Origin: Candidatus Heimdallarchaeum endolithica
GTDB lineage: Archaea > Asgardarchaeota > Heimdallarchaeia > Heimdallarchaeales > Heimdallarchaeaceae
NCBI GenBank assembly: GCA_021513715.1
Contig: CP084167.1
Location: 2,848,001 to 2,912,000 of the forward strand
Direction of reading: 5' to 3'
DNA length: 64,000 nt
In this document: in pieces, positions 1-64,000 of the stretch
Layout: every line of letters starts with the position of its first letter
How positions within the stretch are numbered: the stretch's first letter is position 1
Notes under the pieces: generated by a model
What the model saw: the letters and a program-made list of their open reading frames with translations, nothing else
Databases searched by the model: none
Told to the model about the DNA's origin: nothing
Made by a program: the position numbers and the translations under genes

Positions 1-2
1 TT

Positions 3-182
3 GCTCGTGGAATTATCAGCGCAAAAGAAGAATTGAATATAAAAATTCCAATGGTTATTCGACTAATAGGAACGAATGACAAAGAGGGAATAAAAATATT
101 AGAAGAAAATGGTTTTCATGCTTTTGGTGAAATGAAACCTGCAGCAAAGAAAATAGTTGAACTTGTTAAAGGAGGAAATTAA
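3..182 (+). CDS. sucC: Succinyl-CoA synthetase beta subunit, C-terminal fragment (truncated by window edge)
   Basis: Frame 3 reads ARGIISAKEELNIKIPMVIRLIGTNDKEGIKILEENG...KIVELV*; the RLxGTN motif is typical of SucC; lies directly upstream of sucD. Confidence 0.9.
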   Translation, partial: ARGIISAKEELNIKIPMVIRLIGTNDKEGIKILEENGFHAFGEMKPAAKKIVELVKGGN

Positions 183-183
183 G

Positions 184-1059
184 ATGGCAATTTTATTAGA
201 TGAAAATACAAAAGTAATTGTTCAAGGTATAACAGGAAAACAAGGACGTTTTCACGCTAAATCAATGTTAGACTATGGAACAAAAGTTGTAGCTGGTGTC
301 ACTCCAGGAAAAGGAGGAGAGGAAGTACATGGGGTGCCTGTGTTTGATAGCGTAAAGGAAGCTGTTGATGCAACAAATGCAGAAGCTTCAGTTATTTTTG
401 TTCCAGCACCCTTTGTTTATTCTGCAGCAATGGAAGCTATAGACGCAGGAATAAAACTTCTAGTAATAATTACAGAAGGAGTACCAGTAAAAGATTCAGC
501 CAAAATACGTAAGAAATGCAAAGAAACAAATGTTCAACTTATAGGGCCCAACTGTCCTGGATTAATTACTCCTGGGAAGAGTAAGATAGGAATTATTCCT
601 GGACAAATTTGTATGCCTGGTAATGTAGGAATTGTTAGCAGAAGCGGAACCCTAACATATGAAATCATTCAAAACCTTACTCTTAATGGGTTAGGCCAGA
701 GTACTTGTGTTGGTTTAGGAGGAGATCCAGTTCATGGTATAGATTTTACTGAAGCTCTTGAAATGTTTGAAAATGATGAGCAAACTGAACATATTATCTT
801 GGTAGGAGAAATAGGTGGTACAGGAGAACAAGAAGCTGCAGAGTTAATAAAAGAAAAAATCACTAAACCTGTTTATGCTTTTATTGCTGGAAATGGAAGC
901 TGGGTTAAACCTGGAAAACAAATGGGACACGCAGGAGCTATTGTCCAAGGTGAATCAGGGACTGCTAAAGCAAAAATGGAAATTCTTTCAAAAGCAGGAG
1001 TAGTCACGGTTCGTACACCTCAAGAAATACCCGAAAAAATTAAAGAAAAGAGTAGTTAA
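184..1059 (+). CDS. sucD: Succinyl-CoA synthetase alpha subunit
   Basis: VQGITGKQG, IGPNCPG, SRSGTLTYE, phospho-His motif MGHAGA; ATG at 184 follows GGAGG. Confidence 0.97.
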   Translation: MAILLDENTKVIVQGITGKQGRFHAKSMLDYGTKVVAGVTPGKGGEEVHGVPVFDSVKEAVDATNAEASVIFVPAPFVYSAAMEAIDAGIKLLVIITEGVPVKDSAKIRKKCKETNVQLIGPNCPGLITPGKSKIGIIPGQICMPGNVGIVSRSGTLTYEIIQNLTLNGLGQSTCVGLGGDPVHGIDFTEALEMFENDEQTEHIILVGEIGGTGEQEAAELIKEKITKPVYAFIAGNGSWVKPGKQMGHAGAIVQGESGTAKAKMEILSKAGVVTVRTPQEIPEKIKEKSS

Positions 1060-1079
1060 CCTCTCTTTTAATCTCTTTT

Positions 1080-2240
1080 TTATGTATTGAAAGTTTTTTC
1101 GAAATTGTAGGGGGTATCATGTCCAAAACGTAGGTGTATAGAATAGGAAATTGAAATAGTAAAAGATTGTGAAATATTAAAATCTGAAGTAGGAACTATA
1201 ATTGAACCTCCAATAGTTAAATCCCCTTCTTTTTGATAGAAAGAGTACCAGTACATGTAAGCTAACTCTTTATCATTTTGTATTAGAGTAATATTGAAGT
1301 TTTTCAATACTTTATTCCATGTTCCATCGTGTGAAAAATAGATCTTATAAGCAATAAAGTAAATTTCTCCATCATCATATTGTTGAATTTGAACAAGGCT
1401 GATGTCTTTAATTCCTGTTTCTAAGTTCCTGTTACTTACAATAGTATCTAATATTGGAATAAAAATTATTAAAGAAATAATAAATACAACTGATATAATA
1501 ACCTTATTTCTAGATTTTTTATCTCTAAAAGTGTTAACAACTTTGTTTTTGATTCTTTTTGGCAATTGTTGAAAATATCTGAAAATCTTATCTTTAACAC
1601 TAACTTTTTCTTTTTTTGTATTTTCTTCTTTGCATTTTTCTTCTTTCTCTTCTTTTTTTTCTTTCTCTTCTTCTGGGCTTAATATTAAGTAAATTAAGAC
1701 AATAATTAGAAATCCTATGACTAGATATTGAATAAAAGGATAGGCGCTTAACCATAATCTCAAATAACCTATTTTTGGTATTAAAAACACTGTTTTTCCT
1801 AAAATTGCATCATAAGGAATTAATGTTGATGAAATATTGTAAGAATCAACATAATTATTACTATCTGGGTTATCTCCACTTACTCGATAATAATATTCTA
1901 TTCCTTCATTCGTCGAAACTTTGGTTATATTAATTACTCTATGAATTATAAGTAATTTCTTTGAATCAGGAATACTGGGGTTGAGATTGCTGCGATAAAC
2001 TATTACATCCCCCATGTGAATATTATCAGGTTTTGACTTAACAATAAGAAACATGTCCCCTTGATCATAGGTTGGCCACATACTTGAATGAGGTCCATTT
2101 TCGATAACAACAAGTGATGTTCCTAGTATTCCTCCTGTTAGCATTTTAAGGATGACAAACATGATTGATGCTATGATGATAAATGAGAAAACATCTTTCC
2201 ACTTAATTTTAGATAAATATTCAGAAATTGACTGAGACAT
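1080..2240 (-). CDS. Signal peptidase I (S26B/Sec11 type) with extra C-terminal TM plus beta-rich domain (SPC22/23-like)
   Basis: N-terminal TM, catalytic Ser (SSMWP), GDVIVY, catalytic His (IIHRV), GDN motif, GK..F.IP.IGY; ~200 aa C-terminal extension. Confidence 0.85.
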   Translation of the reverse strand: MSQSISEYLSKIKWKDVFSFIIIASIMFVILKMLTGGILGTSLVVIENGPHSSMWPTYDQGDMFLIVKSKPDNIHMGDVIVYRSNLNPSIPDSKKLLIIHRVINITKVSTNEGIEYYYRVSGDNPDSNNYVDSYNISSTLIPYDAILGKTVFLIPKIGYLRLWLSAYPFIQYLVIGFLIIVLIYLILSPEEEKEKKEEKEEKCKEENTKKEKVSVKDKIFRYFQQLPKRIKNKVVNTFRDKKSRNKVIISVVFIISLIIFIPILDTIVSNRNLETGIKDISLVQIQQYDDGEIYFIAYKIYFSHDGTWNKVLKNFNITLIQNDKELAYMYWYSFYQKEGDLTIGGSIIVPTSDFNISQSFTISISYSIHLRFGHDTPYNFEKTFNT

Positions 2241-2312
2241 TGATTGATGGAAGTGATTTCCATTTTTAAATATTTACTTTTTTATCGGAAAAAACTTAAG
2301 CACAGATTCTAA

Positions 2313-2618
2313 TTGACAACTATAATGTTTAAGCAGATCGCAGCAGATATTGATAAAATAAGGTGGGAATATAAAAATAAAATTCTTTTTATAGAGATTA
2401 CAGGTTTCCTAAGAAGTGCTGGATACACTTTAATCGAACCAAAAGTTAAAATTTCTGAACACGAAAAAAAGATTTCTATTTCCCTTTTATCAAGAAGAAA
2501 AAAAAATATTGCCACTCAAGCTTTAGTTCCTTTTACTAAAAAAATAGAGTTTTCTATTTCATCTAAAGGTACTTGGCAAGTTATTTGTAACGATAAAGAA
2601 GAAATCATCGATATTTAA
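2313..2618 (+). CDS. Small hypothetical beta-rich protein, possibly PrcB-C-like
   Basis: SAGYTL...ISISL...TQALVPF resembles the GGY...TQA.T.P pattern of PrcB C-terminal domains; weak. Confidence 0.45.
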   Translation: MTTIMFKQIAADIDKIRWEYKNKILFIEITGFLRSAGYTLIEPKVKISEHEKKISISLLSRRKKNIATQALVPFTKKIEFSISSKGTWQVICNDKEEIIDI

Positions 2619-2719
2619 ACCTGTAATTTAGTTTTTTGATAGTATTTTTTTTTATTCATCAAAAAATATTTTCTTCTGTTACACAAAAGTTTAATTATGT
2701 CTTTTTTGTCGGTTATTGT

Positions 2720-3073
2720 ATGGGTACTGATACAAAAGATTCTCTCTATTTATTATCAAGAGAATACTTGAAAAGATATGGAAAAATAATAGATGATCTT
2801 TCAGAAATAGAAGGACTAAAAAGAAGTGCAATAAAATTTCTAGTTAAGGTAAAGAATCACTTTCTAGGTGTTTGGATTCTGGATTGGAAAAGGAATGTGG
2901 GGACAGATAAAATTATACATATTGAACGTTTAATCCAAAGATCAAACCTTAGTGGTGGATTTATTATCACTAATAAGTTCTCTTCAAATGCAAGACAACT
3001 TGCAGAACAGACTGACAGTTTGATTTTAATTGAAAAATCTGAAATTTTATATCACTCAAAAGGCACATTTTAA
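2720..3073 (+). CDS. Mrr-like restriction-endonuclease-fold protein, probably catalytically inactive
   Basis: W.R.VG...I......GGFIITNKFS.NA...A....ILI matches the Mrr_cat second half; D and (Q/E)xK catalytic residues not evident; ATG at 2720 preferred. Confidence 0.6.
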   Translation: MGTDTKDSLYLLSREYLKRYGKIIDDLSEIEGLKRSAIKFLVKVKNHFLGVWILDWKRNVGTDKIIHIERLIQRSNLSGGFIITNKFSSNARQLAEQTDSLILIEKSEILYHSKGTF

Positions 3074-3211
3074 CTTTTAATATTTCTTTAATTTATTTTA
3101 ATTAGACTGTCTCTTTTGTTCACTTTTTAGATAAGAAATATAATAAGACTATCGCTACTTTTTTAAATTATAAATTCGTAATATTTTTAGAAACTCATAA
3201 AAGTGATTAAT

Positions 3212-3610
3212 ATGATGAAAAAAAGAGGTGTTTCTCCAGTAATTGCAACAGTATTGCTTATAGCTCTAGTAACAGCTGCTGCAGCTATTGTATTTTTGGT
3301 AGTTTTACCAATGGTTCAGAATCCTGGTGCACAAGCATTGATTACTACTCCAAATGGAGCTATTGATAATGGAAATGGCACTATGACTTTTAATTTCCAG
3401 ATTAAAGCGACAGGAGGAGATATTACAGTCACTGATGTAACTGTGTCTCCAACAGTAACAGTTAGTTTTACTGCTATAACAATAAGTGCAGAATCTACTC
3501 AAACAGTACAAGTTTGGGGAGCATTTACTGATAATACAGAATATACATTTACTTTTACTTTTACATCAGGAGATAGTTCTTTCACTGAAACAGTATCTGT
3601 AACAGCATAA
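3212..3610 (+). CDS. Archaeal type IV pilin (class III signal peptide)
   Basis: MMKKRG/VSPVIATVLLIALV.AAAAIVF is the PibD/FlaK cleavage motif plus hydrophobic helix, followed by a Thr-rich beta domain. Confidence 0.9.
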   Translation: MMKKRGVSPVIATVLLIALVTAAAAIVFLVVLPMVQNPGAQALITTPNGAIDNGNGTMTFNFQIKATGGDITVTDVTVSPTVTVSFTAITISAESTQTVQVWGAFTDNTEYTFTFTFTSGDSSFTETVSVTA

Positions 3611-3615
3611 AACAG

Positions 3616-3655
3616 TTTTTCTTTTTCTTATTTTTTATTTATTTATTTTGTTTTT
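3616..3655 (+). terminator. Oligo-T archaeal terminator after pilin gene
   Basis: Several T-tracts immediately after the stop codon. Confidence 0.55.
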
Positions 3656-3706
3656 AGAAATTTGCTTATATTTATAACCTATTAAGTTTACACTTATACG
3701 AGAGTA

Positions 3707-4408
3707 ATGGAAAGCGCTGCAAAGTTGTTATTTCAATCTATTAGCTCTATATACGATTCAACAATTAGTAGTAGCGCGCTTCAATCTCAAATCTGTTTTA
3801 AATCTTTAAATAAACCCACTTATTATTATGGGATACGTTTAAACGATTCTATTATTCCTGATAGATTAATTATAAGAATTACAGAGAATAAAAAGGATAT
3901 TTTCATTGATCTATTATGGTTAGTTAATTCTCATGATTTTATAATTAAAAATTGTGCACTATTCTCTTATCAAAAAAAGAAAATTACATGTTCTTCAAAT
4001 TCAAAAGAAGTTAAAATCCTACTAGAGCAAGATCCTTCTATTTCAGCTTGTTATGATGATCTTATAAAAGTAGAGGGATTATTTCAGAAAATTCTTGTAG
4101 GTTCTAAATATTGCTATTTTCAGAAAGTTTTCGATGAAATAGGGGTTGACTTTGATAAAATTCCAACACAATCATTTGCTATCTCTAGAAGTGTTTTAAA
4201 ACAAAAAGAATTAAGTAACCTTCAGTATCAAGACTTTGCAATTAATTCTTTTATTGCAATAATTGATATTGTACAACGTTCATTTGAATTATTAGATTTA
4301 CAAAGAAAAGGAGAAAAAAATATAAGCAAAGTATACTACTGTGTTCGTTGTGGTTATAAAATTCCATCTTCCTCTTACTTTTGCCCTTTTTGTGGTGCAA
4401 AACAATAG
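3707..4408 (+). CDS. Hypothetical protein with C-terminal zinc ribbon
   Basis: C-terminal CVRCG...FCPFCG. Confidence 0.7.
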   Translation: MESAAKLLFQSISSIYDSTISSSALQSQICFKSLNKPTYYYGIRLNDSIIPDRLIIRITENKKDIFIDLLWLVNSHDFIIKNCALFSYQKKKITCSSNSKEVKILLEQDPSISACYDDLIKVEGLFQKILVGSKYCYFQKVFDEIGVDFDKIPTQSFAISRSVLKQKELSNLQYQDFAINSFIAIIDIVQRSFELLDLQRKGEKNISKVYYCVRCGYKIPSSSYFCPFCGAKQ

Positions 4409-4516
4409 ATACACTTACTATTGCTTTTTTATTTTACCTCTTGTTCTTAATTAAATCCAGTTATGAAAAAAGATGGACAATAAGGCTTATTTATAAGAGA
4501 TTTATAAGACTTTTCA

Positions 4517-5230
4517 ATGATTGTAGAAGACGTTTCCAAACCACTAAGTTCTACAGAATTAGAAGAGCTAATACATGTCTTATATAGCAAGGAGATATCT
4601 GTTAAAGAGTTTGTTGATTCTATAAAGACATCTAGAGATGAGACAATTTCATTAATTAAACATGAAAATGTCGTCTATGGTTATTTTCTGTGGGCAAAAG
4701 ATGAAGAAATAGATGAAGAGGAAAATAAAGTGCTGCAATCTATTTTTACGATTGAAGATTTGGTATGTATTCCTTCATTCGAAAATTTAAAGGTTAAAGG
4801 GGAATTAGTTTCAATAATTGAAGAAAATGCAAGAAGTAAAGGCTGTAATTTAATAGAAATATCTGTTCCAAGCCAATCTTTTAATATTATTTCAATATTT
4901 TTAGAAAGCAACAAGTACGAGCTTACTTCTTTAAGAGTAAGTAAGGAACTTGAGAGAAAGACTGAATTCGTAAAGATCTATACTGGTATTGAAAAATATA
5001 TTAAACCCCAATTAGTTGAATTACTAGTTTCAAAAGAAGGGACATATCAATTAGAATTGATAGAAGAACCTTCAGATTACAAAAATATTTTAGAACAAGG
5101 TTTCAGTCCTGAAATAGTTAGCGTGATTTTTGATTTAGAAGAAAGAAATACTGATGAGTTATTTGAAAAAATTAATGAAGTTACTGATTGGCAAGAGTTT
5201 TCAATTACCTTAATCTCATATCTAAGCTAA
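4517..5230 (+). CDS. GNAT-fold protein (degenerate) with C-terminal extension
   Basis: VVYGY...IEDLVC.P......ELV..IEE.AR.KGC..IEI pattern of GNAT acetyltransferases; acetyl-CoA motif degenerate. Confidence 0.5.
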   Translation: MIVEDVSKPLSSTELEELIHVLYSKEISVKEFVDSIKTSRDETISLIKHENVVYGYFLWAKDEEIDEEENKVLQSIFTIEDLVCIPSFENLKVKGELVSIIEENARSKGCNLIEISVPSQSFNIISIFLESNKYELTSLRVSKELERKTEFVKIYTGIEKYIKPQLVELLVSKEGTYQLELIEEPSDYKNILEQGFSPEIVSVIFDLEERNTDELFEKINEVTDWQEFSITLISYLS

Positions 5231-5928
5231 TTTTTTAACTTTTTTAATATTTTTCTCGTATTGCTTGGTTTATTTGTAATTATTCCATCTACATCTAGCT
5301 TTAAACATTTTTTTATAGCCCTCTTTCTATCTACTGTCCAAGTAACAACCTTTTTGTTTAGCTTTCTGAAGTATTGAATGTTTGTTCTGTTAAGAAAAAG
5401 GTAATATGGATTTACGCTATCAATATATTCATTTTTAATGAACTCTTTTACTTTCTTACTGGGATATAGAAAAAGAAAAGCAAGAGAAAAACCCAATTTC
5501 TTTTCTTTTAATTCTTCAACGACTTCCTTATAGAATGAACTAACCATTATTTTGGAATAATCAATATTAATTCCTTTAAGGAAATCATAAAATTGTTCTT
5601 TTTTTATTTTACATTTTACTTCTACATTAATACTAATTGAAGGAATAAATTGGTTTAAAACGTCTTCAAGTAATGGTATATTTTCATTGTTGGGTAATAC
5701 AATTTGATTTAATTCTTTAAGAGAAGTTTCTTCAATTATGTAGGATTGGTTTTTATATTTTATTTTGGGATCATGGTGTACAACAAAAAAGCCATCTTTA
5801 GTTAAATGAGTATCTAATTCGATCATATCTGCCCCTTGTTCAACAGCTAAATTAAAAGCTGAAAAACTATTTTCATAAGCTTCATCTGAAGCTCCTCTAT
5901 GTGCAATAATAAGTGGATTATTTATCAT
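5227..5928 (-). CDS. Glycerophosphodiester phosphodiesterase
   Basis: IIAHRGAS, ENS, IELD.HLTKDG..VVHHD, NVEVK, WTVD, VDGIITN. Confidence 0.95.
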   Translation of the reverse strand: MINNPLIIAHRGASDEAYENSFSAFNLAVEQGADMIELDTHLTKDGFFVVHHDPKIKYKNQSYIIEETSLKELNQIVLPNNENIPLLEDVLNQFIPSISINVEVKCKIKKEQFYDFLKGINIDYSKIMVSSFYKEVVEELKEKKLGFSLAFLFLYPSKKVKEFIKNEYIDSVNPYYLFLNRTNIQYFRKLNKKVVTWTVDRKRAIKKCLKLDVDGIITNKPSNTRKILKKLKN

Positions 5929-6028
5929 TAGTTTTTCTAAATTTTCATTCAAATAAATGCTTTTCCCCTTTTTCAATTATAAAGAAACACACTTAAAAAC
6001 GTTGAAAAAAAAGTTCTTTGAGAAAGAA

Positions 6029-7282
6029 ATGACTTATAAAATTAAAAATATAAATCTAGCTGAAGAAGGAAGAAAAAAAATAGAGTGGGCAGAAAGCAGG
6101 ATGCCTGTAATGATGAAGTTGAGAGAAGAATTTTCTAAAACTAAGCCTTTAGAGGGAATGAGAATAGCTGGATGTTTACATGTAACAAAAGAGACTGCTG
6201 TGTTAGTTGAAACACTTGTTCTTGCTGGAGCAGAGGTTTCTTGGAGTGGGTGTAATCCGTTGTCTACAAAAGATGATATAGCAGCTGCTTTAGCAGCAAA
6301 TGATATCTCAATTTTTGCTTGGCATGGAATGACAACTGAAGAATTTTATTGGGCTATAGATAAAACTCTTGAATTTAAACCTACATTGACTCTTGATGAT
6401 GGAGCAGATTTAATATTTAGAATACATTCAGAGTTTCCCCATTTAGCAGAAAATATTATCGGTGGGACTGAAGAAACAACTACTGGTGTTCACAGACTAA
6501 GGGCAATGGAAAAAGCAAATAAGCTATTATACCCTATAATTGCAGTCAATGATACTCCAACTAAATGGCAATTTGATAATGTATATGGAACAGGACAGTC
6601 AACTATCGATGGAATATTAAGAGCAACAAACATTCTTATTGCAGGTAAAACTTTTGTTGTAGCAGGTTATGGCCATTGTGGAAGAGGAGTAGCTAAAAGA
6701 GCATCAGGTTTAGGTGCAAATGTTATAGTTACAGAAGTAGACCCTGTTGAAGCATTAAAAGCCACATTAGAAGGCTTTAGAGTAATGAAAATGGTTGACG
6801 CTGCTGAGATAGGTGATATTTTTGTAACTGCAACAGGAATGAAAGATGTAATAACTAAGGAACACTTTGAAAAAATGAAAGATGGGGCAATAATCTGTAA
6901 CACTGGTCACTATGATGTTGAAATTAACATTAATCATTTAGAGGAGTTAGCTGTTGAGAAAAGAGAATTAAGGATAAATAATGAAGAATATAAATTAAAA
7001 GATGGAAGAAGATTATATTTGCTTGCTAAAGGAAGACTTGTTAATCTTGCTTCTGCAGAAGGACACCCATCAGAAGTTATGGATATGTCTTTTGCAAACC
7101 AATTATTAAGTTTGATTTATCTTAAAGAAAATGGAGGAAACTTAAAGAAGAAAGTGTATGATGTCTCAGAAGAGCAAGATAAGAGGGTGGCTAGTTTGAA
7201 ATTGAAGTTAATGGGTTATGAAATTGATGAATTAACAGAAGAACAGAAGCAATATAGAGACGCTTTCTTTGAAGGAACATAA
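6029..7282 (+). CDS. ahcY: Adenosylhomocysteinase
   Basis: CLHVTKET, CNPLST, DDGAD, EETTTGV, FDN.YGTGQS, GYGHCGRG, GRLVNL, GHPSEVMD. Confidence 0.98.
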   Translation: MTYKIKNINLAEEGRKKIEWAESRMPVMMKLREEFSKTKPLEGMRIAGCLHVTKETAVLVETLVLAGAEVSWSGCNPLSTKDDIAAALAANDISIFAWHGMTTEEFYWAIDKTLEFKPTLTLDDGADLIFRIHSEFPHLAENIIGGTEETTTGVHRLRAMEKANKLLYPIIAVNDTPTKWQFDNVYGTGQSTIDGILRATNILIAGKTFVVAGYGHCGRGVAKRASGLGANVIVTEVDPVEALKATLEGFRVMKMVDAAEIGDIFVTATGMKDVITKEHFEKMKDGAIICNTGHYDVEININHLEELAVEKRELRINNEEYKLKDGRRLYLLAKGRLVNLASAEGHPSEVMDMSFANQLLSLIYLKENGGNLKKKVYDVSEEQDKRVASLKLKLMGYEIDELTEEQKQYRDAFFEGT

Positions 7283-7354
7283 AATCAGAGACAAATCGAC
7301 GGAAGATTTTTAGACTAGAAATAAGTATCTCAATATATAGGAAGAGGTATAGAA

Positions 7355-8641
7355 TTGATAAAGCATCTACTTATCCTAACAACATATGGGCAAATATTTT
7401 ATAGCCAAGAATTTGGAACGGAAGAAACAGTGGATGTCGCTTTAACTGGAGGGTTAATGTCTGCGATATACTCTATGGCTACTGAAACTCAAAGAGAAAA
7501 TATCACTGAGTTTGAAATGATGACTTCTAGAATTAAATTTAGAGAAGAAGAAAATGATCTATTGTTTGTTCTTACTGTCGATAAACGAATGGATGAAAAA
7601 GATGTCGAAGATTTGCTGGATATGATTTCCAAAAGGTTTTTTGAGAAATATGGAGAACTTCGGGTAGATGGGCTTATTTTAAGCGATTTTGAAGAAGATG
7701 TGACAGAAATAATAAATAACAAATTATGGTATCTCGAAACTTCTAAAAGAAAATTCAAGTTTTTTGACTACTTAGCTTTAATTGTTACTTCAGTAATATT
7801 GGGTTGGTATATTTATTTAATATTCAATATTCCAAGTTTTGTTTGGACTCCTTTGCTGAAAAAATTAGCTCAACCAGTAGATTTTGTTCTCTATCTTCTA
7901 ATTTTAATGGCTTCTTTTTCTTTACCAGGATTAGCGTTGTATTTTATTCTAAAGTTTTCTAATATTAAGGATATATTCAGATTCTCAAAAGATTACCTAA
8001 CTAGGCCAACAAGAGCAAGCTACGCAGAGCTATTACCTAACTACTTTTTGTTAAGTATTGTTATTTCTTATGTACTTTACTTTAGTTTTATGGTGTTTAG
8101 TAAAGCTTACTTCTCTGAAATTACAGCTTTTCCAATGTATCCTGGAGCACTACTAGGTTCTGATTATTCACAACCCTTTTCTTTTTATAATATGAGCAGC
8201 TCAGACATTGGCGATCAAGTATTAGTAGGTTCATTTACTTGGTTTAGCTGGGTTTTCCTATGTCCACTTATTTATTCATTAATCTTGGGAGAAAAGGAAA
8301 AGTGGAAATTACTTAGAAATAGTATTTTTATTGCCTCAATTGCAATAACTGCATTACTAGGTTGTTTAGTTGTAGGAGGAGTAATTTACCTGCAAGCTGT
8401 AGGTTTTCATCCTACAAATCCTGTTCTTTTTGCAGATGATGTTTCATCGCTTTTATACCAATTTGTTGCCCGTTTTCCATTAAACATTTTCTTTTACGGT
8501 TTTCTTCTATTTTTGGGTGTAGGGATAAACAGAGTTACTCCTCCTAAAACTAAGGTTTCTTCTCTTCTTGCTATTTGGGTATCAATTTACCTAACACTTA
8601 TTATTCAACGACTATTCTCTGATCTATGGGCTGGAAATTGA
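7355..8641 (+). CDS. Longin-like domain fused to a ~7-TM membrane domain
   Basis: N-terminal LLIL..YGQIFYS...LTGGLMSAI.SMA.E...I..RF..KY longin-type pattern (~120 aa), then seven hydrophobic segments. Confidence 0.7.
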   Translation: MIKHLLILTTYGQIFYSQEFGTEETVDVALTGGLMSAIYSMATETQRENITEFEMMTSRIKFREEENDLLFVLTVDKRMDEKDVEDLLDMISKRFFEKYGELRVDGLILSDFEEDVTEIINNKLWYLETSKRKFKFFDYLALIVTSVILGWYIYLIFNIPSFVWTPLLKKLAQPVDFVLYLLILMASFSLPGLALYFILKFSNIKDIFRFSKDYLTRPTRASYAELLPNYFLLSIVISYVLYFSFMVFSKAYFSEITAFPMYPGALLGSDYSQPFSFYNMSSSDIGDQVLVGSFTWFSWVFLCPLIYSLILGEKEKWKLLRNSIFIASIAITALLGCLVVGGVIYLQAVGFHPTNPVLFADDVSSLLYQFVARFPLNIFFYGFLLFLGVGINRVTPPKTKVSSLLAIWVSIYLTLIIQRLFSDLWAGN

Positions 8642-8707
8642 TCTCTCTCTTTTCTCTTTCTACAAAGAATTTTTAAATTCATAAGATAGAAGGTAGATGA
8701 AGTTACA

Positions 8708-9862
8708 ATGCTCTCATTTAGTGTTCTCTTCTTTTTCCATAATAGAAAAAGAACTTACCAAGCAATATTAGTACTCTCTCTTTCCTTAGTAATCTATATT
8801 TCAACTACTCTCTTGGTGAGAGGTTATTCTTCAAATCTTTCAGGAATGGCTAACATTATTACTCCATCAGATGAATATATTATAATAGAAAAGGAAAAGT
8901 CACTATCTGAAAGTAGAATTGAAAATCAAACTATTGATTTTCTTTATGATTATGCAGAAAAAACTCCAAATATAAAAGCAATAGTCGCATACAAATATGC
9001 ACCAATAATTGTAAAAGGAGAAAATGGTAGAATTAAGGAAACTTATCTTCGTTTATTGAATTTTACTTATTTTAATTCGTATTATCCTTGGGAGTATGTT
9101 TATTCGTTTGAAAATCCGGGTTCTGATGAGCTTATTTTAGGAAGATACTTAGCTTCTTTGTTATCTGCTGATAAAAACTCAATAGTTGACGTTTGTCTTC
9201 CAACTATCAATTTTAACACATCTCTTGTAATTTCTAATGTAATAACAAACAGCGATGAATTTGAACTCGAAATAATTGCGAGCTTTAGCAGCATTTTGAA
9301 CTCACACTTTGATTATTTCTCTTTTATTGAAATAAAAATTAAAGAACCTTCAACTATTTCTGCTATTCAAGAGGATATTAAAGAAAAGTATCCTGAACTT
9401 GATGTAATAAGTGAAAAGCAAACACAAGAATTTATCATTTATGGTACAAATGATATCATACAAACTCTTAATCTATTGCAATCCTTATTTTTTATTTTAA
9501 TGCTTGTTTCAATTACGTATAGCATTTATACTTTAGTAAAAGAAAGTGAAAAAGAAATTTTTATTCTCCGTTCTATAGGGGCCACCAATTTAAATATTAT
9601 TAGCCTTTTTCTTCTCCAATCATTATATATAGGACTAATTTCAGCATTCTTGGCTTTAATTGGTGGATTTTTATTAATTGTTTCCATTGTTTCGGCAGTA
9701 ACAGCTTTTTCTTATCTTCCTTATATTTCTGTCACAATATATTCAAAGTTAATTGTAATTATTTTTGGTTTTTCAATAGGTTTGTCAATATTATCAGGAA
9801 TAATTCCTTCTTTCCTTGCGTCAAAAATAAGATTACTTAAGGAGGATGAAAATATTGTTTAA
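8708..9862 (+). CDS. FtsX/MacB-family ABC permease
   Basis: One N-terminal TM, extracytoplasmic domain, C-terminal E.EKEI.ILRSIGA motif plus 3 TMs. Confidence 0.85.
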   Translation: MLSFSVLFFFHNRKRTYQAILVLSLSLVIYISTTLLVRGYSSNLSGMANIITPSDEYIIIEKEKSLSESRIENQTIDFLYDYAEKTPNIKAIVAYKYAPIIVKGENGRIKETYLRLLNFTYFNSYYPWEYVYSFENPGSDELILGRYLASLLSADKNSIVDVCLPTINFNTSLVISNVITNSDEFELEIIASFSSILNSHFDYFSFIEIKIKEPSTISAIQEDIKEKYPELDVISEKQTQEFIIYGTNDIIQTLNLLQSLFFILMLVSITYSIYTLVKESEKEIFILRSIGATNLNIISLFLLQSLYIGLISAFLALIGGFLLIVSIVSAVTAFSYLPYISVTIYSKLIVIIFGFSIGLSILSGIIPSFLASKIRLLKEDENIV

Positions 9863-12800
9863 TCTTAGACATACTTTCCTATATAACATTTTACCAAAAA
9901 AGAGATTACTAATAGCTTTTATTGGTTTTTTCATTAGTTCAGTAGTTATCTCTGGTGGATCAATATTAATGTATAGTATTGTTTCTTCTACTACAACTTA
10001 TCTCGGTGAGAGTGATGATGTCCTTATAATAACGAAAGAAGGTTCTACAACTCCCTATACAAGCCAATTACCTCTAGACTTTGTTGAAGCAGTGAAATTT
10101 GTACCTGGAGTAGTTGAAGTGTGTCCCGAGGTTTTAACTGCAGCGGTATATAAAAATAAGGCTATTTATTTTAGGGGAGTAGATACATATAGCTTTTGGA
10201 ATTTTACTCCTTATACTTTAATTGATGGGGTATTATTAGATGACAAAGATACCTTTAATGTTACGATTGGATTAAACTTTGCAGAAGAGCATAAATTAGA
10301 GGTTGGAGATTTCATAACTATTTATTCTACAAAAACAACTTCAGCTATTGAATTAAGAGTCAAATCTATTATTTACACTGGTACACTTCTAGATGATGAA
10401 CTAGTAGCTCCATTAGCAATTGGACAATTTTTAACTTTTGATTCGTTTAACTATATTACTCATGTTAGAGCAAGGATTGATTTATCAAAAACTACAAAAG
10501 AAAAAGTGAAAAGTATAGTATCGAATAGTTATAAAATTAAAGTTGGAGTACGAACCTTTAATGAAACACAAGAGCTTAATGCTACTGTTTTTGTTCAAGA
10601 TTTGCGCGGACAAAAAATTAACACAACTGAAATTGTAAACTTAAACTCTATGGTATTTGAACTCCCATTTAGAATGTATGAAATTTATGCACAGATAGGA
10701 GATTTTAAGTCAAATAAAACACAAATATTACCTGGAATAGACTTAGAGGTCAACATTCTTATTCCTTATTTAGAAAGAGTTGTGAATTTTACTGTTTTAA
10801 CAGAAGAAAAAGAACCAATAGAAAACGCAAAAATAAGCTTAACTCGCAAAGATTCTGATGTTTATTCTTATACTGATGAAATAGTATTGTATTCAAATTC
10901 TAAAGGAAAAGCAGTTGTCACTCTCAGTAATGGTACGTATTCTGCTGTCATCTCTTATAAAAGATTCAATAACAAATTCAATTTTGTAACTCAGGAAAAT
11001 AATGAATTTACGATAACATTGATAAAGAAACATCCAGACTTACAAGTGAATTTTCCAAAAAACAACTCTATAATACATGGTACAACACTTAATCTCTCTT
11101 TTGTTAGTTCTCCTGGTTATTCAATATATTATTACTTTGATGGCGATGGATCCAACACTTATACTTATTATAGTGAGTATTCTGGTCTACTATCCCCTGA
11201 ATTCCTTTTACACAAATTTTCAGGAGAAGCAGGAGAACACACGCTTACAGTTTATACAAAAAATTCTTATTATTCAGGAAACGTGTCAGAATATTTTAAT
11301 TCAACAATTATTTATTTCACTATAATTGACCCACCTGAAACTTTAGAATTTGAAAATGTTTCAGATATGTCTAATTTAGAGCCCAATCAAGTATTGAAAG
11401 TAAACTTACCATTTAACTATTCTTATTATGCCCCTTCCTATAGCTGGGACGATAAAGAATGGATAAGTATGGATGATAATCAGATCGTTGCAGAAGCAAC
11501 AATAGGATTGCATAAGTTAGAAATTAAACTTAAAACGAATACTAAGCAAAAGACCTATTTCTATTATTTCTCTATTTCAGAAAACAATTACAATTTTGGA
11601 TTGTATAACTTATCGTATCATAAAAAAATAAAACCAAATTCAATTTTTAAGGTTTGGTTTAATAATCTAACAGAGCCACTCTTCTATAGTTGGGATAATC
11701 GTAGTTCAAATAATTTATTTGAACACGAATATATTTTAACAACAAGTTTATCAGAAGGTAGTCATTCATTAACTATTGGATTCCAAAAAGATGGGCTATG
11801 GAACAATAGAAGTTACAATGTAATTATTGATACTGGTATTCCAAATATCTCTCTTTCAGCTACAAATAATTCTATTCTAAGTTCAGGAGAATTTTTGACC
11901 GTTTTTTCAAATGAAACAATTTATGATCTTGCGTTTTCATGGGATAATCAAAAATATTCATTATCTTATGATAACAAAATCCCAACTCCTTATACAAACG
12001 GTACACATACTTTAAGTTTGGTTGGTTATGATTTAGTGGGTAATAGATTTAATTTATTTTACAATTTCACTATTGTTAATCAAACAAATGTTAATCTTTA
12101 TGATTTCTTTTTGTTAAACGAGTATTCAGGGCTGATTAATCAAACATTTGTTGAACTCGAAATTTATTCTCCACCTGATGTTTCAACAATAACCTATGAA
12201 TTAGAAGGAATGCTAAATATTTCAGGAAATTACTCGGAAAAACTACTATTTTATCTTTATTCCGGGAAATATAATTTAACAATTAAACTCTTCAACAGCT
12301 CCCAAATTGTAGGTTACAGAAATTGGTCTTTTTATGTAATGAATGGATACAACAAATCATTCATTTCGTACTCTGATTTAACACAAAATAATGATTTAGA
12401 AGATGTTGTGGTCTACTTCCCAGAATTCGATGTTTCATATAAATTAGATGAATCATCAACAATATTTATTACAGATAATATATGGTCTTCAATTATTTCG
12501 TCTTACAATTCTACTTACAACTTATTTTCATATTTGTTTGTTGATACACAACCACCTAGTGTTTCTATACTATCACCAGACAAAGGGTCTGATCTTGCAA
12601 ATATATGGTTGGATTTAAAAACAGAAGCTGTAGAAGTTTTTTACAAAATTGATTCTTTAACAACACTTAGTAAATATTACTCTCCTGTAGTTATATCTAA
12701 TTTATCAATAGGAGAACACAAATTATATTTAACTTTGTATGATAGTTTGAAGAATAAGAAGGAACTTACATATACTTTTTCTATAGGAATCGAATATTCT

Positions 12801-14066
12801 CTTGTTAATTTAACTTTTGTTTATTCTGAAATAGGAAATGTTACTCTAGCCCCAAATTATGAATTTAAAGTTCGTTCTATTTGGAATAAAACTTTAATTT
12901 CTCTACAATCAAATAACAATGGAACTTCACTATTTAAAATTTTGAAAGGACAGTTTTATTTGTACATCACTTATGATAATACAACATTTGTATTTACAAT
13001 CAATGCAATAAGTAATATTGAAAAAACTATATTTCTTGGAAAAACAAATTTGACATTATCGTTTATTGATGTCTATGCGAATCTGCCAATATCAAACCAG
13101 TACTTCAATATTTACGATATTACAGGATTACTAATAAAAAGACTAAAAACAAATATTACAGGAGAAACAGAAGTGTCTTTGGACACAGGCATTTATTTTG
13201 TGGAATATGAAGTGCTTGATAATATTTATTCTTTTTATATTTATGTTTTTGAGGGAACGCAATCTTATACTTTTTATGTACTTTCACAGCCTGAATCAAT
13301 TAGTTTAACTTTTATATTTAGCAATAACACTCAGGCTAAAAACTTGCCAATAATTGTTGAAACTGAGTTTTTTGGAAATATTAGTTTTTATACAGATATT
13401 AACGGAGAATACGTTTTGTTGCTACCTTATCAAAAAATAGTTATACATGTTTTTTCACCTTCAGGAAGAAGATTAATATCTTTAACTCGATATATCGAAC
13501 CAGGTATTTCCTCTCTTAAAATCGTTATTCCTAGTGAAAAGAGTTCTACTTATCAAGAATTGCCATTTCAGAATATAGGCGGTTCTTTTGACATACTTAT
13601 AAGTTTATCTTCAGAGTATATGGAACATTATCTAAAGGGTTCTTTGCTTTTTACATATACTTTGGCTTATGCTGAAATTATTCTGATTGTATTGATTGTA
13701 GGCGCTAACTTATACGCTATTTTGAGAAATATAAACACAGAAAGTAGAAAAGAAATAAGAATTACTGAGATGATAGGTGCTACTTATCCTCATATTATGT
13801 TTTCTATTTTTTCCAGATTGGTTATTTTATCCTCTTTCTCCTATTTTATTGGGTATTTTGTGGGGACTGAAATTCTTAAATTATTAGCTAAGATGAACAA
13901 AACAGTATTCTTTGGTCATACATTTATTCCAAAAGGTAATGTATTTATTTTTATTATATGCTATTTCTTGATATTGATAATTGTAAGTATGACATCATTA
14001 TTTTTAGTAGTTTCACATAAGAAAAGGGAGAAAAAAAGGAGAGAAAGTAAAATTCCGTTGAAATAA
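9846..14066 (+). CDS. Giant FtsX/MacB-family permease with ~1000-aa Ig-like/transthyretin-like extracellular region
   Basis: N-terminal TM and MacB-type domain; repeated YSWD...G.H.L.I modules; C-terminal ESRKEI.I.EMIGA plus 3 TMs; many N-x-S/T sequons. Confidence 0.8.
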   Translation: MKILFNLRHTFLYNILPKKRLLIAFIGFFISSVVISGGSILMYSIVSSTTTYLGESDDVLIITKEGSTTPYTSQLPLDFVEAVKFVPGVVEVCPEVLTAAVYKNKAIYFRGVDTYSFWNFTPYTLIDGVLLDDKDTFNVTIGLNFAEEHKLEVGDFITIYSTKTTSAIELRVKSIIYTGTLLDDELVAPLAIGQFLTFDSFNYITHVRARIDLSKTTKEKVKSIVSNSYKIKVGVRTFNETQELNATVFVQDLRGQKINTTEIVNLNSMVFELPFRMYEIYAQIGDFKSNKTQILPGIDLEVNILIPYLERVVNFTVLTEEKEPIENAKISLTRKDSDVYSYTDEIVLYSNSKGKAVVTLSNGTYSAVISYKRFNNKFNFVTQENNEFTITLIKKHPDLQVNFPKNNSIIHGTTLNLSFVSSPGYSIYYYFDGDGSNTYTYYSEYSGLLSPEFLLHKFSGEAGEHTLTVYTKNSYYSGNVSEYFNSTIIYFTIIDPPETLEFENVSDMSNLEPNQVLKVNLPFNYSYYAPSYSWDDKEWISMDDNQIVAEATIGLHKLEIKLKTNTKQKTYFYYFSISENNYNFGLYNLSYHKKIKPNSIFKVWFNNLTEPLFYSWDNRSSNNLFEHEYILTTSLSEGSHSLTIGFQKDGLWNNRSYNVIIDTGIPNISLSATNNSILSSGEFLTVFSNETIYDLAFSWDNQKYSLSYDNKIPTPYTNGTHTLSLVGYDLVGNRFNLFYNFTIVNQTNVNLYDFFLLNEYSGLINQTFVELEIYSPPDVSTITYELEGMLNISGNYSEKLLFYLYSGKYNLTIKLFNSSQIVGYRNWSFYVMNGYNKSFISYSDLTQNNDLEDVVVYFPEFDVSYKLDESSTIFITDNIWSSIISSYNSTYNLFSYLFVDTQPPSVSILSPDKGSDLANIWLDLKTEAVEVFYKIDSLTTLSKYYSPVVISNLSIGEHKLYLTLYDSLKNKKELTYTFSIGIEYSLVNLTFVYSEIGNVTLAPNYEFKVRSIWNKTLISLQSNNNGTSLFKILKGQFYLYITYDNTTFVFTINAISNIEKTIFLGKTNLTLSFIDVYANLPISNQYFNIYDITGLLIKRLKTNITGETEVSLDTGIYFVEYEVLDNIYSFYIYVFEGTQSYTFYVLSQPESISLTFIFSNNTQAKNLPIIVETEFFGNISFYTDINGEYVLLLPYQKIVIHVFSPSGRRLISLTRYIEPGISSLKIVIPSEKSSTYQELPFQNIGGSFDILISLSSEYMEHYLKGSLLFTYTLAYAEIILIVLIVGANLYAILRNINTESRKEIRITEMIGATYPHIMFSIFSRLVILSSFSYFIGYFVGTEILKLLAKMNKTVFFGHTFIPKGNVFIFIICYFLILIIVSMTSLFLVVSHKKREKKRRESKIPLK

Positions 14067-14070
14067 ACTT

Positions 14071-16872
14071 CTACTTAATAGTAAATCCATTAATACCATA
14101 AGTAAACCAGCTGTTATTATAATAATAAATATTCAAACCACTTGTTGATAGAGTTGAAACATGATAACTCTGTGTCTCAATTTCATTTGTGTTTGAATGG
14201 TAATAAGATATTAAAATATCAATTGAGAATATTGTGTATGAACTCTGTTCTAATGTTAAAAGTGTAAATTGGTTAAAGCTTTCTACTTCTGGTTTTTTAA
14301 TTGTGTAGTTTAAAACTGATGTTCTTCTTGTATGTTCTCTAAAACTTGAATATTCTGTAGAAATTGTGAGATTAAATGGCTGTTTTGTGGGTATTGCTGT
14401 AAAGTCTTGAATAAGATCTATTTGGGCTTTACTGCCATTTATAGTTGTTTTGTGGAAATTATTACTAAATAAGTTTGTTTTACTATTTTCATTCTTTAGA
14501 AGAAATTCAACAGGACCGATATATGGCTTGCTAAAATCATAATTGTTGAATGTATATAGCAAGTATTCTTCATTATAAAAATTCAAAGTGAATAATTTTC
14601 TATTTGCCAGTATTCGAAAGATGTAATATTTCCAATAATATTTCTCTATGAAAGCTTTGTACCAATCATTCTTTTGATTTTGAGAAACAAAAATTGAGAC
14701 ATTATACTTATTGAAGAAATTAAAGAGTCTTGTTACATTCTCTCTATCTAAAGGAAATATACCTTCCTTAATTCCTGAGCTTTGTATAGATCCAAACATA
14801 TATACATCTATAGTAGGTTGAGAGACATAGTACTCTATTCCAGGAGTATTAATAGATAGTATTGTTTCCCAATCTGAAGCTCCAAGTCTATTAATAGCAT
14901 TTTTTAATTCTTCATAATTGGTTCTAGTGTAATAACTATAGCGATGTTGATATTCATTAATATTGAATTTACAATAAGTAATGAGAGCAGCTTGAGCTGC
15001 CATTGGAACAAATATTAATACGAAAAGCATAAAGGTTGTTGATATCTTCTGAATACTCTTTTTTTTGCTGTAGATCTTAGTAAAACTAAGATTCCAACTT
15101 TTTTCTTTCCAAATGAATAGAAACACAATCAAAGTTAGAAAAAATGAGAATCCAATAATGCTTCCAACATGTGTATGAGCTTTATACCAACGTTCATGAA
15201 AATTGACTATAACTCCAACTTCAAAAGGAAAGACTGGATAAAGAGATAAAAAGGCTGTTAAAGCAAGGAAAATAAAAGCAAAAAAGCCATCATTTTCTAA
15301 ATTAAATTTTTCATTAAAGAAGTTTACAATTCCTTTGAACCCAAAAATTACAATTATTGTTAGCGGGACAACAATTGGGGAAAGATAACGAATTGAACCT
15401 AAGGCAAAAAATCCTTGCCAGAAGATATAGAAAAATACTAACCAGATGATTAATCCATGTTTATTCTTTTTGTGTGCACAGAATAGTCCTGTAAGTTTTA
15501 CAAATAGCCATGAAGGTGCAAACATTGTTGCAATTAGAATTGCAAAAGTAGAGGTTACAAAGGTTGCTGTATGAGCGTTTTCAAGGTAAGTCTCAACAAA
15601 AGGAAGGCTTATACCTTTCCAACTAAGATTGAAAGTAGCATTTCTAGGGTCCCAGTAAGTATTTCTAAGCATTTCTTCAACACCAGTTATTCTTAACATA
15701 TGTTGTGCCCAGAAATAACCTACAAAGATAGGAAAAGAAAAAATTATGACAGTGAAAAACCACCTCTTATACGAAAAATTTAGTGTTTCAGATTGAATGA
15801 TTATTATTGCACAATAAATAGCTGCTAATACAATAAAAATTGATGTACCGATGTAAATATCAAATAAAGATTTTCTTGCTATTTGAGCTACAAAACCAAA
15901 AACAAGTAAGATTCTTAACACTTTTCCTACTTTATCTGAATCCATTGCAGCAAAAATAATAAGAGGAATTATAAACCCGCTTATCTTACTTAAAACACAG
16001 CCAGCAAATGATGCAGAGGTTAAAAGAGTATAAAAAATTTGATCTTTGTTTGATGTACTTTGTATGAATTTCTTATAATAGTAGTAAGATGCAGTTGTGA
16101 AGAACATAATGTAAATTTCTTGGTAATATTGATATTCATAAATAAGAAAATATACAAAAGGTGTTACCAGAAAGGCGATTGTTGACATATTTGAGTATTT
16201 TTCACTTAATCCTTCTATTCTTGCAATCTTATAACACAAATAAACAGTTAAGCTGAAAAATAACATAGGGACTAATTGTATCATTTCAGATAGTGTTATG
16301 AAGAAAGTAAAAGCATAAAGCATCACATTAAGCGGAGGTTTAAACATTGGTAGAAAATTTAATTCGTTGATTTTTCCTAGTTCACCTGTGGCAAAAATTC
16401 TAAAAGCGTTTGGGAGATAAAAATGTAGTGCATCCCAACCTCTAATAGGAGAAACAAGAGCTTGGAAAGTGTATGCACAAAGAATTAAAAAAATAACTAC
16501 AACTAGAATTTTACTAATGCTCTTTTCATATTTATATTGTCCCTTTAAAACGGTTTTAGGAAGAATTTTTATTAGGAAATGAAACAAATAATAAAGGAAA
16601 ATAGCTATGCTTATTGTTAAAAAAGTATAAACAAAGTTACTCATTAATTGTTTTGTTAATTGGTTAGGATAATTGTATGCTAAAAGACCAAAGAAAATCA
16701 TCGGCCCAACAAGTGAGATCGTTCCTAATACTGTTGAGTCAAGAATAATTTCAAAAAAAGTCTGTTTTTTTTCACTTTTTAGTAGTTTTTTGATAATTAA
16801 CACTTCTATAGAACCAAATGAGATAATGGAAATAACTGGTAAAATAACTCTAATGTCAAGCATAAATGTCAT
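14071..16872 (-). CDS. Multi-TM GT-C superfamily (PMT/ArnT-like) glycosyltransferase
   Basis: ~20 TM segments; P..GWDA...YLP first-loop motif, KPP, L.K motif, RYL.P; C-terminal soluble domain. Confidence 0.7.
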   Translation of the reverse strand: MTFMLDIRVILPVISIISFGSIEVLIIKKLLKSEKKQTFFEIILDSTVLGTISLVGPMIFFGLLAYNYPNQLTKQLMSNFVYTFLTISIAIFLYYLFHFLIKILPKTVLKGQYKYEKSISKILVVVIFLILCAYTFQALVSPIRGWDALHFYLPNAFRIFATGELGKINELNFLPMFKPPLNVMLYAFTFFITLSEMIQLVPMLFFSLTVYLCYKIARIEGLSEKYSNMSTIAFLVTPFVYFLIYEYQYYQEIYIMFFTTASYYYYKKFIQSTSNKDQIFYTLLTSASFAGCVLSKISGFIIPLIIFAAMDSDKVGKVLRILLVFGFVAQIARKSLFDIYIGTSIFIVLAAIYCAIIIIQSETLNFSYKRWFFTVIIFSFPIFVGYFWAQHMLRITGVEEMLRNTYWDPRNATFNLSWKGISLPFVETYLENAHTATFVTSTFAILIATMFAPSWLFVKLTGLFCAHKKNKHGLIIWLVFFYIFWQGFFALGSIRYLSPIVVPLTIIVIFGFKGIVNFFNEKFNLENDGFFAFIFLALTAFLSLYPVFPFEVGVIVNFHERWYKAHTHVGSIIGFSFFLTLIVFLFIWKEKSWNLSFTKIYSKKKSIQKISTTFMLFVLIFVPMAAQAALITYCKFNINEYQHRYSYYTRTNYEELKNAINRLGASDWETILSINTPGIEYYVSQPTIDVYMFGSIQSSGIKEGIFPLDRENVTRLFNFFNKYNVSIFVSQNQKNDWYKAFIEKYYWKYYIFRILANRKLFTLNFYNEEYLLYTFNNYDFSKPYIGPVEFLLKNENSKTNLFSNNFHKTTINGSKAQIDLIQDFTAIPTKQPFNLTISTEYSSFREHTRRTSVLNYTIKKPEVESFNQFTLLTLEQSSYTIFSIDILISYYHSNTNEIETQSYHVSTLSTSGLNIYYYNNSWFTYGINGFTIK

Positions 16873-18533
16873 TTTTTCTCTCCTTCATACTCTCTCATAA
16901 CATCTGCTGCACTTTTTGTAGATTTAGCCTTTTTAAGGAATTCTAATTCCTTAAAGTATGTGACAGTTATTATTGCTGGTACTGATAAAGATATTGCTGA
17001 CATAATAAACCATCCAACTAATGGATCAGGGGGAAATGACAAGAAAGATTGAACAATAGCATAATAAAAAGGACTAGATAGTATTAGTAGAACGAAAGAC
17101 CAGATAGAATATTTGATTTTTTCACTCATCTTGCCTAAAGATTTAGGCTTTTTCTTAATTGTTCTTCTAAACTCTTTTTTTATTCCCAAAAAAGCACTAA
17201 TTACAGCCCATAAAAGAAAGGATTGAGCTGTTAACATCAAAATATAAAAGGCAGTGATAGTCCAAACTCCACCCCAAAATCCTCTTAACCGAATCATCCT
17301 ATCTTCTTTTTCTTCTCTTATCCAAGTAATAACCCCCATAACTAAATTTGCAAAAGCGATAAGAATAGGTGCTAAGATAAGCAGAGGGACAACTTCTGCG
17401 ATATTTGGTCTAATGAATGGAATCTTCAAAAAGTAGTTACATGAAAGAATAAGAAAATTAACAAACCACATACTAACTCCAATAGCTGGAAGAACAGAGG
17501 TTACAGCCATATCTATTTTGTTTAAAAATGAACCTTTACCTCGTAGAACAAAGAAAGTTCTTTTTACAAAAATCTGTGAAATCCCATAAGTCCATCTCCA
17601 AACTTGATTTATCATTCCGATGGGTGTCCAGGGTACTAAACCATTACTGCATATTTCATGAATATAATCAGATTTGTAACCTTTTGCTATAAGAACGAAT
17701 GAAGTGTCTGTATCTTCTGCAAGAGTATCCTCTAAAAATCCACCAGCTTCTTTAACTAGCTTAGTTTTAAATACACCTGTAGTTCCTGCGAAAACTACTC
17801 CGAAACGAGTTGCTCGACTTTTTTGCATTATATGAAAAAATTGACTGTGAATGAAGGCACTACTCCTCTGCATGTAATTATCTTGATTAACAAACATGGG
17901 TTTTCCTTGAACAAAAATAATTTTTTCGTTAGTAAAACCAGATAAACATGTTTTTAGAAAATTCTCTGTTGGAATGTGGTCAGAATCTAATAAAGCAACA
18001 TAATCAGTTGAGATTTGTTTTAAAGCATTATTTATAGCTCCTGCCTTGAACCCTTTTCTATTCTTTCTGTGTATATATTTTACATTCTTTTTTTTGCAAA
18101 AATCTTTTAATTCCTTATTTTCACCTTCTGGTGTGTCATCTGCAATTATTACTTCAAAGGATTCTTTAGGGTAATCAACATTTAGTGCACCTTCTATAGT
18201 TTGAGATAAAACAGCTAAAGGCTCTTTATATGTTGGAATAATTATAGAAACAGAAGGGAAATTCTCTTTTTCAGAAATAAAAAAGTTTCTATTACTAGGA
18301 ATTTTGTAATCAGAAGAAGAACCAATATAGTAGTAAACAAAAATTGAATAAAAAGCACTGAATAGTTCTACAAAAAGTATTACAAAGTTTTCAATAACTA
18401 TAAGAATATTTTTTGTTCCACTATTAACTTTTGCAAATTGAATAATAAGAATTGAACTTGAAATAATATAATACAATAGAAAACCAAATAGTAAATAAAA
18501 TAATATATACCAGAATATTTTTGCTTTAGACAT
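16869..18533 (-). CDS. Processive GT2 glycosyltransferase, cellulose synthase (BcsA/Csl)-like
   Basis: IPTYKE, ADD, GFKAGAIN, DSDH, FVQ, AED, QVWRW (D,D,D,QxxRW) with flanking TMs. Confidence 0.9.
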   Translation of the reverse strand: MSKAKIFWYILFYLLFGFLLYYIISSSILIIQFAKVNSGTKNILIVIENFVILFVELFSAFYSIFVYYYIGSSSDYKIPSNRNFFISEKENFPSVSIIIPTYKEPLAVLSQTIEGALNVDYPKESFEVIIADDTPEGENKELKDFCKKKNVKYIHRKNRKGFKAGAINNALKQISTDYVALLDSDHIPTENFLKTCLSGFTNEKIIFVQGKPMFVNQDNYMQRSSAFIHSQFFHIMQKSRATRFGVVFAGTTGVFKTKLVKEAGGFLEDTLAEDTDTSFVLIAKGYKSDYIHEICSNGLVPWTPIGMINQVWRWTYGISQIFVKRTFFVLRGKGSFLNKIDMAVTSVLPAIGVSMWFVNFLILSCNYFLKIPFIRPNIAEVVPLLILAPILIAFANLVMGVITWIREEKEDRMIRLRGFWGGVWTITAFYILMLTAQSFLLWAVISAFLGIKKEFRRTIKKKPKSLGKMSEKIKYSIWSFVLLILSSPFYYAIVQSFLSFPPDPLVGWFIMSAISLSVPAIITVTYFKELEFLKKAKSTKSAADVMREYEGEKK

Positions 18534-18558
18534 TTAACACACTTAATTCCAACTTACT

Positions 18559-20157
18559 TTAATTAATTTCATAGATATTATTTTTTTTAGTTTTGCCCAT
18601 AAAATAAATTGTCAAAGGAGTAGTTACTAACATTGAGGAACCTAATATGCCTAACCCTAACCAAAAAGATCCTCCAAAAGAGTTATTGATAAAGTCTAGT
18701 ACTGAACAAGCAACCATAATGCCTCCAACAATTGTGACAAAAACAAGATAAGAATAAATAGGAACTCTTTCGTTCCACTTGTCTTTTCCCCTTATGGGTT
18801 CTTTATTAGAAATTAGAGATTTAAAAGTTGCATAAATTGTAAATGGATTGAATACAAGAGCGAATATGTAAAAGAAAATTAAATCTCTATATTTGTAATT
18901 CATATTGCTCCTATTTGCAAAACTTATTGAAAGAATACCAGAAAGGTAATATGATAAACTAAAAGATACTGGTATTATTAATAAAGGCAGAAAATCCTGA
19001 ATCGGAGGGCGGATTAATGATATATTGGAGAAAAACATTGTTATGTATATAAAACCAGAAAAATATAGAACTGAAGCAACTAAAAAAAGTGAGATGCTAA
19101 ATAATAGATCTATTTTATCGAAAAATGATAAGTCAGAACGTAAAATTTCTCTCCATTTCTTACTAAGGACAGTAAATTGACCTTTAGCCCATCTGATAAT
19201 TTGTGAAATAAGGACATCAAACTTAGCAGGAACTAGTCCTAAACTACCATATTCGTCTAAAAGAACTCCCTTATACCTTTTTTCTAAGATTTCAACTGTA
19301 GTAGCAACGTCTTCAGTAAAAGAATATCTTGGGATGCCACCTATCTCTTTAAGAATTTTAGTTCGAAAGCAAGCGGATGAACCATTAAAAATAGTAGTTT
19401 TTCTAATACTTTTTGATCTACCAAATATCTCGAAAAATTGAGCATACATTACAGACTCCCATAATTGCAATTTGGATTTTACTTCTCTAAAATTGACTTT
19501 TGTTTGGACATATGCAATCCTATCATCTTTTTCTAGCATTAGTACACATTTTTCAAGCACAGTTGGAAAAATTGTATGGTCGTAATCTAAGAAAAAAATG
19601 TATTCTGTCTCTACAGTTTGCAAAATCTCGTTTAACATTCCTGCTTTGAAATGTTTGTTCAAAGGAGAGAAAAAATATATCGCATTATATTCATCAGCTA
19701 AACTCTTAGTCTTAAATGCTAATTCTTCATTTAATGTGTCATCCCCTATTATTACTTTTACTTTTGATTTTGGATAGTCCATTTTCTTAAGTGCAACTAG
19801 TGTTTCTTTTAACACATCTATTATCGGATTATGGACAGGAACAACAACTGTAACTTCTGGTAGTTCTTTTTTTTCATATTCTTGAGTTTCAAGAGTATTT
19901 AATTGAGGATGAAAACAACTATTTGCCATATGATAAAATAGTAGTGTTGTATAAAAGATACCAAAAGTTTCGAAGAATAGAGAAATAAAGTTTAGTAGAA
20001 TTTGAAGAATTAATTTTGTAGTTAGTTTTGAAACGAAAAGAGGATAGACATTTAAGTAAATTGACCATATAAGATAAAAACAACCTAGAATTAATGATGA
20101 TAATGTGAAAAAGTAGAGTAAAGTTCCAATAATTACCCATTTCTTACTAGGTTTCAT
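18559..20157 (-). CDS. Processive GT2 glycosyltransferase, cellulose synthase (BcsA/Csl)-like
   Basis: VPVHN, GDD, FKAGMLN, DYDH, YVQT, FNGS, TED, QIIRWAKG with flanking TMs. Confidence 0.9.
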   Translation of the reverse strand: MKPSKKWVIIGTLLYFFTLSSLILGCFYLIWSIYLNVYPLFVSKLTTKLILQILLNFISLFFETFGIFYTTLLFYHMANSCFHPQLNTLETQEYEKKELPEVTVVVPVHNPIIDVLKETLVALKKMDYPKSKVKVIIGDDTLNEELAFKTKSLADEYNAIYFFSPLNKHFKAGMLNEILQTVETEYIFFLDYDHTIFPTVLEKCVLMLEKDDRIAYVQTKVNFREVKSKLQLWESVMYAQFFEIFGRSKSIRKTTIFNGSSACFRTKILKEIGGIPRYSFTEDVATTVEILEKRYKGVLLDEYGSLGLVPAKFDVLISQIIRWAKGQFTVLSKKWREILRSDLSFFDKIDLLFSISLFLVASVLYFSGFIYITMFFSNISLIRPPIQDFLPLLIIPVSFSLSYYLSGILSISFANRSNMNYKYRDLIFFYIFALVFNPFTIYATFKSLISNKEPIRGKDKWNERVPIYSYLVFVTIVGGIMVACSVLDFINNSFGGSFWLGLGILGSSMLVTTPLTIYFMGKTKKNNIYEIN

Positions 20158-20224
20158 TCAATCCCGTACATCGCTTTTTAATTCGGATATTTATCGAGTT
20201 TATTAAATATTTTGAAAAGTCATA

Positions 20225-20303
20225 TTGAGAATAAAAGATCAGGGTGAGCTAGGTTCATCACTGTTCAGCGGTTGTAATTCTTCTTCATCTCTATTATTCT
20301 CAA
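20225..20303 (-). ncRNA. Box C/D 2'-O-methylation guide sRNA
   Basis: Minus strand reads ATGAAGA (C) - 13 nt - CTGA (D') - ACA - GTGATGA (C') - 12 nt - CTGA (D), enclosed by perfect 10-bp inverted repeat TTGAGAATAA/TTATTCTCAA; intergenic and GC-richer than flanks. Confidence 0.88.
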
Positions 20304-20334
20304 GAGCAATTTAATTATGTAATTATAATTTTTC

Positions 20335-21366
20335 TTATTCTTCTTTTTCTTCTTCAAATGGGACTTCTTCTATTTGAACCTCTTCTTCTTCTATCATATC
20401 TATTTGTTTCTCTTCCATTTGCCTTTTTTGCTCTAATTGTTCTGGTGGTAAAAGAGCTTCTATCTGGTTTTTAGGTACTGGAGGAGGTACAAATCTTTTT
20501 ACTAGATTCTGTATTTTCTCTTTTTCTTTAGATAAATTAAGTCGGTCACAAATTTCATAGAATTGTTCTTCGAACAAATACAACTCTTCAAGTAAATCCT
20601 TGTATATTGTATTTAGCTCTTTATCGCTCAACTTTGCTATTTCATCAGAGCAAATTTCTTGAATATATTCTTTAAGAAAATCATCGTCTTTCGTTTCTTC
20701 AGCTACAAAGAACATAAATTTGGAAATGTTAGGTTGGGAACCATGTACTGCAGTCTGAATGAGAATTTTTCTATATTTAGTAGTTAAATCTTTTCTAAAT
20801 TCGTTTTTGTCTATTCTTAAAACCTCTGATAGCTCGTTTTCCCATTTATCATCTAATTTGGAAAAATTAAAAGCTATTGCTGGAATGGTGTGCTTCATAA
20901 TAATTTCTTTATGTTTTGTCAATTCTTCTTCAGGTATATCTCTTACATTTTTGAGGAACAAACTGTAATATTGTGGGTTTCCTGAAATTTCAAAGTATTT
21001 TAATAAAGGTATAACAACTTGTTGGGGTTCTAATCCTTTAAAGTAAAGTTTTAACAAATATGGCCTGAAAACATAAGGGGCAACCATTAAAAGTAATAAA
21101 GGAATGAATAGATAAGATATTGGAAATCTTAAAGCAAGTAAAACTACACTCGCAACAATGATTATTGCATATAAACCATAATTGAAAAGCCTTAAAGTCT
21201 TTTTTGCATTATATCTGTTAGCACAAATAGGACAAATTCGTTCTTGTTTCATATTATAATCTTGATCTAAATCACAAATTGCTAATTTGCACTCAGCACA
21301 CTTCTCAGTAGATTCATTGTGAATATGAAAAGCGCAATTTTCTTTTATTTCTCCATCAAAGCTCAT
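20335..21366 (-). CDS. B-box-like zinc finger, 2 TM, helical domain protein
   Basis: CAFH...CAEC...IC...ICPIC, two hydrophobic helices, acidic tail. Confidence 0.65.
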   Translation of the reverse strand: MSFDGEIKENCAFHIHNESTEKCAECKLAICDLDQDYNMKQERICPICANRYNAKKTLRLFNYGLYAIIIVASVVLLALRFPISYLFIPLLLLMVAPYVFRPYLLKLYFKGLEPQQVVIPLLKYFEISGNPQYYSLFLKNVRDIPEEELTKHKEIIMKHTIPAIAFNFSKLDDKWENELSEVLRIDKNEFRKDLTTKYRKILIQTAVHGSQPNISKFMFFVAEETKDDDFLKEYIQEICSDEIAKLSDKELNTIYKDLLEELYLFEEQFYEICDRLNLSKEKEKIQNLVKRFVPPPVPKNQIEALLPPEQLEQKRQMEEKQIDMIEEEEVQIEEVPFEEEKEE

Positions 21367-21495
21367 TTCAATACAAAATTCTGGAGAAGTTTTTTAACTT
21401 TATCTATTGCTTGAAATTTCTAATTTGATTAAATTAAAGGAATGTTTCCCAAAGATAATAAGTCTTAAAATAATAGCGATAAATGTTGAGCTGAA

Positions 21496-23133
21496 ATGAA
21501 TAATCCTTATGAAATCGAAGAACGTGAGTATAAACATTGGGCAACAGTTGTAAGTGAACAAGCAATCCAATTGTTTGGTAATAATCAAGTTGTAGCAACT
21601 GGTTGGGCTCCTAGCGGATATTATCACATAGGCAATTTTAAAGAAGCTGTAACTTGCCGTGCTATTTACAATGAATTGAAAAATCTAGGTGCAAAAACAC
21701 GCTTTATTCTAAATATTGATGATGTTGACCCTTTTGATAAAGTACCTTCTTTTTTCAAAAAGGATTATGGAAAAGGGCTTCACAAATATATAGGTTTTCC
21801 GATTAATCAAGTACCTGATCCATTAGGTTGTCATAATTCATATGCAGAGCACTTCATCGCCAATGCTTTAAGTATTATGGAATCATTTGATGTAACACCT
21901 GAAAATCTTAGCACAGCAGAACTTTACAAGAAAGGAGAATATGACAAATATGCAAAGTTATTCTTAGAAAAAAGAGAACAAGTATATCAATTAACAGAAC
22001 AAATTACTGGTTCTAGAATGGAAGAATTTATGCTTATCCAGTGTCCAAAGTGTGGTAACCTTGCAGCTCCTAAGATGACAGGCTTCAGTATTGAAGATGA
22101 AAAAATATTTGTTGACATTGAATGTAGGAAAGAAAAAAAAGGCTGTGGTGAAAAAAGTTCAATTCAATTGGGTGAAACAACTTGGAAACTTAAATGGCGT
22201 TTAGATTGGGCTTCTAGACAAGATTTCTTGGGCGTTACTGTTGAATCTTCAGGAAAAGATCATGGTGTAGCTGGGGGTTCAATTGATACTTCTTTAGCAA
22301 TACATAAAGATATATTCCAAAAAGAAAAACTCCCTCTCTTAATTCAACACGGTTTTCTTACTTTTGGAGGAAAAAAATTAAGTGGTAGTTCTGGCAGTGG
22401 TATGCCTGTTACTGAATTTCCAAAAATTCTTGACCCAACAGTTTTTTTGTATAAAATCTATAGACAAAATCTAAGAACAGATTTTGATTTTAATGTAAGT
22501 ATAGATGTACCTAAAGTTGCAGCAGAATTCGATCAAGCTGAGAAACTATATTTTAGCAAGGAAACAATAGAAAAAGATAAAGCTTCCAAAAAGATAATTA
22601 AAGCATATGAGTTGGCGCTTATTGACAAACCTACGTCCAAACCAGTTATTAGAATTGATTATGGGCATCTTTCTACAATTATGCAAGTATGTCTCTTTGA
22701 TCAAGAAGTAACCTTACAAAGATTATATGAAACAAATTATATTCCAAGAAAATTAACAGATTATGAGTATGATCTTTTTAAGAAACGATTTGAGAGAGCT
22801 AAATATTGGTTAGAAAATTATGCTGATGACAGAATTCGATTTAAAATACTAGATGTTCCAGACTGTTCTCAGGTTCAAAAAAGTACTACTGAAATTATTT
22901 TGTCTCTAAGTAAAGCGATAGAAAATCTGCCTGAAGATATACATGGTGATGATATTACACAATTCTTATATGAGAAAGCTAAAGCAAATGAAATTAAACC
23001 TAAAGACTTTTTCAAAGTTTTATATCTAATAATTTTAGGTAAAACTTTTGGGCCAAGAGCAGGGACGCTTATTGAAGCAATAGGAAAGGAACGTGTAATA
23101 GCAATGATGAAAAAAGCTTTATCTTGTTTTTAA
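21496..23133 (+). CDS. lysS: Lysyl-tRNA synthetase, class I
   Basis: PSG..HIGN, D.FDKVP, KL.WRLDW, GKDH, KLSGSSG (KMSSS equivalent), GPRAG anticodon domain. Confidence 0.95.
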   Translation: MNNPYEIEEREYKHWATVVSEQAIQLFGNNQVVATGWAPSGYYHIGNFKEAVTCRAIYNELKNLGAKTRFILNIDDVDPFDKVPSFFKKDYGKGLHKYIGFPINQVPDPLGCHNSYAEHFIANALSIMESFDVTPENLSTAELYKKGEYDKYAKLFLEKREQVYQLTEQITGSRMEEFMLIQCPKCGNLAAPKMTGFSIEDEKIFVDIECRKEKKGCGEKSSIQLGETTWKLKWRLDWASRQDFLGVTVESSGKDHGVAGGSIDTSLAIHKDIFQKEKLPLLIQHGFLTFGGKKLSGSSGSGMPVTEFPKILDPTVFLYKIYRQNLRTDFDFNVSIDVPKVAAEFDQAEKLYFSKETIEKDKASKKIIKAYELALIDKPTSKPVIRIDYGHLSTIMQVCLFDQEVTLQRLYETNYIPRKLTDYEYDLFKKRFERAKYWLENYADDRIRFKILDVPDCSQVQKSTTEIILSLSKAIENLPEDIHGDDITQFLYEKAKANEIKPKDFFKVLYLIILGKTFGPRAGTLIEAIGKERVIAMMKKALSCF

Positions 23134-23187
23134 TTTAGTTGTCGATAACGAAACATATACATAGTTCGTTTTTGTTTTTTTTTTGTA

Positions 23188-24066
23188 ATGAGTGAAATAC
23201 TTAATATTGTTCTTCTTGGATTGGAAAATGCAGGAAAAACAACTCTCCTAAATACATTAAAAGGAGAAAAATTTAGAGAAACAAGAACAACAATTGGAAT
23301 TAATGTGGATCTCATAAATTATAATGGATACAAATTTCAAGCAATTGATGTAGGAGGACAAAGAGTATTTAGAGATACATTGTGGCCCCAATATACAAAA
23401 CTTGCTAGTGGTGTAATTTATATCTTTGATATATTTGATAAAAGAAAGTTAAGTGAAGCTAAAAAATGGTTTGATGAAATCCAAACATGGGTAACAGAAA
23501 AAGCTGTATTTCTCTTTTTAGCGAACAAAATAGACCTAAAAGAAGAAAAACAAGATTTTATGTCACTTGATGATATAATAAAAAGTTTCAATTTGGAAAG
23601 ATTTTCTCTCTATCCAGAACAAAGTTTTAGAATTTTTGAAATTTCTGCAAAAACTGGAAAAAATGTGGACATCGCAATCAAATGGCTGTTTGAAAAATTA
23701 TCAGAGCAAGTTAGAAAGCAGACAAATCTTTCTTTCATTTTTGTACATAACAGTGATTTTAAGTTAATATATGTTAATTCTGAGAAAATGAAGATCTTGG
23801 AAAAATTGTTATTAAAACAAGTATCTCAACTTAGAAAAAACAATAAAAAAATTTCATTTTTAAATGTTGAAGAGTATAAACTGTTTTTTTATGCTGATTC
23901 TCAATTTAGTATTATTCTTGGAACAAAAGAAAATTTACCTCAACAGTTCTTCATAAATGTAGCTATAGAAATAGCACATGAGCTAAAAACAAACCATCTT
24001 CCACTAAACCACTATAAACCTGAACTAGATGGAATAATAAATGGGATTTTATTAAAGGAAAAATAA
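23188..24066 (+). CDS. Arf/Sar-like small GTPase fused to C-terminal longin/roadblock-like domain
   Basis: G1 GLENAGKT, G2 TT.G, G3 DVGGQ, G4 NKID, G5 SAK; ~110-aa C-terminal alpha/beta domain. Confidence 0.88.
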   Translation: MSEILNIVLLGLENAGKTTLLNTLKGEKFRETRTTIGINVDLINYNGYKFQAIDVGGQRVFRDTLWPQYTKLASGVIYIFDIFDKRKLSEAKKWFDEIQTWVTEKAVFLFLANKIDLKEEKQDFMSLDDIIKSFNLERFSLYPEQSFRIFEISAKTGKNVDIAIKWLFEKLSEQVRKQTNLSFIFVHNSDFKLIYVNSEKMKILEKLLLKQVSQLRKNNKKISFLNVEEYKLFFYADSQFSIILGTKENLPQQFFINVAIEIAHELKTNHLPLNHYKPELDGIINGILLKEK

Positions 24067-24097
24067 TTAAGTTATGCAGTAAAATTATAGTTGACCA

Positions 24098-25942
24098 ATG
24101 ACTATTATTTTTTCACGTGATACTACTACTTTAATTGAAGGGTATTTTAAACAAAACCAAATAAGTGTTTCCAATAATAATGAAGATATTGAAATTATAA
24201 TTACTTCTGTAACTAGAATCTTTAAAACTGTGCGGAAACAGCATGGCAAAGAAGTTCACATACTTCAATTAACTTTTGGTAAAGAAGGTAGCATTTTAAT
24301 TTATCGTAAAGATGATAATGAAGATGCTGCTGATATAAAATTTGTACTTATTTTAAATCCTTTGTTAAATATTCCTGAATTAAGAAATGAAATAACAAGC
24401 CTATTAAGTAATTATTTAGACGATTTAGAAGCAATAACAGAAGATGCAGTTATAGATCTTTTATTACTCTTTGAACAAAAAGAATCAAAAGTTTTTCCTA
24501 CGAGTTTTCTCGACTATTTACCGCTCTCAATAAATCCTATCTTTTTTTTAGCTGAAAATCAATTGGGCAAAAGTAAACTTGTTGAGCCAAATCTACCACT
24601 TTTTAGTGTTAACCATCCTATATTGAAAATTTTTAACTCTGTTTTGCTAAATAAACATCCTGTTATCAATATACATTTTGAGGAACTAATAGAAATAAAT
24701 ATGGAAGAAAAGATTCGTCTTCAATATAATTTTGCTTTATTGTTAATAAAGATCAATATGCAAGAATTAGGGCTTAAATTACTAGAATCACTGTTAAATA
24801 CTCCCCTTTATTATATTAATCAACTTACACGTTGTTTATTCGCATATAACTTAATATCTATAGACTCAAGTTTCGCAAAAACATTGGTTACAGAAGTAGA
24901 TGAGAGCTTTATGTTAAAATTATCTCCAAGTACAAGAGTTATTTTTCACACATTAAAAGGCCAAATATTTGAACAAGAAAAAATGTTTAAAGAAAGCTAC
25001 CTTCAATATTCAACTGCAATTTCCCTATCTACTAGTATTTCAGATGTTATGCAACATTTGGCATTTGCTTATTTAGGGATTGGTAATATTATGAGTACAA
25101 TAAACGATTTTGAAAAGGCGATTTTTTCTTTTTCCATTGCTAGTTCTATTTTTGACTATTTAGGGGAAAAACAAATTAAGAACACTGTGCAATCAAATAT
25201 TGAAAAAGTCAAACTTATACAAGCAAAGAACTATCTTGCTGCTGTGATGATGAGTTTGAATGAGGAAAAATACGAACAAGCAGTTTTTTTTCTTCGAAAA
25301 TCAATTTCATTATTTGCTAAAATTTTATTGGAGATTTCAACTCCATACCTAAGTGAAGTCAGTCGAGAAATAAAAGGCATATTATCTTCTTTCAAGAACA
25401 GATTATATTTTGATGAATCGTTTAAAAATTATGAACAAAAATTAATCTTAAAGTTTGAAGAACTTTTAAGAATCACTTCTATACTGAAAAAAGAGCATCT
25501 TACAGAAACCATACACAAACAATTAACTGTTCTCTCAAAGCCAGAACAAATAATATTGAAACAACTTTTGTTTATATATGAAGATGGAAGATTAATGTAT
25601 TCATATTCTCCTAGTGATAAAACAGGTTTTGAAAAAGATTTTATTTTTGCTGGAGTATTATCAGCAATACAAATGCTACTAAGTGAGGCATTAGAAACTG
25701 AAAATTTTTTTAATATTGATGCTGGAAATGTTAAGTTGTTTATTAAAAGAGGACGTTTTGCTTCAATAATATGTATCGTTAATGTAGTCAATGAACAAGT
25801 AAAAAGCTTTATTGATAATTTAATGACTCGATTTGAAAGCGAATTTACTGAAGCAATAAAGGATTGGGAAGGAGATCTTAAAAGATTCAGAAGTCTCGAA
25901 AAAATTATTGAGGACCTCTTGTTGTCTAAAATTGCTCAATAA
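24098..25942 (+). CDS. TPR-containing protein with C-terminal longin-like domain
   Basis: Central TPR-like helices (LAFAYLGIGNI...FEKAI..F..A); C-terminal LLFIY.DGRL.YS...AGVLSAIQ.LL.E...F...F...I.DW.GDL pattern typical of Asgard longin-like domains. Confidence 0.75.
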   Translation: MTIIFSRDTTTLIEGYFKQNQISVSNNNEDIEIIITSVTRIFKTVRKQHGKEVHILQLTFGKEGSILIYRKDDNEDAADIKFVLILNPLLNIPELRNEITSLLSNYLDDLEAITEDAVIDLLLLFEQKESKVFPTSFLDYLPLSINPIFFLAENQLGKSKLVEPNLPLFSVNHPILKIFNSVLLNKHPVINIHFEELIEINMEEKIRLQYNFALLLIKINMQELGLKLLESLLNTPLYYINQLTRCLFAYNLISIDSSFAKTLVTEVDESFMLKLSPSTRVIFHTLKGQIFEQEKMFKESYLQYSTAISLSTSISDVMQHLAFAYLGIGNIMSTINDFEKAIFSFSIASSIFDYLGEKQIKNTVQSNIEKVKLIQAKNYLAAVMMSLNEEKYEQAVFFLRKSISLFAKILLEISTPYLSEVSREIKGILSSFKNRLYFDESFKNYEQKLILKFEELLRITSILKKEHLTETIHKQLTVLSKPEQIILKQLLFIYEDGRLMYSYSPSDKTGFEKDFIFAGVLSAIQMLLSEALETENFFNIDAGNVKLFIKRGRFASIICIVNVVNEQVKSFIDNLMTRFESEFTEAIKDWEGDLKRFRSLEKIIEDLLLSKIAQ

Positions 25943-26005
25943 AGCTCTTATAATTGGTTAAAACAGCACGAAAAATAAGAATAAAGATAGAAAAGTAAGT
26001 ATTGT

Positions 26006-27565
26006 TTATTCTGGTAAACGTATTAAGTCCCTAAAAACTTCTGATTTTCTCTCTAAAACTTCCTTTTCTCCTTGACTGTTTAGGAAAATAGAAAATGTCT
26101 CTAGCATCGGAGAAGTATCTCCACTGATCTTTAGATATACTCTTTGTTCTTCATTCTCTTTAGGTACATCCAAAATCAATGTCATTTTTTTGTAATTGTC
26201 CTTGTTTTCTTCTATTATTTGAATATCTTCTGGGTTTTTTCTTGTAATAACATGCATTAGGGGAATTTTATCTTCTATAGAAACTACTCCATCTAAGTTT
26301 TTGGTAGACTTAATAACATAAAGAATAGTATAACCTGACTCTGTGCTCTTTAAATAAATGAATTTAGCACTTTTAATAATTATCTCGCCACTTTCATTCT
26401 CAACAACTTTCTTTGCTCTGAAAAGGTAAGGATAATAGTCAAGTTGGTAGGTTTTAGTTAAGACTTGTCCCATGTTGACATTTTTATGGAGCCAGCGAAT
26501 TGTAGTTCCTTTCATTTTAGCTTTTTCAATTGTTCCAGAAGGAGGAATCACATCTGGATTGCTCCTCTGAATTTCAAATTCTGGAGGAATGTCGTCTGTG
26601 ATATACAGTTCATTAATAATCCGATTGTGAACGTTCAAATATTTTGTTTTTGATACAAACTGCAACCCTTCTGTTTTAATTGTTTCAAATACATTTAATG
26701 TGTTAATTATTTTTTTATCCAATATTTCTAAAATTGTTCTATTAATTCTTCTTCTAAAGTTATATTTTGCTTGAAATTTCTGTTTAGGAGCAAGTTCAGG
26801 TATGTTCCAAATAATTTCCAAAAATTCATCGTTCTTATTCTTTAATGGATCTACTTCTGCACCATGAATGTCAATTTTATTGATTTTAAAACAATAAGGA
26901 ATTTGATCTATAATTTTTATGTCTTTTATTGGAGCATCATATTCATTTTCCAATTCTGATTTAATAACAAAGTCTCCTATCCCCTCTCCAACAAATATAC
27001 TATTGTCTTTTTCTGCTGTTATTAGTTTTCCATCTGGAGCTCTAAAGCTATTTGTACTTTTAACTTTTTCAGGATAATTATATTTATTGTCTTCTATTAT
27101 CTTGAATATTAACTCCTTTTTGGCGTATTCATCGTCAGGAAGTTCAGAGAGAGTGTTCTCTTTTCCTATCACACGTGTGTCTTCTTCAATATCCCAACTT
27201 TCTTCTTGTTTCCTTGTATCAAGTGTTTTTGTGTCTACAATTAAATCTTCTATGGGTTTTTCTAATATTGTATCTGTCTTTAATAGTCGAAGAATAAGCT
27301 TATAATCTGCATTTATTCCCATTTCTTGTAAAAACTCTTCAATCCATCGAGCTACACGGGTTTCGTGAGGAGCTAAAATTGTAGCCCAAAACTCAAAGAC
27401 TGTTTTTACTACTTCATGTAAATTTTTGCATAATCGCTCATTTATTAATCCTGACTTATCATGAAAGGAAACTGTTCCACCCAAAGCAGTAGAAAATAAA
27501 TTTGTGTTTGGTTCAATGTTTATAAAATATCGAGTAGAGCCCCAAAGAAGTTTTCCTGTTGTCAT
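26006..27565 (-). CDS. Hypothetical protein with three tandem Ig-like (DUF11/TRAP-beta-like) beta-sandwich repeats
   Basis: Repeats I.D.IP (IIDQIP, ITDDIP, IEDKIP), the first two followed by I.W; no signal peptide. Confidence 0.6.
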   Translation of the reverse strand: MTTGKLLWGSTRYFINIEPNTNLFSTALGGTVSFHDKSGLINERLCKNLHEVVKTVFEFWATILAPHETRVARWIEEFLQEMGINADYKLILRLLKTDTILEKPIEDLIVDTKTLDTRKQEESWDIEEDTRVIGKENTLSELPDDEYAKKELIFKIIEDNKYNYPEKVKSTNSFRAPDGKLITAEKDNSIFVGEGIGDFVIKSELENEYDAPIKDIKIIDQIPYCFKINKIDIHGAEVDPLKNKNDEFLEIIWNIPELAPKQKFQAKYNFRRRINRTILEILDKKIINTLNVFETIKTEGLQFVSKTKYLNVHNRIINELYITDDIPPEFEIQRSNPDVIPPSGTIEKAKMKGTTIRWLHKNVNMGQVLTKTYQLDYYPYLFRAKKVVENESGEIIIKSAKFIYLKSTESGYTILYVIKSTKNLDGVVSIEDKIPLMHVITRKNPEDIQIIEENKDNYKKMTLILDVPKENEEQRVYLKISGDTSPMLETFSIFLNSQGEKEVLERKSEVFRDLIRLPE

Positions 27566-28182
27566 TATTTCACCACTCCAATAACAATACGCTCATTTAT
27601 AGAAATAACTTGATATTCAACTGTTTTTTCTGTTGAAACCTCGATTTCTTCTATTGTATCAGAACTATAATTGTAAACACTTAACTTATACGTACCTTCC
27701 TCTAATGATTCAGAAACATATTTTTTAATTTGGGTGAGGGAATTAAATAAAACTGAAGGCGAACTTAAAACAGGAACATAATCCCCAAAAACATCTCTTC
27801 TCAAAATTTCTATAACTTCTCTATTTTCTTTTTTTCCAAATTTCTCTTTATAGAGTCTTTTAGCTGTTTGTAAATAAAAATTAATAATTTCTTCGCTTTC
27901 AGCTAAGTTATAAATCTCTTTTGCTTTTTCTAACTCATTTAGATATAGATATCTAGTTATCAATTTGGCTAAAGCAAAAGCATATAAGTCCTCATAATCG
28001 TTTTTTGAAATATCAGCGAGAAAATTCCATAAAATGGTTGATTCTAGATATTTCTCATTTTTTTCTAATTCTAAAGTTTTTTTGGTAATGGTTTTTAATA
28101 CTTCATTTATTTTGTCTTCATTAAATAATTCTTTTACTTCTCTGATAATTTCTTGAATCGAACCTTTGCTCATAATAGCCAC
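27565..28182 (-). CDS. Hypothetical protein (helical N-terminus), translationally coupled to the downstream gene
   Basis: 205-aa ORF; stop overlaps next start (TAATG). Confidence 0.7.
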   Translation of the reverse strand: MAIMSKGSIQEIIREVKELFNEDKINEVLKTITKKTLELEKNEKYLESTILWNFLADISKNDYEDLYAFALAKLITRYLYLNELEKAKEIYNLAESEEIINFYLQTAKRLYKEKFGKKENREVIEILRRDVFGDYVPVLSSPSVLFNSLTQIKKYVSESLEEGTYKLSVYNYSSDTIEEIEVSTEKTVEYQVISINERIVIGVVK

Positions 28183-28243
28183 TCTTTCTTCACCTAAGTT
28201 TGTTTAATTAACTATATAATTGTTACTCTCTCCAGATTTTTTT

Positions 28244-29253
28244 TGTTTACTCAATAGACTTGGGTTACACTTTTGGGTACTAGAGAAACATAGGGGTGAT
28301 TCATAAATCTTTCTCCTGGGGTGAGGAAGTTAAGAGATTGGTGAGGACGACTAAAATTGTAGTAAGAGCGGTAGTAGGAGAGATCTGCGTTGCAGTATTT
28401 TAGACCTAATCTTTCCATCTCACGGATGATTGTCCCATGTAGTCTTTCTACTTTTCCACATGTTTCGGGGTGAAAAACTCTAGCTCTGATGTGCTTTATT
28501 CCTTCTGTTTGACACCAACGGGAGAAGGTACTTGTTCCTCCTCTAACGGAAGAGAAGAGTGCTCCATTGTCAGTAAGTATAGACTCGGGGTAACCGTACT
28601 CTTTTATTGCTTCCTCTAGCAAACTTATTATCTGCTCTTTTTTTGGTGCAAAAGGGTGGAATTCAGCTCCCAGACAGAATCGTGAGTGGTCGTCTATCAA
28701 GGTTATGAGGTGGAGATGTTGTCCCTGTTCTTCTACCCAGAATGGTCCTTTCACATCTATTTGCCAGAGTTCGTTAGGTTTTTGACGTTCAAAACTCTTG
28801 TATCGAGGTCTTTTCCTCTTTTTTCTATTAACCCATAAAGGAAGACCTAACTCTTTTATTACTTTCGTCACTGTCGTCTGAGAGAGTGCTTTTCCTTCTC
28901 TCTTCAACAAATAAGCTATCTTCTCCACATTCATTCCTTGTTTTATTCTTAACTCCCTTATCCTCTCTTTTAACTCCTCATCTACTTTCCTGTGTATAGT
29001 TTTTGGTCTGGAAGATCTATCTTTCCACCATACTCCTTCAGGGTTCTCTCTGAACCTCTTCAACCACTTATACACAAACTTCCTACTCACCATATACTTG
29101 TGAGCTACTTCTTTTATCTTCTCTCCTTCCAAAGCTTTTTTAACCACAATCTTTCTTAGTTTCTCCAGGTTACGTTCGTTTTTGTTCATAATATATCACT
29201 TACCCACGTAACCCACTTCTATTTATTTGTTACCAATGTGAGTTGAGTATACA
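28244..29253 (-). mobile_element. IS481-family insertion sequence, 1010 bp
   Basis: TGT...ACA ends; 26-bp imperfect TIRs (TGTTTACTCAATAGACTTGGGTTACA vs TGTATACTCAACTCACATTGGTAACA); flanked by 16-bp direct repeat CTCTCCAGATTTTTTT at 28228-28243 and 29254-29269. Confidence 0.95.
28251..29189 (-). CDS. IS481-family DDE transposase
   Basis: HTH (VSRKFVYKWLKRF), DRSSRP, PNELWQID, IDDHSRF, ILTDNG, PETCGKVER, YNFSRPHQSL. Confidence 0.97.
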   Translation of the reverse strand: MNKNERNLEKLRKIVVKKALEGEKIKEVAHKYMVSRKFVYKWLKRFRENPEGVWWKDRSSRPKTIHRKVDEELKERIRELRIKQGMNVEKIAYLLKREGKALSQTTVTKVIKELGLPLWVNRKKRKRPRYKSFERQKPNELWQIDVKGPFWVEEQGQHLHLITLIDDHSRFCLGAEFHPFAPKKEQIISLLEEAIKEYGYPESILTDNGALFSSVRGGTSTFSRWCQTEGIKHIRARVFHPETCGKVERLHGTIIREMERLGLKYCNADLSYYRSYYNFSRPHQSLNFLTPGERFMNHPYVSLVPKSVTQVY

Positions 29254-29324
29254 CTCTCCAGATTTTTTTATTTAATCTTATTTATTGTAATTTCTACTCT
29301 TTTCTAATAGTAAATATTGAAAAA

Positions 29325-30674
29325 TTAGATGAATCTTTTATAAATTAATTCAATTTTTCTTTTCCAATTTTCATATTCTTTATAAGTTTCAGGAAACTGC
29401 GAACAGAGTTTCTTTATTTGTTTTGTAGCGCTCAGAGCTTTTTTCATTAAAATTAGCAAGTAAAATTTAGGAAAGCAACGTATAACTCTAGCTAAAAGAG
29501 AAAAGATGCTTTCTTTCTTGCTTAGACCTTGAACAGATAAGTCAGATTGCTTGATTACTCCTCTTCTAATTAAAAACTCTAAATCCTCTGCCCCAATCCT
29601 TTTTAAAACAATAACTAGTATCTTATAGAGCGAATTATCACTTCCAAATTCCTTTATAACTTCAACATTATACTGCCACAAGTTATCAACATCATATTCT
29701 CCTTTTTCAATGGCTAGTTTAGCTACTTTTCCAGCTATTGTACCAGCAAGTAAAGCAGGACCATGTCCTTCTGCTGTAAGAGGGTCTGCATGAAAAGCAG
29801 CATCTCCTGCAATAATAAGACCTGGAGCAACAGCATTCCACAAAGGTGGTTGTACAGGAACTACGTCTCCTCTTCCATCAATAACTTCATATTCAGGATA
29901 ATATTTTCTTATAGCGTTAAAATAAACTTGTTTAACACTAAGCTGCTCATTTTGACCAACTTTTTGAAAACCTGTCCCACAATTTAATTTTTGTTTTCCA
30001 TCTCCAAAAAACCAAATATATCCAGGTTCTGGGATATTTCTCTCATATTGTAATACAATTTTTTGGTGTAAATCATGATCTTCCTTTAACTTTATTATCT
30101 CTCGAAAACATGAAGCATAGTCGTTTTTTGTGAGTTTTTTGTACAAGGATGGAGAAAAGTCTTCTGGTAAATTTGTTCTTATAACAGCACGACATCCACT
30201 AGCATCTATGGTTATTTTTGCTCTAAATTCTCTTTCTTCATTATTTTTAGTTTTTGCTATAACTCCCACTACTTTATTATTCTCAACTAAGGGTTTTATT
30301 ACTTTGCAATTATCAACTAATTGAACTTTTCTTGAAAGGGCTTCCTTAAGCAATCGTTGGCCATAAATATGACGATTTATCATAAAGCCAATGGCTGGTA
30401 ACTGTATATTTATTTCTGGTTTTCTTGTTCTAACTACCATTGTTCCTATTTTTGCATTTATTTCTTCTTCCTTCGGAGGTTCAATTTCTAACATTTTTGA
30501 AATTTTCAAAGAAGTTTTTTTAGATAATGCTTCCCCACAAACTTTATCTCCAATTTTCTCTTTAGGTTTAGTATCGATTAATATTACACTTAATTTTCTA
30601 TTGGCAGCACTAATGGCTGCTGAAACACCTGCAGGACCTGCGCCAACAATAACAACATCACTAGTGTTAGACAT
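29325..30674 (-). CDS. Geranylgeranyl reductase family (digeranylgeranylglycerophospholipid reductase)
   Basis: VGAGPAG, K.CG, IDASG, PGY.WFF, GDAA...P...EG. Confidence 0.85.
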   Translation of the reverse strand: MSNTSDVVIVGAGPAGVSAAISAANRKLSVILIDTKPKEKIGDKVCGEALSKKTSLKISKMLEIEPPKEEEINAKIGTMVVRTRKPEINIQLPAIGFMINRHIYGQRLLKEALSRKVQLVDNCKVIKPLVENNKVVGVIAKTKNNEEREFRAKITIDASGCRAVIRTNLPEDFSPSLYKKLTKNDYASCFREIIKLKEDHDLHQKIVLQYERNIPEPGYIWFFGDGKQKLNCGTGFQKVGQNEQLSVKQVYFNAIRKYYPEYEVIDGRGDVVPVQPPLWNAVAPGLIIAGDAAFHADPLTAEGHGPALLAGTIAGKVAKLAIEKGEYDVDNLWQYNVEVIKEFGSDNSLYKILVIVLKRIGAEDLEFLIRRGVIKQSDLSVQGLSKKESIFSLLARVIRCFPKFYLLILMKKALSATKQIKKLCSQFPETYKEYENWKRKIELIYKRFI

Positions 30675-30881
30675 TAATTCAGAACGAGAGTTGAGCATTA
30701 AAAGATTTTCTCTCTTTTTTTTGTTTTATGTGTTGCTATAAAATACAATTAATCGCTATTTATATGTCTGTTTGTCTATATTACTGTGGTTTATTCTATA
30801 ACATATTTTGGTTTAGTTAATTACTCACCTTCCTATGAAACAAATTTTAAATAGACATATGATTTAATAAGATAGAAGAAA

Positions 30882-31985
30882 ATGGAAAAAGTAAAAATTG
30901 TCTTTTCAGTATTTGACGATACAGTGGGTTCAAGAGTTCTTCTATCACAAAATGTGTCTGAAGAAGAAGCTCAAAAAGTTTCAGTAAGAATGTTGATGGG
31001 TGCAGCAGCTACTGATATGCTAAAAGAAAGTTCAGCAGTTTTACCCCTTCATGACATGAGCGATGTAGCATATTCATTTTTCTTTGGTATCCCTTGTAAG
31101 TCAAAAAGGTCTCCTGTCACAATGGCTTGTTTAACGTTTATAATACCAGAAGATCTTCAATCTAAACTTTATACGAAGGTACCAGTTTTTAATTATCATT
31201 CTAGTACAGTAGCCAAACAAATAGCTGGTCTTATTTTATATGAACCTAGTTACAATTTAGATGAATCACTTAAACAGAGAGTATTCAAGTGGGCTGAAAA
31301 TCTAAAATCTATTATGGAAGCTAAACAAGATCAAATGGGTGGAGTTCAAACAATTGATATATTAAGATCAGCAGCAACGCCTTACTTCTTCATGAGGCTT
31401 GTGAATAAGGGACAAGAGTCAGTTGTAAGAGAATTAATGTTAGGTCGCCCAATTGTAGTTATATGTTCAAAAGAGATGGTGAAACCGTTTTTATCTTCAT
31501 TACAGTCATTCCAACCCAGAAGAGAATTGCTCGTTTCGCTCTATCCTGCAGAATATGTTCCTCCAGATCAATTTGATGTCCTTTTTGCAACTCCTGATCT
31601 GTTGTCTTCTTATCCTGACACACTTATTGTAGATTTAACAACAGGTGTAGCTAAAAATGGTCAAAACTGTCTATTCTGTAAAGAATTACTTAACAAGCTT
31701 CAACAAGATGCAGAAGCTGAGAACTATAATCATAAGGAAATAATTGATGTTGCAATAAGAAAAATGGAAGAAGAAGTAAGTAAGATTCTTAGATATTCTG
31801 GTTCATCAATTATTAGCCAATATTATGCGCTAACAACAAATCCAAAACAACAATTTGCTAATCTTACTGATAGCGAAATCGACATGGCTTTTACAATTGC
31901 TTTATCTAGATATCCTGAATATGCTCAAAAAATCGACAAGTTATACCAGGAATTGACTGGAAAGAAAAGAAAATTCACTGTTTAA
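30882..31985 (+). CDS. DENN-like protein (uDENN/longin + cDENN + helical C-terminus)
   Basis: N-terminal FSVFDD.VG.R, central LMLGRPIVV and LIVDL..G motifs typical of DENN/AVL9/folliculin folds. Confidence 0.65.
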   Translation: MEKVKIVFSVFDDTVGSRVLLSQNVSEEEAQKVSVRMLMGAAATDMLKESSAVLPLHDMSDVAYSFFFGIPCKSKRSPVTMACLTFIIPEDLQSKLYTKVPVFNYHSSTVAKQIAGLILYEPSYNLDESLKQRVFKWAENLKSIMEAKQDQMGGVQTIDILRSAATPYFFMRLVNKGQESVVRELMLGRPIVVICSKEMVKPFLSSLQSFQPRRELLVSLYPAEYVPPDQFDVLFATPDLLSSYPDTLIVDLTTGVAKNGQNCLFCKELLNKLQQDAEAENYNHKEIIDVAIRKMEEEVSKILRYSGSSIISQYYALTTNPKQQFANLTDSEIDMAFTIALSRYPEYAQKIDKLYQELTGKKRKFTV

Positions 31986-32108
31986 CAAAAATAATTACTT
32001 TTTATTTTTTTTATTTTATGGGTTATTATCCAAGTTATAAACAAAAACTCATGTGTTTTTGTGTTATCTTTGAATAAATTTTAAATCTTTAAAATTTACT
32101 CTTGAAAT

Positions 32109-32879
32109 ATGAAAATACTTGAGATAGTTGAAAAAATAGCTGTAGAAGAACCAAGAATAGTTTCTATCGTTGGTGCTGGGATATCAAAAGCTTCAGGTAT
32201 GCCAACCTTCAGGGGAGAAGATGGAATGTGGAATAACTACAGTGCTATGGAACTAGCTACTCCTCAAGCATTTGCAAAAGATCCTCAACTAGTGTGGAAT
32301 TGGTACAAAGCAAGAATGAGAATTTTGCTTAAAGCAAAACCAAACGATGCACATTTTGCCCTCACAAAATTAGAAAAAGCAGGTTTAAGTTTAGGTATTA
32401 TAACTCAAAATGTTGATGGTTTACACGAATTAGCAGGGAGTAAAAAAATTATTGAAATACATGGCAGAATTAGATATGCCCGTTGTACAAGTTGCAAACA
32501 TGTACAAAGATGGGATAAGGATGAAATAGTAAACGAGCGTGATTCTCTTCTTTATTGTCCTAATTGTGAAAAAAGTTTGCTAAGACCTGATGTTGTTTGG
32601 TTTGGAGAACCTTTAGATCCTTCAAAAAGTGAAATTGCACTTGATTGGTTATCACATTGTAATCTTGTTTTAGTAATTGGAACAAGTGGGGTTGTTTATC
32701 CTGTTGCTTCATTTCCTTCTTTTGCCAAAGAAAATGGAGCTAAAATTATAGAATTTAATATCGAATCTACTCCACTTACACCAATTTGTGATTTCTCAGT
32801 ATTTGGAAAGTGCGAAGAAAACTTACCTCTGTTTGTAGAAGAGTTAATAAGAAAAATAGAGAAAAGTAAAAGTGGGTAA
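32109..32879 (+). CDS. cobB: NAD-dependent protein deacylase (Sir2, class III)
   Basis: GAGIS..SG.PTFRG, W.WY..R, TQNVDGLH, IHG, Zn CxxC pairs, LRPDVVWFGE, GTSG.VYP. Confidence 0.95.
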   Translation: MKILEIVEKIAVEEPRIVSIVGAGISKASGMPTFRGEDGMWNNYSAMELATPQAFAKDPQLVWNWYKARMRILLKAKPNDAHFALTKLEKAGLSLGIITQNVDGLHELAGSKKIIEIHGRIRYARCTSCKHVQRWDKDEIVNERDSLLYCPNCEKSLLRPDVVWFGEPLDPSKSEIALDWLSHCNLVLVIGTSGVVYPVASFPSFAKENGAKIIEFNIESTPLTPICDFSVFGKCEENLPLFVEELIRKIEKSKSG

Positions 32880-33156
32880 AATGAAAAAAAGAATAGAAGT
32901 AAAGGTTACAGGAATAGTCCAAGGAGTATGCTTTAGAGCTTATACCAGAGATTTTGCAAAAAGAATAGGTGTAAATGGATACGTGAGAAATCTAGTTGAT
33001 GGTTCAGTGGAAATAGTAGCTGAAGGTGAAGAAGAAAAACTTTGGGAATTAATTAAATTTGCAAAAAGAGGTCCACCATCTGCTCGGGTGTATAATATTG
33101 ATGTAAAGTGGACTGAAAATTTAAATCAATTTAACAATTTTACAATAAAATATTGA
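32872..33156 (+). CDS. acyP: Acylphosphatase
   Basis: G.VQGV.FR, GYVRN..DGSVE, GPP.A.V. Confidence 0.95.
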   Translation: MGKMKKRIEVKVTGIVQGVCFRAYTRDFAKRIGVNGYVRNLVDGSVEIVAEGEEEKLWELIKFAKRGPPSARVYNIDVKWTENLNQFNNFTIKY

Positions 33157-33185
33157 AAAATAAAAATGAGGAAAATAGGTCAAGT

Positions 33186-33971
33186 CTATTCATCTTTTTC
33201 AGAAGATGTGTTTTCTTCTTTTTCTTTTTTTGATTTTGCTAGCAACTTGTCTATTTTTTTCCTATCTTCTTCTGATAGCTGCTCCATGGCCTCTTGACTC
33301 TTTTTCATAATATGTCCTAGAATAAGTCCATATAGTATCGATAAAACGCCCATTGTTGAGCCTTGAGAATTATAATGTTCTTGTGCTCTAGATTTACATG
33401 TATTCAACCATTCTTTAGTCATTTTTCCGTTTCCTAATCCAGGACATTCTTCCTTATCTGCTAAAAAGTATTTTTGTCCATTAAAAGCTAAAGGATAAGC
33501 ACTACAGTGAATAGGCATGCTATAGTAAAGGTTACAAATTTTGTTCTCATGATCGTAGAGGGGACATCCAGAAGGATTAGAATCATTTTCTTTCTTATTC
33601 CGCTTCAAAACTAACTGAACACTAAATTGGTTTACTTCTTTTATTTGAAGAAAGGGTAATACGTAATTAAGAGAACCATCGTTGATCCATCTCTGAATGT
33701 CAGAAATATAGACTGGAACTTCATCCCAACGTTCACAACACTTACCACAACCCTTTATACAATTAAAAACAAATCTTTGAGGTCTTTTTTCTTTTGATTC
33801 TTGTTTTCCTTGTTCTTCTTCTTTTTCACTTTTCTTTGTTTGTTTTTCTATTTTTTCTTTGTTTTCTTTATTTTGTTCCTTTTCTTGTTGCTCTTCTTTT
33901 TTAACTTCTTGTTTTTCTTCTTGTTCTCTTCTCTCTTCAGTGACATCTACATTCTCTTCATTTTCAATCAT
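33186..33971 (-). CDS. YkgJ/CxxCxxCC cysteine-cluster protein with charged N-terminal extension
   Basis: C..GCG.CC, CP.YD...C..Y...P..C..YP, CPG.G. Confidence 0.85.
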   Translation of the reverse strand: MIENEENVDVTEERREQEEKQEVKKEEQQEKEQNKENKEKIEKQTKKSEKEEEQGKQESKEKRPQRFVFNCIKGCGKCCERWDEVPVYISDIQRWINDGSLNYVLPFLQIKEVNQFSVQLVLKRNKKENDSNPSGCPLYDHENKICNLYYSMPIHCSAYPLAFNGQKYFLADKEECPGLGNGKMTKEWLNTCKSRAQEHYNSQGSTMGVLSILYGLILGHIMKKSQEAMEQLSEEDRKKIDKLLAKSKKEKEENTSSEKDE

Positions 33972-34060
33972 TGTATCACCAAATATTAAGACAAATAAAA
34001 GAAAATAAAATTTTTCGGTATATAATATAATATTATAAAAATAAAAAATAAAATAAGAGT

Positions 34061-34699
34061 CTAACCGTACAACTCTCGTTTAATAGTCTCAAAGATTCCA
34101 TCTATTCTATCGTACATTTCTTCTCCGCCTTTCAAAGCTGAGATTGCTTCCCATCCGTGAAATGACCTTGGATAACGTTCTTTCAAGTGTTCCCAAGCAG
34201 CTTTAAAGTTTTCTCTCAAGTACTCATCTGCTTTTGCTTTGCTAAAATCAAGTAAGTCGATTTTATTCACTACTAAGAAAAAGATGGCTTTTGCTTTTCT
34301 TGCTTTACGCTCAGCTTTGACAATATCATTATCTAGAGTCATAAGAAAATAATTGCTAACTTGAGTTAAAGCATCAATTTGAACTTTAGTATCTTGAGTG
34401 GGGTCAATCATGAAAATTATACCGTTAGTCTTGTAGTCCTGCATTGCTTTCTTCCAATAAGGCCACAAAGACATATCTCCAGGGCAATCTACTGCCATAA
34501 CCTTGTATGTCCTATATTTTTCTAAGCTTAAAGCTGATTTGTATTGTTGACTTTTGAGTTTTATACGTTTAGAGTGCACTTCAATTTGTGTTGTAGGACT
34601 TATATCTTCGATATCTTCTCCCTTGATTCTTTTAATTAGAGTAGTTTTACCTACTCCTGTTGCACCTAAAATTGTGATTGATAATTCACGAGTTAACAT
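34061..34699 (-). CDS. Ras/Arf-superfamily small GTPase
   Basis: G1 GATGVGKT, G2 PT, G3 DCPG, G4 NKID, G5 SAL. Confidence 0.9.
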   Translation of the reverse strand: MLTRELSITILGATGVGKTTLIKRIKGEDIEDISPTTQIEVHSKRIKLKSQQYKSALSLEKYRTYKVMAVDCPGDMSLWPYWKKAMQDYKTNGIIFMIDPTQDTKVQIDALTQVSNYFLMTLDNDIVKAERKARKAKAIFFLVVNKIDLLDFSKAKADEYLRENFKAAWEHLKERYPRSFHGWEAISALKGGEEMYDRIDGIFETIKRELYG

Positions 34700-35044
34700 T
34701 GTTATTCAACTGAATAGTTAGTTTATTCAGTATATCAATCTTTTGTAAAGATTAAGTATACACTTTAGTCAAAAAATCAAAATTCAATCTAATAGGTGTT
34801 GAAATTAGGATAATTGGAATTATCGCTTTAAATTTAATAAAAGGCTGATAAGCGCTATTTCTAAAAATTATGATACTAATAATTAAAAAAATTAAAAATA
34901 GGTTTTAAATTTTCTTTAAATTTAATATTTCTAAAAAATATTATCTATTTTTTCTAAATTTTTCTATTTTTCACGCAAAAAAAGCGCAATTCTAATGTGC
35001 GTTTTTAGCGCATCTAGCATTGTTTTTTAGAACTTCCAAAACTT

Positions 35045-35060
35045 GAGAAAGGTTTATAAG
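35045..35060 (+). promoter_or_regulatory. Probable BRE/TATA promoter of the kor-hdr-mvh-frd operon
   Basis: GAGAAAGG followed by TTTATAA ~58 bp before the first ORF. Confidence 0.55.
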
Positions 35061-35116
35061 GAGACTGTTGGTGTTCTTGTAGATTATTAAAAATTAAGTT
35101 GATATGTGAATAGTAT

Positions 35117-35449
35117 ATGAATTATACTGTCGATTATGATAAAAAAAAGAAAAAAGCGGAGTGGCCCGCTTTCATAAATATAAGTGAATGGAAACAAGAA
35201 CACCCCGTAATATATTTAATCCCAGAACGTTGCAAAGCTTGTAGTTTCTGCATAAATTACTGCCCTGAACAGATACTTGAATTTTCTTCAGATATCAACC
35301 AAAAGGGTTATCATCTTCCCAAACTTAAAGAGGGTAAGGATTTTTCTAACTGTGCAGAGTGTCATTTTTGCGAATTAATTTGTCCTGAATTCGCTATTTT
35401 TGTGAAGGTTCCGGAAAAACAAGAAGAGGAGGAGAAACAAGATGAGTAA
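35117..35449 (+). CDS. korD: 2x[4Fe-4S] ferredoxin, 2-oxoacid oxidoreductase delta subunit
   Basis: CKACSFCINYCP, N.KGYH.P, CAECHFCELICPEFAI; upstream of korA. Confidence 0.88.
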   Translation: MNYTVDYDKKKKKAEWPAFINISEWKQEHPVIYLIPERCKACSFCINYCPEQILEFSSDINQKGYHLPKLKEGKDFSNCAECHFCELICPEFAIFVKVPEKQEEEEKQDE

Positions 35450-36614
35450 AACAATTCAGAAAGAAGAAGATCGAACTGTTTTAACTGGTGAATACTTTAC
35501 AACAGGAAACCTTGCTGCTGCAGAAGGAGCTTTGGCTGCTGGATGTAAGTTTTTTGGTGGTTATCCTATTACTCCTAGTTCAGAGATCGCAGAACACATG
35601 TCTTATCGTCTTCCCCAAGTTGGAGGGCATTTCCTTCAATTCGAAGATGAAATTGCTTCTATCGTATCAATTCTTGGAGCAAGTTGGGGAGGATGGAAAT
35701 CTATGACTGCAACTTCTGGGCCAGGTTACTCATTGATGTTGGAAAATATTGGTCTAGGTATAATGACTGAAACTCCTTGTGTTATAATAAATGTGCAACG
35801 AGGAGGACCATCTACTGGTCTACCAACACTAGTAGGTCAGCAAGATATCCAACAGACAAGATGGGGGTCACATGGAGATTATGAAGTAATAGCTTTAGCA
35901 CCAAATAGTGTTCAAGAATGCTTTGATTTAGTAATTGTTGCTTTTAATTATGCTGAAAAATATAGATTACCTGTAACTTTGCTAATGGATGAAACACTTG
36001 GTCATATGAGTGAAAAGTTGATTATACCAAAAAAAGATGATATCAAGATTATTAATAGAAAGAAGCCCAAAGATGATCCTTCCAGTCATCTTCCCTATAA
36101 AGCAGATGAAGATCTAGTACCACCAATGGCTACAGCTGGAGAAGGATATCGTGTTATAACCACAGGATTAACACATGATGAAAGAGGATATCCTGTTTTA
36201 GATGCAGAAACCCAAGAAAAACTTCTGCGAAGATTAATTAATAAAATAAAAAAGAATAAAGATGATATAATTTTACTTGAGGAATATAAACTTAAAGATG
36301 CTGAGCTAATAATTATCTCCTTTGGTATAAGTGCACGTGCTTCGAAAGGAGCAATTGAACTTGCAAGAAAAAAGGGGATAAAGGTTGGTCTTTTAAGACT
36401 TATTACCATCTGGCCATTTGCTGATGAACATATAGAAAAACTTGCAGAAAAAGTTGATAACATCTTGGTTGTTGAAATTAATTCTGGACAAGTTACAAGA
36501 GAGGTTCAGAGAGCTGTAAAGGGTAAAGCTAACGTACATGGAGTGCTTAAGCATGGAGGTACCATTCATACACCAGAAGAAATCTTATCTGAGATAGAGA
36601 GGAGAGTAAAATGA
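35442..36614 (+). CDS. korA: 2-oxoglutarate(2-oxoacid):ferredoxin oxidoreductase alpha subunit
   Basis: GYPITPSSE, EDEIAS, TATSGPG, VQRGGPSTGLPT, GSHGD. Confidence 0.92.
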   Translation: MSKTIQKEEDRTVLTGEYFTTGNLAAAEGALAAGCKFFGGYPITPSSEIAEHMSYRLPQVGGHFLQFEDEIASIVSILGASWGGWKSMTATSGPGYSLMLENIGLGIMTETPCVIINVQRGGPSTGLPTLVGQQDIQQTRWGSHGDYEVIALAPNSVQECFDLVIVAFNYAEKYRLPVTLLMDETLGHMSEKLIIPKKDDIKIINRKKPKDDPSSHLPYKADEDLVPPMATAGEGYRVITTGLTHDERGYPVLDAETQEKLLRRLINKIKKNKDDIILLEEYKLKDAELIIISFGISARASKGAIELARKKGIKVGLLRLITIWPFADEHIEKLAEKVDNILVVEINSGQVTREVQRAVKGKANVHGVLKHGGTIHTPEEILSEIERRVK

Positions 36615-37471
36615 CTAGTGAATTATTAAAAGCTGAAGAACATCCTTCAGATGTATTTCTAAGACCCGGTAGAATACCTCATATCTGGTGTCCTGGGTGC
36701 AGTTTAGGTTCAGTAACGAATGTGATTATACAAGCAATAAAACAAAGTGGAATTGATTCTAAAAAGATAGCTATAATTTCTGGTATTGGTTGCACAGGAA
36801 GAGCTGCAGGCTATCTGAATTTTGATTCTTTTCACACAACTCATGGTAGAGCTATACCTTTTGCTATAGGATTAAGCGTAACTGACCCTGAGAGAAAAGT
36901 TATTGTTATTTCAGGAGATGGAGATTTAGCTTCTATAGGAGGTAATCATCTGATTCATGGAGCTAGAAGAAATGCAGACATTACAGTTATTTGTGTAAAT
37001 AACTTTCAATATGGAATGACTGGTGGGCAAGTAGGCCCTACTTCCTACGAGGGACAATTTCAGACTACTGCCCCATATGGAAATGTTGAGCATCCATTTG
37101 ACCTACCAGGTTTAGCTTATTCATGTGGGGCAACTTTTGTAGCAAGGTGGACAGCTCTTGATGTTAGAAGAATGAAAGAAACAATTATTGAAGCGATTCT
37201 ACATAAAGGATTCTCTTTTGTAGAAATTTTGGGCTCATGTCCTACAACTTATGGTAGAAGAAATCAATTAAGAGAAGGTTTAGAAATTTTAGAAAATTTC
37301 AGAAAGAGGACAGTATTGCAACATGGAGCTGACCCAACAAAAACTGAAATCTCCAAAGATGGACCTATAATTGTTGGAAAATTTGTTGAAATAAAAGATA
37401 AATCAACCTTAACAGATAACTTGCTTAAAGTTCAAAGAATAGCAAAAGCAACAAAATCAAGGGGGTTATAA
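36611..37471 (+). CDS. korB: 2-oxoacid:ferredoxin oxidoreductase beta subunit
   Basis: WCPGC, SGIGC, HTTHGR, GDGD...IGGNH, YGMTGGQ, CPT. Confidence 0.92.
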   Translation: MTSELLKAEEHPSDVFLRPGRIPHIWCPGCSLGSVTNVIIQAIKQSGIDSKKIAIISGIGCTGRAAGYLNFDSFHTTHGRAIPFAIGLSVTDPERKVIVISGDGDLASIGGNHLIHGARRNADITVICVNNFQYGMTGGQVGPTSYEGQFQTTAPYGNVEHPFDLPGLAYSCGATFVARWTALDVRRMKETIIEAILHKGFSFVEILGSCPTTYGRRNQLREGLEILENFRKRTVLQHGADPTKTEISKDGPIIVGKFVEIKDKSTLTDNLLKVQRIAKATKSRGL

Positions 37472-37472
37472 A

Positions 37473-38012
37473 ATGCCAAGAGTAGAAATACGTTTTGCTG
37501 GTTTTGGAGGACAAGGAATCGGTCTTCTAGGAAGATTAATGGGTGAAGCAATTGCTTTGTATATGGAAGAAAAAAATGCTATAATGACTCAGAGCTATGG
37601 ACCTGAAAGTAGAGGAGGAGCCAGTAGTTCTGATGTTGTGATTGATGAAGGAGAAATTGCCTACCCTAAAGCAACTCATTATGATTATTTAGTTGTTATG
37701 TCAGAGGAAGCCTATCATAAATACATCCCGAATTTGAAAGAAGGGGGAACATTATTTGTAGAAGAGAATCTAGTAATCCTCGATGATCATGCTAAAAAAG
37801 CTGGAAAAATCTTGAAAATTCCTGCAACTAAAATAGCTGAAGAAATAGGAAGTAGTTTATATGCAAATATTGCAATGTTGGGTTTTTTCTGTGCAAATAC
37901 TGATATAGTATCTGAAGATGCGCTAAAGAAGGTGATAAGAGAAAAAGTGAAAGCACGTTTTGTAAAGAATAATCTTATTGCTTTCGAAAAGGGGAAAAAC
38001 TATAAGGGATGA
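37473..38012 (+). CDS. korC: 2-oxoacid:ferredoxin oxidoreductase gamma subunit
   Basis: AGFGGQG, QSYGPESRGG.S. Confidence 0.92.
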   Translation: MPRVEIRFAGFGGQGIGLLGRLMGEAIALYMEEKNAIMTQSYGPESRGGASSSDVVIDEGEIAYPKATHYDYLVVMSEEAYHKYIPNLKEGGTLFVEENLVILDDHAKKAGKILKIPATKIAEEIGSSLYANIAMLGFFCANTDIVSEDALKKVIREKVKARFVKNNLIAFEKGKNYKG

Positions 38013-39979
38013 AAAAAATGGATGAGAAAAAGAAAGTTGGAGTATTTGTTTGTCATTGTGGAAGAAATATCGCTCAAACTGTTGATATAGAAAAACTAAT
38101 GGAAAAAGTCAGAGAAAAGTATGATGTTGAGCTTGTAGAAGATAATATGTATATGTGTTCTGATCCAGGACAAAATTTGTTAAAAGAGTCAATTCAAGCA
38201 AAGAATTTAAATCGAGTTATTGTTGCTGCTTGTTCTAGAGATATGCATGAGCCAACATTCAGAAGTGCAGCTCAAGAAGCTGGTTTAAATCCTTATTTAG
38301 TTGAAATTGCTAATATTAGAGAACAAGTTAGTTGGGTTCATGATGACAAAGAAAAAGCAACAGAAAAAGCTTCAAAGATAATAGGTTCAACAATTGAAAA
38401 AGTAATAAGAGATGAACCTTTAGAACCTCTTAAAATACCTGTTGTTCAAAGAGCATTAGTTATTGGAGGAGGAATTGCAGGAATACAAGCTGCTCTTGAT
38501 ATTGCTGATGCAGGATATGAAGTAACTTTGGTTGAAAAATCTCCTACTATTGGAGGACACATGGCACAATTAGCTGAAACATTTCCGACTTTGGATTGTA
38601 GTCAATGTATTTTAACACCAAAAATGGTTGCTGTAAGTCGACATCCAAAAATTAACTTGCTGACAACCAGTGAAGTTGTAAGTGTTGATGGGTATGTTGG
38701 AAACTTTAAAGTGCAAATAAGAAAGAATCCGAGATATGTAGATGTTGATAAATGTAATCTCTGTGATGATTGTACAGCTGTATGTCCTGTAGTGGTTCAT
38801 GATGAATATAATCAAAGTTTATCCCCAAGAAAAGCTATTTATATCCCATTTCCTCAAGCTGTACCTGCATCGTATGTTATTGACGAGGAAACTTGTTTGG
38901 GAATTGATCCTCTGATCTGTTCAAAATGTAAAGATGTCTGTTTAGTTGAAGCAATAAATTTCGATATGCAACCAGAAATAATTGAAGAAGAATTTGGTGC
39001 CATAATTGTTGCCACTGGATATGATACCTATCCAATAGAAAATATAGGTGAGTATGGTTATGGTGCTCATCCAGATATTATTTCAGGACTAGACTTTGAA
39101 AGATTATTATCTGCAAATGGACCAACACAAGGTGTTATAAGAAGACCTTCAGATGGAAAAGTCCCAAAAACTGTAGTGTTTGTTCATTGTGCTGGTTCTA
39201 GAGATCCTGCTAAACATTTACCTTATTGTTCTAAAATATGCTGTATGTACTCTACAAAACATGCTTTGCAGTATAAACATCTTGTTCATGATGGAACTGC
39301 GATTAACTTTTATATTGATGTAAGAACAGCAGGAAAAGATTATGAAGAATTCTATAAACGTGCTGCAGAAGAAGAAAAGGTGATTTATGTAAGAGGAAAG
39401 GTCTCTGAAATAATAGAAGACGGAGATCAGCTTCTAGTAAAAGGTGTGGATACATTATTGGGAGAAGCAGTAGAAGTTCATGCTGATCTAGTTGTTTTAG
39501 CTACAGGATTAGTTCCAAGTAAAGGAACACAAGAAATTTCACATCTTTTGAAATTATCTTGCGATAGTAAAGGATTTCTCAAAGAAGCACATCCAAAATT
39601 AAAACCTGTAGAATCAGCTCTATCTGGTATTTTTATTGCAGGAACTGCTTCTGGTCCAAAAGACATTCCAGAGACAGTTTCTCAAGCTTCTGGGGCAGCA
39701 GCAAAAGCTGCAACAATTCTGGCTTCTGAATTCCTTGAAAGAGAGCCTCAAATCGCACAGGTAGATCCAACAACTTGCGGTCTGTGTCATACTTGTATTA
39801 ATGTTTGTCCCTATGGAGCGATCTATTTAGATGAAGGTGTGAGAAGAATAACTGTTCGAGAAGCACTATGTGAAGGATGTGGAAGTTGTGCAGCTGCTTG
39901 TCCTTCTGGTAGCATTGAATTAAAAAACTCTACTTCTGAAGGAATTAGAGCGCAGATTAAAGCATTGTTACAAGGGTGA
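38009..39979 (+). CDS. hdrA: Heterodisulfide reductase subunit A (bifurcating flavoprotein)
   Basis: GVFVCHCG, YMCSDPGQ, ANIREQ, GGGIAG, FPTLDCSQC, YCSKICC, E.HPKL.P, GPKDIP, ferredoxin motifs. Confidence 0.97.
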   Translation: MKKMDEKKKVGVFVCHCGRNIAQTVDIEKLMEKVREKYDVELVEDNMYMCSDPGQNLLKESIQAKNLNRVIVAACSRDMHEPTFRSAAQEAGLNPYLVEIANIREQVSWVHDDKEKATEKASKIIGSTIEKVIRDEPLEPLKIPVVQRALVIGGGIAGIQAALDIADAGYEVTLVEKSPTIGGHMAQLAETFPTLDCSQCILTPKMVAVSRHPKINLLTTSEVVSVDGYVGNFKVQIRKNPRYVDVDKCNLCDDCTAVCPVVVHDEYNQSLSPRKAIYIPFPQAVPASYVIDEETCLGIDPLICSKCKDVCLVEAINFDMQPEIIEEEFGAIIVATGYDTYPIENIGEYGYGAHPDIISGLDFERLLSANGPTQGVIRRPSDGKVPKTVVFVHCAGSRDPAKHLPYCSKICCMYSTKHALQYKHLVHDGTAINFYIDVRTAGKDYEEFYKRAAEEEKVIYVRGKVSEIIEDGDQLLVKGVDTLLGEAVEVHADLVVLATGLVPSKGTQEISHLLKLSCDSKGFLKEAHPKLKPVESALSGIFIAGTASGPKDIPETVSQASGAAAKAATILASEFLEREPQIAQVDPTTCGLCHTCINVCPYGAIYLDEGVRRITVREALCEGCGSCAAACPSGSIELKNSTSEGIRAQIKALLQG

Positions 39980-39984
39980 GAATT

Positions 39985-40449
39985 ATGAGTACATCAAAAC
40001 AAGAACAAGAATCAGGTATAAAAAACCCAAACCCGAAGATAGTCCTTTTCTTATGCCGTTGGTGTTCTGGAAAAGGAGCAGATTTAGCAGGAACATCAAG
40101 ATTAAACTATCCCCCTAATGTTCTGCCAATAATGGTCAATTGTACATCGAGAATTGATCCTAGATTTATAGTAGAAGCTTTTCTAGATGGAGCTGATGGG
40201 GTTCTAGTTACAGGTTGTCACTTTGGTGATTGCCATTACAAGACTGGCAATTACAAAGCATATAGACGTCTCTCACTAGTTGCAAAATTATTGAAACAAG
40301 TCGGAGTTAATCCCAAAAGATTTAGATTGACTTGGATATCAGCAACAGAAGCGACAAAATTTGTGAAAGTGACTACTGAAATGGTAGAAGATTTGAAGAA
40401 ACTTCCTCCTTACTGGAGTAATGAAAATGGAGGTGATAGTGATGAATAA
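39985..40449 (+). CDS. mvhD: Methylviologen-reducing hydrogenase subunit D ([2Fe-2S])
   Basis: FLC.WCS..GADLAG.SR, C..R, GADGV...GCH.GDCHY..GN, WISA.E. Confidence 0.95.
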   Translation: MSTSKQEQESGIKNPNPKIVLFLCRWCSGKGADLAGTSRLNYPPNVLPIMVNCTSRIDPRFIVEAFLDGADGVLVTGCHFGDCHYKTGNYKAYRRLSLVAKLLKQVGVNPKRFRLTWISATEATKFVKVTTEMVEDLKKLPPYWSNENGGDSDE

Positions 40450-41440
40450 ATTAAAGGTCGCAGTAGCTCTTGGAGCAACTTGCGCTGGTTGTGACGTAGC
40501 TATCCTAGATTTAAATGAAAAAATACTAGATGTAATAGAAATAGTAGATTTTGTTTTTTGGCCTACAGCAATGGACTTTAAACTGGATGATCTAAAAGCA
40601 CTAAAAGATGGTGAAGTTGATGTAGGTTTGTACCATGGGGCTATAGGGACAGAAGAAGATGAAGAAATAGCTAAAATATTAAGAAAGAAATCAAAAATAG
40701 TTGTAGCTTTTGGAGCTTGCGCTAATTTTGGTGGGATACCAAGTTTAACAAATATGCCTTATGAATCAAAGATGTTTGATGTGGTTTATAAAGAAAGTCC
40801 ATCTACTTCAAACCCAGAAGGGACTCTACCACAAAAAGAAACAGAGATAGAAGGAACAAAGTTGACTTTACCAGGAATTAGAAAAAGAGCAGATTCTTTA
40901 AACAGTGTTATTGATGTCGATTATTATGTCCCAGGTTGTCCTCCTATGGTTCCTTTGATTGAACAAGTAGTTGATGTCTTAAGAGTGTTTGTTGAAAAAG
41001 GCACTTTACCTCCTAAAGGAGCAGTTATTGCTGGGCAAGATACCTTGTGTAAAGAGTGTGGACGAACTAAACCAGAAACTATTTCTTACAAAGAATTTGT
41101 GTCTCCACAAGAAGTAAAAGAAATTGATCCTGACCTTTGTCTACTCTCGCAAGGAATTCTCTGTTTAGGGCCAGCAACACGTTCTGGTTGTGGAGCCTTA
41201 TGTACAAAAATGAATGTTGGTTGTAGAGGATGTTTAGGACCAACAGACAAAGTCGATGATCATGGTCTGAAAATGATATCTGCTCTAACTTCACTTTTGG
41301 AAGTTGAACATGAAGAAGAATATACAGAGGAAGATTTCGATAAATTATTAGAAAAAATACCTGACCCATTAGGGACATTTTATCGATTTACTTATGGAGT
41401 ATCCATGATCTCTAAATTACATCCAGATAAGGAGGAATAA
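40442..41440 (+). CDS. mvhG: [NiFe] hydrogenase group 3c small subunit
   Basis: CAGC, FGACA..GGIP, VDYY.PGCPP, C..C, CL...G..CLGP.T..GC...C, CRGC.G. Confidence 0.95.
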   Translation: MNKLKVAVALGATCAGCDVAILDLNEKILDVIEIVDFVFWPTAMDFKLDDLKALKDGEVDVGLYHGAIGTEEDEEIAKILRKKSKIVVAFGACANFGGIPSLTNMPYESKMFDVVYKESPSTSNPEGTLPQKETEIEGTKLTLPGIRKRADSLNSVIDVDYYVPGCPPMVPLIEQVVDVLRVFVEKGTLPPKGAVIAGQDTLCKECGRTKPETISYKEFVSPQEVKEIDPDLCLLSQGILCLGPATRSGCGALCTKMNVGCRGCLGPTDKVDDHGLKMISALTSLLEVEHEEEYTEEDFDKLLEKIPDPLGTFYRFTYGVSMISKLHPDKEE

Positions 41441-41442
41441 AA

Positions 41443-42930
41443 ATGAATCAAAAATTAAATCCAAATATAGTGACTATTGAACCAGTCACAAGATTAGAAG
41501 GATTAGCAAAAATAACTGTACTTCTTAATGATGAAGGAAATGTAAAAGATGCTTTTTACCAAGTAGTAGAGCTCAGAGGGTTTGAACGCTTTGTTCAAGG
41601 AAGACCAATTGAAGAAGTTTTGAGAATTACGCCAAGAATCTGTGGTGTGTGTCCTATTCCTCATCATCTTGCACCTGCAATAGCTGCAGATAGAATATAT
41701 GGTGTTGACCCTCCAAAAACTGCAAAACTATTAAGAGAAATGATGGCTTTAGGCCATATTGTTCATAGTCACATTTTACATTTCTATGCTTTTGCTCTTC
41801 CTGATTTTGTATTAGGGGAAAAGAAGGAAGCAGGTACGCATAATATAATTGGTTTAGCTAAGACATTTCCAGATGTTGCCAAAGCAGCTATTAAAGCAAG
41901 AGGAGATGCTCAAAAAATTCAAGCGATGATTGGTGCAAAAGCTACTCATCCTGTTACAGTCATCCCAGGAGGAATAAGTAAGGGAGTAACAAAGGAAGAT
42001 ACAGAAAAAATGTTAGAAATGAGTAATAATATCGTAGAATTCGGTAAATTGGGTCTTAAAGTCTTTGAAGATTTAGTAGTTAAAAATAAGGATCAGATGG
42101 CTCTTATTAATAGTGATGCATATAAAATGGATACCTATTATATGTCAATTGTAGGGCCAAAAAATACGCTTGATTTCTATAATAGTCAAACAGTCAGGGT
42201 AATTGACAGTAAAGGAAAAGAGTTTGCAAAATTTGAGTCTGATAAGTATTTAGACTACATAGATGAACATGTAGAACCTTGGTCATATCTAAAGTTCCCC
42301 TACCTTAAACAGATAGGTTGGAAAGGACTTGTGGATGGACCAAATAGTGGTGTATTTAGGGTTAATGCCTTAGCTCGATTGAATGTTGTAGATAAGATAG
42401 AAACCCCTCTAGCTCAAGAAGCAATGGAAAATATGTACGATGTTCTTGGCGGAAAGCCTGCTCATCATACTCTCGGTTTTAATTGGGCTAGACTAGTTGA
42501 AATCCTTTATTGTGGTGAAAAAATGGTTGAATTAGCTCAGGATCCTGACTTCTATGGTCCAAAATTCAGGGAACAGTTAAGTAAAGACATGATTACTGGT
42601 GAAGGAGTAGGGGCAATAGAAGCACCAAGAGGAACTTTGTATCACCACTATAAGACTGATAAAGAAGGAAAAGTAACCAAAGCTAATATCATAGTAGCTA
42701 CAACAAATAATAATGCTGCAATATGCTTGAGTGTCAAAAAAGCTGCTCAAGAAATGATCAAAAAAGGTCAATATAATGATGATGGACTAAATAAAATTGA
42801 GATGGCTTTTAGAGCCTATGACCCTTGTTTAGCTTGTGCAACTCACGCTATGGTTGGACAGATGCCACTAAAAGTGGAAATATATGATTCTAAGAAAAAT
42901 AAGATAAGAGAGTTGACACGTAAACTATGA
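41443..42930 (+). CDS. mvhA: [NiFe] hydrogenase group 3c large subunit
   Basis: TRLEG, RGFE, L1 RICGVC, EAPRG, L2 RAYDPCLACATH plus cleavable C-terminal tail. Confidence 0.96.
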   Translation: MNQKLNPNIVTIEPVTRLEGLAKITVLLNDEGNVKDAFYQVVELRGFERFVQGRPIEEVLRITPRICGVCPIPHHLAPAIAADRIYGVDPPKTAKLLREMMALGHIVHSHILHFYAFALPDFVLGEKKEAGTHNIIGLAKTFPDVAKAAIKARGDAQKIQAMIGAKATHPVTVIPGGISKGVTKEDTEKMLEMSNNIVEFGKLGLKVFEDLVVKNKDQMALINSDAYKMDTYYMSIVGPKNTLDFYNSQTVRVIDSKGKEFAKFESDKYLDYIDEHVEPWSYLKFPYLKQIGWKGLVDGPNSGVFRVNALARLNVVDKIETPLAQEAMENMYDVLGGKPAHHTLGFNWARLVEILYCGEKMVELAQDPDFYGPKFREQLSKDMITGEGVGAIEAPRGTLYHHYKTDKEGKVTKANIIVATTNNNAAICLSVKKAAQEMIKKGQYNDDGLNKIEMAFRAYDPCLACATHAMVGQMPLKVEIYDSKKNKIRELTRKL

Positions 42931-43433
42931 AAATAGCGATTATCGGCCTAGGAAACCCTATTGTGGGGGATGATGCTGTAGGAATAAGAGTCTTAGATTA
43001 TATAAAAGAAAACAAGATTCTTCCTTACTTTGTAGACATTATGGTCGATGTAAGCCTTTCTGGGATAGGTTTAGTTGAATTATTCAGAGGATATGATAAA
43101 GTAATAATAATAGACTCAATGCAATCTAATCAATTTGAGCCTGGGACAGTTTTAAGACTCAACCCAGACCAATTTGTAAGTGCGCTACATGTTTCTGATT
43201 ATCATAATATGGATTTCTTTACTGCTTACGAATTTGGAAAAGAAATTTATGATGATCTACCATCAAACGAACAAATTGTTATCCTCGGAATTGAAATTAA
43301 TTATATCACTGTATTTAGCGAACAGCTATCTCCAGAAATAAAGTCAAAGTTTAATGAAATAGTAAACGATGTTTATCAGTTTATTGAAAACGAAATAAAT
43401 CAAGAAAAGGAGATTATACGCAATGTCCTTTGA
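42927..43433 (+). CDS. Hydrogenase maturation protease (HycI/HyaD family)
   Basis: IGLGNP..GDDAVG, IIID, H. Confidence 0.92.
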   Translation: MKIAIIGLGNPIVGDDAVGIRVLDYIKENKILPYFVDIMVDVSLSGIGLVELFRGYDKVIIIDSMQSNQFEPGTVLRLNPDQFVSALHVSDYHNMDFFTAYEFGKEIYDDLPSNEQIVILGIEINYITVFSEQLSPEIKSKFNEIVNDVYQFIENEINQEKEIIRNVL

Positions 43434-43836
43434 GTATATAAAAATAGGAAAAGAAGAAAAAGAATTCATAAGTAAAATAGAAGATATCAGCGGACAGAAT
43501 CTATATGCATGTTATCAATGTGGAAAATGTACCGCTGGATGTTCTTTTAGTAATCAAATGGATCTTACAGTAAACCAAGTTATTCATAGATTACAACTTG
43601 GACAAAAAGAAAAAGTGCTGAGTGCAAAGAGTCCTTGGGTTTGTGCAAGTTGTCTGACTTGTACAGTAAGATGCCCACGAGATATTGACGTAGCTGCGAT
43701 AATGGAGTCAGTAAGAGAATACATTCTACGTTATGAACCAGAGAGGATAGAAAGAATGAAAGTTACAGAAGAAAAAGCTAAAAAGCTTCCTAATATAGCC
43801 CTTGTAGGTAGTTTTAGGAAAAATACTGAATTATAA
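43423..43836 (+). CDS. hdrC: Heterodisulfide reductase subunit C
   Basis: CYQCGKCTAGC, W.C.SC.TC..RCPR. Confidence 0.92.
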   Translation: MSFEYIKIGKEEKEFISKIEDISGQNLYACYQCGKCTAGCSFSNQMDLTVNQVIHRLQLGQKEKVLSAKSPWVCASCLTCTVRCPRDIDVAAIMESVREYILRYEPERIERMKVTEEKAKKLPNIALVGSFRKNTEL

Positions 43837-43848
43837 TAGGTGAATTAA

Positions 43849-44739
43849 ATGAAATATTCATATTTTCCAGGATGCAATCTCAAAACAAATGCAAAGGAAT
43901 ATGAACATACAGCTGTAGAAGTTTCAAAAATATTGGACGCTGAGCTCGTAGAAATGCCAGTGTTTAATTGTTGTGGGACAGTTCATAGTATGGTTTCAGA
44001 TAATACTATGAGAAGAGTGGCTCCTGTACGTATTCTTTCAAGATCTGAAGAACATCAGAAAGAGTTAGAAGATACAAAAAATACCGTTGTAACTCTTTGC
44101 TCGATGTGTAGTTCAACACTAAAAGTAGTGAATGAAGAAGTAAAAGAAGACGAAGAAATGCTACAAAAAATAAATTGGCAACTTGAAAGAGATAATCTAA
44201 AATATTCTGGCCATTCAGAAGTCAAACATTATTTAGAAATACTTAGAGATGAAGTTGGTTTTGAAGAAATCATTAAAAAGGTTAAAAAACAACTTAAAGG
44301 AATGAAAATTGCTTCCTATTATGGTTGTATGTTGTTGCACCCAGACAAAGCTAAAATAGATGATAGTGAAACACCTACAGTAATGGAAAGCCTTACTCTT
44401 GCACTTGGAGGAGAAGTAGTTGATTGGCCTTATTTTAAAACTTGTTGCGGTTCTTATCATGTTGTAGATAAAGAAGATATCGTAAACAATCAAGTTTTGA
44501 AAATAACGGAGGGTGCAAAAAAAAGAGGAGCTAATGCTATAATTACTGCTTGTCCTTTGTGCGCTTATAATCTAGATAGTCAACAAGTATTTTTACAGAA
44601 AAAAGGAGTAATTAAAGAAACCATACCTGTCTTCTACTTTACTCAACTTATGGCAATAGCTCTAGGGATAAAATTGAAAAATTTTGAAGATCATCATGTA
44701 GATCCTAAACCTTTACTAAAAAGTCTAGGATTAATTTAA
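43849..44739 (+). CDS. hdrB: Heterodisulfide reductase subunit B (two CCG domains)
   Basis: YFPGC, CCG, C..C, YYGC, CCG, CPLC..NLD, YFTQL. Confidence 0.93.
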   Translation: MKYSYFPGCNLKTNAKEYEHTAVEVSKILDAELVEMPVFNCCGTVHSMVSDNTMRRVAPVRILSRSEEHQKELEDTKNTVVTLCSMCSSTLKVVNEEVKEDEEMLQKINWQLERDNLKYSGHSEVKHYLEILRDEVGFEEIIKKVKKQLKGMKIASYYGCMLLHPDKAKIDDSETPTVMESLTLALGGEVVDWPYFKTCCGSYHVVDKEDIVNNQVLKITEGAKKRGANAIITACPLCAYNLDSQQVFLQKKGVIKETIPVFYFTQLMAIALGIKLKNFEDHHVDPKPLLKSLGLI

Positions 44740-44758
44740 AAAAAAAGAGGAATAAAAA

Positions 44759-45481
44759 ATGGCAAAAGCAATATCAATGAGAGAAAAAAAAGAAGAACTT
44801 GACACAGTAACCATATATATTATGGGTCAAGGATACAAAGTTCCTTCTTCTTTAACCATAATGAAAGCAATGGAATATGCTGGTTTTAAACTTAAAAGAG
44901 GAGTCGGGTGTCGTGCAGGTTTTTGTGGAGCATGTGCAACCGTTTATAGAAAATTAGGCGATTACAAAATATATGCTAACTTGGCATGTCAAACTAAAGT
45001 TGAAGACGGGATGTATCTCACACAATTACCTTTTGTTCCTGCAAATAAAGCAGAATACAATCTTGATGAGATTAAACCTTCAGCTTCAACAATGCTCCGT
45101 TTCTATCCAGAAATAGCAAGATGCTTAAGTTGTAATGCTTGTTCAAGAGTGTGCCCACAAGATATACAAGTAATGGATTATGTTCAATACAGTTTGCAAG
45201 GGCAAATAGATAAAGCAGCTGAACTAGCTTTTGATTGTATTCAATGCGGTCTTTGCGCAATTCGTTGCCCAGCAGAGATTCCTCAATATCATGTGGCAAC
45301 ATTGGCACGAAGATTACATGGTAGATATCATATGATTGCTCCTGACACTCTAGAACAAAGAGTAAAGGAAATAGAAGAAGGAAAATACGAAAAAGGATTT
45401 GAAGAGTTGATGTCTCTATCTGAAGAAGAATTAAAGAAACGATACGTTGCAAGAGACTTTATTGATCAGAAAAAGGCGTGA
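44759..45481 (+). CDS. Fumarate reductase/succinate dehydrogenase-like iron-sulfur subunit ([2Fe-2S] + 2x[4Fe-4S])
   Basis: GCRAGFCGAC...LAC; CLSCNAC...CP; CIQCGLC...CP. Confidence 0.85.
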   Translation: MAKAISMREKKEELDTVTIYIMGQGYKVPSSLTIMKAMEYAGFKLKRGVGCRAGFCGACATVYRKLGDYKIYANLACQTKVEDGMYLTQLPFVPANKAEYNLDEIKPSASTMLRFYPEIARCLSCNACSRVCPQDIQVMDYVQYSLQGQIDKAAELAFDCIQCGLCAIRCPAEIPQYHVATLARRLHGRYHMIAPDTLEQRVKEIEEGKYEKGFEELMSLSEEELKKRYVARDFIDQKKA

Positions 45482-47145
45482 GTAAAATGATTAGAGGATA
45501 TCCAGAAAGTATGAGAAAAAGTATTGACAAAGTCAATAAAACAAGAGATAAGAGAATCGACCAAATTATGAAAGATTTGACTCTTGAAGAGCGTGAGAAA
45601 GTATTGCACGAGTTTCACCCAGACTATAATCCGGCATACAAAAGAGATATTGGTTGGGGACAAAATAAGGGAGATAATGTTCCTAATGAAGTAGCAGATA
45701 TACTGGAATCATATCCAATTTATGATCCAGATGAAATCGATTTAAGCCAAATAGACTATGATGTTGGCGTGTTGATTATTGGTGCAGGAGGAGCTGGAAC
45801 AGCAGCAGCATTATGGACTGTTTATTCTGGAGTGCCAAAAGATAAGATTCTGCTGGCAACCAAACTTAGGTTAGGAGATTGTAATACTGTTATGGCGCAA
45901 GGAGGAATCCAAGCAGCCGATAGACCAGAAGATTCACCTTTGATTCATTATTTGGATGCTATGGGTGGAGGACACTTCAAAAACAAACCTGAGTTAGTAA
46001 AAGCACTTGTTTCTGATGGACCAAAAATAATCAAGTGGCATAAAGAACTAGGTTTAATGTATGATCAAAACGAAGATGGAAGTTTTGTAGAAAATGCTGG
46101 TGGAGGAACATCCAGAAACAGAATGCACTGCGCTAAAGACTATACAGGAATGGAAATTTTCAGAAATTTAAAAGATGAAGTAATTAACAATGAGATACCT
46201 TTGTTAGAATTTTCTCCTGCTGTAGAGCTATTAAAAGATGAAAATGGAAGAGTAGCAGGAGCGTTATTGTATAATCTAGAAACGAAAGAATATTCTGTCG
46301 TGAGAGCAAAAACAACCATTTTAACCACAGGTGGATTCGGAAGGTTGCACATCGCAGGGTTTGCGACAACAAATCATTATGGAGCAACAGGAGACGGAAT
46401 AGTTATGGCTTACAGAGCTGGAGCTAAACTAAGAGACTTAGATTCAACACAGTTCCACCCAACAGGAGCAGCTTTTCCAGAGCAAATAGTAGGATTACTG
46501 ATTACTGAAAAATTAAGAAGCTTAGGAGCACAAGTTTTAGGAAAGAATGGTGAACAAATATGCTATCCATTAGAACCAAGAGATGTTGAAGCTGCTTCAA
46601 TAATAAAAGTAACAAAAAGTACAGATAATTATGTTGAAACTCCTACGGGAATGAGAGGAGTTTGGCTAGACAGCCCATTGATTGAAGAAATTAGAGGAAA
46701 AGGTACTATCGATAAGAATCTTGCTGCTATGAAAAGGATGTTCTCAAGATTCGATATTGATATGACTGAAGATCCTATACTAGTTCATCCAACTCTACAT
46801 TATCAGAACGGAGGAGTAGAACTTGATGAGCATGGTTATACTTCTGTACCTGGATTGCTAGGTGCAGGTGAGATAAGTGGTGGTGTTCATGGAAAGAATC
46901 GTCTCATGGGTAATTCTCTTCTTGAGGTCAACGTTTTCGGCAGAAGAGCAGGTATATCTGCTGCTAAAGAATATAAACGAGGTAAAAAACCAGGTAAGCT
47001 TACTCTGTCTCATGTAAAGAAAGCAATTGAGCAAATAGATACTCTAAATCTCAAGAAAAAACGTTTTTCACCTGTCATTCTTCCAGAATATCGTAGTGAA
47101 GCAGTTAGAGATCGTTTAATTCAACTATTTGAATCTAGTCTCTAG
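45478..47145 (+). CDS. Soluble fumarate reductase-like flavoprotein (SdhA/FrdA/TfrA family, non-covalent FAD)
   Basis: GAGGAG, NT.MAQGG, TGDG, QFHPT, ITE, PRD, HY..GG, HG.NRL.GNS. Confidence 0.85.
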   Translation: MSKMIRGYPESMRKSIDKVNKTRDKRIDQIMKDLTLEEREKVLHEFHPDYNPAYKRDIGWGQNKGDNVPNEVADILESYPIYDPDEIDLSQIDYDVGVLIIGAGGAGTAAALWTVYSGVPKDKILLATKLRLGDCNTVMAQGGIQAADRPEDSPLIHYLDAMGGGHFKNKPELVKALVSDGPKIIKWHKELGLMYDQNEDGSFVENAGGGTSRNRMHCAKDYTGMEIFRNLKDEVINNEIPLLEFSPAVELLKDENGRVAGALLYNLETKEYSVVRAKTTILTTGGFGRLHIAGFATTNHYGATGDGIVMAYRAGAKLRDLDSTQFHPTGAAFPEQIVGLLITEKLRSLGAQVLGKNGEQICYPLEPRDVEAASIIKVTKSTDNYVETPTGMRGVWLDSPLIEEIRGKGTIDKNLAAMKRMFSRFDIDMTEDPILVHPTLHYQNGGVELDEHGYTSVPGLLGAGEISGGVHGKNRLMGNSLLEVNVFGRRAGISAAKEYKRGKKPGKLTLSHVKKAIEQIDTLNLKKKRFSPVILPEYRSEAVRDRLIQLFESSL

Positions 47146-47818
47146 TAACTATTTTCTTTTTTTTCATCTCTCTTTCTATTTCTTTTATTGAAAATATTTT
47201 TCCATGAGAAGGATATAGCCACTCTACTCCTTCATCTATTAATTTTTTCCAACTTTCGTATATCTTTTCTTTTTCATTTGCAACTATAGGAAAATAGCTT
47301 TTTCCTGAAAGCAATGGAAACTTCATTACAATATCTCCTATAAAAGCATGTTTTTGTTTGAAAATTAAAGAAATTGAACCATCAGTATGTCCTGGTGTAT
47401 GGATTATTTTAGCGTCAAATCCATAATCACTAAGTGATAATTCATTACTTACTTTGATTTCTACAGAAAAGGGAGCAATCTCACGCTTTATCGAAGGAAA
47501 TATCATTTTCAGTAATTTATTCGTTAAAACAGCTTCTGGTGTATTCCCTTTTTCAACCATATTAGCTTCTGTTTCATGCATTAAAACCTCTGCTCCTGTA
47601 ATTTCTTTCATCTCTTTCACTGATCCAATATGGTCAATGTGTCCGTGAGTAATAACAATTAGTTTAATGTTTTTTGGCTCGATAGAGAGTTTTCGTAGAA
47701 AATTAATTATTTTTTTATGACTTTTTAACATCCCTGTATCAACTAAGATGTAATTGCTATTCTCTTTTATGAGATAACTATTAACATAACCTAATTTTAT
47801 TCTGTGAATAGAAATCAT
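47135..47818 (-). CDS. Metallo-beta-lactamase fold hydrolase
   Basis: LVDTG, THGHIDH, TPGHT.G, GD, P.HG. Confidence 0.93.
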   Translation of the reverse strand: MISIHRIKLGYVNSYLIKENSNYILVDTGMLKSHKKIINFLRKLSIEPKNIKLIVITHGHIDHIGSVKEMKEITGAEVLMHETEANMVEKGNTPEAVLTNKLLKMIFPSIKREIAPFSVEIKVSNELSLSDYGFDAKIIHTPGHTDGSISLIFKQKHAFIGDIVMKFPLLSGKSYFPIVANEKEKIYESWKKLIDEGVEWLYPSHGKIFSIKEIEREMKKKKIVTRD

Positions 47819-48136
47819 AATTATCAAAAAAAATTTGATTGCAGCATTATATCTTTTTCGAATATTTTGATTTTTATTGGTTTTTTGAAATTTGATTATT
47901 TTTCAGTTAATTAAAAATCAAACTTACTGTTAACTAAAAAATATATTAGCTGTATTACCTTTTAACTTTTAAATTATCCAGATTTTATTGCTAAATATTT
48001 TATTCTTTTGGTTTAACTACTACAATTATTTAAACCATTAATATCTTCTTATTTGCTCTTTTTTACTCTCTCTAATAATAAAATAATGCTTTTTTTTAAT
48101 TAGGTTTATAGTGTAAGCTTTTTAAGGGCACTTTAA

Positions 48137-49522
<1,386 letters not shown>

Positions 49523-49528
49523 AACTAC

Positions 49529-49558
49529 TTATTTTCTTTTCTTTTCTTTTCTTTTTTT
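49529..49558 (+). terminator. Oligo-T terminator after gdhA
   Basis: TTTTC repeats and T-tract directly after the stop codon. Confidence 0.55.
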
Positions 49559-49613
49559 AAATTCCAAAAATTAAATTCCAAAAATATTTTTTAGTATAAA
49601 TAAAAAAGAGTAA

Positions 49614-51020
49614 TTAAATAAAATCTCCTGTTTCTATTTTCTGTGGGAGGTAAAAGTTTGTAATAAATTGTGGATCACGTGCGTTTAGTGCCTGAATTTC
49701 CGCTTTGTATCCTGTGTTTATTAGTATTTCAAGTTGTTCTTGCCACTTTGGTTTTCTTTTTACGAACTCTTCCTCTAACATTAGTTTAGATCGTCTTATG
49801 TCTTTTTGAGTCATTTTAATTAGTGCTTCTCTAGGTATATCAAATCCACTTTCAGGTTTTAGATCACTTGGAAGCAAACCTAACCATTTAATATTTGGAA
49901 CTGCAAGATGAGTAGATTCGAAACTAAGAGCCTTACTCCCAACACTATATACTCTCATGATTTCGAAACCGTAAGGGTCAGCATCCATAATAGCAAGAAT
50001 AGGTAGTTGTAAATCATCGTTTATTTTCTTTAAAAATTGCCTTGTTGCCATATCAGGCTGACCTTTAGCTGTAACTAAAATACTTGGGACATAATCGTAA
50101 AAATGATCTTCTGCTAACCTGTTAAAAATAGCATCTTTTTCTATAACTAAACAAAATTCAGCATCACTTTCCAAATCTTCAATATCATCTATATTTGGAG
50201 AAATAGCCTTTCCTGAACCAATAGCTCTGCAGTCAATGAGATCTCCCTTTTCCTTGAATTGCAACTTACCAACAACAATTCCTTTAGAAGAAGCACTAAC
50301 ATTTAATGATGTTCTAGTAGCTTGAATCATCGCTCCTAAATCTTCAATAAGAGAATCAGAAACTGCTTGTTTCTTAAATGCATTAACATTCATGTAAAAA
50401 ATATCTCTTTTTGTACTGTGGATATCTCGGGAGAGTATATCATGAAGAAGCCTCATTAGTATAGACATTTGTTCAATTGTACTTACAGAAGATAAACTTC
50501 TAAATTGGCGTTCTATCATCTGCCTTCCAATAAGTACTAGCTCTTGTTCTTCATCAAAGCCAATATTTCTTTTTCCTCTTGAAGGGATTTTAAAACCAGC
50601 TTCATCAGGATTGTTAAGTGCTTCATTCAAAAATAATAGCGCTGCTTCAACAATTTTGTTTTTAGCTTTTTCTGAAGACATTGTTTCTACATTAGTTACA
50701 CCATAAGGTAACTCGTAGTCTTGTAATAAAGTAAGTTCATTCCTAAGTTTTCTTATTTTATCAACTGAAACTTTTCTTTTGATTTCAATTCTCATTAATT
50801 CCTTTTTAAGAGAATAATTACTAAGGACTTTACCTTTATCTAAGGAATACCACTTCTTTCCACTTCTCAAAAAGAGTACAAAAGAACCTTTTCTAAGTTC
50901 AAATTCGTCCTGTAATATCTGGTATAATTCGTTTATTTGAATGCTATTATCAAAACTCATCTTTACTTCAGTTGAAGGCAAAATTGTTGCATTTTTTACT
51001 AAAAAATTATATCTTACCAT
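49614..51020 (-). CDS. top6A: DNA topoisomerase VI subunit A (Spo11 family) with N-terminal ubiquitin-like domain
   Basis: IPSR...N, STKRDIFY (catalytic Tyr), Q..SD..IED, Toprim IEKDA, KGQPD.ATR, DADPYG, KAEIQAL. Confidence 0.96.
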   Translation of the reverse strand: MVRYNFLVKNATILPSTEVKMSFDNSIQINELYQILQDEFELRKGSFVLFLRSGKKWYSLDKGKVLSNYSLKKELMRIEIKRKVSVDKIRKLRNELTLLQDYELPYGVTNVETMSSEKAKNKIVEAALLFLNEALNNPDEAGFKIPSRGKRNIGFDEEQELVLIGRQMIERQFRSLSSVSTIEQMSILMRLLHDILSRDIHSTKRDIFYMNVNAFKKQAVSDSLIEDLGAMIQATRTSLNVSASSKGIVVGKLQFKEKGDLIDCRAIGSGKAISPNIDDIEDLESDAEFCLVIEKDAIFNRLAEDHFYDYVPSILVTAKGQPDMATRQFLKKINDDLQLPILAIMDADPYGFEIMRVYSVGSKALSFESTHLAVPNIKWLGLLPSDLKPESGFDIPREALIKMTQKDIRRSKLMLEEEFVKRKPKWQEQLEILINTGYKAEIQALNARDPQFITNFYLPQKIETGDFI

Positions 51021-51030
51021 TTTTTACACC

Positions 51031-54000
51031 TTATTTTGTACTCCTTTTTTTACTTTCAATCTTTTTATCTGCAGTAATTTCATCTAAAGTTGTTTGTTTT
51101 GTCCTTTTTGCTGTTGTTTTCTTTGCTGTTGTACTTGGTTTTTTTGCTGTTGCTGTTGTTTTCTTTGTTGTTGTTTTCTTTGCTGTTGCTGTTGTTTTCT
51201 TTGTTGTTGTTTTCTTTGCTGTTGCTGTTGTTTTCTTTGTTGTTGTTTTCTTTGCTGTTGTTGTTTTCTTTGTTGTTGTTTTCTTTGCTGTTGTTGTTTT
51301 CTTTGCTGTTGTACTTGGTTTTTTCTTTGCTGTTGTACTTGGTTTTTTTGCTGTTGTTGTTTTCTTTGCTGCTGTTGTTTTCTTTGCTGTTGTACTTGGT
51401 TTTTTTGCTGTTGCTGTTGTTTTCTTTGCTGTTGTTGTTTTCTTTGTTGTTGTTTTCTTTGCTGTTGCTGTTGTTTTCTTTGCTGTTGTACTTGGTTTTT
51501 TTGCTGTTGCTGTTGTTTTCTTTGCTGTTGTACTTGGTTTTTTTGCTGTTGCTGTTGTTTTCTTTGTTGTTGTTTTCTTTGCTGTTGTTGTTTTCTTTGC
51601 TGTTGTACTTGTTTTGTTTTTTACAAAAGGAATTGATTGTTTAATTTTCTTTATATCATTATAAGTCATCTCTAGTTTTCCTTCGAGCTGTGATGTTGGA
51701 TAAACAATAAATTCTCCGATTGTATTAATTCCGAGTGATTTTAGCTTATTTCGTATTCCCTGCTTAACATCCAACTTTTCTATTGGTTCTTCTATTAGCT
51801 TTTGTAACTTTTGTACATTTTCGTTTTTGAAAGTGTCTTTTTTCTTCACCCGATTATCAGCAAAGATCAACTCTTCAAAAGAATATATTCCTATTTCCTT
51901 CAGTTTTAATATTGTCTCACTACTCATAAATGGTGTATTTTTTACTATTTGCGTTTTACCTTTTTTTGCTATTTTTAGAGATTGAGGAGTTAAAGTAGCA
52001 AAATAGTTTTTCAACTGTCTTTCTGTTATATTAGTAATTTCAGTTAGTTCATTAATTCTTGTATTAAAAACGTCCCAGAGAGAATACTTCTGTTTATGGT
52101 ATAATTTAAAAATACTGTTTGGCTTATCCTGCATTAGTGCATAGAATGAGTAAATTGGGTATGAAAGAAGTTCTTTTAATGTGGATATCTGTTTAATTGT
52201 TAACTCTGTTTGCTCTTTAATCCTTTTATCAGAAACTGATAAATGTATAATGTGGGAAAAGCCTCCGTTTTCTAAGATAGATTTTTCAGTATCCGAAAAT
52301 AGACCTAAATCTTTGATTCTGTAACTATTTAGTTCTAATTGTTCCTTCACTTTAGTCATATTAAGAGAATGAAGAAGTTCAGTAAATTCTGCATGTTGTT
52401 TTTCTGTAAATTTAATATGTAAATCATCTATATTTTGTAAAAAGAAAAGATCATAAATTTGTTCATAACCTCTTTTTGATAGTTGGGAAAGTATGTTCTT
52501 TTGACGTATAAATAATGCTAATGATGCTCTAAAACAAGAAAGAACGTCTTTTACTTTCATCGATAAATCGCTTATATTTTTTTCTTCAAACAAAGCAATT
52601 AGTTCACCTAATGAATTTATATCATTTTTATTTAGCTCGTTAATTATTTCTTTATCATTTACAAATTCTATAAGTTTAGAATTACTTTGAGCTGTTAATG
52701 AATCTAGATTATGGAATGGAATTTGAGATAAAAAGTTTTTAAGAACAGTTATGTCTGTGGATTTATTTAATAATAGTAAATCATAGACTGTTTTTATGTT
52801 ATTTTTTAGTAGAAGCTTAAATGTTTCCTTACTTTCAAAGACAAGTGGAAGAGAGTAAATTTTTTGTTCTATTCTTAAACGGAGTTTTTCTGTAATCTTC
52901 CATCTCTTTGAAGTTTTTGACTTTGAAACAAGATTAAAGATATAAGCCTCTTCTATGGAGAAAATGTGACCTTGACTTAAAACATCTAATTCAGTTTTAT
53001 CCAAAATTGTTTCTGGAATGGGGGTTAACTTCGATGCAAGAGTACGTAAAGTTTCTAATGATAGATTTCGAATCTGACGTATTAGTTTATTATCATCGAT
53101 TATCTGATTTAACTGGTATTTAGGTTTTAAAATTAAATCTCCAATTGTTAAGTTGCCATATTGTTTGTATTTCTTTTTATTCTCAAAACTTTCACCTACT
53201 AGCAAAATAATGTGCCTATTTAGAAATTGTAAGTATTCATTAAAGTGTAAAGTTATGTTCTCAGGAAAAGAGCTTGTAATATTGTCAAATTTCTTTTTAT
53301 CATATTTCTCCAAAAGAAGTAAAGATTCAAGGGTATGTTGGATTTTTTGTTCATCTTCTTCAGGGAGATTCAACTTTTCTTCGAGTTTGGTTGGTTTTGA
53401 GAAAATAAATGAGTAAATATCAAGTAGCCTTTTTGACACTTGAGAGTCTACTTTTAGAGAGTCATGATGCATATTAAAGAAAACTAATTGTTGAAAACTT
53501 AAGTTGGGAAGTTTTTCATCAAAATATCGTGAAGAGAGTTTTTGTAAAAGTTCAATTTTTGTTCTTAATGAAGGTGAAAGGTTGGAAAAAACATCGGTGT
53601 TTTCAAAAAGATCAAGATAATTTTTAATACTATTTTCTCTTAATTCAGCAATATCAAAATCTTGTAGAACAATATTTGTTTTTAGAGCAGGAGGATTGCT
53701 TATCCTAGAAATAGTAATTTTACTAAGAAAAGTGTCAACTTCACTATTCTTTGTGTCTATAATTTTTGCAAGATCTGATTTAGATAACAAAAGCATTTCT
53801 TGTATAGTACTTACTTTGGACAAAAGTTTCAACCAATTTTCAAGAGGAAGTTGTGGAAAAGAAATTAGATAAATAGACTTGTTTAATATTTTTAGAACAT
53901 TATTTCGTAATTTACTTCTCAGTCTACTGTGTTTCTTTGATAAATCATAAATCAAATCATCAACAACTGTATAATATTTCAATAATTCTTTCTTTGTTTC

Positions 54001-57000
54001 ACTATCAAATAGCATAATATTAGAAAGTTGAACTCTTTTATCTCTCAATTTTCTAATTGTGTTAAGATTCAAAGTTGAGAGAACGCGATTAACTTTCTCA
54101 AGTTGTTTTTCTGTTAAGAATGAAGAATATGAAATTGGCTTAATTAGTAAATCTTTCAGTGTTTCGATTTTATGTTCATTTAGTTTTTCTATTTCTTTTT
54201 CTGTAAAATCTGTTACTATAGAGATGGAACTGTTGAGAAGATTTAAAATTTCTAACCCTTTTTTAGTAAGAGTCTGTTTGTTCATGTACAATACAGAAAT
54301 AAGATCGATTATATTTGAGATATCTGGAATTTCAATGTTTTTACTGAATAAGTCTTTTGAATTAATAGTACCAAGAAAATCTCCTGTTTTTAATGTAAGA
54401 GATAATGTTTTCTTTTTATCTTTAATCAGATTACTAATTATTGTGCTATAACCACCTAAGTTGATTAGTTTATCGTTTTTGATAAGATCCTTGACAGTGA
54501 AAAGATTGTTGTCAAAATATTTTGTTTCAATTTCTTCAAATTCTAAGGAATTAATAGCACCTAAAAATAGGATTGAAGTATCTAATATTTGTTTTATTTT
54601 TGTTTTTATTTTATTTATCTTTTTTATATCGTAAAGCCAGCTGTATATTGAATTCTCTTCTAAATCTGAAAAACTATAGAACCCATAAGAAGACAATATG
54701 TCCTTTTCTTTTTCACTAAGAAATGGCAAATCTACTAAATGATTGGGTTTATCATGTTCAATTGCATTTTTTATGTTTTCTATCTTAATTGATGAACGAA
54801 GTTTTAATATTTGATCAAGTTTAATCCTTGATTTGTGTGCAAGTGTTTTATATGGGATAAGAAGTAAATCTGCAATAGTATATATTCCACCTTTTTTAAG
54901 ATTAGTTTCTAATTTCTCTTCTAATCCTAAGTATCGAATATTAGCTAGTAAATAGGGACTAATTTCTGCAAATATGTTTTTATCTTTTAGGTTAATATCT
55001 CCAAGTAATTCTTGATAAGACAAGTATCCTAGTTTCATTATTTTTTCTTCATATGAAGTTAAAGGAGGGCTAAATTGTTCAAGTTGTAGATTCTTTAATG
55101 TTGATAGACTTGATAAAATTTCATCAACCATTTCATCTTTCAGATTTTGAATAGAGGAAATAACATCAATAATATGAATTATATTTTTGCTATAGCAATA
55201 TTCTATTGTAGAGAGTGTTAGTATAGGTAGATTATTTATATTTCTACATAATTTCATTCTAATGTTTCTAATTTCTTCAAGATATGAATCAGGCAAATTT
55301 GAGAAAAATTCTTCAGGGAAGTAATATAAGTATTCAATAGAGAAAACTCCTAAATTATATAATTTTTGAACTAATGATTTATTTAACTTCAAATTAGCTA
55401 TATCAAGAGTAGAGAATTGAAGAGAAGATAGGTTTCTAATGAAGAGAGAATTGTTCTCTTTTATCATCTTATTTAATTCTGGAAGATAGCTTTCCCACAA
55501 ATAAATTGGAATATGAAGATAGTCATAATAGGTGTTTTTATTTTTCAATGAAGATTCAACATTTATTATTGAAATGCCAAATATTCGTTCAATTGTTTTT
55601 ATTGGTGTAAAGAGAACAGGAAAATTGACTATCAGTTTTTCTTTTTCTTCTTTGCTTATTTCTATTTGATTAACGTCTTGATAAAATAGCTGAATCAAAG
55701 AGTAAATTTCATTTTCATTAAGATGTTTAATCGTAGAAATTTCTGGTTTTTCAATTGTTTTTAGACTAGTACCTTCCTTTGCCTCACGCTTTTTGATGAG
55801 TGGGAGTTTACCCTCTCCTGTGATCTCTTCTTCAGTTAAAGATGGTAAAAGGTTTAAGTCAATACCATAGATTTTAAGTTCTGAAATAATATCTTGTTTG
55901 TTTATTTGTGATTTAATAGTTTTTATTTCTTTAAACTCTATTCCAAACAATTGGCTTAAGGAAGCTGAAGGAATGGTTAAGAATTCAAGAATTGTGTTAA
56001 TTTTGTTGTTCAAAAGAATAGAATTTTGCTGTAATGAGAGAGAATTTAAGAAGGAAGTTGGAGTTGAACCAAACAAAGAGAGAGTCTTTTTTATTGTAGC
56101 TAGATTTTTATCTTCTAAGCTGTAATCTTGTAAACAAAGAAGTTGATCTAAATAATCAATTTTAATCTTTTTTAAAGCTAGCTTCTGTTCCTTCGTCAAA
56201 AACTTTACATCATGTAGTTTGATGGCCCATTTAGGTATTTGAAAATCAGATAAGGAACTTACTAAATATTCTGCCATTTCTGTATTAATCTTTTCTGGGG
56301 GAAGAAGTAATAAATCAAGAATGAGTTTTTTATTTTCTTTTATCAATTTTCTTAAGAACTCGAGTTGTTCTATTTGAGAAAATTTGTCCAACCAAATAAT
56401 TGGATATTTAACCTTGTTTGTGAGGGATTCAGAGTTATTAAAGAGGATTTGAGAACCAATAACAAATGGTTGAGGAAGTAAATCGAGTAAATTAATAACG
56501 TCGAGAGAGGTCTTAATATTTAGTTTATCATTCTTGTTTGATAGAATATCCAAATGGTCTTTAGGGATCAGATTAACCAATTTTTCTTTGGAAAACTCTT
56601 TTACAAAACGGATAATCTCTGTTCTAGCATTTGAAGGAATTGATCTTTTTTCTTCAGAACTGAGTGTAAGAAGTTCAATGATGTTTTTTACTTCGTTTTT
56701 CCACAAATCAAGCTTGACATCTAAAGATATTTCAGGTATAGAAAAAATGTTTAGGCTTAAACCATAGATAAATTCTTCAAGTTTAGCGATGCTACTTGCT
56801 TTTTCTATTTTTTCACTTTCAGAGAATATAAGAAGATATTCTGGTACCAACCCAAAGATATCTTCAAATGATGCCTTTGAAAGGTTAAACTTAAAGTTTG
56901 TGAGTGCACTCATTAACTCTTTATCTTCCTCAAGAATTGGAATGCCTGAACTAAGACTTATATTTCCTTTTCTTTTCTCCTTTAGTTCTTCAGGGATAAA

Positions 57001-60000
57001 ATTAAGGATACTCTTAAGATCTTTTTCTCTAACTGTGAAAAGATCAATAACTCGTAGAATGCGATTCTTTGCAAGAGTACGTTTAATAAATCGCGAAAGG
57101 TTTGAAATTCTGAAAATAGAGGAGTTACAAAGAGATAGAAAAACGTCGATATTTTCTTCAAATTCATCTGAAAATGATTTTATTTGATAGCTTAAACTAT
57201 AAAGATCTTGAACTGTTTCTTTATTTAGTTTTTGTAAAGTCATAAGATTTCTCTTTGATAGTAAGGTTAGAGATTCAAGTTTTACTCCTTTTTCTGCTAC
57301 TTCTTTCTGGATTTTTTTAACTGAAACATTTTCCTTTATTTTTATAATTTCTGCCTCTGGTATGTCTAAGATTAATGATATTGTGGTGATATCTTCTGTT
57401 AAGAAAGTAAGTATATCTCCAACTCCAGAATATACAAGCTTGAGCATTTGCTCTAGTTCTAAATCTAAGAAGAATACTGATGAGAGATACAATTTTGCTT
57501 CTTTGAATACATTCATATTCACTAAATAGGGATATGATTTTCTGATTTCAGACATTCTAGAAATGAAGTCTTGGATTGAATAAATCCCAAGTTCATGTAA
57601 CTTTTCAACATATTCATCTGTAATAGAGGGACAATTTTCTAAAGGAATAGCAAAACTAAGTCTTTTCTCTTTTAGTTCGTCTAATGAAAGCAAGTCAAAT
57701 ATGTGGAATTCATTATAAATTGGATTGTTTAGGATTTGAGACAATTGTCCTTTTTCAAAAAGAGACAAATCAATTACAGAGTGAATGTCGTGTAGTTCTA
57801 ACTTCTTTATTTCTTCAAAAGACAAGAAACTGAGGAAAGTTATTGAACCAGATAATAGCTCTTTGAATTCCTTATATTTTTCTTTTTTTAGAATACTGGA
57901 AGCTCCCATTCTTACTCCTGCATAGTATAAAGTTTCTATATCTGATATCCCTATTTCTTGTAACTTAGAAATTTCTGATTCAGTGATAAGAGATGAGGGC
58001 ATAATGGGGTGAGATCTAGTTCTATGTAATTCGACGATTTCACCGTAGGAAAGATTTTCCTTTATTTCATTAATTCTTTTTTGTGTTTCATTGGATATTT
58101 CAGAAAGTTTCTTGGTAGGGGTAGAATAAAAGTCTATTAATGTTGTAATTGAAGATCGACTGAGAGGGAGAGCGAGATTAGCATCAAGGTTTAGAGACGA
58201 AATAGGGATAGATAAATCGCCTATAAGTTTATCTAAACTATTTTCCTCTCTTAATTTGTTTTTTATTTCTAAAAGAGGAGAGCTCTCTTCAAATTCAAGT
58301 TCAAACAAGATACCTAAAGTTACAGTAGAGAAATCGTTCCTTGTTTCTTCATTCAAAAAGTTAAGAAAAGGGGTTATTCCAAGAGGAAGTTCAAAGACTG
58401 AACGAATAAGTGTAATATTACATTTTTCAAAAGCTAGTTGTCTTTCAAACTCACTGAGAGTTTTAATCAAATCCGTACTGGATATCACATCAAGTAGTGA
58501 TGACTCTTCTATGTCATCTAAAATAGAAGAAAAGAAGTCTTTATTGTATGCTGTTGCAGAAATAAAATCAAAGTAATGATAAGCTCTCATGTCAATTAAT
58601 TTGGATGAATAATCTGAAACTGTCCTAAACAATGTTCTGTCTGTTAAATCGTTATCTAATATGAAAATTAAATGGTAGAGATGTGAAATTTTGTTTTGAT
58701 TGAAAATAGTTAAAGAATAATCTGATATTTCCTGAAAAATTCGTAAAGGAAGTGATAATATCTTCTTTAGTGTGAAAACTTTTCGCCAGATAGATGATTT
58801 TCTATCAATGAAAACTTCATCAGGGCAGTAGAAAAGCTCTTGAATAGATTGAAATCCTTCATAACTATAAATTGTTTCTCTACTTAATGTTCTTTGTTCA
58901 TTTTTATCAAAAAGTTTAGTTTCATATGCATAGATTGCCCTTGTTTCATATTCTTCTCTTATTCTTTGAGAAGTTAAAATGTCTATTATTTCTTTAATTT
59001 CTTTTGTTGAAATGTTTAAGATGCTACTGAGTTTAACAGATGAAGTAGAAACAAAATCAACAATTGTTAATATATCAGCTTTTCTAAGTTCTTCTGTTTG
59101 TGAAAAAGAAAGTTTTGGTAAGAAATATACCGGTAAACTGAAAAAGTAGAATATTTCTCCAAGATCTAGACTCCTTTTAATATTGTCAAATCGTTCATCA
59201 GGAACTCCTGTTCTCTCCATTAAGACTTTGGATGATGTAAGTAGAAAACCTAGTAAGGTGTTTATTTTATTTTTCTTTAGAAGAGTAATTATATCTGGAT
59301 CTAACATATCTGACAAATGCTTAAAGCGTAGATTTAACACGTTTTTTAAGTTCTGTATTATTTCCCAAGGAATTGTGTTAATTGCCCATTTCTCTTGTTG
59401 AGTAGAAAAGTATAGGTCTTCAATGGTAAAAATATTGTTTGTTTCTAGAGTTTCTACTATAGAGGGTCTAAAGATGTCGAGTTCAGAAATGTCAGTACCT
59501 GTTTCACTAATTCGAATGTTTTTCTTGTATTTTTTAGCTTCTTCTAGATCAATTTTCAAGATTGAAGCAATTTTCTCATCACTAACAAGGAAAAAGTCTA
59601 TAATTCGTCTAATCCCAGTTTTTCTTAAAGCATTCAGCTGTTCATGAGATAAACTTGTTATTTCAACTTCGTCTACTTCTTTTTCTTGTTTCGTTTCCTC
59701 GTTTAATATTTTCTTCTTTACTGTTTTTTCCCAAGTGACAAGAGTCAAGGGAGAACGCAATAGCTTTTTGAATTTCTCAATTACTCCCCATTTTATAATA
59801 GTTGCACCAAAAGTATAAGGGTGTGTCAAGTAAAAGAGTTTGTCAATAGAATTGTATCCTATAACAAGTAAGGACAGTATTTCTTCTGGTGAAAAACGTT
59901 CTGAATTTTCGAAATCAAAAGAAATTGTAGATACATATTTTCCACTAGCTACTTTTTCATAAAATGGTTGTCCATCTCTATTTAAATCAAAATTGTTTAT

Positions 60001-63000
60001 TAGTTCATCAAAACTCTTCTTTGAAAAATTAAGGAGTGTTCTTAATTCATCAAAACTGTAATTAAAAAATTGATGTAAGGAGTATATTTTTTTTGATGCT
60101 AAAACCTCATAATCTTTAAGTTTCAAACCTTTTATACGAGTGATTGGGAGTTGCAAAAACTGATAGAAGTCAATTATTTCTTGAGATAGCAAAACTTTTT
60201 CAGAAAAATCATCTGAAACTTTAAGATTTTTACTATTTATGTTATCGTAGAATTCTAGTAAGACTTTCCTGTCTTTATTTTTAGAAATTTCTGTTTCAAT
60301 GAATGCAGGTGTTAGTTGAAGAAAATCTCTTATTGTATTTACATCCTTCGTTTTAAGCTTAAGAATTGCATCATTCAAAGATTTTGCTTTAGCTTTTGTT
60401 GGAGCTAATTTTGTTAAAAAGAGTATATCTTCATTCATGAATTCTTGAAAGTTATTCATTTTTGATAGAAACTCAGAGATAGGTGGGAGTTCTTCTTCAA
60501 TATAAAAGTAAAACAACTCTTGTATTGTTGTTTGTTGTTCATTGAATTGTTTGACCAATCTCGGGAAGTGCTTTTTTATAATTTTTAAATTTCCTTTGTA
60601 CAATTGTTTGTTTTTCTTAACCTTGTCAGCAGATATGCTTTGTTTTAAACGAATGATCTCTTCCTCGTTAAGGTTTAGTATTAGAGAGAGTTCTTTATTA
60701 CTCCATATAAGAAACCTCCCTATACAATTTACTCCTACCTCATTTAATACGTTAATTTTCTCATTTAATTCAGGAAAAGCAAAAATTAAAGGTGTTCGTA
60801 ATAATAAATAATCTGAAATGTATTGATTCTTAGTTTGTTCATCTTCAAATCCGAAATCTTCTGGGTTAGAGTATATTAAATCCTCTACTGTATATATTTC
60901 ATACTTGTTTGCTTTGCTTTTCAAAGATAGAAAATTGGGAATGGGTGTACCTATTTTTTTCTTTATTCTTGCAATCTCACTTTTTAATAACCCCATTTCG
61001 CGTAATCTTTTTGAAGGAGTAATCAAGAATGATGTAGAAGTAAATATTTTATTTTCCAATAATCTTTCTTCTGCCTTTTCATTAATTACTTTGAGGTGAG
61101 ATAAATCAAGATCTCTATTTGTTTCATTGAGATGAGTAAGTATGCGAAGTTTCGATTCTTCCAATAAACTATCCACAAAAATAGCTAATTCCTTTTTCAT
61201 TAAAGTTCTTAACTTTGCATTTGCATATTGGGCTAGAGTATCTATGTTCACAGACTTAAAAATGTCTAATATGCTCTTTTTTGTGCTATCATCTATAGTA
61301 GATATTAGTTTTAGTTTGCTTAGAGGAATTGATTTTTCAGTGTTAGCCAGAATAGTAAAGAATCTTGTGTAAATTGAACGCTCTAATTCTTTGATCTCTA
61401 GAAGGTCCTTAGTTGGTTTTTCAAGAAAATTTTTTATTGTCTCTATCTTTCGTCTATGGAAAGCATTTTTAGTATAACCGTCTATCCAGTCAGGTTTCAT
61501 TTTTGTTATATTAGTTTTTAGAAATTCAGGAAACTTCTGTGAAATATGCGAAAATACTTTCTTAATATAATCAATCAAGATTTCTGTTAAATCATTTTCA
61601 TATTTATAAGAAAAGGGCTCATTAAACTTGAAAATAAAATCTTCTAGTCCTCTAAACTTATTTGAAAAGTTGGGATAGGTTGTTTTTACATAGTTGAAGT
61701 CAGGATATAGAAATTCTTCTTTTAATTCTGAATAAGCAGACATGGTATCCAAATTGAACTTAAATTCTTGAATAAAACTTGATAAATCGACTGTTTCTTC
61801 TGAGTTTTGAGATTTCGTAATTTCACTAATTAACTTAAATTTGTTTCCCTCTATTAAACGCTCTACTAATCCTTCAACAAAACGTAATTGTGTAGCTTCT
61901 GTTGCTAAATAGTGATAACTATTTTGAATCCATCTTTGATATAAAGCTTCATTGAAACTACTACTTGTTCCTCTTGCAAACCTTTTATCAATTGTTTTGT
62001 TTGTTAATGCTTTCAGAGGAAGTTCAGGGCTCAACTTGGACCTGTCTAATTCATAAATTGTCCTTTGCTTTATTCTTGAAACTTCTTTTTTTGAAAGATT
62101 TAGAATTGTGGACAATTCTGAAATTGGTATAGAGAGAAACTTTCCTATTGTTAAAATATTATTTTTAGCACAATTGTTTTTATATTTGTCTGGACACCAC
62201 ACATTAAGTTCAAAAATCGGTGTTCCTAAAGGAACAAAATTCCTAATTTTCTTTTTTGCTCCATGGGCAAGAGCTGCTGCAACCTTATATTTCTCTTTAT
62301 TTATATTTGTATAAACTATTTTTTCATTCTCCAATATTCTAGCGAGATTATCGATTACAACAGGGGCTGATCTTACAAAACGAGATAATCTTGCATGTTC
62401 TCTTTTTCTTCTTTTTGCTCTACTTAGGAAAGTTTTTAGTCTTCTACCAAGTTGTTGCAAAGCTAATCTTATCTCTTCTTCAATCTCAGGAACAGTTGAA
62501 ATATACTCTTTACTAGTTTCAGGAAAAGGAATTTTTGTACTTACTATTGACACAGCAATAGCTAGCGGGTCTGATTGTCTTGTAAGTCCATATTCGCTCC
62601 AATTTAAAGAAGAAACTACTTTTGTAATAACATCATTTCCCGCACCAAAAATTAGAGGAATTCTATTTGCATATCTGTAAATTATTTTATTATCAACTGA
62701 TGTGCTTCCTTTTTGTTGGGCATATTTAGATACTCCACCTCCATAACCTATTGCAGCTTCTACAATAAAAGGGTGGCCAGAGTAAGCTTTTGGAGGACGA
62801 GAAATTGCTTCAACAAATTCTGGTTCAAGTTCTTTTTCTAAACCTTTTCTTAGTCTTGCTGCTCCTAAAGGAGAAAGAGCATCACCTTGTGGAGCGTCGA
62901 ATCTAAAGATCCTATCCCTCTTTCTTTTTATTTCTTTAGCTTCTTGGTATGCTTTAATGAATCCTTCATGAACTATTCTTCTAATTTCTTTTGAAGTAAG

Positions 63001-63936
63001 TTCGCTTGGTTTTTTGTTAGGATCAATTTCCAAAATTTGAAAGAATTCCTCAGCAACTTCCTTTCTCACTCCCATGAAGTCTTTTGATAAAAATTCGATT
63101 AGATCATTTGCAGAGGTTGCAGCTATTTTTGCTTTGAATTGAGTAATATCACAACCAAATGGGTGTAGTTGAATTACTTTTGGAGGATCTGGCATGTCAT
63201 CTACTACTTTTTGAAAAACTAGTTTTTCACTTGTTCCTTCTTCATCTCCAGGTAGTACTACAGTGAAACTAGCATAAGGGGTAATTATTGCTAATTGCTT
63301 AAAGTATTCTTTAATGCTGTTTTTTGCTAGATTCCAAGCTCCAGTGAAAGTTATACTTATCTCAGTTCCACTAGTATGTAAATATCCTTGGTCATCAGGA
63401 TAATATTCATGCTGCTCCATGATGACTGGTTCATTTTTTTCTAAATTAATCATTAAATGAACTTCATTTGTCATTTCTTCCATGAAGTATCTGCTTTTTA
63501 TTCTTGCAGGAAGATCAACTGAAGACATAGAGTGAATTAAACACATCTTGGCTCCTAAACCAAATCTTCCTCTAGTTTGAATCACTCCATATTTTGTCCC
63601 TGTTAATACTCGACCAAAAAGGTTCGGAATCTCGTGACCTGGAACACCTACACCATTATCTCTGCATGTTAACTGAAGAAAATCAAGATGTTTTTCTAAT
63701 TGTTTATATCTAGTAATATCTAATAATTCATTAATTTCAGAACTAGTTAGTTTTCTTAATTCAACATATATTTCTGGATTTACACCTAGTTTTTCAGCTG
63801 CATCTAAACCATTTTCAACTAACTCTCTAACTGATGTGAAAACAGCTCGCATTGAATTACCAAAACCTGCAATAGCCTTATTTTCATTAAAAAAAGCAGC
63901 TGCACTCATTTTTCGTGTTTTATTTTCTTCAGTCAC
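51031..63936 (-). CDS. top6B: Giant DNA topoisomerase VI subunit B with tandem HhH array and H1-like tail (~4300 aa)
   Basis: N-terminal ~550 aa: ELVENGLDA, DNG.G, L.GTKY, RGRFGLG, GTEI, H2TH, RYANRIPL, W..YGL, STKIPF...SKE; single open frame of 12.9 kb; GTG at 63936 follows AGGAGTGA (track start 63945). Confidence 0.93.
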   Translation of the reverse strand: MTEENKTRKMSAAAFFNENKAIAGFGNSMRAVFTSVRELVENGLDAAEKLGVNPEIYVELRKLTSSEINELLDITRYKQLEKHLDFLQLTCRDNGVGVPGHEIPNLFGRVLTGTKYGVIQTRGRFGLGAKMCLIHSMSSVDLPARIKSRYFMEEMTNEVHLMINLEKNEPVIMEQHEYYPDDQGYLHTSGTEISITFTGAWNLAKNSIKEYFKQLAIITPYASFTVVLPGDEEGTSEKLVFQKVVDDMPDPPKVIQLHPFGCDITQFKAKIAATSANDLIEFLSKDFMGVRKEVAEEFFQILEIDPNKKPSELTSKEIRRIVHEGFIKAYQEAKEIKRKRDRIFRFDAPQGDALSPLGAARLRKGLEKELEPEFVEAISRPPKAYSGHPFIVEAAIGYGGGVSKYAQQKGSTSVDNKIIYRYANRIPLIFGAGNDVITKVVSSLNWSEYGLTRQSDPLAIAVSIVSTKIPFPETSKEYISTVPEIEEEIRLALQQLGRRLKTFLSRAKRRKREHARLSRFVRSAPVVIDNLARILENEKIVYTNINKEKYKVAAALAHGAKKKIRNFVPLGTPIFELNVWCPDKYKNNCAKNNILTIGKFLSIPISELSTILNLSKKEVSRIKQRTIYELDRSKLSPELPLKALTNKTIDKRFARGTSSSFNEALYQRWIQNSYHYLATEATQLRFVEGLVERLIEGNKFKLISEITKSQNSEETVDLSSFIQEFKFNLDTMSAYSELKEEFLYPDFNYVKTTYPNFSNKFRGLEDFIFKFNEPFSYKYENDLTEILIDYIKKVFSHISQKFPEFLKTNITKMKPDWIDGYTKNAFHRRKIETIKNFLEKPTKDLLEIKELERSIYTRFFTILANTEKSIPLSKLKLISTIDDSTKKSILDIFKSVNIDTLAQYANAKLRTLMKKELAIFVDSLLEESKLRILTHLNETNRDLDLSHLKVINEKAEERLLENKIFTSTSFLITPSKRLREMGLLKSEIARIKKKIGTPIPNFLSLKSKANKYEIYTVEDLIYSNPEDFGFEDEQTKNQYISDYLLLRTPLIFAFPELNEKINVLNEVGVNCIGRFLIWSNKELSLILNLNEEEIIRLKQSISADKVKKNKQLYKGNLKIIKKHFPRLVKQFNEQQTTIQELFYFYIEEELPPISEFLSKMNNFQEFMNEDILFLTKLAPTKAKAKSLNDAILKLKTKDVNTIRDFLQLTPAFIETEISKNKDRKVLLEFYDNINSKNLKVSDDFSEKVLLSQEIIDFYQFLQLPITRIKGLKLKDYEVLASKKIYSLHQFFNYSFDELRTLLNFSKKSFDELINNFDLNRDGQPFYEKVASGKYVSTISFDFENSERFSPEEILSLLVIGYNSIDKLFYLTHPYTFGATIIKWGVIEKFKKLLRSPLTLVTWEKTVKKKILNEETKQEKEVDEVEITSLSHEQLNALRKTGIRRIIDFFLVSDEKIASILKIDLEEAKKYKKNIRISETGTDISELDIFRPSIVETLETNNIFTIEDLYFSTQQEKWAINTIPWEIIQNLKNVLNLRFKHLSDMLDPDIITLLKKNKINTLLGFLLTSSKVLMERTGVPDERFDNIKRSLDLGEIFYFFSLPVYFLPKLSFSQTEELRKADILTIVDFVSTSSVKLSSILNISTKEIKEIIDILTSQRIREEYETRAIYAYETKLFDKNEQRTLSRETIYSYEGFQSIQELFYCPDEVFIDRKSSIWRKVFTLKKILSLPLRIFQEISDYSLTIFNQNKISHLYHLIFILDNDLTDRTLFRTVSDYSSKLIDMRAYHYFDFISATAYNKDFFSSILDDIEESSLLDVISSTDLIKTLSEFERQLAFEKCNITLIRSVFELPLGITPFLNFLNEETRNDFSTVTLGILFELEFEESSPLLEIKNKLREENSLDKLIGDLSIPISSLNLDANLALPLSRSSITTLIDFYSTPTKKLSEISNETQKRINEIKENLSYGEIVELHRTRSHPIMPSSLITESEISKLQEIGISDIETLYYAGVRMGASSILKKEKYKEFKELLSGSITFLSFLSFEEIKKLELHDIHSVIDLSLFEKGQLSQILNNPIYNEFHIFDLLSLDELKEKRLSFAIPLENCPSITDEYVEKLHELGIYSIQDFISRMSEIRKSYPYLVNMNVFKEAKLYLSSVFFLDLELEQMLKLVYSGVGDILTFLTEDITTISLILDIPEAEIIKIKENVSVKKIQKEVAEKGVKLESLTLLSKRNLMTLQKLNKETVQDLYSLSYQIKSFSDEFEENIDVFLSLCNSSIFRISNLSRFIKRTLAKNRILRVIDLFTVREKDLKSILNFIPEELKEKRKGNISLSSGIPILEEDKELMSALTNFKFNLSKASFEDIFGLVPEYLLIFSESEKIEKASSIAKLEEFIYGLSLNIFSIPEISLDVKLDLWKNEVKNIIELLTLSSEEKRSIPSNARTEIIRFVKEFSKEKLVNLIPKDHLDILSNKNDKLNIKTSLDVINLLDLLPQPFVIGSQILFNNSESLTNKVKYPIIWLDKFSQIEQLEFLRKLIKENKKLILDLLLLPPEKINTEMAEYLVSSLSDFQIPKWAIKLHDVKFLTKEQKLALKKIKIDYLDQLLCLQDYSLEDKNLATIKKTLSLFGSTPTSFLNSLSLQQNSILLNNKINTILEFLTIPSASLSQLFGIEFKEIKTIKSQINKQDIISELKIYGIDLNLLPSLTEEEITGEGKLPLIKKREAKEGTSLKTIEKPEISTIKHLNENEIYSLIQLFYQDVNQIEISKEEKEKLIVNFPVLFTPIKTIERIFGISIINVESSLKNKNTYYDYLHIPIYLWESYLPELNKMIKENNSLFIRNLSSLQFSTLDIANLKLNKSLVQKLYNLGVFSIEYLYYFPEEFFSNLPDSYLEEIRNIRMKLCRNINNLPILTLSTIEYCYSKNIIHIIDVISSIQNLKDEMVDEILSSLSTLKNLQLEQFSPPLTSYEEKIMKLGYLSYQELLGDINLKDKNIFAEISPYLLANIRYLGLEEKLETNLKKGGIYTIADLLLIPYKTLAHKSRIKLDQILKLRSSIKIENIKNAIEHDKPNHLVDLPFLSEKEKDILSSYGFYSFSDLEENSIYSWLYDIKKINKIKTKIKQILDTSILFLGAINSLEFEEIETKYFDNNLFTVKDLIKNDKLINLGGYSTIISNLIKDKKKTLSLTLKTGDFLGTINSKDLFSKNIEIPDISNIIDLISVLYMNKQTLTKKGLEILNLLNSSISIVTDFTEKEIEKLNEHKIETLKDLLIKPISYSSFLTEKQLEKVNRVLSTLNLNTIRKLRDKRVQLSNIMLFDSETKKELLKYYTVVDDLIYDLSKKHSRLRSKLRNNVLKILNKSIYLISFPQLPLENWLKLLSKVSTIQEMLLLSKSDLAKIIDTKNSEVDTFLSKITISRISNPPALKTNIVLQDFDIAELRENSIKNYLDLFENTDVFSNLSPSLRTKIELLQKLSSRYFDEKLPNLSFQQLVFFNMHHDSLKVDSQVSKRLLDIYSFIFSKPTKLEEKLNLPEEDEQKIQHTLESLLLLEKYDKKKFDNITSSFPENITLHFNEYLQFLNRHIILLVGESFENKKKYKQYGNLTIGDLILKPKYQLNQIIDDNKLIRQIRNLSLETLRTLASKLTPIPETILDKTELDVLSQGHIFSIEEAYIFNLVSKSKTSKRWKITEKLRLRIEQKIYSLPLVFESKETFKLLLKNNIKTVYDLLLLNKSTDITVLKNFLSQIPFHNLDSLTAQSNSKLIEFVNDKEIINELNKNDINSLGELIALFEEKNISDLSMKVKDVLSCFRASLALFIRQKNILSQLSKRGYEQIYDLFFLQNIDDLHIKFTEKQHAEFTELLHSLNMTKVKEQLELNSYRIKDLGLFSDTEKSILENGGFSHIIHLSVSDKRIKEQTELTIKQISTLKELLSYPIYSFYALMQDKPNSIFKLYHKQKYSLWDVFNTRINELTEITNITERQLKNYFATLTPQSLKIAKKGKTQIVKNTPFMSSETILKLKEIGIYSFEELIFADNRVKKKDTFKNENVQKLQKLIEEPIEKLDVKQGIRNKLKSLGINTIGEFIVYPTSQLEGKLEMTYNDIKKIKQSIPFVKNKTSTTAKKTTTAKKTTTKKTTATAKKPSTTAKKTTATAKKPSTTAKKTTATAKKTTTKKTTTAKKTTATAKKPSTTAKKTTAAKKTTTAKKPSTTAKKKPSTTAKKTTTAKKTTTKKTTTAKKTTTKKTTATAKKTTTKKTTATAKKTTTKKTTATAKKPSTTAKKTTAKRTKQTTLDEITADKKIESKKRSTK
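51105..51610 (-). repeat. Imperfect tandem repeat encoding TTAKK/TTTKK/PSTTAKK histone-H1-like tail
   Basis: 15-21 bp units such as TTTCTTTGCTGTTG repeated ~28 times on + strand. Confidence 0.95.
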
Positions 63937-64000
63937 AAAATTCACTCCTTATATTCCGAATTAATGTATACTCATACATTTTTTTTCCATTATTTAAAGA

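Follow-up and report, generated by a model that had tools for sequence, protein, structure and literature searches.

The core of the eukaryotic signal peptidase complex (SPC) consists of two chains, SEC11A or SEC11C and SPC22/23 (SPCS3; yeast Spc3; PF04573; structures 7P2P, 7P2Q and 9RJB), and in the human complex the sandwich domain of SPC22/23 embraces the SEC11 core (10.1101/2020.11.11.378711). The same paper describes the accessory subunits of this complex as having appeared when eukaryotes arose (10.1101/2020.11.11.378711). The usual archaeal signal peptidase I of the Sec11 type (MEROPS S26B, TIGR02228), including that of Loki-, Thor- and Odinarchaeia, ends after its second transmembrane segment (TM). 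A second outer domain is found in the TafD-type and DUF5305-fused peptidases (Haloarcula TafD, Anaerolinea E8MZY1), which are dedicated enzymes encoded in fibre or filament operons, TafD having four TMs, and the DUF5305-peptidase fusion has previously been called reminiscent of the eukaryotic complex.

The gene described here lies in a window of 64,000 nucleotides (the whole stretch analysed) from the closed genome of Ca. Heimdallarchaeum endolithica, where the open reading frame at 1080-2240 on the minus strand was confirmed as a real gene (Table 1); its closest named relative is a protein of Ca. Heimdallarchaeum aukensis that is 84% identical. Like the eukaryotic core, the protein combines a Ser-His(-Asp) Sec11 domain and two TMs with a further in-to-out TM and an outward beta-sandwich with N-glycosylation sequons, predicted to lie on the active-site side and to contact the protease. 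Unlike the eukaryotic core, it is one chain and not two, its sandwich has about 118 residues compared to about 145 in SPC22/23, there is no detectable similarity to PF04573, and no match to the SPC12 or SPC25 profiles rose above the cut-off in five genomes. With archaeal signal peptidase I it shares the catalytic domain, boxes B, D and E and the two TMs, but it continues for about 200 residues beyond the point where that enzyme usually ends. In contrast to the TafD and DUF5305 enzymes, it appears to be a sole housekeeping copy, has three TMs, stands beside sucD and gives no match to PF17231. A TM and a seven-strand sandwich are also what it has in common with LEA-2/TMEM106B-like type II membrane proteins (8B7D, 3BUT, 1XO8). 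We consider it likely that the protein works like a fused SEC11-SPC22/23 core, with a built-in accessory subunit packed on the protease.

Table 1. Features of the peptidase gene and its neighbours (positions in the window; orientation relative to the membrane is predicted).
Feature	Position	Strand	Residues	Details
Sec11-type signal peptidase I gene with C-terminal TM and beta-sandwich module	1080..2240	-	386 aa	
TM1, N-terminus inside	2136..2192	-	17-35	hydropathy 2.44; model helix 14-35
Sec11/S26B catalytic domain	1740..2135	-	36-167	S53, H100, R101, D123
TM2	1680..1736	-	169-187	hydropathy
Charged cytosolic linker	1503..1679	-	188-246	pLDDT <50 at 192-209
TM3, in-to-out anchor of the extra domain	1446..1502	-	247-265	hydropathy 2.9; positive-inside pattern
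Outward seven-strand Ig/LEA-2-like beta-sandwich	1083..1436	-	269-386 (118 aa)	model pLDDT 93.7; fold searches
Succinyl-CoA synthetase alpha subunit (sucD), convergent with the peptidase gene	184-1059	+		
Small Mrr-like restriction-endonuclease-fold protein	2636-3073	+		Mrr_cat, E 8e-5
Archaeal type IV pilin-like gene, class III signal	3203-3610	+		Pilin_N, E 3e-8

The first-pass annotation proposed a Sec11 domain with its second TM, then a charged linker leading to a third TM and a beta-rich domain of about 120 residues; this layout agrees with the TIGR02228 match, the hydropathy profile and the structural model. TIGR02228 covers residues 13-183 with 56.8 bits (59.5 bits in the genome search), above the cut-off of 51.85, and human SEC11A and SEC11C are similar at E values of 4e-7 to 8e-7 (4e-7 for SEC11A, 7p2p_A). 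The Ser of box B, the His-Arg of box D and the Gly-Asp-Asn of box E are all present and aligned to SEC11A, with S53, H100, R101, G122 and D123 invariant among 88 homologues, and an amphipathic helix (158-166) occupies the position of the SEC11 bowsprit helix. D132, conserved in 89%, is probably the third triad residue and the counterpart of SEC11A D122, judging from the SEC11A alignment and a published description. The gene is the sole match to TIGR02228 in the closed genome and is thus probably the general enzyme and not one dedicated to pili. Its sequence features make it the probable housekeeping enzyme of Asgard archaea in the Heimdall group, a signal peptidase of the ER type (Ser-His-Asp) with predicted cleavage activity. 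The pilin-like gene 1 kb away was considered as a substrate link and rejected, since its signal is of class III and the peptidase gene adjoins sucD in this family. A short ACATTT/ACTTTT repeat lies near 3541-3560 at the pilin-like gene. The arrangement with sucD is kept in most Heimdallarchaeaceae loci and not in Gerdarchaeales, and open reading frames similar to the Mrr-like gene occur near the peptidase in several relatives.

Hydropathy gives three hydrophobic segments, TM1 to TM3. TM2 corresponds to the helix at the C-terminal end of eukaryotic Sec11, which leads back to the cytosol, and TM3 sits where SPC22/23 has its only TM. In the full-length AlphaFold2 model (88 rows; pLDDT 87.7, pTM 0.78), a disordered K/E-rich stretch (192-209) is followed by an amphipathic helix with a basic patch (215-239), a long helix that holds TM3, and seven strands between 276 and 384; the sandwich domain folded alone had a pLDDT of 93.7. 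In some 85 homologues, Lys/Arg typically number 3-7 in the 15 positions ahead of TM3 and 0-2 in the 15 that follow it, and sequons average 1.9 per sandwich (94% have one; N316 and N355 in the 386-aa protein) compared to 0.25 per linker. A relative (P0008) carries a RING finger (zf-RING_2, E 3e-8, residues 233-276) inside the TM2-TM3 linker, which supports a cytosolic linker, and the C-terminal helix of yeast Sec11 spans the membrane and so leaves the C terminus in the cytosol (PMC13578380). Together, these four lines predict an internal linker and an external sandwich that shares its side of the membrane with the active site, as had been suggested from the sequence, and the predicted topology speaks against a cytoplasmic domain. 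The linker RING finger occurs in some Heimdallarchaeaceae copies of 489 aa (P0008; L006:682-2163, L008:241-1941).

The extra domain is under purifying selection. Compared to the sister species, dN/dS was 0.11 for the sandwich, 0.054 for the protease and 0.18 for the linker, W331 and G339 of the sandwich are conserved in 99% and 97% of homologues, respectively, and the domain is retained across lineages that share only about 20% identity with each other.

Whether the sandwich packs on the catalytic domain was addressed by modeling. Split-chain docking gave a score of 0.37 (runs of 0.35, 0.37 and 0.64) compared to 0.00 in each of three controls; the runs agreed on at least 69% of contacts, the partner pLDDT was at least 77, and no interface was returned. 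Of 80 solved pairs, 58 reach the docking mark, as do 2 of 110 mismatched pairs; at scores of 0.60 or less, only 7 solved pairs and both mismatches do so. The result thus weakly suggests that the sandwich docks on the protease, and the solved SPC may have helped the score. A pTM of 0.78 would be hard to reach if the two halves (about 190 and 140 residues) were mobile, which points to a fixed contact in the model. Mean-field covariation showed no excess of inter-domain pairs, in an alignment too shallow to tell (Meff 125). In the mechanism that we propose, TM1 would place the protease domain outside, TM2 would bring the chain back to the cytosol, and the charged linker would act as a flexible tether from which TM3 crosses out again, presenting a probably N-glycosylated sandwich. 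The sandwich would then dock on the catalytic domain, stabilize the protease and hold it at the membrane surface, in the way that SPC22/23 acts on SEC11; the stabilizing role is suggested by analogy. Against such a role, the Sec11s of Loki-, Thor- and Odinarchaeia and of other archaea lack the domain and have no gene for one alongside, so the Sec11 fold does not strictly depend on a partner.

With regard to origin, we put at nearly an even chance that the extra domain is truly homologous to SPC22/23, as its ancestor or sister, and that a split of the fusion gene within the linker gave rise to the eukaryotic core. Such a cut would leave Sec11 with two TMs and release a type II subunit with one, reproducing the topology of both eukaryotic subunits, and the fold class and the partner also agree. 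The distribution of the fusion is in line with this reading. In Heimdallarchaeia, iterated profile searches (group names are NCBI labels on exact protein matches) detected the fusion in 77 of 83 genomes: 26 of 30 Heimdallarchaeaceae in addition to the source genome, 16/16 in three other families of the same order, 22/22 in a Hodarchaeales family, 11/12 in a Gerdarchaeales family and 1/2 in one further family of the class. Outside this class it occurred in 10 of 12 Njordarchaeia, both Wukongarchaeia and the one genome of an additional family, and the profile search did not find it in about 300 other Asgard genomes, so that the proposed survey of Asgard Sec11 genes confined it to the Heimdall-Njord-Wukong branch and that one family. 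Current phylogenomic papers place eukaryotes within or beside the Heimdallarchaeia (PMC10307638, PMC12222021). The search profile was built from the fusion-carrying groups themselves and contains no Sec11 sequence; as an independent check of weak first-round matches, each true one sits in an open reading frame that starts with a Sec11 domain. Two matches outside the branch were spurious, one being a short frame antisense to a 782-aa gene and the other a 33-position match in a 3473-aa frame.

The Sec11s listed for the other Asgard genomes are short (140-283 aa) and end after TM2, with the exception of one N-terminal Sec11 fusion and one four-TM second copy. No gene for such a domain adjoins Sec11 in Loki-, Thor-, Odinarchaeia or other Asgard loci, and the domain was absent from about 70 non-Asgard archaeal and bacterial peptidases, a sample within 80 loci taken from the matches listed for a Njordarchaeia query. 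Some longer entries carry a Bathyarchaeia or Korarchaeota label; their proteins are essentially those found in Gerdarchaeales and Njordarchaeia genomes, and they were taken as mislabelled. Apparent stand-alone copies of the domain (P0022, P0023, P0031) were contig-end fragments or part of a broken tandem copy, and in every intact case Sec11 and the sandwich are in one chain. In a quick tree of Sec11 domains, which contains no eukaryotic Sec11, the well-sampled fused groups form separate clades on a poorly supported backbone; a single origin of the fused Sec11s was not rejected (p-AU 0.50), and we infer a single ancient fusion event.

Several individual loci differ in copy number or layout. A marine-sediment contig (L052:3-1866) carries two tandem copies of the fusion gene. 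In the first, a stop follows TM2, and TM3 and the sandwich lie in a frame of their own, likewise in a second assembly (L053); the second copy runs into repeated sequence. Decay of a duplicate, an assembly error or a natural split could each account for this arrangement. Two Gerdarchaeales genomes have two fused copies each (G056, contigs C1 and C21; G294, contigs C25 and C60), and a 524-aa copy (L003:1492-3066, P0011) has a 110-residue N-terminal extension that matches no known family. In L232:2221-3315 (G063), Sec11 follows an in-frame N-terminal domain with four TMs and no Pfam match, which may be a fusion or a start-site artefact. A second Sec11 in G083 (L239:685-1980) has four TMs, the last two of which flank an unrelated outer domain, and resembles TafD in architecture. 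A bin labelled Gammaproteobacteria (L317:1-1194) contains a signal peptidase extended by a third TM and a tail of the bacterial Ig-like type, a fusion of similar layout that apparently arose independently.

Sequence comparison gave the homology no significant signal in any test, despite SPC22 being well conserved across eukaryotes. Eukaryotic SPC22 genes were gathered by motif scan, with four verified by Pfam and one by PDB, and the family was then extended; the resulting profile is shallow (Neff 3-5) and has no secondary-structure term, such that remote homology could lie below its reach. PF04573 did not match in 91 family members, in the source genome or in the fusion gene of five genomes, and HH-align against the SPC22 family gave an E value of 0.7, ranging from 0.05 to 0.7 over about 30 settings, filters and sub-alignments, including a 192-sequence profile. 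The best subgroup was Hodarchaeales (E 0.075), where the outer domain alone did no better than its shuffled controls. Low-threshold alignments tend to a colinear register from TM to TM, the one proposed in the first-pass annotation, and one setting puts the invariant Trp of both families together; this favors homology, at very low confidence. A TM-anchored glocal test compared the protein with 530 real post-TM segments from the source genome; 91% of them scored as well, and the family median lay at their 64th to 74th percentile. Real and reversed domains gave the same BLASTP bits (18.9 and 18.6), and HMM scores likewise did not differ. The segments FIAYKI, TWNKVL, LAYMYW and FTISISYSI..RFG, which the first-pass annotation had likened to SPC22/23, are present in the order given, but since decoys and reversed sequences score equally, the resemblance by eye reflects chance beta-strand patterns.

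Searches against other families were also negative. LEA_2 (PF03168) had no match in the 91 members, its matches in 151 Asgard genomes being other, larger proteins, the DUF5305 profile (PF17231) likewise gave no match, and Pfam, NCBIfam and PDB-sequence searches with the domain and its profiles gave nothing meaningful. An F5/8 type C match to the domain fell far under the cut-off and was rejected, and feature searches of the ESM Atlas yielded either unnamed clusters, all below 0.8, or no match.

Fold comparison gave a loose likeness in which SPC22/23 was not singled out. Searches with the domain return generic Ig/LEA-2-like sandwiches, and the TM plus seven-strand sandwich fold of the LEA_2/TMEM106B type is present in it. 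Full-length Foldseek aligned SPC22/23 (7p2p_B, a 179-residue chain) over 168 columns at rank 16 (E 2.6e-3), which favors homology. Against it, 7p2p_B superposed with a TM-score of 0.33 (rmsd 9.2 Å), and sandwiches of TMEM106B, Af_0446 and GH2 scored better; in this 4.9-Å model (7P2P; 10.1101/2020.11.11.378711), even the true homologue SEC11A reaches a TM-score of only 0.61. SPC22/23 was not in the top 50 of domain-only Foldseek or VIA nor in the Atlas structure rows, nor in the full-length VIA list, which gives one chain per entry, and absence from such listings does not exclude it; no chain of the newer entry 9RJB appeared in any fold search. The view of the protein as an Asgard precursor or fused form of the SPC core stands with respect to topology, the TM-anchored sandwich, the weak docking and the position of the branch, while its homology found support in no test.

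A realistic possibility, which we rate below even, is that a generic TM and Ig/LEA-2-like domain was fused to Sec11 once in the Heimdall-Njord-Wukong ancestor, where it would serve as an accessory domain, and that SPC22/23 was recruited separately from the same large fold class. This fold is very common, and signal peptidases have gained outer domains independently elsewhere (TafD and the DUF5305 fusions); such convergence would nevertheless require that one combination of topology, membrane side, fold class and partner came together twice, in eukaryotes and in their nearest lineage. It is unlikely that the sandwich is a non-clamping, tethered module for substrate binding or for coupling to the translocon, TRAP or OST. 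In favor of this reading are the long, variable linker, the TRAP luminal domains among the fold matches (8b5l and 8btk, E about 3e-3) and the TRAP and OST homologues encoded by Asgard archaea (PMC10307638); against it, the model's pTM and weak complex pass favor a fixed contact, and the TRAP matches are no better than those of many unrelated sandwiches.

In the homology-by-fission reading, at somewhat less than even odds, the eukaryotic SEC11 and SPC22/23 core would be the product of splitting a single-chain peptidase that arose in the common ancestor of Heimdall-, Njord- and Wukongarchaeia. The openly accessible literature covered, among it the body text of a survey of Asgard proteins based on structure, has no mention of the fusion or of an archaeal counterpart; the idea of likening a peptidase with an outer sandwich to the eukaryotic complex has already been voiced for DUF5305, a different family. 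A single-chain Sec11 with an outer sandwich, detected only in those Asgard archaea that are closest to eukaryotes, offers a concrete candidate for where the essential subunit came from. If the fission is true, SPC22/23 would be an overlooked Asgard inheritance and not a eukaryotic innovation, and the shared character would tie eukaryotes and the disputed Njordarchaeia to the Heimdall-Wukong branch. Homologous to SPC22/23 or not, the fusion is a rare genomic character common to Njord-, Heimdall- and Wukongarchaeia, with none in the sampled TACK Sec11s, and it bears on the dispute over the placement of Njordarchaeia (PMC12411855 versus PMC12222021), where, if the Njordarchaeia bins are chimeric, the fusion gene could derive from their Asgard part.

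Follow-up and report, generated by a model that had tools for sequence, protein, structure and literature searches.

Gene organization

The window analyzed here is a stretch of 64,000 nucleotides from the complete, circular 3.3 Mb genome of Candidatus Heimdallarchaeum endolithica (GCA_021513715.1, CP084167.1:2848001-2912000). Positions 35117-47145 hold 13 genes on the + strand, korDABC, hdrA, mvhDGA, a maturation protease gene, hdrCB and the genes of an FeS protein and a flavoprotein, with gene junctions of −29 to +19 nt. All 13 are open reading frames at the coordinates given below, and the identities that a preliminary description had assigned to this overlapping or abutting set are backed by Pfam and NCBIfam profile matches. 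Its claim that no membrane anchor is encoded also held, since a scan for anchor-like stretches of 19 residues found none in any operon product. The only room for a promoter of the operon is an AT-rich intergenic region of 417 bp (34700..35116, +), common to korD and a divergent GTPase gene, and this single upstream region together with the narrow gaps argues for one tight transcription unit. The sequence TTTATAA lies ~55 nt 5' of the korD ATG; a sigma-70 scan upstream of korD gave no more than chance, the sigma-70 model not being applicable to archaea.

The first four genes encode a four-subunit 2-oxoacid:ferredoxin oxidoreductase. The delta subunit KorD (35117..35449) matches Fer4_7 and other Fer4 families and has eight cysteines in two CxxCxxCxxxC, i.e. 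two [4Fe-4S] motifs; its top NCBIfam models, OGOR_delta and OorD, both stay below cut-off. The alpha subunit KorA (35442..36614; POR_N, PFOR_II) exceeds the cut-off of NF006412, "2-oxoacid:acceptor oxidoreductase alpha" (571 bits), falls below that of the 2-oxoglutarate synthase alpha model (424 bits), and matches 8ys5, a 2-oxoglutarate synthase alpha chain, in the PDB (299 bits). For the TPP-binding beta subunit KorB (36611..37471; TPP_enzyme_C) the top NCBIfam model is 2-oxoglutarate ferredoxin oxidoreductase beta (244 bits, below cut-off), and the gamma subunit KorC (37473..38012; POR family) matches NF006323 below cut-off (189 bits).

The bifurcating FAD/FeS flavoprotein HdrA (38009..39979) aligns over its full length with the methanogen HdrA structures 8rvu (704 bits) and 5odc (691 bits), and scores 822 bits with the NCBIfam HdrA2 model and 648 bits with the HdrA model. 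MvhD (39976..40449) is the [2Fe-2S] adaptor between hydrogenase and HdrA (FlpD, 168 bits; also matched by the VhuD model). MvhG (40421..41440; Oxidored_q6; top NCBIfam model VhuG, 183 bits) and MvhA (41443..42930; NiFeSe_Hases; top model VhuA, 390 bits) are the small and large subunits of a group 3c-type [NiFe] hydrogenase. The Ni-binding motifs of MvhA are intact, L1 as RICGVCPIPH at residue 65 and L2 as DPCLACATH at 460, the latter followed by a cleavable tail, and the next gene (42927..43433) encodes a hydrogenase maturation endopeptidase (HycI; TIGR00072, 92.9 bits, above cut-off). HdrC (43423..43836) has 137 aa with eight cysteines for two [4Fe-4S] clusters (Fer4_8, Fer4_17), and its top models, CoB_CoM_SS_C and QmoC, are both below cut-off. 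HdrB (43849..44739), a CCG protein with two CCG domains, retains all 10 CCG cysteines, and thus both motifs for two noncubane [4Fe-4S] clusters. It scores almost equally with the models of SdhE of methylmenaquinol:fumarate reductase (148 bits) and of HdrB (145 bits), and its top PDB matches are methanogen HdrB chains (100-117 bits). Judged by these motifs and alignments, HdrA, HdrB and MvhA with its protease look functional.

FeS subunit and flavoprotein

The SdhB/FrdB-like FeS subunit (44759..45481; Fer2 and Fer4 dicluster families) carries one 2Fe-2S motif and two CxxCxxCxxxCP ([4Fe-4S]) motifs, and its 12 cysteines are kept across 16 orthologues. The top full-length Foldseek matches of its AF2 model were FrdB/SdhB chains, at a low TM of 0.28. 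Profile searches with Pfam and NCBIfam found no CCG domain, and the match to the TfrB model (44 bits, against an equivalog cut-off of 385) is confined to model positions 19-85. Without a CCG domain the subunit would be unable to oxidize thiols in the manner of TfrB, and the pair was on this ground rejected as a thiol:fumarate reductase.

The fumarate-reductase-like flavoprotein (45478..47145) matches only FAD_binding_2, over residues 98-481; it has the FAD/capping-domain core and is missing the C-terminal Sdh domain. The best NCBIfam model is TfrA (309 bits, equivalog cut-off 718) and the second is nadB (261 bits), both scores being far below cut-off, and the top structural matches of the AF2 model are FrdA/SdhA. 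Compared with TfrA it has a 95-aa N-terminal extension, conserved and seen solely at the N terminus of this flavoprotein family, and lacks ~120 C-terminal residues. By alignment with SdhA and NadB, it retains the residues for fumarate/succinate catalysis, namely His327 of QFHPT, Thr343/Glu344, Arg368, His441 and Arg475; these are invariant in 14 flavoprotein sequences from Asgard archaea, Theionarchaea, Thermoplasmata and Acetothermia, and the mean column identity of the family alignment is 75%. The essential Glu of NadB is missing (AGGGTS where NadB has EGGHS). The His that binds FAD covalently is replaced by Asn136. Mutants of FrdA His44 keep fumarate reduction and lose succinate oxidation, and enzymes without the covalent-FAD His are poor succinate oxidizers; Asn136 therefore supports operation in the reductive direction.

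Genomic context

As the preliminary description had recommended, the complete genome was searched for CoM/CoB synthesis and for other Hdr/Sdh copies. McrA and ComA were not found, and by tblastn against the whole genome the operon genes for HdrA, HdrB, HdrC, MvhD and the SdhA/SdhB-like proteins are the sole copies. The statement that there is only one CCG protein holds within the operon, where HdrB is the one, but the genome has two more CCG ORFs outside it. One of these is HdrD/GlcF-like and adjoins a FAD_binding_4 oxidase, which could imply a thiol/disulfide carrier in the cell.

The gene gdhA (48161..49522, +; ELFV_dehydrog families) exceeds the cut-off of NF006929, "NADP-specific glutamate dehydrogenase" (746 bits). 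It does lie ~1 kb downstream, as had been described, but as a separate transcription unit, with a convergent MBL-fold gene (47135-47827, −) in between. The sucCD genes had been placed in the window, and this is correct for sucD (157..1059, +; succinyl-CoA synthetase alpha; CoA_binding, Ligase_CoA), 34 kb upstream; almost all of sucC falls outside, to the left of the window edge at which it ends (ATP-grasp_2 match at C1:2847049-2847624). Elsewhere in the genome, malic enzyme and an Ldh_1-type MDH were not found, nor was any NadB candidate other than the operon flavoprotein. Citrate synthase and Iso_dh were likewise not found, and an Ldh_2-type MDH, a class I fumarase, SucCD and the NADP-type GdhA are present, a complement that again supports the reductive direction.

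Conservation across genomes

A check of gene order, also proposed earlier, found the same order in many other phyla as well as in the sister species and two further Asgard families, which far exceeds a chance arrangement. The core of hdrCB with the FeS and flavoprotein genes, in many cases accompanied by Kor and Mvh, occurs in at least 598 species genomes from many anaerobic phyla, and of 20 Asgard loci inspected 18 have hdrC-hdrB-FeS-flavoprotein as their unvarying core. In sister genera MvhGA is swapped for a Flx-like NAD(P)H module with the other genes in place. Among 400 Asgard genomes surveyed, 63 of the 68 with either orthologue have both HdrB and the flavoprotein; of the other five, in all of which the contigs are fragmentary, four lack HdrB and one lacks the flavoprotein, and the remaining 332 genomes have neither. 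Four of five genomes with an Hdr-less FeS-flavoprotein locus hold the same HdrB type elsewhere. The operon HdrB can accordingly be assigned to a subfamily of its own, one found in company with the FeS/flavoprotein pair.

Gene orders differ among 80 species loci drawn from many phyla. The FeS gene adjoins in 79 of them, Hdr genes are nearby in 62, and Kor together with Hdr in 34; when the sample is confined to the 24 loci flanked by at least 9 kb on either side, 18 have Hdr and 15 have Kor and Hdr. Six of the 18 loci with no Hdr gene nearby have ~10 kb on both sides. In Hdr-less loci the pair adjoins fumarase alpha and beta, malic enzyme or PEPCK. In some bacteria it adjoins an Rnf-like gene with SLBB domains, and one FeS subunit carries an FNR-like NAD(P)H module as a fusion. 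The Hdr-less loci and this fusion suggest that the pair can probably be used with other donors.

Polyphyly of the Asgard flavoproteins (AU p = 0.0014) suggests repeated horizontal transfer, and only ~17% of sampled Asgard species carry the Hdr-fumarate-reductase system. Both results weaken the bearing on eukaryogenesis, in that the preliminary description had seen a relevance to the eukaryotic host lineage.

Proposed function

The operon probably specifies a soluble electron-bifurcating complex (H2:fumarate/ferredoxin) and an enzyme that uses its ferredoxin. MvhAG would oxidize H2 and pass electrons through MvhD to the FAD of HdrA, where each pair would be split. The high-potential electron would travel through HdrC, the two noncubane clusters of HdrB and the three clusters of the SdhB-like FeS protein to the non-covalent FAD of the flavoprotein, at which fumarate would be reduced to succinate. 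The low-potential electron would leave through the ferredoxin domains of HdrA to ferredoxin, or possibly directly to KorD. Succinate would then be converted to succinyl-CoA by SucCD, to 2-oxoglutarate through reductive carboxylation by Kor, and to glutamate by the NADP-type GdhA. Kor would need one reduced ferredoxin per turn, which is exactly the predicted yield per fumarate reduced.

That fumarate is the acceptor and that ferredoxin drives Kor had been proposed before, and this is supported in part: the catalytic residues, the single Hdr/Frd-like set, the failure to find McrA and ComA, the co-occurrence, the link to Kor in many phyla and the fumarase, malic enzyme and PEPCK neighbors in Hdr-less loci all fit. 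Since no CCG domain is present in the FeS subunit, direct transfer is preferred to a thiol shuttle among the two routes to fumarate then envisaged. Contact between HdrB and the FeS protein can be argued from the fusion of FeS and CCG parts in TfrB (a Rosetta stone argument) and from the position of the FeS gene directly after hdrB. Against a bifurcating complex stand the scores of the 2-oxoglutarate-specific Kor models, which are below their cut-offs, the span of ~450 mV from H2 to fumarate, which is beyond what bifurcation requires, the Hdr-less loci and the FNR-like fusion, the further CCG enzyme of the genome, and the methanogen-like HdrB, which with both clusters kept may hold a disulfide-reducing site. 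As for direction, we infer that the reductive one is favored, with the oxidative one keeping a substantial minority share; the potential of the fumarate/succinate couple, +33 mV (PMC5861303), is counted for the former.

The same complex might run in reverse, as had also been suggested, with electrons of ferredoxin reduced by Kor during glutamate catabolism and electrons of succinate confurcated to H2 for a syntrophic partner. In the genome paper the organism is predicted to be an anaerobic organotroph that disposes of electrons as H2 and has a partial TCA cycle (PMC8813620), which would fit this direction and counts against the reductive one, and for other Asgard archaea confurcation by Mvh-Hdr has been put forward (PMC9723677). 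The stoichiometry would be 1:1 in the oxidative direction too, and the genomic fumarase could pull fumarate off. We nevertheless consider reversal unlikely, as poor succinate oxidation is expected with Asn in place of the covalent-FAD His, and as the mean potential of the two donors, ~-240 mV against -414 mV for H+/H2, would require H2 near or below 1 Pa and very low fumarate. The enzymes for onward oxidation, malic enzyme or an Ldh_1-type MDH, were not found in the genome, though the Ldh_2 enzyme is present; GdhA is of the NADP (assimilatory) type, and the bacterial counterpart discussed below is located in a reductive TCA island.

A shuttle by a diffusible carrier, its disulfide (on a protein or a small molecule) being reduced by HdrABC and its thiols re-oxidized by the FeS/flavoprotein pair to reduce fumarate, seems improbable. 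Rubin-Blum et al. 2019 (PMC6315080) gave it as one option, and Asgard reconstructions in the literature presuppose an as yet unidentified heterodisulfide (PMC11291895); both CCG motifs are retained in HdrB, whose top PDB matches are true heterodisulfide reductases, and the carrier could be shared with the second CCG enzyme of the genome. However, the FeS subunit without CCG leaves the pair no other evident thiol-oxidizing site, a lone HdrB cannot sensibly both reduce and re-oxidize the same carrier, McrA and ComA were not found in the genome, and the HdrB subfamily occurs so strictly with the pair, and next to it, that a dedicated protein partner is suggested.

Mere co-location of a free-standing soluble fumarate reductase (served by ferredoxin or another donor) with an Mvh-Hdr that has another acceptor, a shared pathway being the sole cause of the clustering, is more improbable still, as is its variant with a flavoprotein substrate such as L-aspartate: the loci without Hdr, the FNR-like fusion, the Rnf-like neighbors and, for the variant, the nadB score in a genome with no other NadB candidate speak for them, and against them stand the near one-to-one co-occurrence of the HdrB type even when unlinked, the invariant Asgard core, the fumarase, malic enzyme and PEPCK neighbors, which favor fumarate/succinate, and, for the variant, the missing NadB Glu and the ever-present FeS partner.

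Comparison with known systems

Coupling of this kind is not a new idea, having been published in 2019 for the Flx version in bacteria. From the flx-hdr-kor-tfr cluster that tubeworm symbionts carry, the same complex was proposed (Rubin-Blum et al. 2019, PMC6315080; Mitchell et al. 2024, PMC11636981), and operon-like co-expression was reported for it. In these symbionts and in Thioflavicoccus mobilis the cluster, frdBA(tfrAB)-hdrCB-korDABC-hdrA-flxDCBA, lies co-directional in the rTCA island and has the same parts as the operon in interspersed order, namely Kor with four subunits, HdrABC, the adaptor MvhD/FlxD and, beside hdrCB, a putative soluble FrdB/FrdA; judged by synteny, the symbiont proteins are putative members of the same sequence family. 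The host is an Asgard archaeon here and a bacterium there, and the donor is a [NiFe] hydrogenase (MvhGA with its protease) in place of FlxABC (NADH), although a Flx-like version is present in the sister genera of Heimdallarchaeum. Unlike the symbiont island, the window has no ATP-citrate lyase island, and as citrate synthase was not found in the genome the cluster would serve an open reductive branch and not a full cycle.

With MvhADG-HdrABC of hydrogenotrophic methanogens (5ODC, 8RVU, 9SFI) the operon shares all six subunit types and their cofactor motifs, and would share the logic of ferredoxin reduction by H2 driven by a high-potential acceptor. A supply of CoM-S-S-CoB is unlikely given that McrA and ComA were not found; moreover, HdrC is shorter here (137 aa), the HdrB subfamily is tied to the SdhB/SdhA-like pair, and kor is inside the same operon. 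TfrAB of Methanothermobacter, so far as the work of Heim et al. 1998 is reported in PMC8163825, resembles the pair in being a soluble, anchorless fumarate reductase with intact catalytic residues, in the extra Cys that makes the third cluster [4Fe-4S], and probably in serving the same biosynthetic branch to 2-oxoglutarate; TfrB bears its own two CCG domains, whereas in Heimdallarchaeum these are on the separate HdrB. Type E succinate:quinone oxidoreductase/methylmenaquinol:fumarate reductase (SdhABE) also combines an SdhA/SdhB pair with a CCG-domain subunit, but the operon products have no quinone link or membrane association, and the CCG protein would be wired to HdrC and HdrA. In the Hdr-Fdh-Fwd supercomplex of Methanospirillum hungatei (7BKB) the low-potential electron of HdrA reaches a CO2-fixing enzyme through a polyferredoxin, with no free ferredoxin; the acceptor enzyme differs in Heimdallarchaeum, and by analogy KorD could take the polyferredoxin role, docked on HdrA.

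In the methanogen route, free CoM/CoB and ferredoxin provide the coupling among Mvh-Hdr, Tfr and Kor. Read as a bifurcating complex with its own Kor, the Heimdallarchaeum operon would be a thiol-free, hard-wired counterpart of the methanogen reductive branch to glutamate.

The operon and its gene products

Thirteen ORFs on the + strand (window 35117–47145), identified with Pfam and NCBIfam, encode KorDABC, HdrA, MvhDGA, a protease, HdrC, HdrB, an FeS protein and a flavoprotein. Adjoining genes overlap or are spaced by 19 nt or less, and an AT-rich 417 bp 5′ of korD is the sole sizeable non-coding stretch of the operon. A promoter and terminator scan returned no more than chance; the scan is of a bacterial type that does not apply to an archaeon. 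No hydrophobic stretch of membrane-anchor quality was found in any of the 13 products. Given the intact ORFs, the tight junctions, the lack of an anchor and the complete cofactor motifs of HdrA, MvhA and HdrB, the genes and identities listed in the preliminary description are correct.

Its remarks on the surroundings need some adjustment. The gdhA gene does lie downstream of the operon, but a convergent gene for an MBL-fold hydrolase intervenes (window 47135–47827, − strand), overlapping the end of the flavoprotein gene by 11 nt; of the sucCD pair placed in the window, sucD is inside but sucC is at the left edge. The MBL-fold gene keeps its place in the sister species and is on the + strand in two sister-genus loci. 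The window also holds genes for two small GTPases of Arf/Ras type, which are eukaryotic signature proteins (23188–24066, +; 34061–34699, −), the second divergent from the promoter region of the operon, and an IS-type transposase with HTH and rve integrase core (28251–29189, −) 6 kb upstream of the operon.

HdrA is full length, with its FAD domain and ferredoxin domains; it scored 822 bits with the HdrA2 model and 648 bits with the HdrA model, and its residues 4–654 align end-to-end with residues 8–653 of a methanogen HdrA structure (8rvu_a, 704 bits). MvhD matched FlpD (168 bits) with VhuD as the best model, and the best models for MvhG and MvhA were VhuG and VhuA, as expected of a group 3c-type [NiFe] hydrogenase. 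In MvhA the Ni-binding motifs L1 and L2 are both present, as is a cleavable C-terminal tail, and the maturation protease is encoded in the operon. Two [4Fe-4S] clusters are predicted in HdrC, and the ten Cys residues of HdrB form two CCG motifs. KorD, KorA, KorB and KorC make up a four-subunit 2-oxoacid:ferredoxin oxidoreductase whose best specific models are of the 2-oxoglutarate (OGOR/Oor) types, all under their cut-offs; only a generic alpha-subunit model passes.

The operon lies at 2.85 Mb in a single-contig genome of 3.33 Mb, and protein identity with the sister species, Ca. Heimdallarchaeum aukensis PM71, is 96–97%. The Ca. H. endolithica PR6 genome was reported to be circular, with 3.32 Mb; the main text of that paper lists one membrane-bound hydrogenase and two sulfhydrogenases, and mentions neither Hdr nor fumarate (PMC8813620). 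The Mvh-type enzyme of the operon is a fourth hydrogenase of the genome.

The flavoprotein and its FeS partner

The last two genes of the operon encode an FeS protein (window 44759–45481, +, 240 aa) and a flavoprotein (45478–47145, +, 555 aa, FAD_binding_2). Aligned to structures of SdhA, FrdA and NadB (including 1nek_A and 7d6v_A), the flavoprotein retains two His (QFHPT and HY), two Arg (PRD and NRL) and a Thr-Glu hinge, the residues by which enzymes of SdhA/FrdA type bind and protonate fumarate. Its AF2 model (pTM 0.78) also has FrdA and SdhA as best structural matches. It differs from these proteins in that Asn136 stands in the place of SdhA His45, the covalent-FAD histidine, and in having no Pfam match to the C-terminal domain, Succ_DH_flav_C. 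It further has 95 added residues at the N terminus.

We aligned 14 members of the flavoprotein family from Asgard archaea, Theionarchaea, Methanofastidiosia, Thermoplasmata and Acetothermia. Mean column identity is 75%, N-terminal extension included; the catalytic and dicarboxylate-binding residues are invariant, and so are residues of the extension such as G7, Y8 and H47-P-D-Y50. Being common to 14 sequences across phyla, these features are family traits rather than accidents. The extension occurs in 289 representative clusters, nearly always N-terminally; most of these are truncated gene calls that vary in length.

In the FeS protein, an N-terminal [2Fe-2S] motif of plant type (CxxxxCxxC...C) is followed by two cubane-cluster motifs (CxxCxxCxxxCP), a layout shared with SdhB/FrdB, and the gene likewise adjoins that of the flavoprotein. 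All 12 Cys are conserved in 16 orthologues. FrdB/SdhB chains ranked first for its AF2 model at a TM of only 0.28, which is weak support, and a phmmer search against the PDB gave only generic ferredoxin-like matches and no SdhB.

Two known enzymes were considered for the pair and rejected. NadB stands alone and has an essential Glu in its EGGHS motif, whereas the flavoprotein has AGGGTS at this position (GGGT being invariant in the family) and is always accompanied by an FeS partner. In methanogen TfrB the FeS part is fused to two CCG domains, whereas the FeS protein (240 aa) lacks any Pfam match to CCG and scored 44 bits with the TfrB model (cut-off 385; only positions 19–85 of 488 matched). 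The flavoprotein scored 309 bits with the TfrA model (cut-off 718), with model positions 427–546 unmatched and query residues 1–94 extra. Because the CCG domains are lacking and both scores are far under the cut-offs, the pair is, on domain content, a distinct, anchorless, SdhAB-like unit and not TfrAB.

A search for natural fusions with the FeS subunit gave no HdrB–FeS fusion of this family and one match, an ENA protein of 521 aa (P0121) in which the FeS subunit is fused to an FNR-like FAD_binding_6/NAD_binding_1 module. Unless it is an artefact of gene calling, which it could be, this fusion hints that NAD(P)H may donate electrons directly to the FeS/flavoprotein unit in some organisms.

Gene content of the genome

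Searches of the whole genome with the 13 proteins (tblastn) found one each of HdrA, HdrB, HdrC, MvhD, the FeS protein and the flavoprotein, all in the operon, which thus holds the sole copies. The only bifurcating Hdr is therefore encoded together with the only fumarate-reductase-like enzyme. The preliminary description saw no methanogenesis genes in the window; in the whole genome, McrA (PF02249) and ComA (PF02679) had no match in the single contig, with positive controls. From this gene content it is very unlikely that CoM-S-S-CoB is available to the organism.

Two further CCG ORFs exist beyond HdrB. At C1:1234147–1236350 on the single contig, an HdrD/GlcF-like protein of 397 aa (Fer4_8 and two CCG domains) is followed by a Dld/GlcD-like FAD_binding_4 oxidase; we note beside these that the organism was enriched on lactate.

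The families of citrate synthase, Iso_dh, Ldh_1-type malate dehydrogenase and malic enzyme had no match in the whole genome. The genome does encode an Ldh_2-type malate dehydrogenase (C1:593310–594344), a class I fumarase (C1:2655130–2655930), SucCD and an NADP-type GdhA. As annotated, the TCA part is an open branch. Such a branch is also found in Methanococcales and Methanobacteriales, and its reductive course to glutamate is known from methanogens.

Conservation and spread

Gene order in Asgard archaea was assessed by tblastn of the operon proteins against 20 fetched loci. The complete 13-gene order proposed as a unit in the preliminary description recurs in the sister species, in a second family of the same class (f7) and in a genome labelled Lokiarchaeota (G131). 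Other Asgard families have hdrA-mvhDGA-hdrCB-FeS-flavoprotein without kor, or a rearranged set, and hdrC, hdrB and the genes of the pair are adjacent in 18 of the 20 loci. Among 400 Asgard species genomes, orthologues of the flavoprotein occur in 67 and of HdrB in 64, both in 63 and neither in 332; the five mismatches are all on fragmentary contigs.

In sister genera within the family, AB_125 among them, three other genes take the place of mvhG, mvhA and the protease. They encode a Fer4 protein, a Fer4_22 protein and a FAD_binding_6/NAD_binding_1/DHODB-FeS protein, an FlxCBA-like NAD(P)H module (L032:4532–7894 of genome G032, and equivalent stretches of L033, L048 and L049), while Kor, HdrA, HdrCB and the pair are unmoved. 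By gene order, this is a clean swap of the donor module, in situ and within one family.

Outside Asgard archaea, scanning one genome per species yielded at least 598 carrier species (a lower bound) at 53–65% identity, in many uncultured anaerobic archaeal and bacterial phyla. Of the best 80 of these loci, 79 have the FeS gene adjacent, 62 a co-directional Hdr, 34 both Kor and Hdr, and 16 all four modules. Restricting the 80 to the 24 flanked by 9 kb or more on each side gives 18 with Hdr, 15 with Kor and Hdr, and eight with all four modules. The same HdrB type is encoded elsewhere in four of five genomes with Hdr-less loci. Since gene order, co-occurrence and cross-phylum loci agree, the association of the modules is, judged by genomic context, real, functional and modular.

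Loci without Hdr also bear on the substrate. The pair is flanked by malic enzyme and by fumarase alpha and beta in a Dehalococcoidales MAG, by malic enzyme in a Cloacimonadales MAG and by PEP carboxykinase in a WOR-3 MAG. These flanking genes, the active-site residues and the link to Kor jointly support fumarate/succinate as the predicted substrate of the flavoprotein. In two loci from uncultured bacteria (L078 and L091), the genes upstream of the pair and divergent from it begin with one for an SLBB-domain protein (RnfC/NuoF-like) rather than with Hdr, and an ELFV-type dehydrogenase lies downstream.

Relation to known systems

Features of HdrA, MvhD, the group 3c [NiFe] hydrogenase, HdrC and HdrB of the MvhADG-HdrABC complex are all present here at the sequence level; the difference is that McrA and ComA, which stand for its CoM-S-S-CoB substrate, were not found. 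The publications consulted on Asgard archaea, WOR-3 and Cloacimonadota annotated the parts separately and assumed CoM-S-S-CoB or an unidentified heterodisulfide, a wording that persists in the Asgard literature (PMC11291895). Synteny of Tfr with an Hdr-like complex was described in Mnemosynellales (Adam et al. 2022).

The closest precedent is frdB-frdA-hdrC-hdrB-korDABC-hdrA-flxDCBA in an rTCA island of tubeworm symbionts and Thioflavicoccus mobilis (Rubin-Blum et al. 2019; PMC6315080), for which a complex of the same kind was put forward and operon-like co-expression was later shown (Mitchell et al. 2024; PMC11636981). Compared by gene list (supplement of PMC6315080), it likewise has korDABC, hdrA, hdrCB and an frdBA-like pair in one co-directional cluster; the donor there is a FlxABC NAD(P)H module, whereas mvhG, mvhA and the protease are found here. 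We found no Asgard or hydrogenase-driven version of the cluster, and no biochemistry of it, in a literature search of mainly open-access papers. The operon would be an H2-driven, archaeal variant of the published proposal.

Proposed mechanism and direction

Bifurcation of electrons from H2 to fumarate and ferredoxin is the best-supported reading of the operon, and we infer every step of its electron flow. MvhAG would oxidize H2 and MvhD would pass the electrons to the FAD of HdrA. The high-potential electron could then pass from HdrC to HdrB and the FeS protein, reaching the FAD of the flavoprotein and finally fumarate (+33 mV; PMC5861303), and the low-potential electron would reduce ferredoxin, or KorD directly. 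One two-electron ferredoxin would be gained per fumarate reduced. Kor would carboxylate the succinyl-CoA formed from the resulting succinate, needing exactly that one ferredoxin, and such a 1:1 match would account for the presence of kor in the cluster, in differing orders, across phyla. The preliminary description proposed fumarate as acceptor and ferredoxin for Kor; this mechanism is well supported in silico and the best available, as a candidate only, and it is not original.

Electrons may reach the flavoprotein by direct wiring of the FeS protein to HdrB or by a thiol shuttle. We favor direct wiring on sequence grounds because the pair has no thiol-oxidizing CCG site, because TfrB carries FeS and CCG parts on one polypeptide (a Rosetta-stone argument for contact between the FeS protein and HdrB), and because the HdrB subfamily is dedicated to the pair. 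A stronger version, which we hold to be rather unlikely, would make the 13 products one hard-wired supercomplex that dispenses with both a thiol carrier and free ferredoxin. In it, KorD would dock on HdrA, and HdrB would use its noncubane clusters solely to relay electrons to a fumarate reductase that is anchorless and type-E-like. The supercomplex would catalyze 2 H2 + fumarate + succinyl-CoA + CO2 → succinate + 2-oxoglutarate + CoA.

A serious rival, ranked second, is confurcation, in which the operon would run in the oxidative direction and glutamate catabolism would release H2. It fits the organotrophic, H2-releasing lifestyle predicted for the organism (PMC8813620). We nevertheless favor the reductive direction over the oxidative one, with moderate confidence, for several reasons. 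The FAD is predicted to be non-covalent (Asn136), and FrdA His44 mutants keep fumarate reduction and lose succinate oxidation. The conversion of fumarate and 2 H2 to 2-oxoglutarate is, as estimated from standard potentials, exergonic down to roughly 1–10 Pa H2. Citrate synthase and Iso_dh were not found in the genome, and the Ldh_2-type malate dehydrogenase, class I fumarase, SucCD and NADP-type GdhA resemble the open branch to glutamate of methanogens.

Evolution of the cluster

Asgard members form several distinct clades in the tree of the flavoprotein, interspersed among Thermoplasmata, Bathyarchaeia, Culexarchaeia and bacteria, and the Asgard label has to change at least six or seven times on the tree. 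A single Asgard clade was rejected by an AU test (p = 0.0014, delta lnL 146) applied after the first tree had been seen. The Lokiarchaeota-labelled genome G131 (family f19) carries all 13 genes of the operon, in unchanged order and at 62–78% identity, on a contig of 819 kb (L034; G131:C17:658700–676700). Its flavoprotein is nested within the Heimdallarchaeaceae clade, and the operon was either transferred recently or mis-binned with its contig.

By its phylogeny the cluster appears to behave as a mobile metabolic module that has made several horizontal moves, and such a module would hold little information on the Asgard ancestor of eukaryotes. With the cluster carried by roughly a sixth of the Asgard species sampled, the relevance to the eukaryotic host lineage that the preliminary description suggested is limited.

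Implications

The acceptor of HdrABC in organisms without CoM and CoB is a long-standing question. The operon and its very wide conservation provide a concrete candidate answer for one large Hdr subfamily, namely fumarate, reached through a dedicated HdrB and the anchorless FeS/flavoprotein pair. If true, this would be a new acceptor class for flavin-based electron bifurcation, and it would explain fumarate reduction and 2-oxoglutarate synthesis in anaerobes without quinones or cytochromes. Many annotations as "thiol:fumarate reductase", "SdhAB" or "CoB-CoM heterodisulfide reductase" would then need to be read again. Should the hard-wired supercomplex also prove true, fumarate would be the acceptor of a widespread non-methanogen Hdr family, in at least 598 species, with interchangeable donor modules for H2 and NAD(P)H.

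What the first reader, a model, noticed from the sequence alone, without database searches (positions are those of the whole stretch)
50772..51020. Ubiquitin-like domain fused to the N-terminus of Topo VI-A (Spo11 homologue)
Seen: the first ~83 aa precede the normal Top6A start. They align by eye with ubiquitin along its length: NFLVKN/QIFVKT, SIQINELYQILQDEFEL/SDTIENVKAKIQDKEGI, FVLFLRSGK/QRLIFAGK, LDKGKVLSNYSLKKE/LEDGRTLSDYNIQKE. There is no C-terminal GG, so it would be an integral, non-cleavable UBL. Established: eukaryotic topoisomerase-DNA adducts are handled through ubiquitin/SUMO, p97 and the proteasome, and Asgard archaea encode ubiquitin systems. Inference: a genetically hard-wired tag that recruits proteasome/Cdc48 or other partners to the DNA-cleaving subunit. 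I know of no described Top6A with this fusion.
Basis: partly seen in the sequence, partly recalled or inferred. Interest (0 to 1): 0.85.

Follow-up and report, generated by a model that had tools for sequence, protein, structure and literature searches.

The report
Ubiquitin-like domain built into Asgard Top6A
The DNA-cutting subunit of topoisomerase VI (the archaeal relative of the meiotic enzyme Spo11) in this Heimdall-group Asgard archaeon starts with a permanently attached ubiquitin-fold domain that no paper I found describes, and it looks more like a fixed structural part of a remodelled enzyme than a destruction tag.

Summary
Confirmed. Residues 1-83 of the 468-aa Top6A (51020-49614, minus strand) are translated: start and ribosome site are conserved in 29 relatives, and dN/dS is 0.06-0.34. 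They fold as a eukaryote-type ubiquitin-like domain (profile hits ubiquitin at E about 5e-6; AlphaFold pLDDT 90; Z 10-12 to ubiquitin, TBCE/TBCB, ISG15). There is no diglycine, so it is not conjugatable. It is the genome's only Top6A and has intact catalytic residues. The fusion arose once (clade 100/100 on the core alone) within the Asgard+eukaryote Top6A group. It occurs in most Heimdallarchaeia and in Borrarchaeum, not in the sampled Loki, Thor or one further Heimdall family, and pairs with a Top6B of over 2000 aa. The proteasome/Cdc48-tag idea is weak: the domain is 14-37% identical between lineages whose free ubiquitins are 47-60% identical, has Lys/Arg at the V70 position, and two independent models place it in one fixed pose on the core (TM 0.92). 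Best reading: an integral docking module of a remodelled topoisomerase VI; function untested. No paper found; RefSeq auto-labels a Borrarchaeum member 'ubiquitin-like protein'. The scan noted this before in other genomes.

The parts
50772..51020 (-). Ubiquitin-like (beta-grasp) domain, aa 1-83 of Top6A: strands 3-10, 17-24, helix 29-40, strands 47-53, 56-59, 76-82
50871..50873 (-). Phe50, at the ubiquitin Ile44 position; the most conserved residue (aromatic/hydrophobic in 100%, Phe about 90%)
   Evidence: register from hhalign to host ubiquitin; conservation
50778..50780 (-). Lys81, at the ubiquitin Val70 position; Lys/Arg in 100% of 77 sequences
50730..50762 (-). Helix alpha1 (aa 87-97), the Asgard/eukaryote-specific N-terminal helix of Top6A, modelled on the Toprim domain; marks the normal Asgard start
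   Evidence: PMC9665070
49614..51020 (-). top6A gene, 468 aa, sole Top6A of the genome; Tyr209, Glu294, Asp346 and Asp348 invariant in 87 homologues
50394..50396 (-). Catalytic tyrosine Tyr209
51027..51031 (-). Shine-Dalgarno-like AGGTG, 6 nt before the ATG and overlapping the top6B stop codon (translational coupling inferred)
   Evidence: similar motifs upstream of 29 homologues
51031..63945 (-). Giant top6B, 4304 aa: GHKL, transducer, long array of HhH/RAD51-N/RpoA-CTD-like modules, basic Lys/Thr tail

Best explanation
An ancestor of Heimdallarchaeia and Borrarchaeum fused a ubiquitin-superfamily gene in front of helix alpha1 of its conserved Top6A. The domain lost the diglycine and became a permanent part of the subunit. 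It packs in a fixed position at the alpha1/Toprim periphery and serves as a structural and docking module of a remodelled topoisomerase VI whose B subunit carries a 1,700-3,700-residue HhH-type DNA-binding tail. Most likely it braces alpha1/Toprim and gives a lineage-specific contact surface (conserved face around Phe50, Lys81, Asn10) for its own holoenzyme, either the Top6A core or a segment of the Top6B tail, rather than for the general ubiquitin machinery. Shown: translation, fold, no GG, single origin, pairing with giant Top6B, fast divergence. Predicted only: the fixed pose. Inferred: the partner and the role.
For: The AlphaFold2 full-length model (pTM 0.83) superposes on an independent ESM Atlas model of a 463-aa homologue over 461 residues including the UBL (TM 0.92, rmsd 2.4 A), so two methods on two sequences give the same domain pose. 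The linker between strand 5 and alpha1 is about 3 residues. Wherever the neighbour is complete, UBL-Top6A sits beside a Top6B of over 2000 aa. In Borrarchaeum the UBL copy follows a 2289-aa Top6B, while the plain copy 10 kb away follows a 557-aa Top6B. UBL identity between lineages is 14-37% against 47-60% for free ubiquitin, which fits a partner that co-evolves within each lineage. The core has UBL-clade-specific conserved residues (Tyr106, Asn300, Tyr310, Asp335, Asp449).
Against: No experiment has been done. Both models are predictions and I could not read their coordinates, so which face is buried is unknown. The co-occurrence with giant Top6B reflects one shared origin, so it is a single event and not many independent ones. 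One Heimdall family has a 1,100-aa HhH-tailed Top6B without the UBL, so a tail does not require it.
Confidence: 0.5

Rival explanations
1. Built-in signal for Cdc48/PAN/proteasome or a JAB protein, giving turnover or clearance of trapped Top6A-DNA adducts.
For: The host encodes free ubiquitin with E1, an E2-like protein and ESCRT genes, two JAB proteins and two Cdc48. A hydrophobic residue is kept at the Ile44 position. 17 of 77 members hit Pfam UN_NPL4 weakly. Eukaryotic type-2 UBLs such as Rad23, Dsk2 and Npl4 bind the proteasome or p97 (established knowledge).
Against: The UBL diverges much faster than free ubiquitin. The Val70 position is Lys/Arg in all members and Arg42 is hydrophobic. 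The same machinery exists in genome G081, which lacks the fusion. The predicted pose is fixed with almost no linker. A constitutive degron on the only Top6A would need extra regulation (inference).
Confidence: 0.17
2. Docking site for an external, lineage-specific accessory factor, analogous in role to RHL1/BIN4 of plant topo VI.
For: A conserved hydrophobic face with fast drift elsewhere. It sits next to helix alpha1, which has been proposed as a partner interface (PMC9665070).
Against: No conserved third gene lies next to the operon: the neighbours differ among lineages.
Confidence: 0.15
3. Extra nucleic-acid-binding surface that helps hold or guide DNA, as do the UBLs of SF3A1 or OASL.
For: Median net charge +4 with conserved basic residues Lys37, Lys55, Lys56, Lys81 and Arg82. 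The partner subunit is expanded with DNA-binding-type modules.
Against: Net charge ranges from -6 to +11 across members. The most conserved residue is an aromatic on the protein-binding face.
Confidence: 0.12
4. Untranslated leader, chance resemblance or neutral passenger.
For: The single sequence has no significant ubiquitin hit. The domain evolves faster than the core.
Against: Conserved start and ribosome site, dN/dS 0.06-0.34 in 13 of 13 pairs, retention in about 70 genomes across two classes, and a confident fold.
Confidence: 0.05

Closest known systems
Conserved Asgard/eukaryote Top6A (plant SPO11-3 type; Brinkmeier 2022 PMC9665070; Feng 2025 PMC12680538)
   Same: Helix alpha1, B-binding helix, 5Y-CAP tyrosine and Toprim acidic residues; falls in the same well-supported clade as the eukaryotic Top6A sequences
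   Different: An 83-aa ubiquitin-fold domain precedes alpha1; neither paper mentions ubiquitin
Canonical archaeal Top6A (S. shibatae 2zbk, M. mazei 2q2e/9o0g, M. jannaschii 1d3y) and yeast Spo11 (8urq)
   Same: Core superposes at Z 22-38 from residue about 113 onwards
   Different: No alpha1 and no UBL in the archaeal structures; the partner Top6B is about 530-620 aa rather than 4304
Integral (type-2) UBL domains: TBCE/TBCB UBL, USP11/15 UBL, Dsk2/parkin UBL, talin F0
   Same: Same fold (Z 10-12), no diglycine, embedded in a multidomain protein
   Different: Only 9-23% identity; host protein is a topoisomerase; no family-specific match
Ubiquitin / Asgard free ubiquitin (type-1 modifiers)
   Same: Closest by sequence profile (E about 5e-6; Pfam ubiquitin in 22 of 77 members)
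   Different: No GG, 4-residue insertion in the strand 3-4 hairpin, basic residue at Val70, 16% identity to the host's own ubiquitin

Membership tests
Top6A/Spo11 | 5Y-CAP domain with catalytic Tyr | tested here: met
   PF04406 E 4e-19; Tyr209 in 87 of 87
Top6A/Spo11 | Toprim with Glu and DxD | tested here: met
   PF21180 E 2e-59; Glu294, Asp346, Asp348 invariant
Topoisomerase VI | Adjacent Top6B with GHKL and transducer | tested here: met
Topoisomerase VI | ATP-dependent strand passage | not testable with these tools
   needs biochemistry
Conserved Asgard+eukaryote Top6A clade | Groups with eukaryotic Top6A apart from divergent copies; carries helix alpha1 | tested here: met
   100/99-100 support; alpha1 at 87-97
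Direct sister of eukaryotic Top6A/Spo11 | UBL clade plus eukaryotes form one clade | tested here: inconclusive
   Best tree: eukaryotes sister to (f7 + Borrarchaeum plain copy + UBL clade), 90/94; AU test does not reject UBL+eukaryotes, p=0.3; only 5 eukaryote-type rows, no TACK
Ubiquitin-like superfamily (eukaryote-type beta-grasp) | Five-strand beta-grasp fold | tested here: met
Ubiquitin-like superfamily (eukaryote-type beta-grasp) | Sequence homology to ubiquitin-clan profiles | tested here: met
Type-1 conjugatable modifiers (ubiquitin, SUMO, SAMP) | C-terminal diglycine released by processing | tested here: not met
   No GG at the junction in 120 homologues
Proteasome/p97-binding UBLs (Rad23, Dsk2, Npl4, UBX) | Intact Leu8-Ile44-Val70-type patch | tested here: not met
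   Ile44 position hydrophobic, but Val70 position Lys/Arg in 100%
Proteasome/p97-binding UBLs (Rad23, Dsk2, Npl4, UBX) | Binding to proteasome receptors or Cdc48 | not tested
   No job spent on it; needs a pull-down

The most novel reading that the evidence does not exclude
In the Asgard lineage closest to eukaryotes, the enzyme related to the ancestor of Spo11/Top6A was genetically wired to the ubiquitin system: the fused UBL is read by Cdc48, the proteasome or a UBL receptor and controls or clears the DNA-cleaving subunit, a hard-coded forerunner of SUMO/ubiquitin control of topoisomerase and Spo11 adducts.
Probability: 0.15. Interest if true: 0.85.

Novelty: new variant of a known kind. Interest (0 to 1): 0.6.

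Why it matters
It is an undescribed domain architecture on the essential type IIB topoisomerase of the archaeal group nearest to eukaryotes, in the same gene clade that gave plant Top6A and Spo11. It shows that integral, non-conjugatable ubiquitin-like domains, usually seen as a eukaryotic device, were already built into core DNA enzymes in Asgard archaea. With the giant HhH-tailed B subunit it defines a remodelled topoisomerase VI that can be expressed and tested. Borrarchaeum offers a natural control, since it carries both a plain and a modified enzyme.

Tried and rejected
Downstream start at Met114: rejected. Single-sequence Pfam and PDB searches of aa 1-107 gave only chance hits such as MxiM. 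ESM Atlas feature search gave nothing at 0.9 or above. Complex prediction of the UBL with Top6A core plus Top6B aa 345-780 returned no answer (score 0.26, mark 0.32, controls not folded); it is not used as evidence either way, and covers only the first about 260 residues of the tail. Mutual-information covariation between UBL and core failed its own control (effective depth about 49; no strand contacts recovered) and was discarded. No ThiS/MoaD/Urm1 family appeared among the listed Pfam or structure matches; these lists are truncated, so this is not proof. The short single-domain library hits are fragments of the same Top6A genes, not stand-alone domains. Weak profile matches in Loki and other genomes are free ubiquitin/UBL genes or noise. 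A fixed link to gyrase is not general: adjacent in Hodarchaeales-type loci, about 430 kb away in this genome, not found in Borrarchaeum G307. Literature searches and in-paper look-ups found no description; subscription journals and supplements are not covered. One search was a mistyped request.

Full report
Observation. The finding covers the first 83 codons of an ORF at 51020..49614 on the minus strand, 468 aa, with the two Top6A Pfam domains at 182-241 and 289-462. It lies 10 bases downstream of a 4304-aa Top6B. The closest named relative is Ca. Heimdallarchaeum aukensis at 97% identity, so the window is a Heimdallarchaeum genome (inference). A family search finds only this one Top6A in the 3.33-Mb single-contig genome. 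Tyr209, Glu294, Asp346 and Asp348 are invariant in 87 homologues.

Is the segment translated? Yes. In 29 related loci the frame opens at the equivalent Met, a few codons after an in-frame stop and behind a purine-rich ribosome site. In the window an AGGTG overlaps the top6B stop, 6 nt before the ATG. The alternative Met114 is Met in only 2 of 25 sequences. dN/dS over codons 2-83 is 0.06-0.34 in 13 pairs, against 0.006-0.074 for the core: purifying selection, but more relaxed.

What is it? Alone, the sequence finds nothing. A profile of 77 homologous N-termini hits ubiquitin in the PDB at E about 5e-6 and returns polyubiquitins as the best non-self matches among 1.84 billion proteins. Borrarchaeum orthologues pass the Pfam cut-offs for ubiquitin and Rad60-SLD, and 22 of 77 members hit Pfam ubiquitin at E up to 0.05. 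AlphaFold2 gives a beta-grasp fold at pLDDT 90. Foldseek ranks ubiquitin first; the wide structural search gives Z 12.1 (TBCE UBL), 11.9 (TBCB), 11.4 (ISG15) and 10.7 (ubiquitin, rmsd 1.8 A over 75 residues). No homologue has GG at the junction, so this is an integral, type-2 UBL. It ends just before helix 87-97, which matches the start of ordinary Asgard Top6A and is the Asgard/eukaryote helix alpha1 that models place on the Toprim domain (PMC9665070).

Distribution and origin. In 400 Asgard genomes the domain is found on about 470-aa Top6A proteins in nearly all genomes of six families of the host's class (Heimdallarchaeaceae, Kariarchaeaceae and Hodarchaeales by the names) and in 3 of 5 of a family identified as Borrarchaeum. 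It is absent from the class's remaining family f7 (0 of 12; probably Gerdarchaeales, inferred) and from the Loki-, Thor- and Odin-type genomes examined, whose conserved Top6A starts at alpha1 or carries other extensions. A tree built on the core alone makes all UBL-bearing proteins one clade (99/98 and 100/100), so the fusion happened once. That clade lies inside the conserved Asgard+eukaryote Top6A group described in PMC12680538. Eukaryotic Top6A is sister to f7 + the plain Borrarchaeum copy + the UBL clade (90/94); a direct UBL+eukaryote clade is not rejected (AU p=0.3) but is not shown. I saw no eukaryotic Top6A with a UBL, on thin sampling.

Partner subunit. Every UBL-Top6A with a complete neighbour pairs with a Top6B of about 2,060-4,300 aa. 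Shorter values are contig ends or a frameshift; one (G064, 1431 aa) was not examined. Lineages without the UBL have Top6B of 499-830 aa, with exceptions at 1,100-1,250 aa including f7. Borrarchaeum has both operons in tandem: plain A after a 557-aa B, UBL-A after a 2289-aa B. Because the origin is single, this is one joint event, not repeated evidence.

Mechanism. The host does encode ubiquitin, E1, an E2-like protein, JAB and Cdc48, but so does an f7 genome without the fusion. Across four lineages free ubiquitin is 47-60% identical while the UBL is 14-37%. Aligned to the host's ubiquitin, Phe50 takes the Ile44 position and is the most conserved residue, but the Val70 position is Lys/Arg in all 77 sequences and Arg42 is replaced by a hydrophobic residue: a conserved face, but not ubiquitin's. 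The full-length AlphaFold model (pTM 0.83) superposes on an independently predicted 463-aa homologue across all 461 aligned residues (TM 0.92, rmsd 2.4 A), which implies one fixed pose of the UBL on the core. Both are predictions. I therefore favour an integral structural and docking module of the remodelled holoenzyme (0.5) over a degradation tag (0.17), an external-partner site (0.15) or a DNA-binding surface (0.12).

Novelty. Searches of open literature and look-ups in the main Top6A and Asgard papers found no mention. Automatic pipelines have registered it without comment: RefSeq WP_287583880.1 is named 'ubiquitin-like protein', as is the ESM Atlas cluster. This scan reported the same fusion in other genomes; my tests agree and add the selection, rate and fixed-pose evidence. 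Verdict: real, a new variant of known parts, function untested; interest 0.6.

Noticed in passing
L106, L107, L109, L112 (family f31, Thorarchaeia by the Atlas cluster): The conserved Top6A carries N-terminal HhH_5 repeats (685-951 aa), a mirror image of the HhH array on Top6B in the Heimdall lineage.
   Followed up: partly
L124-L125 (G307, Borrarchaeum, C6 515-530 kb): Two topo VI operons in tandem, plain and modified, separated by a 968-aa HEAT-like repeat gene; no GyrA found in this genome.
   Followed up: partly
window 51031-51630 (-): Top6B ends in a Lys/Thr/Ala tandem-repeat tail and a Q-x-T-L-x-D/E motif shared with several family members, possibly a clamp-binding motif.
   Followed up: no
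window 61800-62400 (-), Top6B aa about 520-720: Segment after the transducer with motifs conserved in UBL lineages and different in f7; a candidate contact region.
   Followed up: partly
L177 (G000 C1 1.700-1.715 Mb): Free ubiquitin ending in GGF beside E1, an E2-like gene, Vps4 and two ESCRT-III genes.
   Followed up: no
G000 C1 2465029-2467680: GyrA match is split within one 1270-aa frame, probably by an intein.
   Followed up: no
L178, L179, L158, L183, L188: Tandem Asgard UBL genes with acidic N-termini that end in TAG/SAG-type motifs instead of GG, near JAB genes in G066 and G307.
   Followed up: no
L192:7914-8816: In one Hodarchaeales contig a separate 300-aa gene lies between a 2058-aa Top6B and UBL-Top6A, possibly a split-off end of the tail.
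   Followed up: no
L080, L081, L086, L115: Divergent second-copy Top6A proteins with a winged-helix-like N-terminal extension (442-457 aa), judged by eye.
   Followed up: no

Follow-up and report, generated by a model that had tools for sequence, protein, structure and literature searches.

Ca. Heimdallarchaeum endolithica belongs to the Heimdall group of Asgard archaea, the nearest relatives of eukaryotes known so far, and possesses a giant topoisomerase VI (Topo VI), with a single Top6B eight times as large as usual. In archaea, Topo VI serves as the decatenase, and the meiotic break-maker Spo11 descends from it. The enzyme has gained targeting modules of three kinds, namely an HhH arm, a basic tail with a putative clamp-docking motif, and a ubiquitin-fold domain (UBL); they are passed on as a set and evolve under purifying selection. 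We tentatively regard the organism's only Topo VI as an active A2B2 type IIB enzyme with inherited tethering parts, a reading to which we give slightly less than an even chance, whereby the functions of arm, tail and UBL are putative, as they are deduced from sequence and structure models. We found no published description of this giant design (arm, tail, motif and UBL), nor of a UBL fused to a topoisomerase subunit.

The top6B-top6A locus

The window, i.e. the whole 64-kb stretch of contig CP084167.1 that was analysed, contains both Topo VI genes (Table 1), and these are the single top6B and the single top6A of the closed 3.33 Mb genome. A previous reading of the DNA made without database searches (sequence-only reading) had placed both genes correctly; the coordinate 63936 it gave as the end of top6B is the probable true start, the second in-frame GTG, 8 nt past an AAGGAG element. 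The close spacing of the subunit genes it described is exact. The order top6B, then top6A was found in all relatives fetched. The neighbouring genes are metabolic (glutamate dehydrogenase, MBL hydrolase), and no RNA element turned up when the window was scanned with Rfam and for tRNAs. GyrA is encoded in the same genome, too, in agreement with a published association of gyrase with C-terminal extensions of Top6B (PMC9348778).

Table 1. Features of the Topo VI locus of Ca. H. endolithica (positions within the window).
Feature	Position	Strand	Remarks
top6B (P0001)	51031-63945	minus	4304-aa open frame; NCBIfam PRK04184 E 4e-140
TATA-like box of top6B	63991-63998		TTTAAATA
AAGGAG before top6B start	63950-63945	minus
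Top6B catalytic core, aa 1-550	62296-63945	minus	GHKL ATPase, H2TH, transducer
Top6B arm, aa 565-4110	51616-62253	minus	~57 head-to-tail (HhH)2-type domains of ~60 aa each
Modelled arm segment, aa 1420-2220	57286-59688	minus	13 consecutive five-helix units
Basic low-complexity tail, aa 4111-4279	51109-51615	minus	T 43%, K 32%, A 17%
C-terminal motif, aa 4280-4291	51073-51108	minus	KRTKQTTLDEIT; PIP-box-like; includes KQTTLDEI
Spacer, top6B stop to top6A ATG	51021-51030	minus	exactly 10 bp; GGTG Shine-Dalgarno-like element
top6A (P0002)	49614-51020	minus	468 aa
Ubiquitin-like (beta-grasp) domain, Top6A aa 1-85	50766-51020	minus	AF2 and structure comparison
Top6A linker helices, aa 86-136	50613-50765	minus
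Top6A catalytic part	49635-50477	minus	5Y-CAP aa 182-241; Toprim aa 289-462

Catalytic cores

The ATP-site motifs of Top6B, located by alignment to 2zbk_B, are present (E41/N45 of the N-box, DNGVGVP as G1 and TRGRFGLGAK as G2) and are invariant or near-invariant among 19 orthologues. The transducer (Pfam Topo-VIb_trans, E 4.6e-57) contains the anchoring Asn in RYANRIP and the switch Lys in TSKEY, whose alignment partner is K427 of S. shibatae. The WKxY motif reads WSEY, with Trp and Tyr kept and Lys replaced. Families f1-f4 of the relatives have W[S/N][E/D]Y at this position, while WKxY is retained in f5 and f20; WSEY is a variant of WKxY and gives no ground to exclude the protein from Top6B. 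Both NCBIfam equivalogs of Top6B scored above their cut-offs (NF003218, 467.8 bits, cut-off 274; TIGR01052, 399, cut-off 380.7).

In Top6A, the catalytic residues (Tyr209 in RDIFY, Glu294 and Asp346-x-Asp348) are invariant in 19 sequences, and the Pfam scores were 68.5 bits for TP6A_N and 200.6 bits for Toprim. Thus the intact catalytic motifs noticed in the sequence-only reading are all there in both subunits. Its judgement that the enzyme is probably functional is likewise upheld by a sole copy with every motif kept and a dN/dS of 0.016 for the Top6B core compared to Ca. H. aukensis.

The HhH arm of Top6B

After the Top6B core follows an arm of ~3,550 aa (about 3,560), the HhH array recognised in the sequence-only reading. 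Its number of ~57 domains is an extrapolation from the 13 units in the 801 aa that were modelled; a unit HMM run over the arm gave 24 strong matches, the remaining units being degenerate. The AF2 model of the segment (pLDDT 86.8, pTM 0.76) shows 13 contiguous units. Searched as a whole, the protein matched Pfam RAD51D_N with 74.5 bits (cut-off 27.3) and also RNA_pol_A_CTD, and a PDB profile search with the unit pointed to the RAD51-N/alpha-CTD type (E 0.0024-0.0028). Single units matched the N-domain of RAD51C (VIA Z 7.7, Foldseek probability 0.99) and RAD51D (VIA Z 7.2), with further Z values of 7.3 and 5.9, and they also resemble alpha-CTD and polymerase HhH modules. The units are (HhH)2 domains of the RAD51-N/alpha-CTD type, an assignment in which the Z values are modest and which rests on the agreement of sequence and fold. 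The whole 801-aa model had no Foldseek match at E 0.001 or better, so that the single-unit matches alone are informative.

The net charge of the arm is about zero (+2 over 3,560 aa, pI 7.6), and the part following the core is acidic in the orthologues G025, G030 and G221 (-97, -72 and -45, respectively). Furthermore, the hairpin Gly of the units is often replaced by N, K, S or D. Given these properties, DNA binding by the arm is only putative. HhH motifs bind phosphate through backbone atoms, and net charge may therefore be less important for a chain that binds duplex DNA throughout and serves as a processivity or DNA-capture device. Such wrapping is known from Topo V, in which tandem (HhH)2 domains likewise follow a topoisomerase core; there they wrap DNA and serve as a processivity factor (PMC9489208). 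Topo V with DNA (8df9_B) also gave the best Foldseek row for the whole model, although a weak one (E 0.028). However, the arm is net neutral here and acidic in several orthologues, many of its hairpins lack Gly, the RAD51-N/alpha-CTD subtype also mediates protein contacts, and 57 units are far above the need of one G or T segment. We consider wrapping of this kind improbable.

Alternatively, arm, tail and UBL might make Topo VI a chromosome scaffold and the chromatin/repair hub proposed in the sequence-only reading; the arm would then be a protein-docking platform or strut, comparable to the scaffold role and CTD of eukaryotic Topo II. The apparently defined arrangement of the domains (pTM 0.76), the conservation of each unit by position and the position of the basic tail at the far end of the arm would be in line with this; the UBL of Top6A could recruit partners, and plant Topo VI requires the extra partners BIN4 and RHL1 (PMC9665070). 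On the other hand, Pfam and NCBIfam profile searches detected no partner domain and, in the arm, no nuclease, lyase, repair or chromatin-reader domain; the arm has no detectable eukaryotic homologues, and the neighbouring genes of the locus are metabolic. A hub function thus appears quite unlikely to us.

The arm is under purifying selection (dN/dS 0.05-0.14 compared to Ca. H. aukensis) and is colinear among relatives: identity within the family is 42% over 4,100 aa, and a comparison with the 2,312-aa form of Top6B gives 28% over 2,330 aa. A recent internal duplication was rejected, as self-BLAST gave no off-diagonal match at E 1e-3; DNA tandem repeats in top6B are confined to the tail. In the host genome the (HhH)2 unit occurs inside Top6B only. 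Among 1.84 billion proteins the arm matched 37 clusters, every long one of which has the Top6B core, and no eukaryotic relatives were detectable. The arm looks like a lineage-specific elaboration rather than a precursor of parts of the Spo11 complex. A link of the Asgard Top6A/B cores to eukaryotic Top6A/Spo11 has already been published (PMC12680538, PMC9665070); the arm, of which eukaryotes show no trace, is unlikely to account for how the Spo11 partners arose.

Basic tail and C-terminal motif of Top6B

The C-terminal part of Top6B (aa 4111-4304) has a net charge of +59. At the DNA level the tail is an 18-21 bp tandem repeat of ~25 copies, and its dN/dS compared to Ca. H. aukensis is 0.13. 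The tail had been called H1-like: a basic tail is present, but the likeness is one of composition only, as no match to the H1/linker-histone family was obtained in Pfam and NCBIfam profile searches.

The possible PIP box proposed for the end of the protein turned out to be a conserved motif that lacks the aromatic pair of the strict form Q-x-x-[LIM]-x-x-[FY]-[FY]. Its consensus is K-Q-x-T-L-x-[DE]-[IMV], with Q, T and L invariant in 7 family members. No strict PIP box was found elsewhere in Top6B, and 4 relaxed matches sit inside folded units. A complex model of the motif with PCNA reached 0.78 compared to 0.02 for the best control, a result which may reflect only likeness to solved PIP complexes, since many PIP-PCNA complexes have been solved. 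In the benchmark the same mark was reached by 58/80 solved complexes and 2/110 mismatched pairs; contact agreement in the motif-PCNA runs was at least 38% and partner pLDDT at least 46. The predicted interface comprises PCNA residues 43-50, 126-132, 234 and 250-257 (IDCL/C-terminal pocket), and the motif is accordingly predicted by the model to dock in the PIP pocket of PCNA. It was seen in family f1 only, other families having different ends, and the basic tail is absent from the 2,312-aa Top6B forms. Clamp docking can therefore not be the reason why the arm exists.

Ubiquitin-like domain of Top6A

The UBL on Top6A noted in the sequence-only reading is present and has a beta-grasp fold. The AF2 model (pLDDT 77-90) has the element order beta-beta-alpha-beta-beta-(alpha)-beta, and over 40 chains of UBLs or ubiquitin matched it across aa 1-85 at Z 9.8-12.6 (VIA). 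Matches at Z 10-12.6 (rmsd ~2 A over 75-82 aa) were to the UBLs of TBCE and TBCB, ISG15, Dsk2, SUMO and ubiquitin. The Pfam ubiquitin family gave no match at E 0.01 or better. The domain has no C-terminal Gly-Gly and runs on into Top6A; it is an integral domain, not a modifier. Following the UBL, the helix of residues 116-136 aligns to the N-terminal region of S. shibatae Top6A, and an extra N-terminal helix has been described for Asgard Top6A (PMC9665070).

Distribution and inheritance among relatives

A word-based homologue search with the N-terminal extension of Top6A yielded 6 near relatives and was replaced by orthologues taken from genomes. The Top6A UBL was present in 25/26 genomes of family f1, 1/1 of f2, 9/9 of f3, 3/3 of f4, 18/19 of f5 and 2/2 of f20, and in none of f6 or of 200-odd other Asgard genomes sampled. 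These are exactly the families with a Top6B of at least 2,290 aa. A sporadic, independent occurrence of the accessory domains, considered in the sequence-only reading, is thus not what we observed: the parts are inherited together, and the UBL tracks the giant Top6B exactly. The array-bearing Top6B form one clan (support 100/100).

Two kinds of shorter frame were set aside. The 1,323-1,359-aa forms of f7 were rejected as intermediates, because both frames hit contig ends, so that their length and the missing UBL match are uninformative. A 629-aa frame of G034 is not a Top6B of normal size, since a 2,416-aa arm frame follows in another frame; this split results from a frameshift or from an error of assembly.

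The relatives also bear on whether the locus could be an artefact of assembly, a degenerate paralogue or a relic that is not expressed. A tail encoded by a slippage-prone tandem repeat would agree with this. However, the locus is the sole Topo VI of a closed genome; most genomes of the family, which come from independent assemblies, have an unbroken frame of 4,140-4,305 aa; dN/dS is 0.02-0.14, and the motifs are invariant in 19 orthologues. A relic or artefact is already contradicted by these data and extremely improbable, and degeneracy, likewise raised in the sequence-only reading, does not apply to a sole copy with intact motifs and dN/dS of 0.016-0.14.

Proposed mechanism

Our preferred reading, held with reserve and at not quite even chances, is a Topo VI that is docked on the clamp, tethered by tail and arm, and stays with newly replicated DNA. 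In the proposed division of labour, gyrase would set supercoiling and Topo VI would act mainly as a decatenase or unlinking enzyme. At replication forks, the C-terminal motif may dock Topo VI on the sliding clamp, and the tail may grip DNA non-specifically; the arms would provide each holoenzyme with two far-reaching tethers carrying many weak contact sites for DNA or protein. Docking, tail and arm tethers together would keep the enzyme with freshly copied DNA. Solved holoenzyme structures have the N-terminus of Top6A packed against the end of the Top6B transducer. By analogy, the UBL should sit at the root of the arm, where it may brace or regulate the junction between core and arm.

A further step would be to see in the two arms of each holoenzyme (possibly 100 nm or more if extended), basic tails, clamp motif and UBL a Topo VI that is a replisome-coupled structural element of the nucleoid. 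We consider this very unlikely. If true, Topo VI would play in this archaeon the part that Topo II has as a chromosome scaffold in eukaryotes, and this would have evolved among their nearest known relatives. The gain of the modules, their joint inheritance and the purifying selection on them imply a way of targeting a topoisomerase or of handling chromosomes that is unseen in model archaea, and with this locus one can ask in a concrete case how a type II topoisomerase becomes coupled to replication and chromosome structure.

Comparison with known systems

Canonical Topo VI, for which S. shibatae 2zbk A/B, M. mazei 2q2e A/B and M. jannaschii 1d3y served as references, has homologous cores, the same catalytic motifs and the same B-A operon. 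Top6B aa 8-540 matched 2zbk_B with E 1.5e-87 and Top6A aa 111-468 matched 2zbk_A with E 8e-57. In contrast, canonical Top6B has 530-621 aa compared to 4304 aa here, where arm, basic tail and PIP-like motif are extra and the Lys of WKxY is lost. M. mazei Top6B has an Ig-like C-terminal domain of ~100 aa in place of the arm. The present Top6A exceeds canonical Top6A by ~100 N-terminal residues including the UBL.

Integral UBLs such as those of tubulin cofactors B and E, Dsk2, Parkin and USP11 share the whole-domain beta-grasp and the position as a built-in terminal domain, but sequence identity is 9-16% and the domain here sits on a topoisomerase subunit. Like PIP boxes, the C-terminal motif has Q-x-x-L, stands C-terminally after a basic disordered stretch and is predicted to lie in the PIP pocket of PCNA; it has I/M/V and a variable residue instead of the two aromatics, and occurs in one family only. 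In eukaryotic Topo II the C-terminal domain is a basic, disordered targeting region as well, without homology to the Top6B tail.

To our knowledge, Topo V is the sole other topoisomerase in which a core is followed by an (HhH)2 chain. In Methanopyrus kandleri Topo V (PMC9489208) the core is of type IC, unrelated to the type IIB core here, and is followed by 12 (HhH)2 domains instead of ~57, which include AP-lyase sites, whereas none were detected in the arm. The likeness is at most one of plan, not of descent, and Top6B is not a member of Topo V. The N-domain of RAD51/RadA and the alpha-CTD of RNA polymerase share the fold and the sequence profile of the arm unit, but they are single domains on other enzymes, whereas ~57 such units follow one another in the arm of Top6B.

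Gene layout and catalytic cores

The minus strand of the segment 49614-63945 carries two ORFs, P0001 and P0002, encoding subunits B (Top6B) and A (Top6A) of topoisomerase VI (Topo VI), respectively. As the sequence-only reading had stated, their spacer is exactly 10 bp long; a GGTG ribosome-binding-like element lies inside it. The true start of P0001 is probably the second in-frame GTG, as its spacing from an upstream AAGGAG is good, and this position equals the end coordinate assigned earlier. Amino acids are numbered by the full 4304-aa frame. The flanking genes have metabolic functions, one encoding a glutamate dehydrogenase in convergent orientation and the other an MBL-fold hydrolase. The source genome, of a Heimdallarchaeum kind described previously (PMC8813620), is a single contig of 3.33 Mb, on which the window spans G000:C1:2848001-2912000; the sister genome is that of Ca. 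Heimdallarchaeum aukensis PM71 (CP084166.1).

Features of the top6B-top6A locus (positions in the window)
Feature	Position	Strand	Remark
P0001 ORF	51031-63945	-	4304 aa, Top6B
P0002 ORF	49614-51020	-	468 aa, Top6A
TTTAAATA box	63991-63998		upstream of P0001
AAGGAG	63945-63950		upstream of P0001
Second in-frame GTG	63936		probable start of P0001
WSEY motif	62590-62601		aa 449-452 of Top6B
Tail repeat	51112-51620		18-21-bp tandem repeat, about 25 copies, 71-74% match
ORFs of 180-230 aa opposite the tail	50972-51664	+	low-complexity repeat by-products, not genes

Residues 7-550 of P0001 score 467.8 and 399 against the NCBIfam Top6B equivalogs (cut-offs 274 and 380.7, respectively); the core matches Pfam Topo-VIb_trans (E 4.6e-57), and the protein aligns with Top6B of S. 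shibatae (2zbk_B, E 1.5e-87). Across 19 orthologues, the general-base Glu (E41), the Mg-binding Asn (N45), the G1 box DNGVGVP, the glycine lid TRGRFGLGAK, the anchoring Asn in RYANRIP and the switch Lys in TSKEY, equivalent by alignment to K427, are kept and (near-)invariant. In Top6A, residues 111-468 align with the S. shibatae subunit (E 8e-57), and RDIFY (Tyr209), Glu294 and Asp346-x-Asp348 are invariant in 19 sequences. The earlier claim of intact catalytic motifs in both subunits is borne out, with one exception: the transducer motif WKxY, to which a DNA-sensing role in Topo VI has been ascribed, has become WSEY and lost its Lys. All Top6B orthologues of the families f1 to f4 carry W[S/N][E/D]Y; WKxY is retained in the 2,300-aa forms (families f5 and f20). 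Loss of the Lys coincides with the longest arms, the arm being the chain of (HhH)2-type domains after the Top6B core.

Both subunits are single-copy in the source genome, where a GyrA gene is also present. This gene (G000:C1:2465029-2467680 of the source genome, outside the window) lies within a 1,270-aa open frame and matches its Pfam model in two pieces (model 1-41 and 37-431) with about 430 aa between them, an interruption that looks like an intein or other large insertion.

In the comparison with the sister species the core has a dN/dS of 0.016; the arm ranges over 0.05-0.14, and the basic tail stands at 0.13. Sequence and models show an intact sole Topo VI under selection, whose four accessory parts are conserved; such conservation speaks against a degenerate or artefactual locus, which is hardly credible. 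The two-gene locus with intact motifs, 10-bp gap and accessory parts is thereby confirmed; its interpretation as a chromosome-organising machine is supported in part, and whatever goes beyond these findings is inference.

The HhH arm

After the core, Pfam detects RAD51D_N (E 7.4e-21 summed) and RNA_pol_A_CTD signals. An iterated unit HMM (53-aa consensus, alpha-CTD/RAD51-N type) gave 24 strong and about 16 weak matches in aa 565-4110, and a 21-unit profile retrieved the RNAP alpha-CTD (E 0.0024) and the RAD51 N-domain (E 0.0028) from PDB sequences. Within the source genome this type of unit is confined to Top6B. An AlphaFold2 model of aa 1420-2220, built on a 31-row orthologue alignment, is all helical (mean pLDDT 86.8, pTM 0.76). 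It shows 13 units in a row, each with five helices in about 60 aa, so that the stretches missed by the HMM are degenerate units, not linkers. Extrapolated from these 13, the whole arm is estimated at about 57 units.

Single units resemble the N-domain of RAD51C (Foldseek probability 0.99; VIA Z 7.7), the C-terminal domain of AF1548 (Z 7.3), RAD51D (Z 7.2, rmsd 1.2 A over 53 aa) and the alpha-CTD (Z 5.9); further matches were HhH modules of polymerases beta and iota, NusA and SAM domains. The top match of the segment model taken as a whole was DNA-bound Topo V (8df9_B), weak at E 0.028. The arm is neutral (net charge +2, pI 7.6) and in several orthologues acidic. DNA wrapping by the arm as in Topo V (PMC9489208) appears unlikely, and a protein-docking or scaffold role, as first proposed, rather improbable.

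Top6A ubiquitin-like domain

The Top6A model has an overall pLDDT of 66.6 and values of 77-90 over aa 1-85, which follow the order beta-beta-alpha-beta-beta-(alpha)-beta. In a structural search against 48,161 chains, more than 40 ubiquitin-like domains rank directly below the Top6A/Spo11 chains, including TBCE (Z 12.6), TBCB (11.9), NUB1, ISG15, Dsk2, Parkin, SUMO and ubiquitin, and the matches span the whole domain (rmsd about 2 A, 75-82 residues). The domain has no GG and no match to Pfam ubiquitin, and is therefore an integral ubiquitin-like domain (UBL). Two helices (86-97 and 116-136) connect this domain with the core; for Asgard Top6A, an additional N-terminal helix has already been published (PMC9665070). 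A separate 78-aa ubiquitin-family gene is located elsewhere in the same genome (G000:C1:1707443-1707637, outside the window; Pfam ubiquitin E 9.4e-13).

Basic tail and C-terminal motif

The tail (aa 4111-4279) consists of 43% T, 32% K and 17% A, and aa 4111-4304 have a net charge of +59. The two species differ markedly in its length (about 190 aa in the source species, about 70 aa in its sister), for which reason it probably varies in length within populations. All members of the order have a K/S/T/P/A tail of some kind; the 2,312-aa forms have none. The tail is followed by K-Q-x-T-L-x-[DE]-[IMV], common to seven family members and confined to that one family.

Co-folding of the last 60 Top6B residues with PCNA of the source genome (locus L064:1063-1875:-), with alignments supplied for both, scored 0.78 against 0.02 for the best control; the mark was attained by 58 of 80 solved complexes and by 2 of 110 mismatched pairs. 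Contact agreement between runs was at least 38% and partner pLDDT at least 46. The predicted interface joins aa 4280-4291 to PCNA residues 43-50, 126-132, 234 and 250-257, the canonical PIP site. As PIP-PCNA complexes are abundant in the PDB, the model shows likeness to such complexes, not binding.

Distribution and evolution

Among 301 sampled genomes of the phylum, Top6B frames measure 4,140-4,305 aa in f1 and f2, about 3,470-3,590 aa in f3 and f4, 2,312-2,346 aa in f5, 2,286-2,293 aa in f20 (another class), 1,108-1,155 aa in f6 (which has a further copy of about 500 aa), and 500-680 aa in most other families; f7 frames end at contig ends and are uninformative. Top6B is colinear with that of the sister species (90% identity). 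Within the family, about 4,100 aa align at 41-43% identity; the first 2,000-2,300 aa are 34-35% identical to f3/f4, and 2,330 aa are 28% identical to f5. This colinearity, together with the lack of internal self-similarity of the arm at BLAST level, indicates that the arm is old and every unit conserved by position. Residues 560-1660 of the arm matched no more than 37 clusters in a set of 1.84 billion representative proteins, and all long ones have a Top6B core. In the core tree, array-bearing proteins form one clan (100/100) with f6 branching first; they have one origin.

A UBL profile matched Top6A-sized frames in 25/26 genomes of f1, 1/1 of f2, 9/9 of f3, 3/3 of f4, 18/19 of f5 and 2/2 of f20, and in 0/9 of f6, where the adjacent Top6A (413 aa) is without UBL. 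The suggested co-occurrence of UBL and array is thus found; since related genomes are not independent, it represents one or two events in evolution.

Family f6 (e.g. genome G224) has two Topo VI-B genes: the longer (about 1,118 aa), adjoining that Top6A, contains about six HhH units as well as a K/P/A-rich stretch in its interior, and the shorter clusters with short copies of other Asgard families. In one relative (G034:C4:4500-14000), Top6B is read as two frames of 629 aa (core) and 2,416 aa (arm), either a frameshift/assembly error or a genuine split.

Proposed function and comparison with known Topo VI

We tentatively propose that this Topo VI is a decatenase tethered to replisome and DNA. 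Supercoiling would be managed by gyrase, which has been linked to C-terminal extensions of Top6B (PMC9348778); the C-terminal motif would dock on PCNA, the basic tail would grip DNA, and the arm, as a long tether, would offer numerous weak contact sites. Solved holoenzymes have the N-terminus of Top6A packed on the end of the transducer, which would place the UBL near the root of the arm. Against this proposal count the neutral or even acidic arm, the restriction of the motif to one family and the tailless 2,312-aa forms, so that no terminal device accounts for the arm itself.

An extended-data figure of the genome paper lists proteins of more than 3,000 aa; the text of that paper does not mention a topoisomerase. 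Papers on Asgard Topo VI (PMC12680538, PMC9665070, PMC11302465, PMC9348778) report that the cores are akin to eukaryotic Top6A/Spo11, and describe an additional helix as well as a C-terminal extension termed "globular"; an HhH array, giant size or UBL is mentioned in none of them. With its striking architecture, the giant Topo VI is apparently an undescribed variant of a known enzyme.
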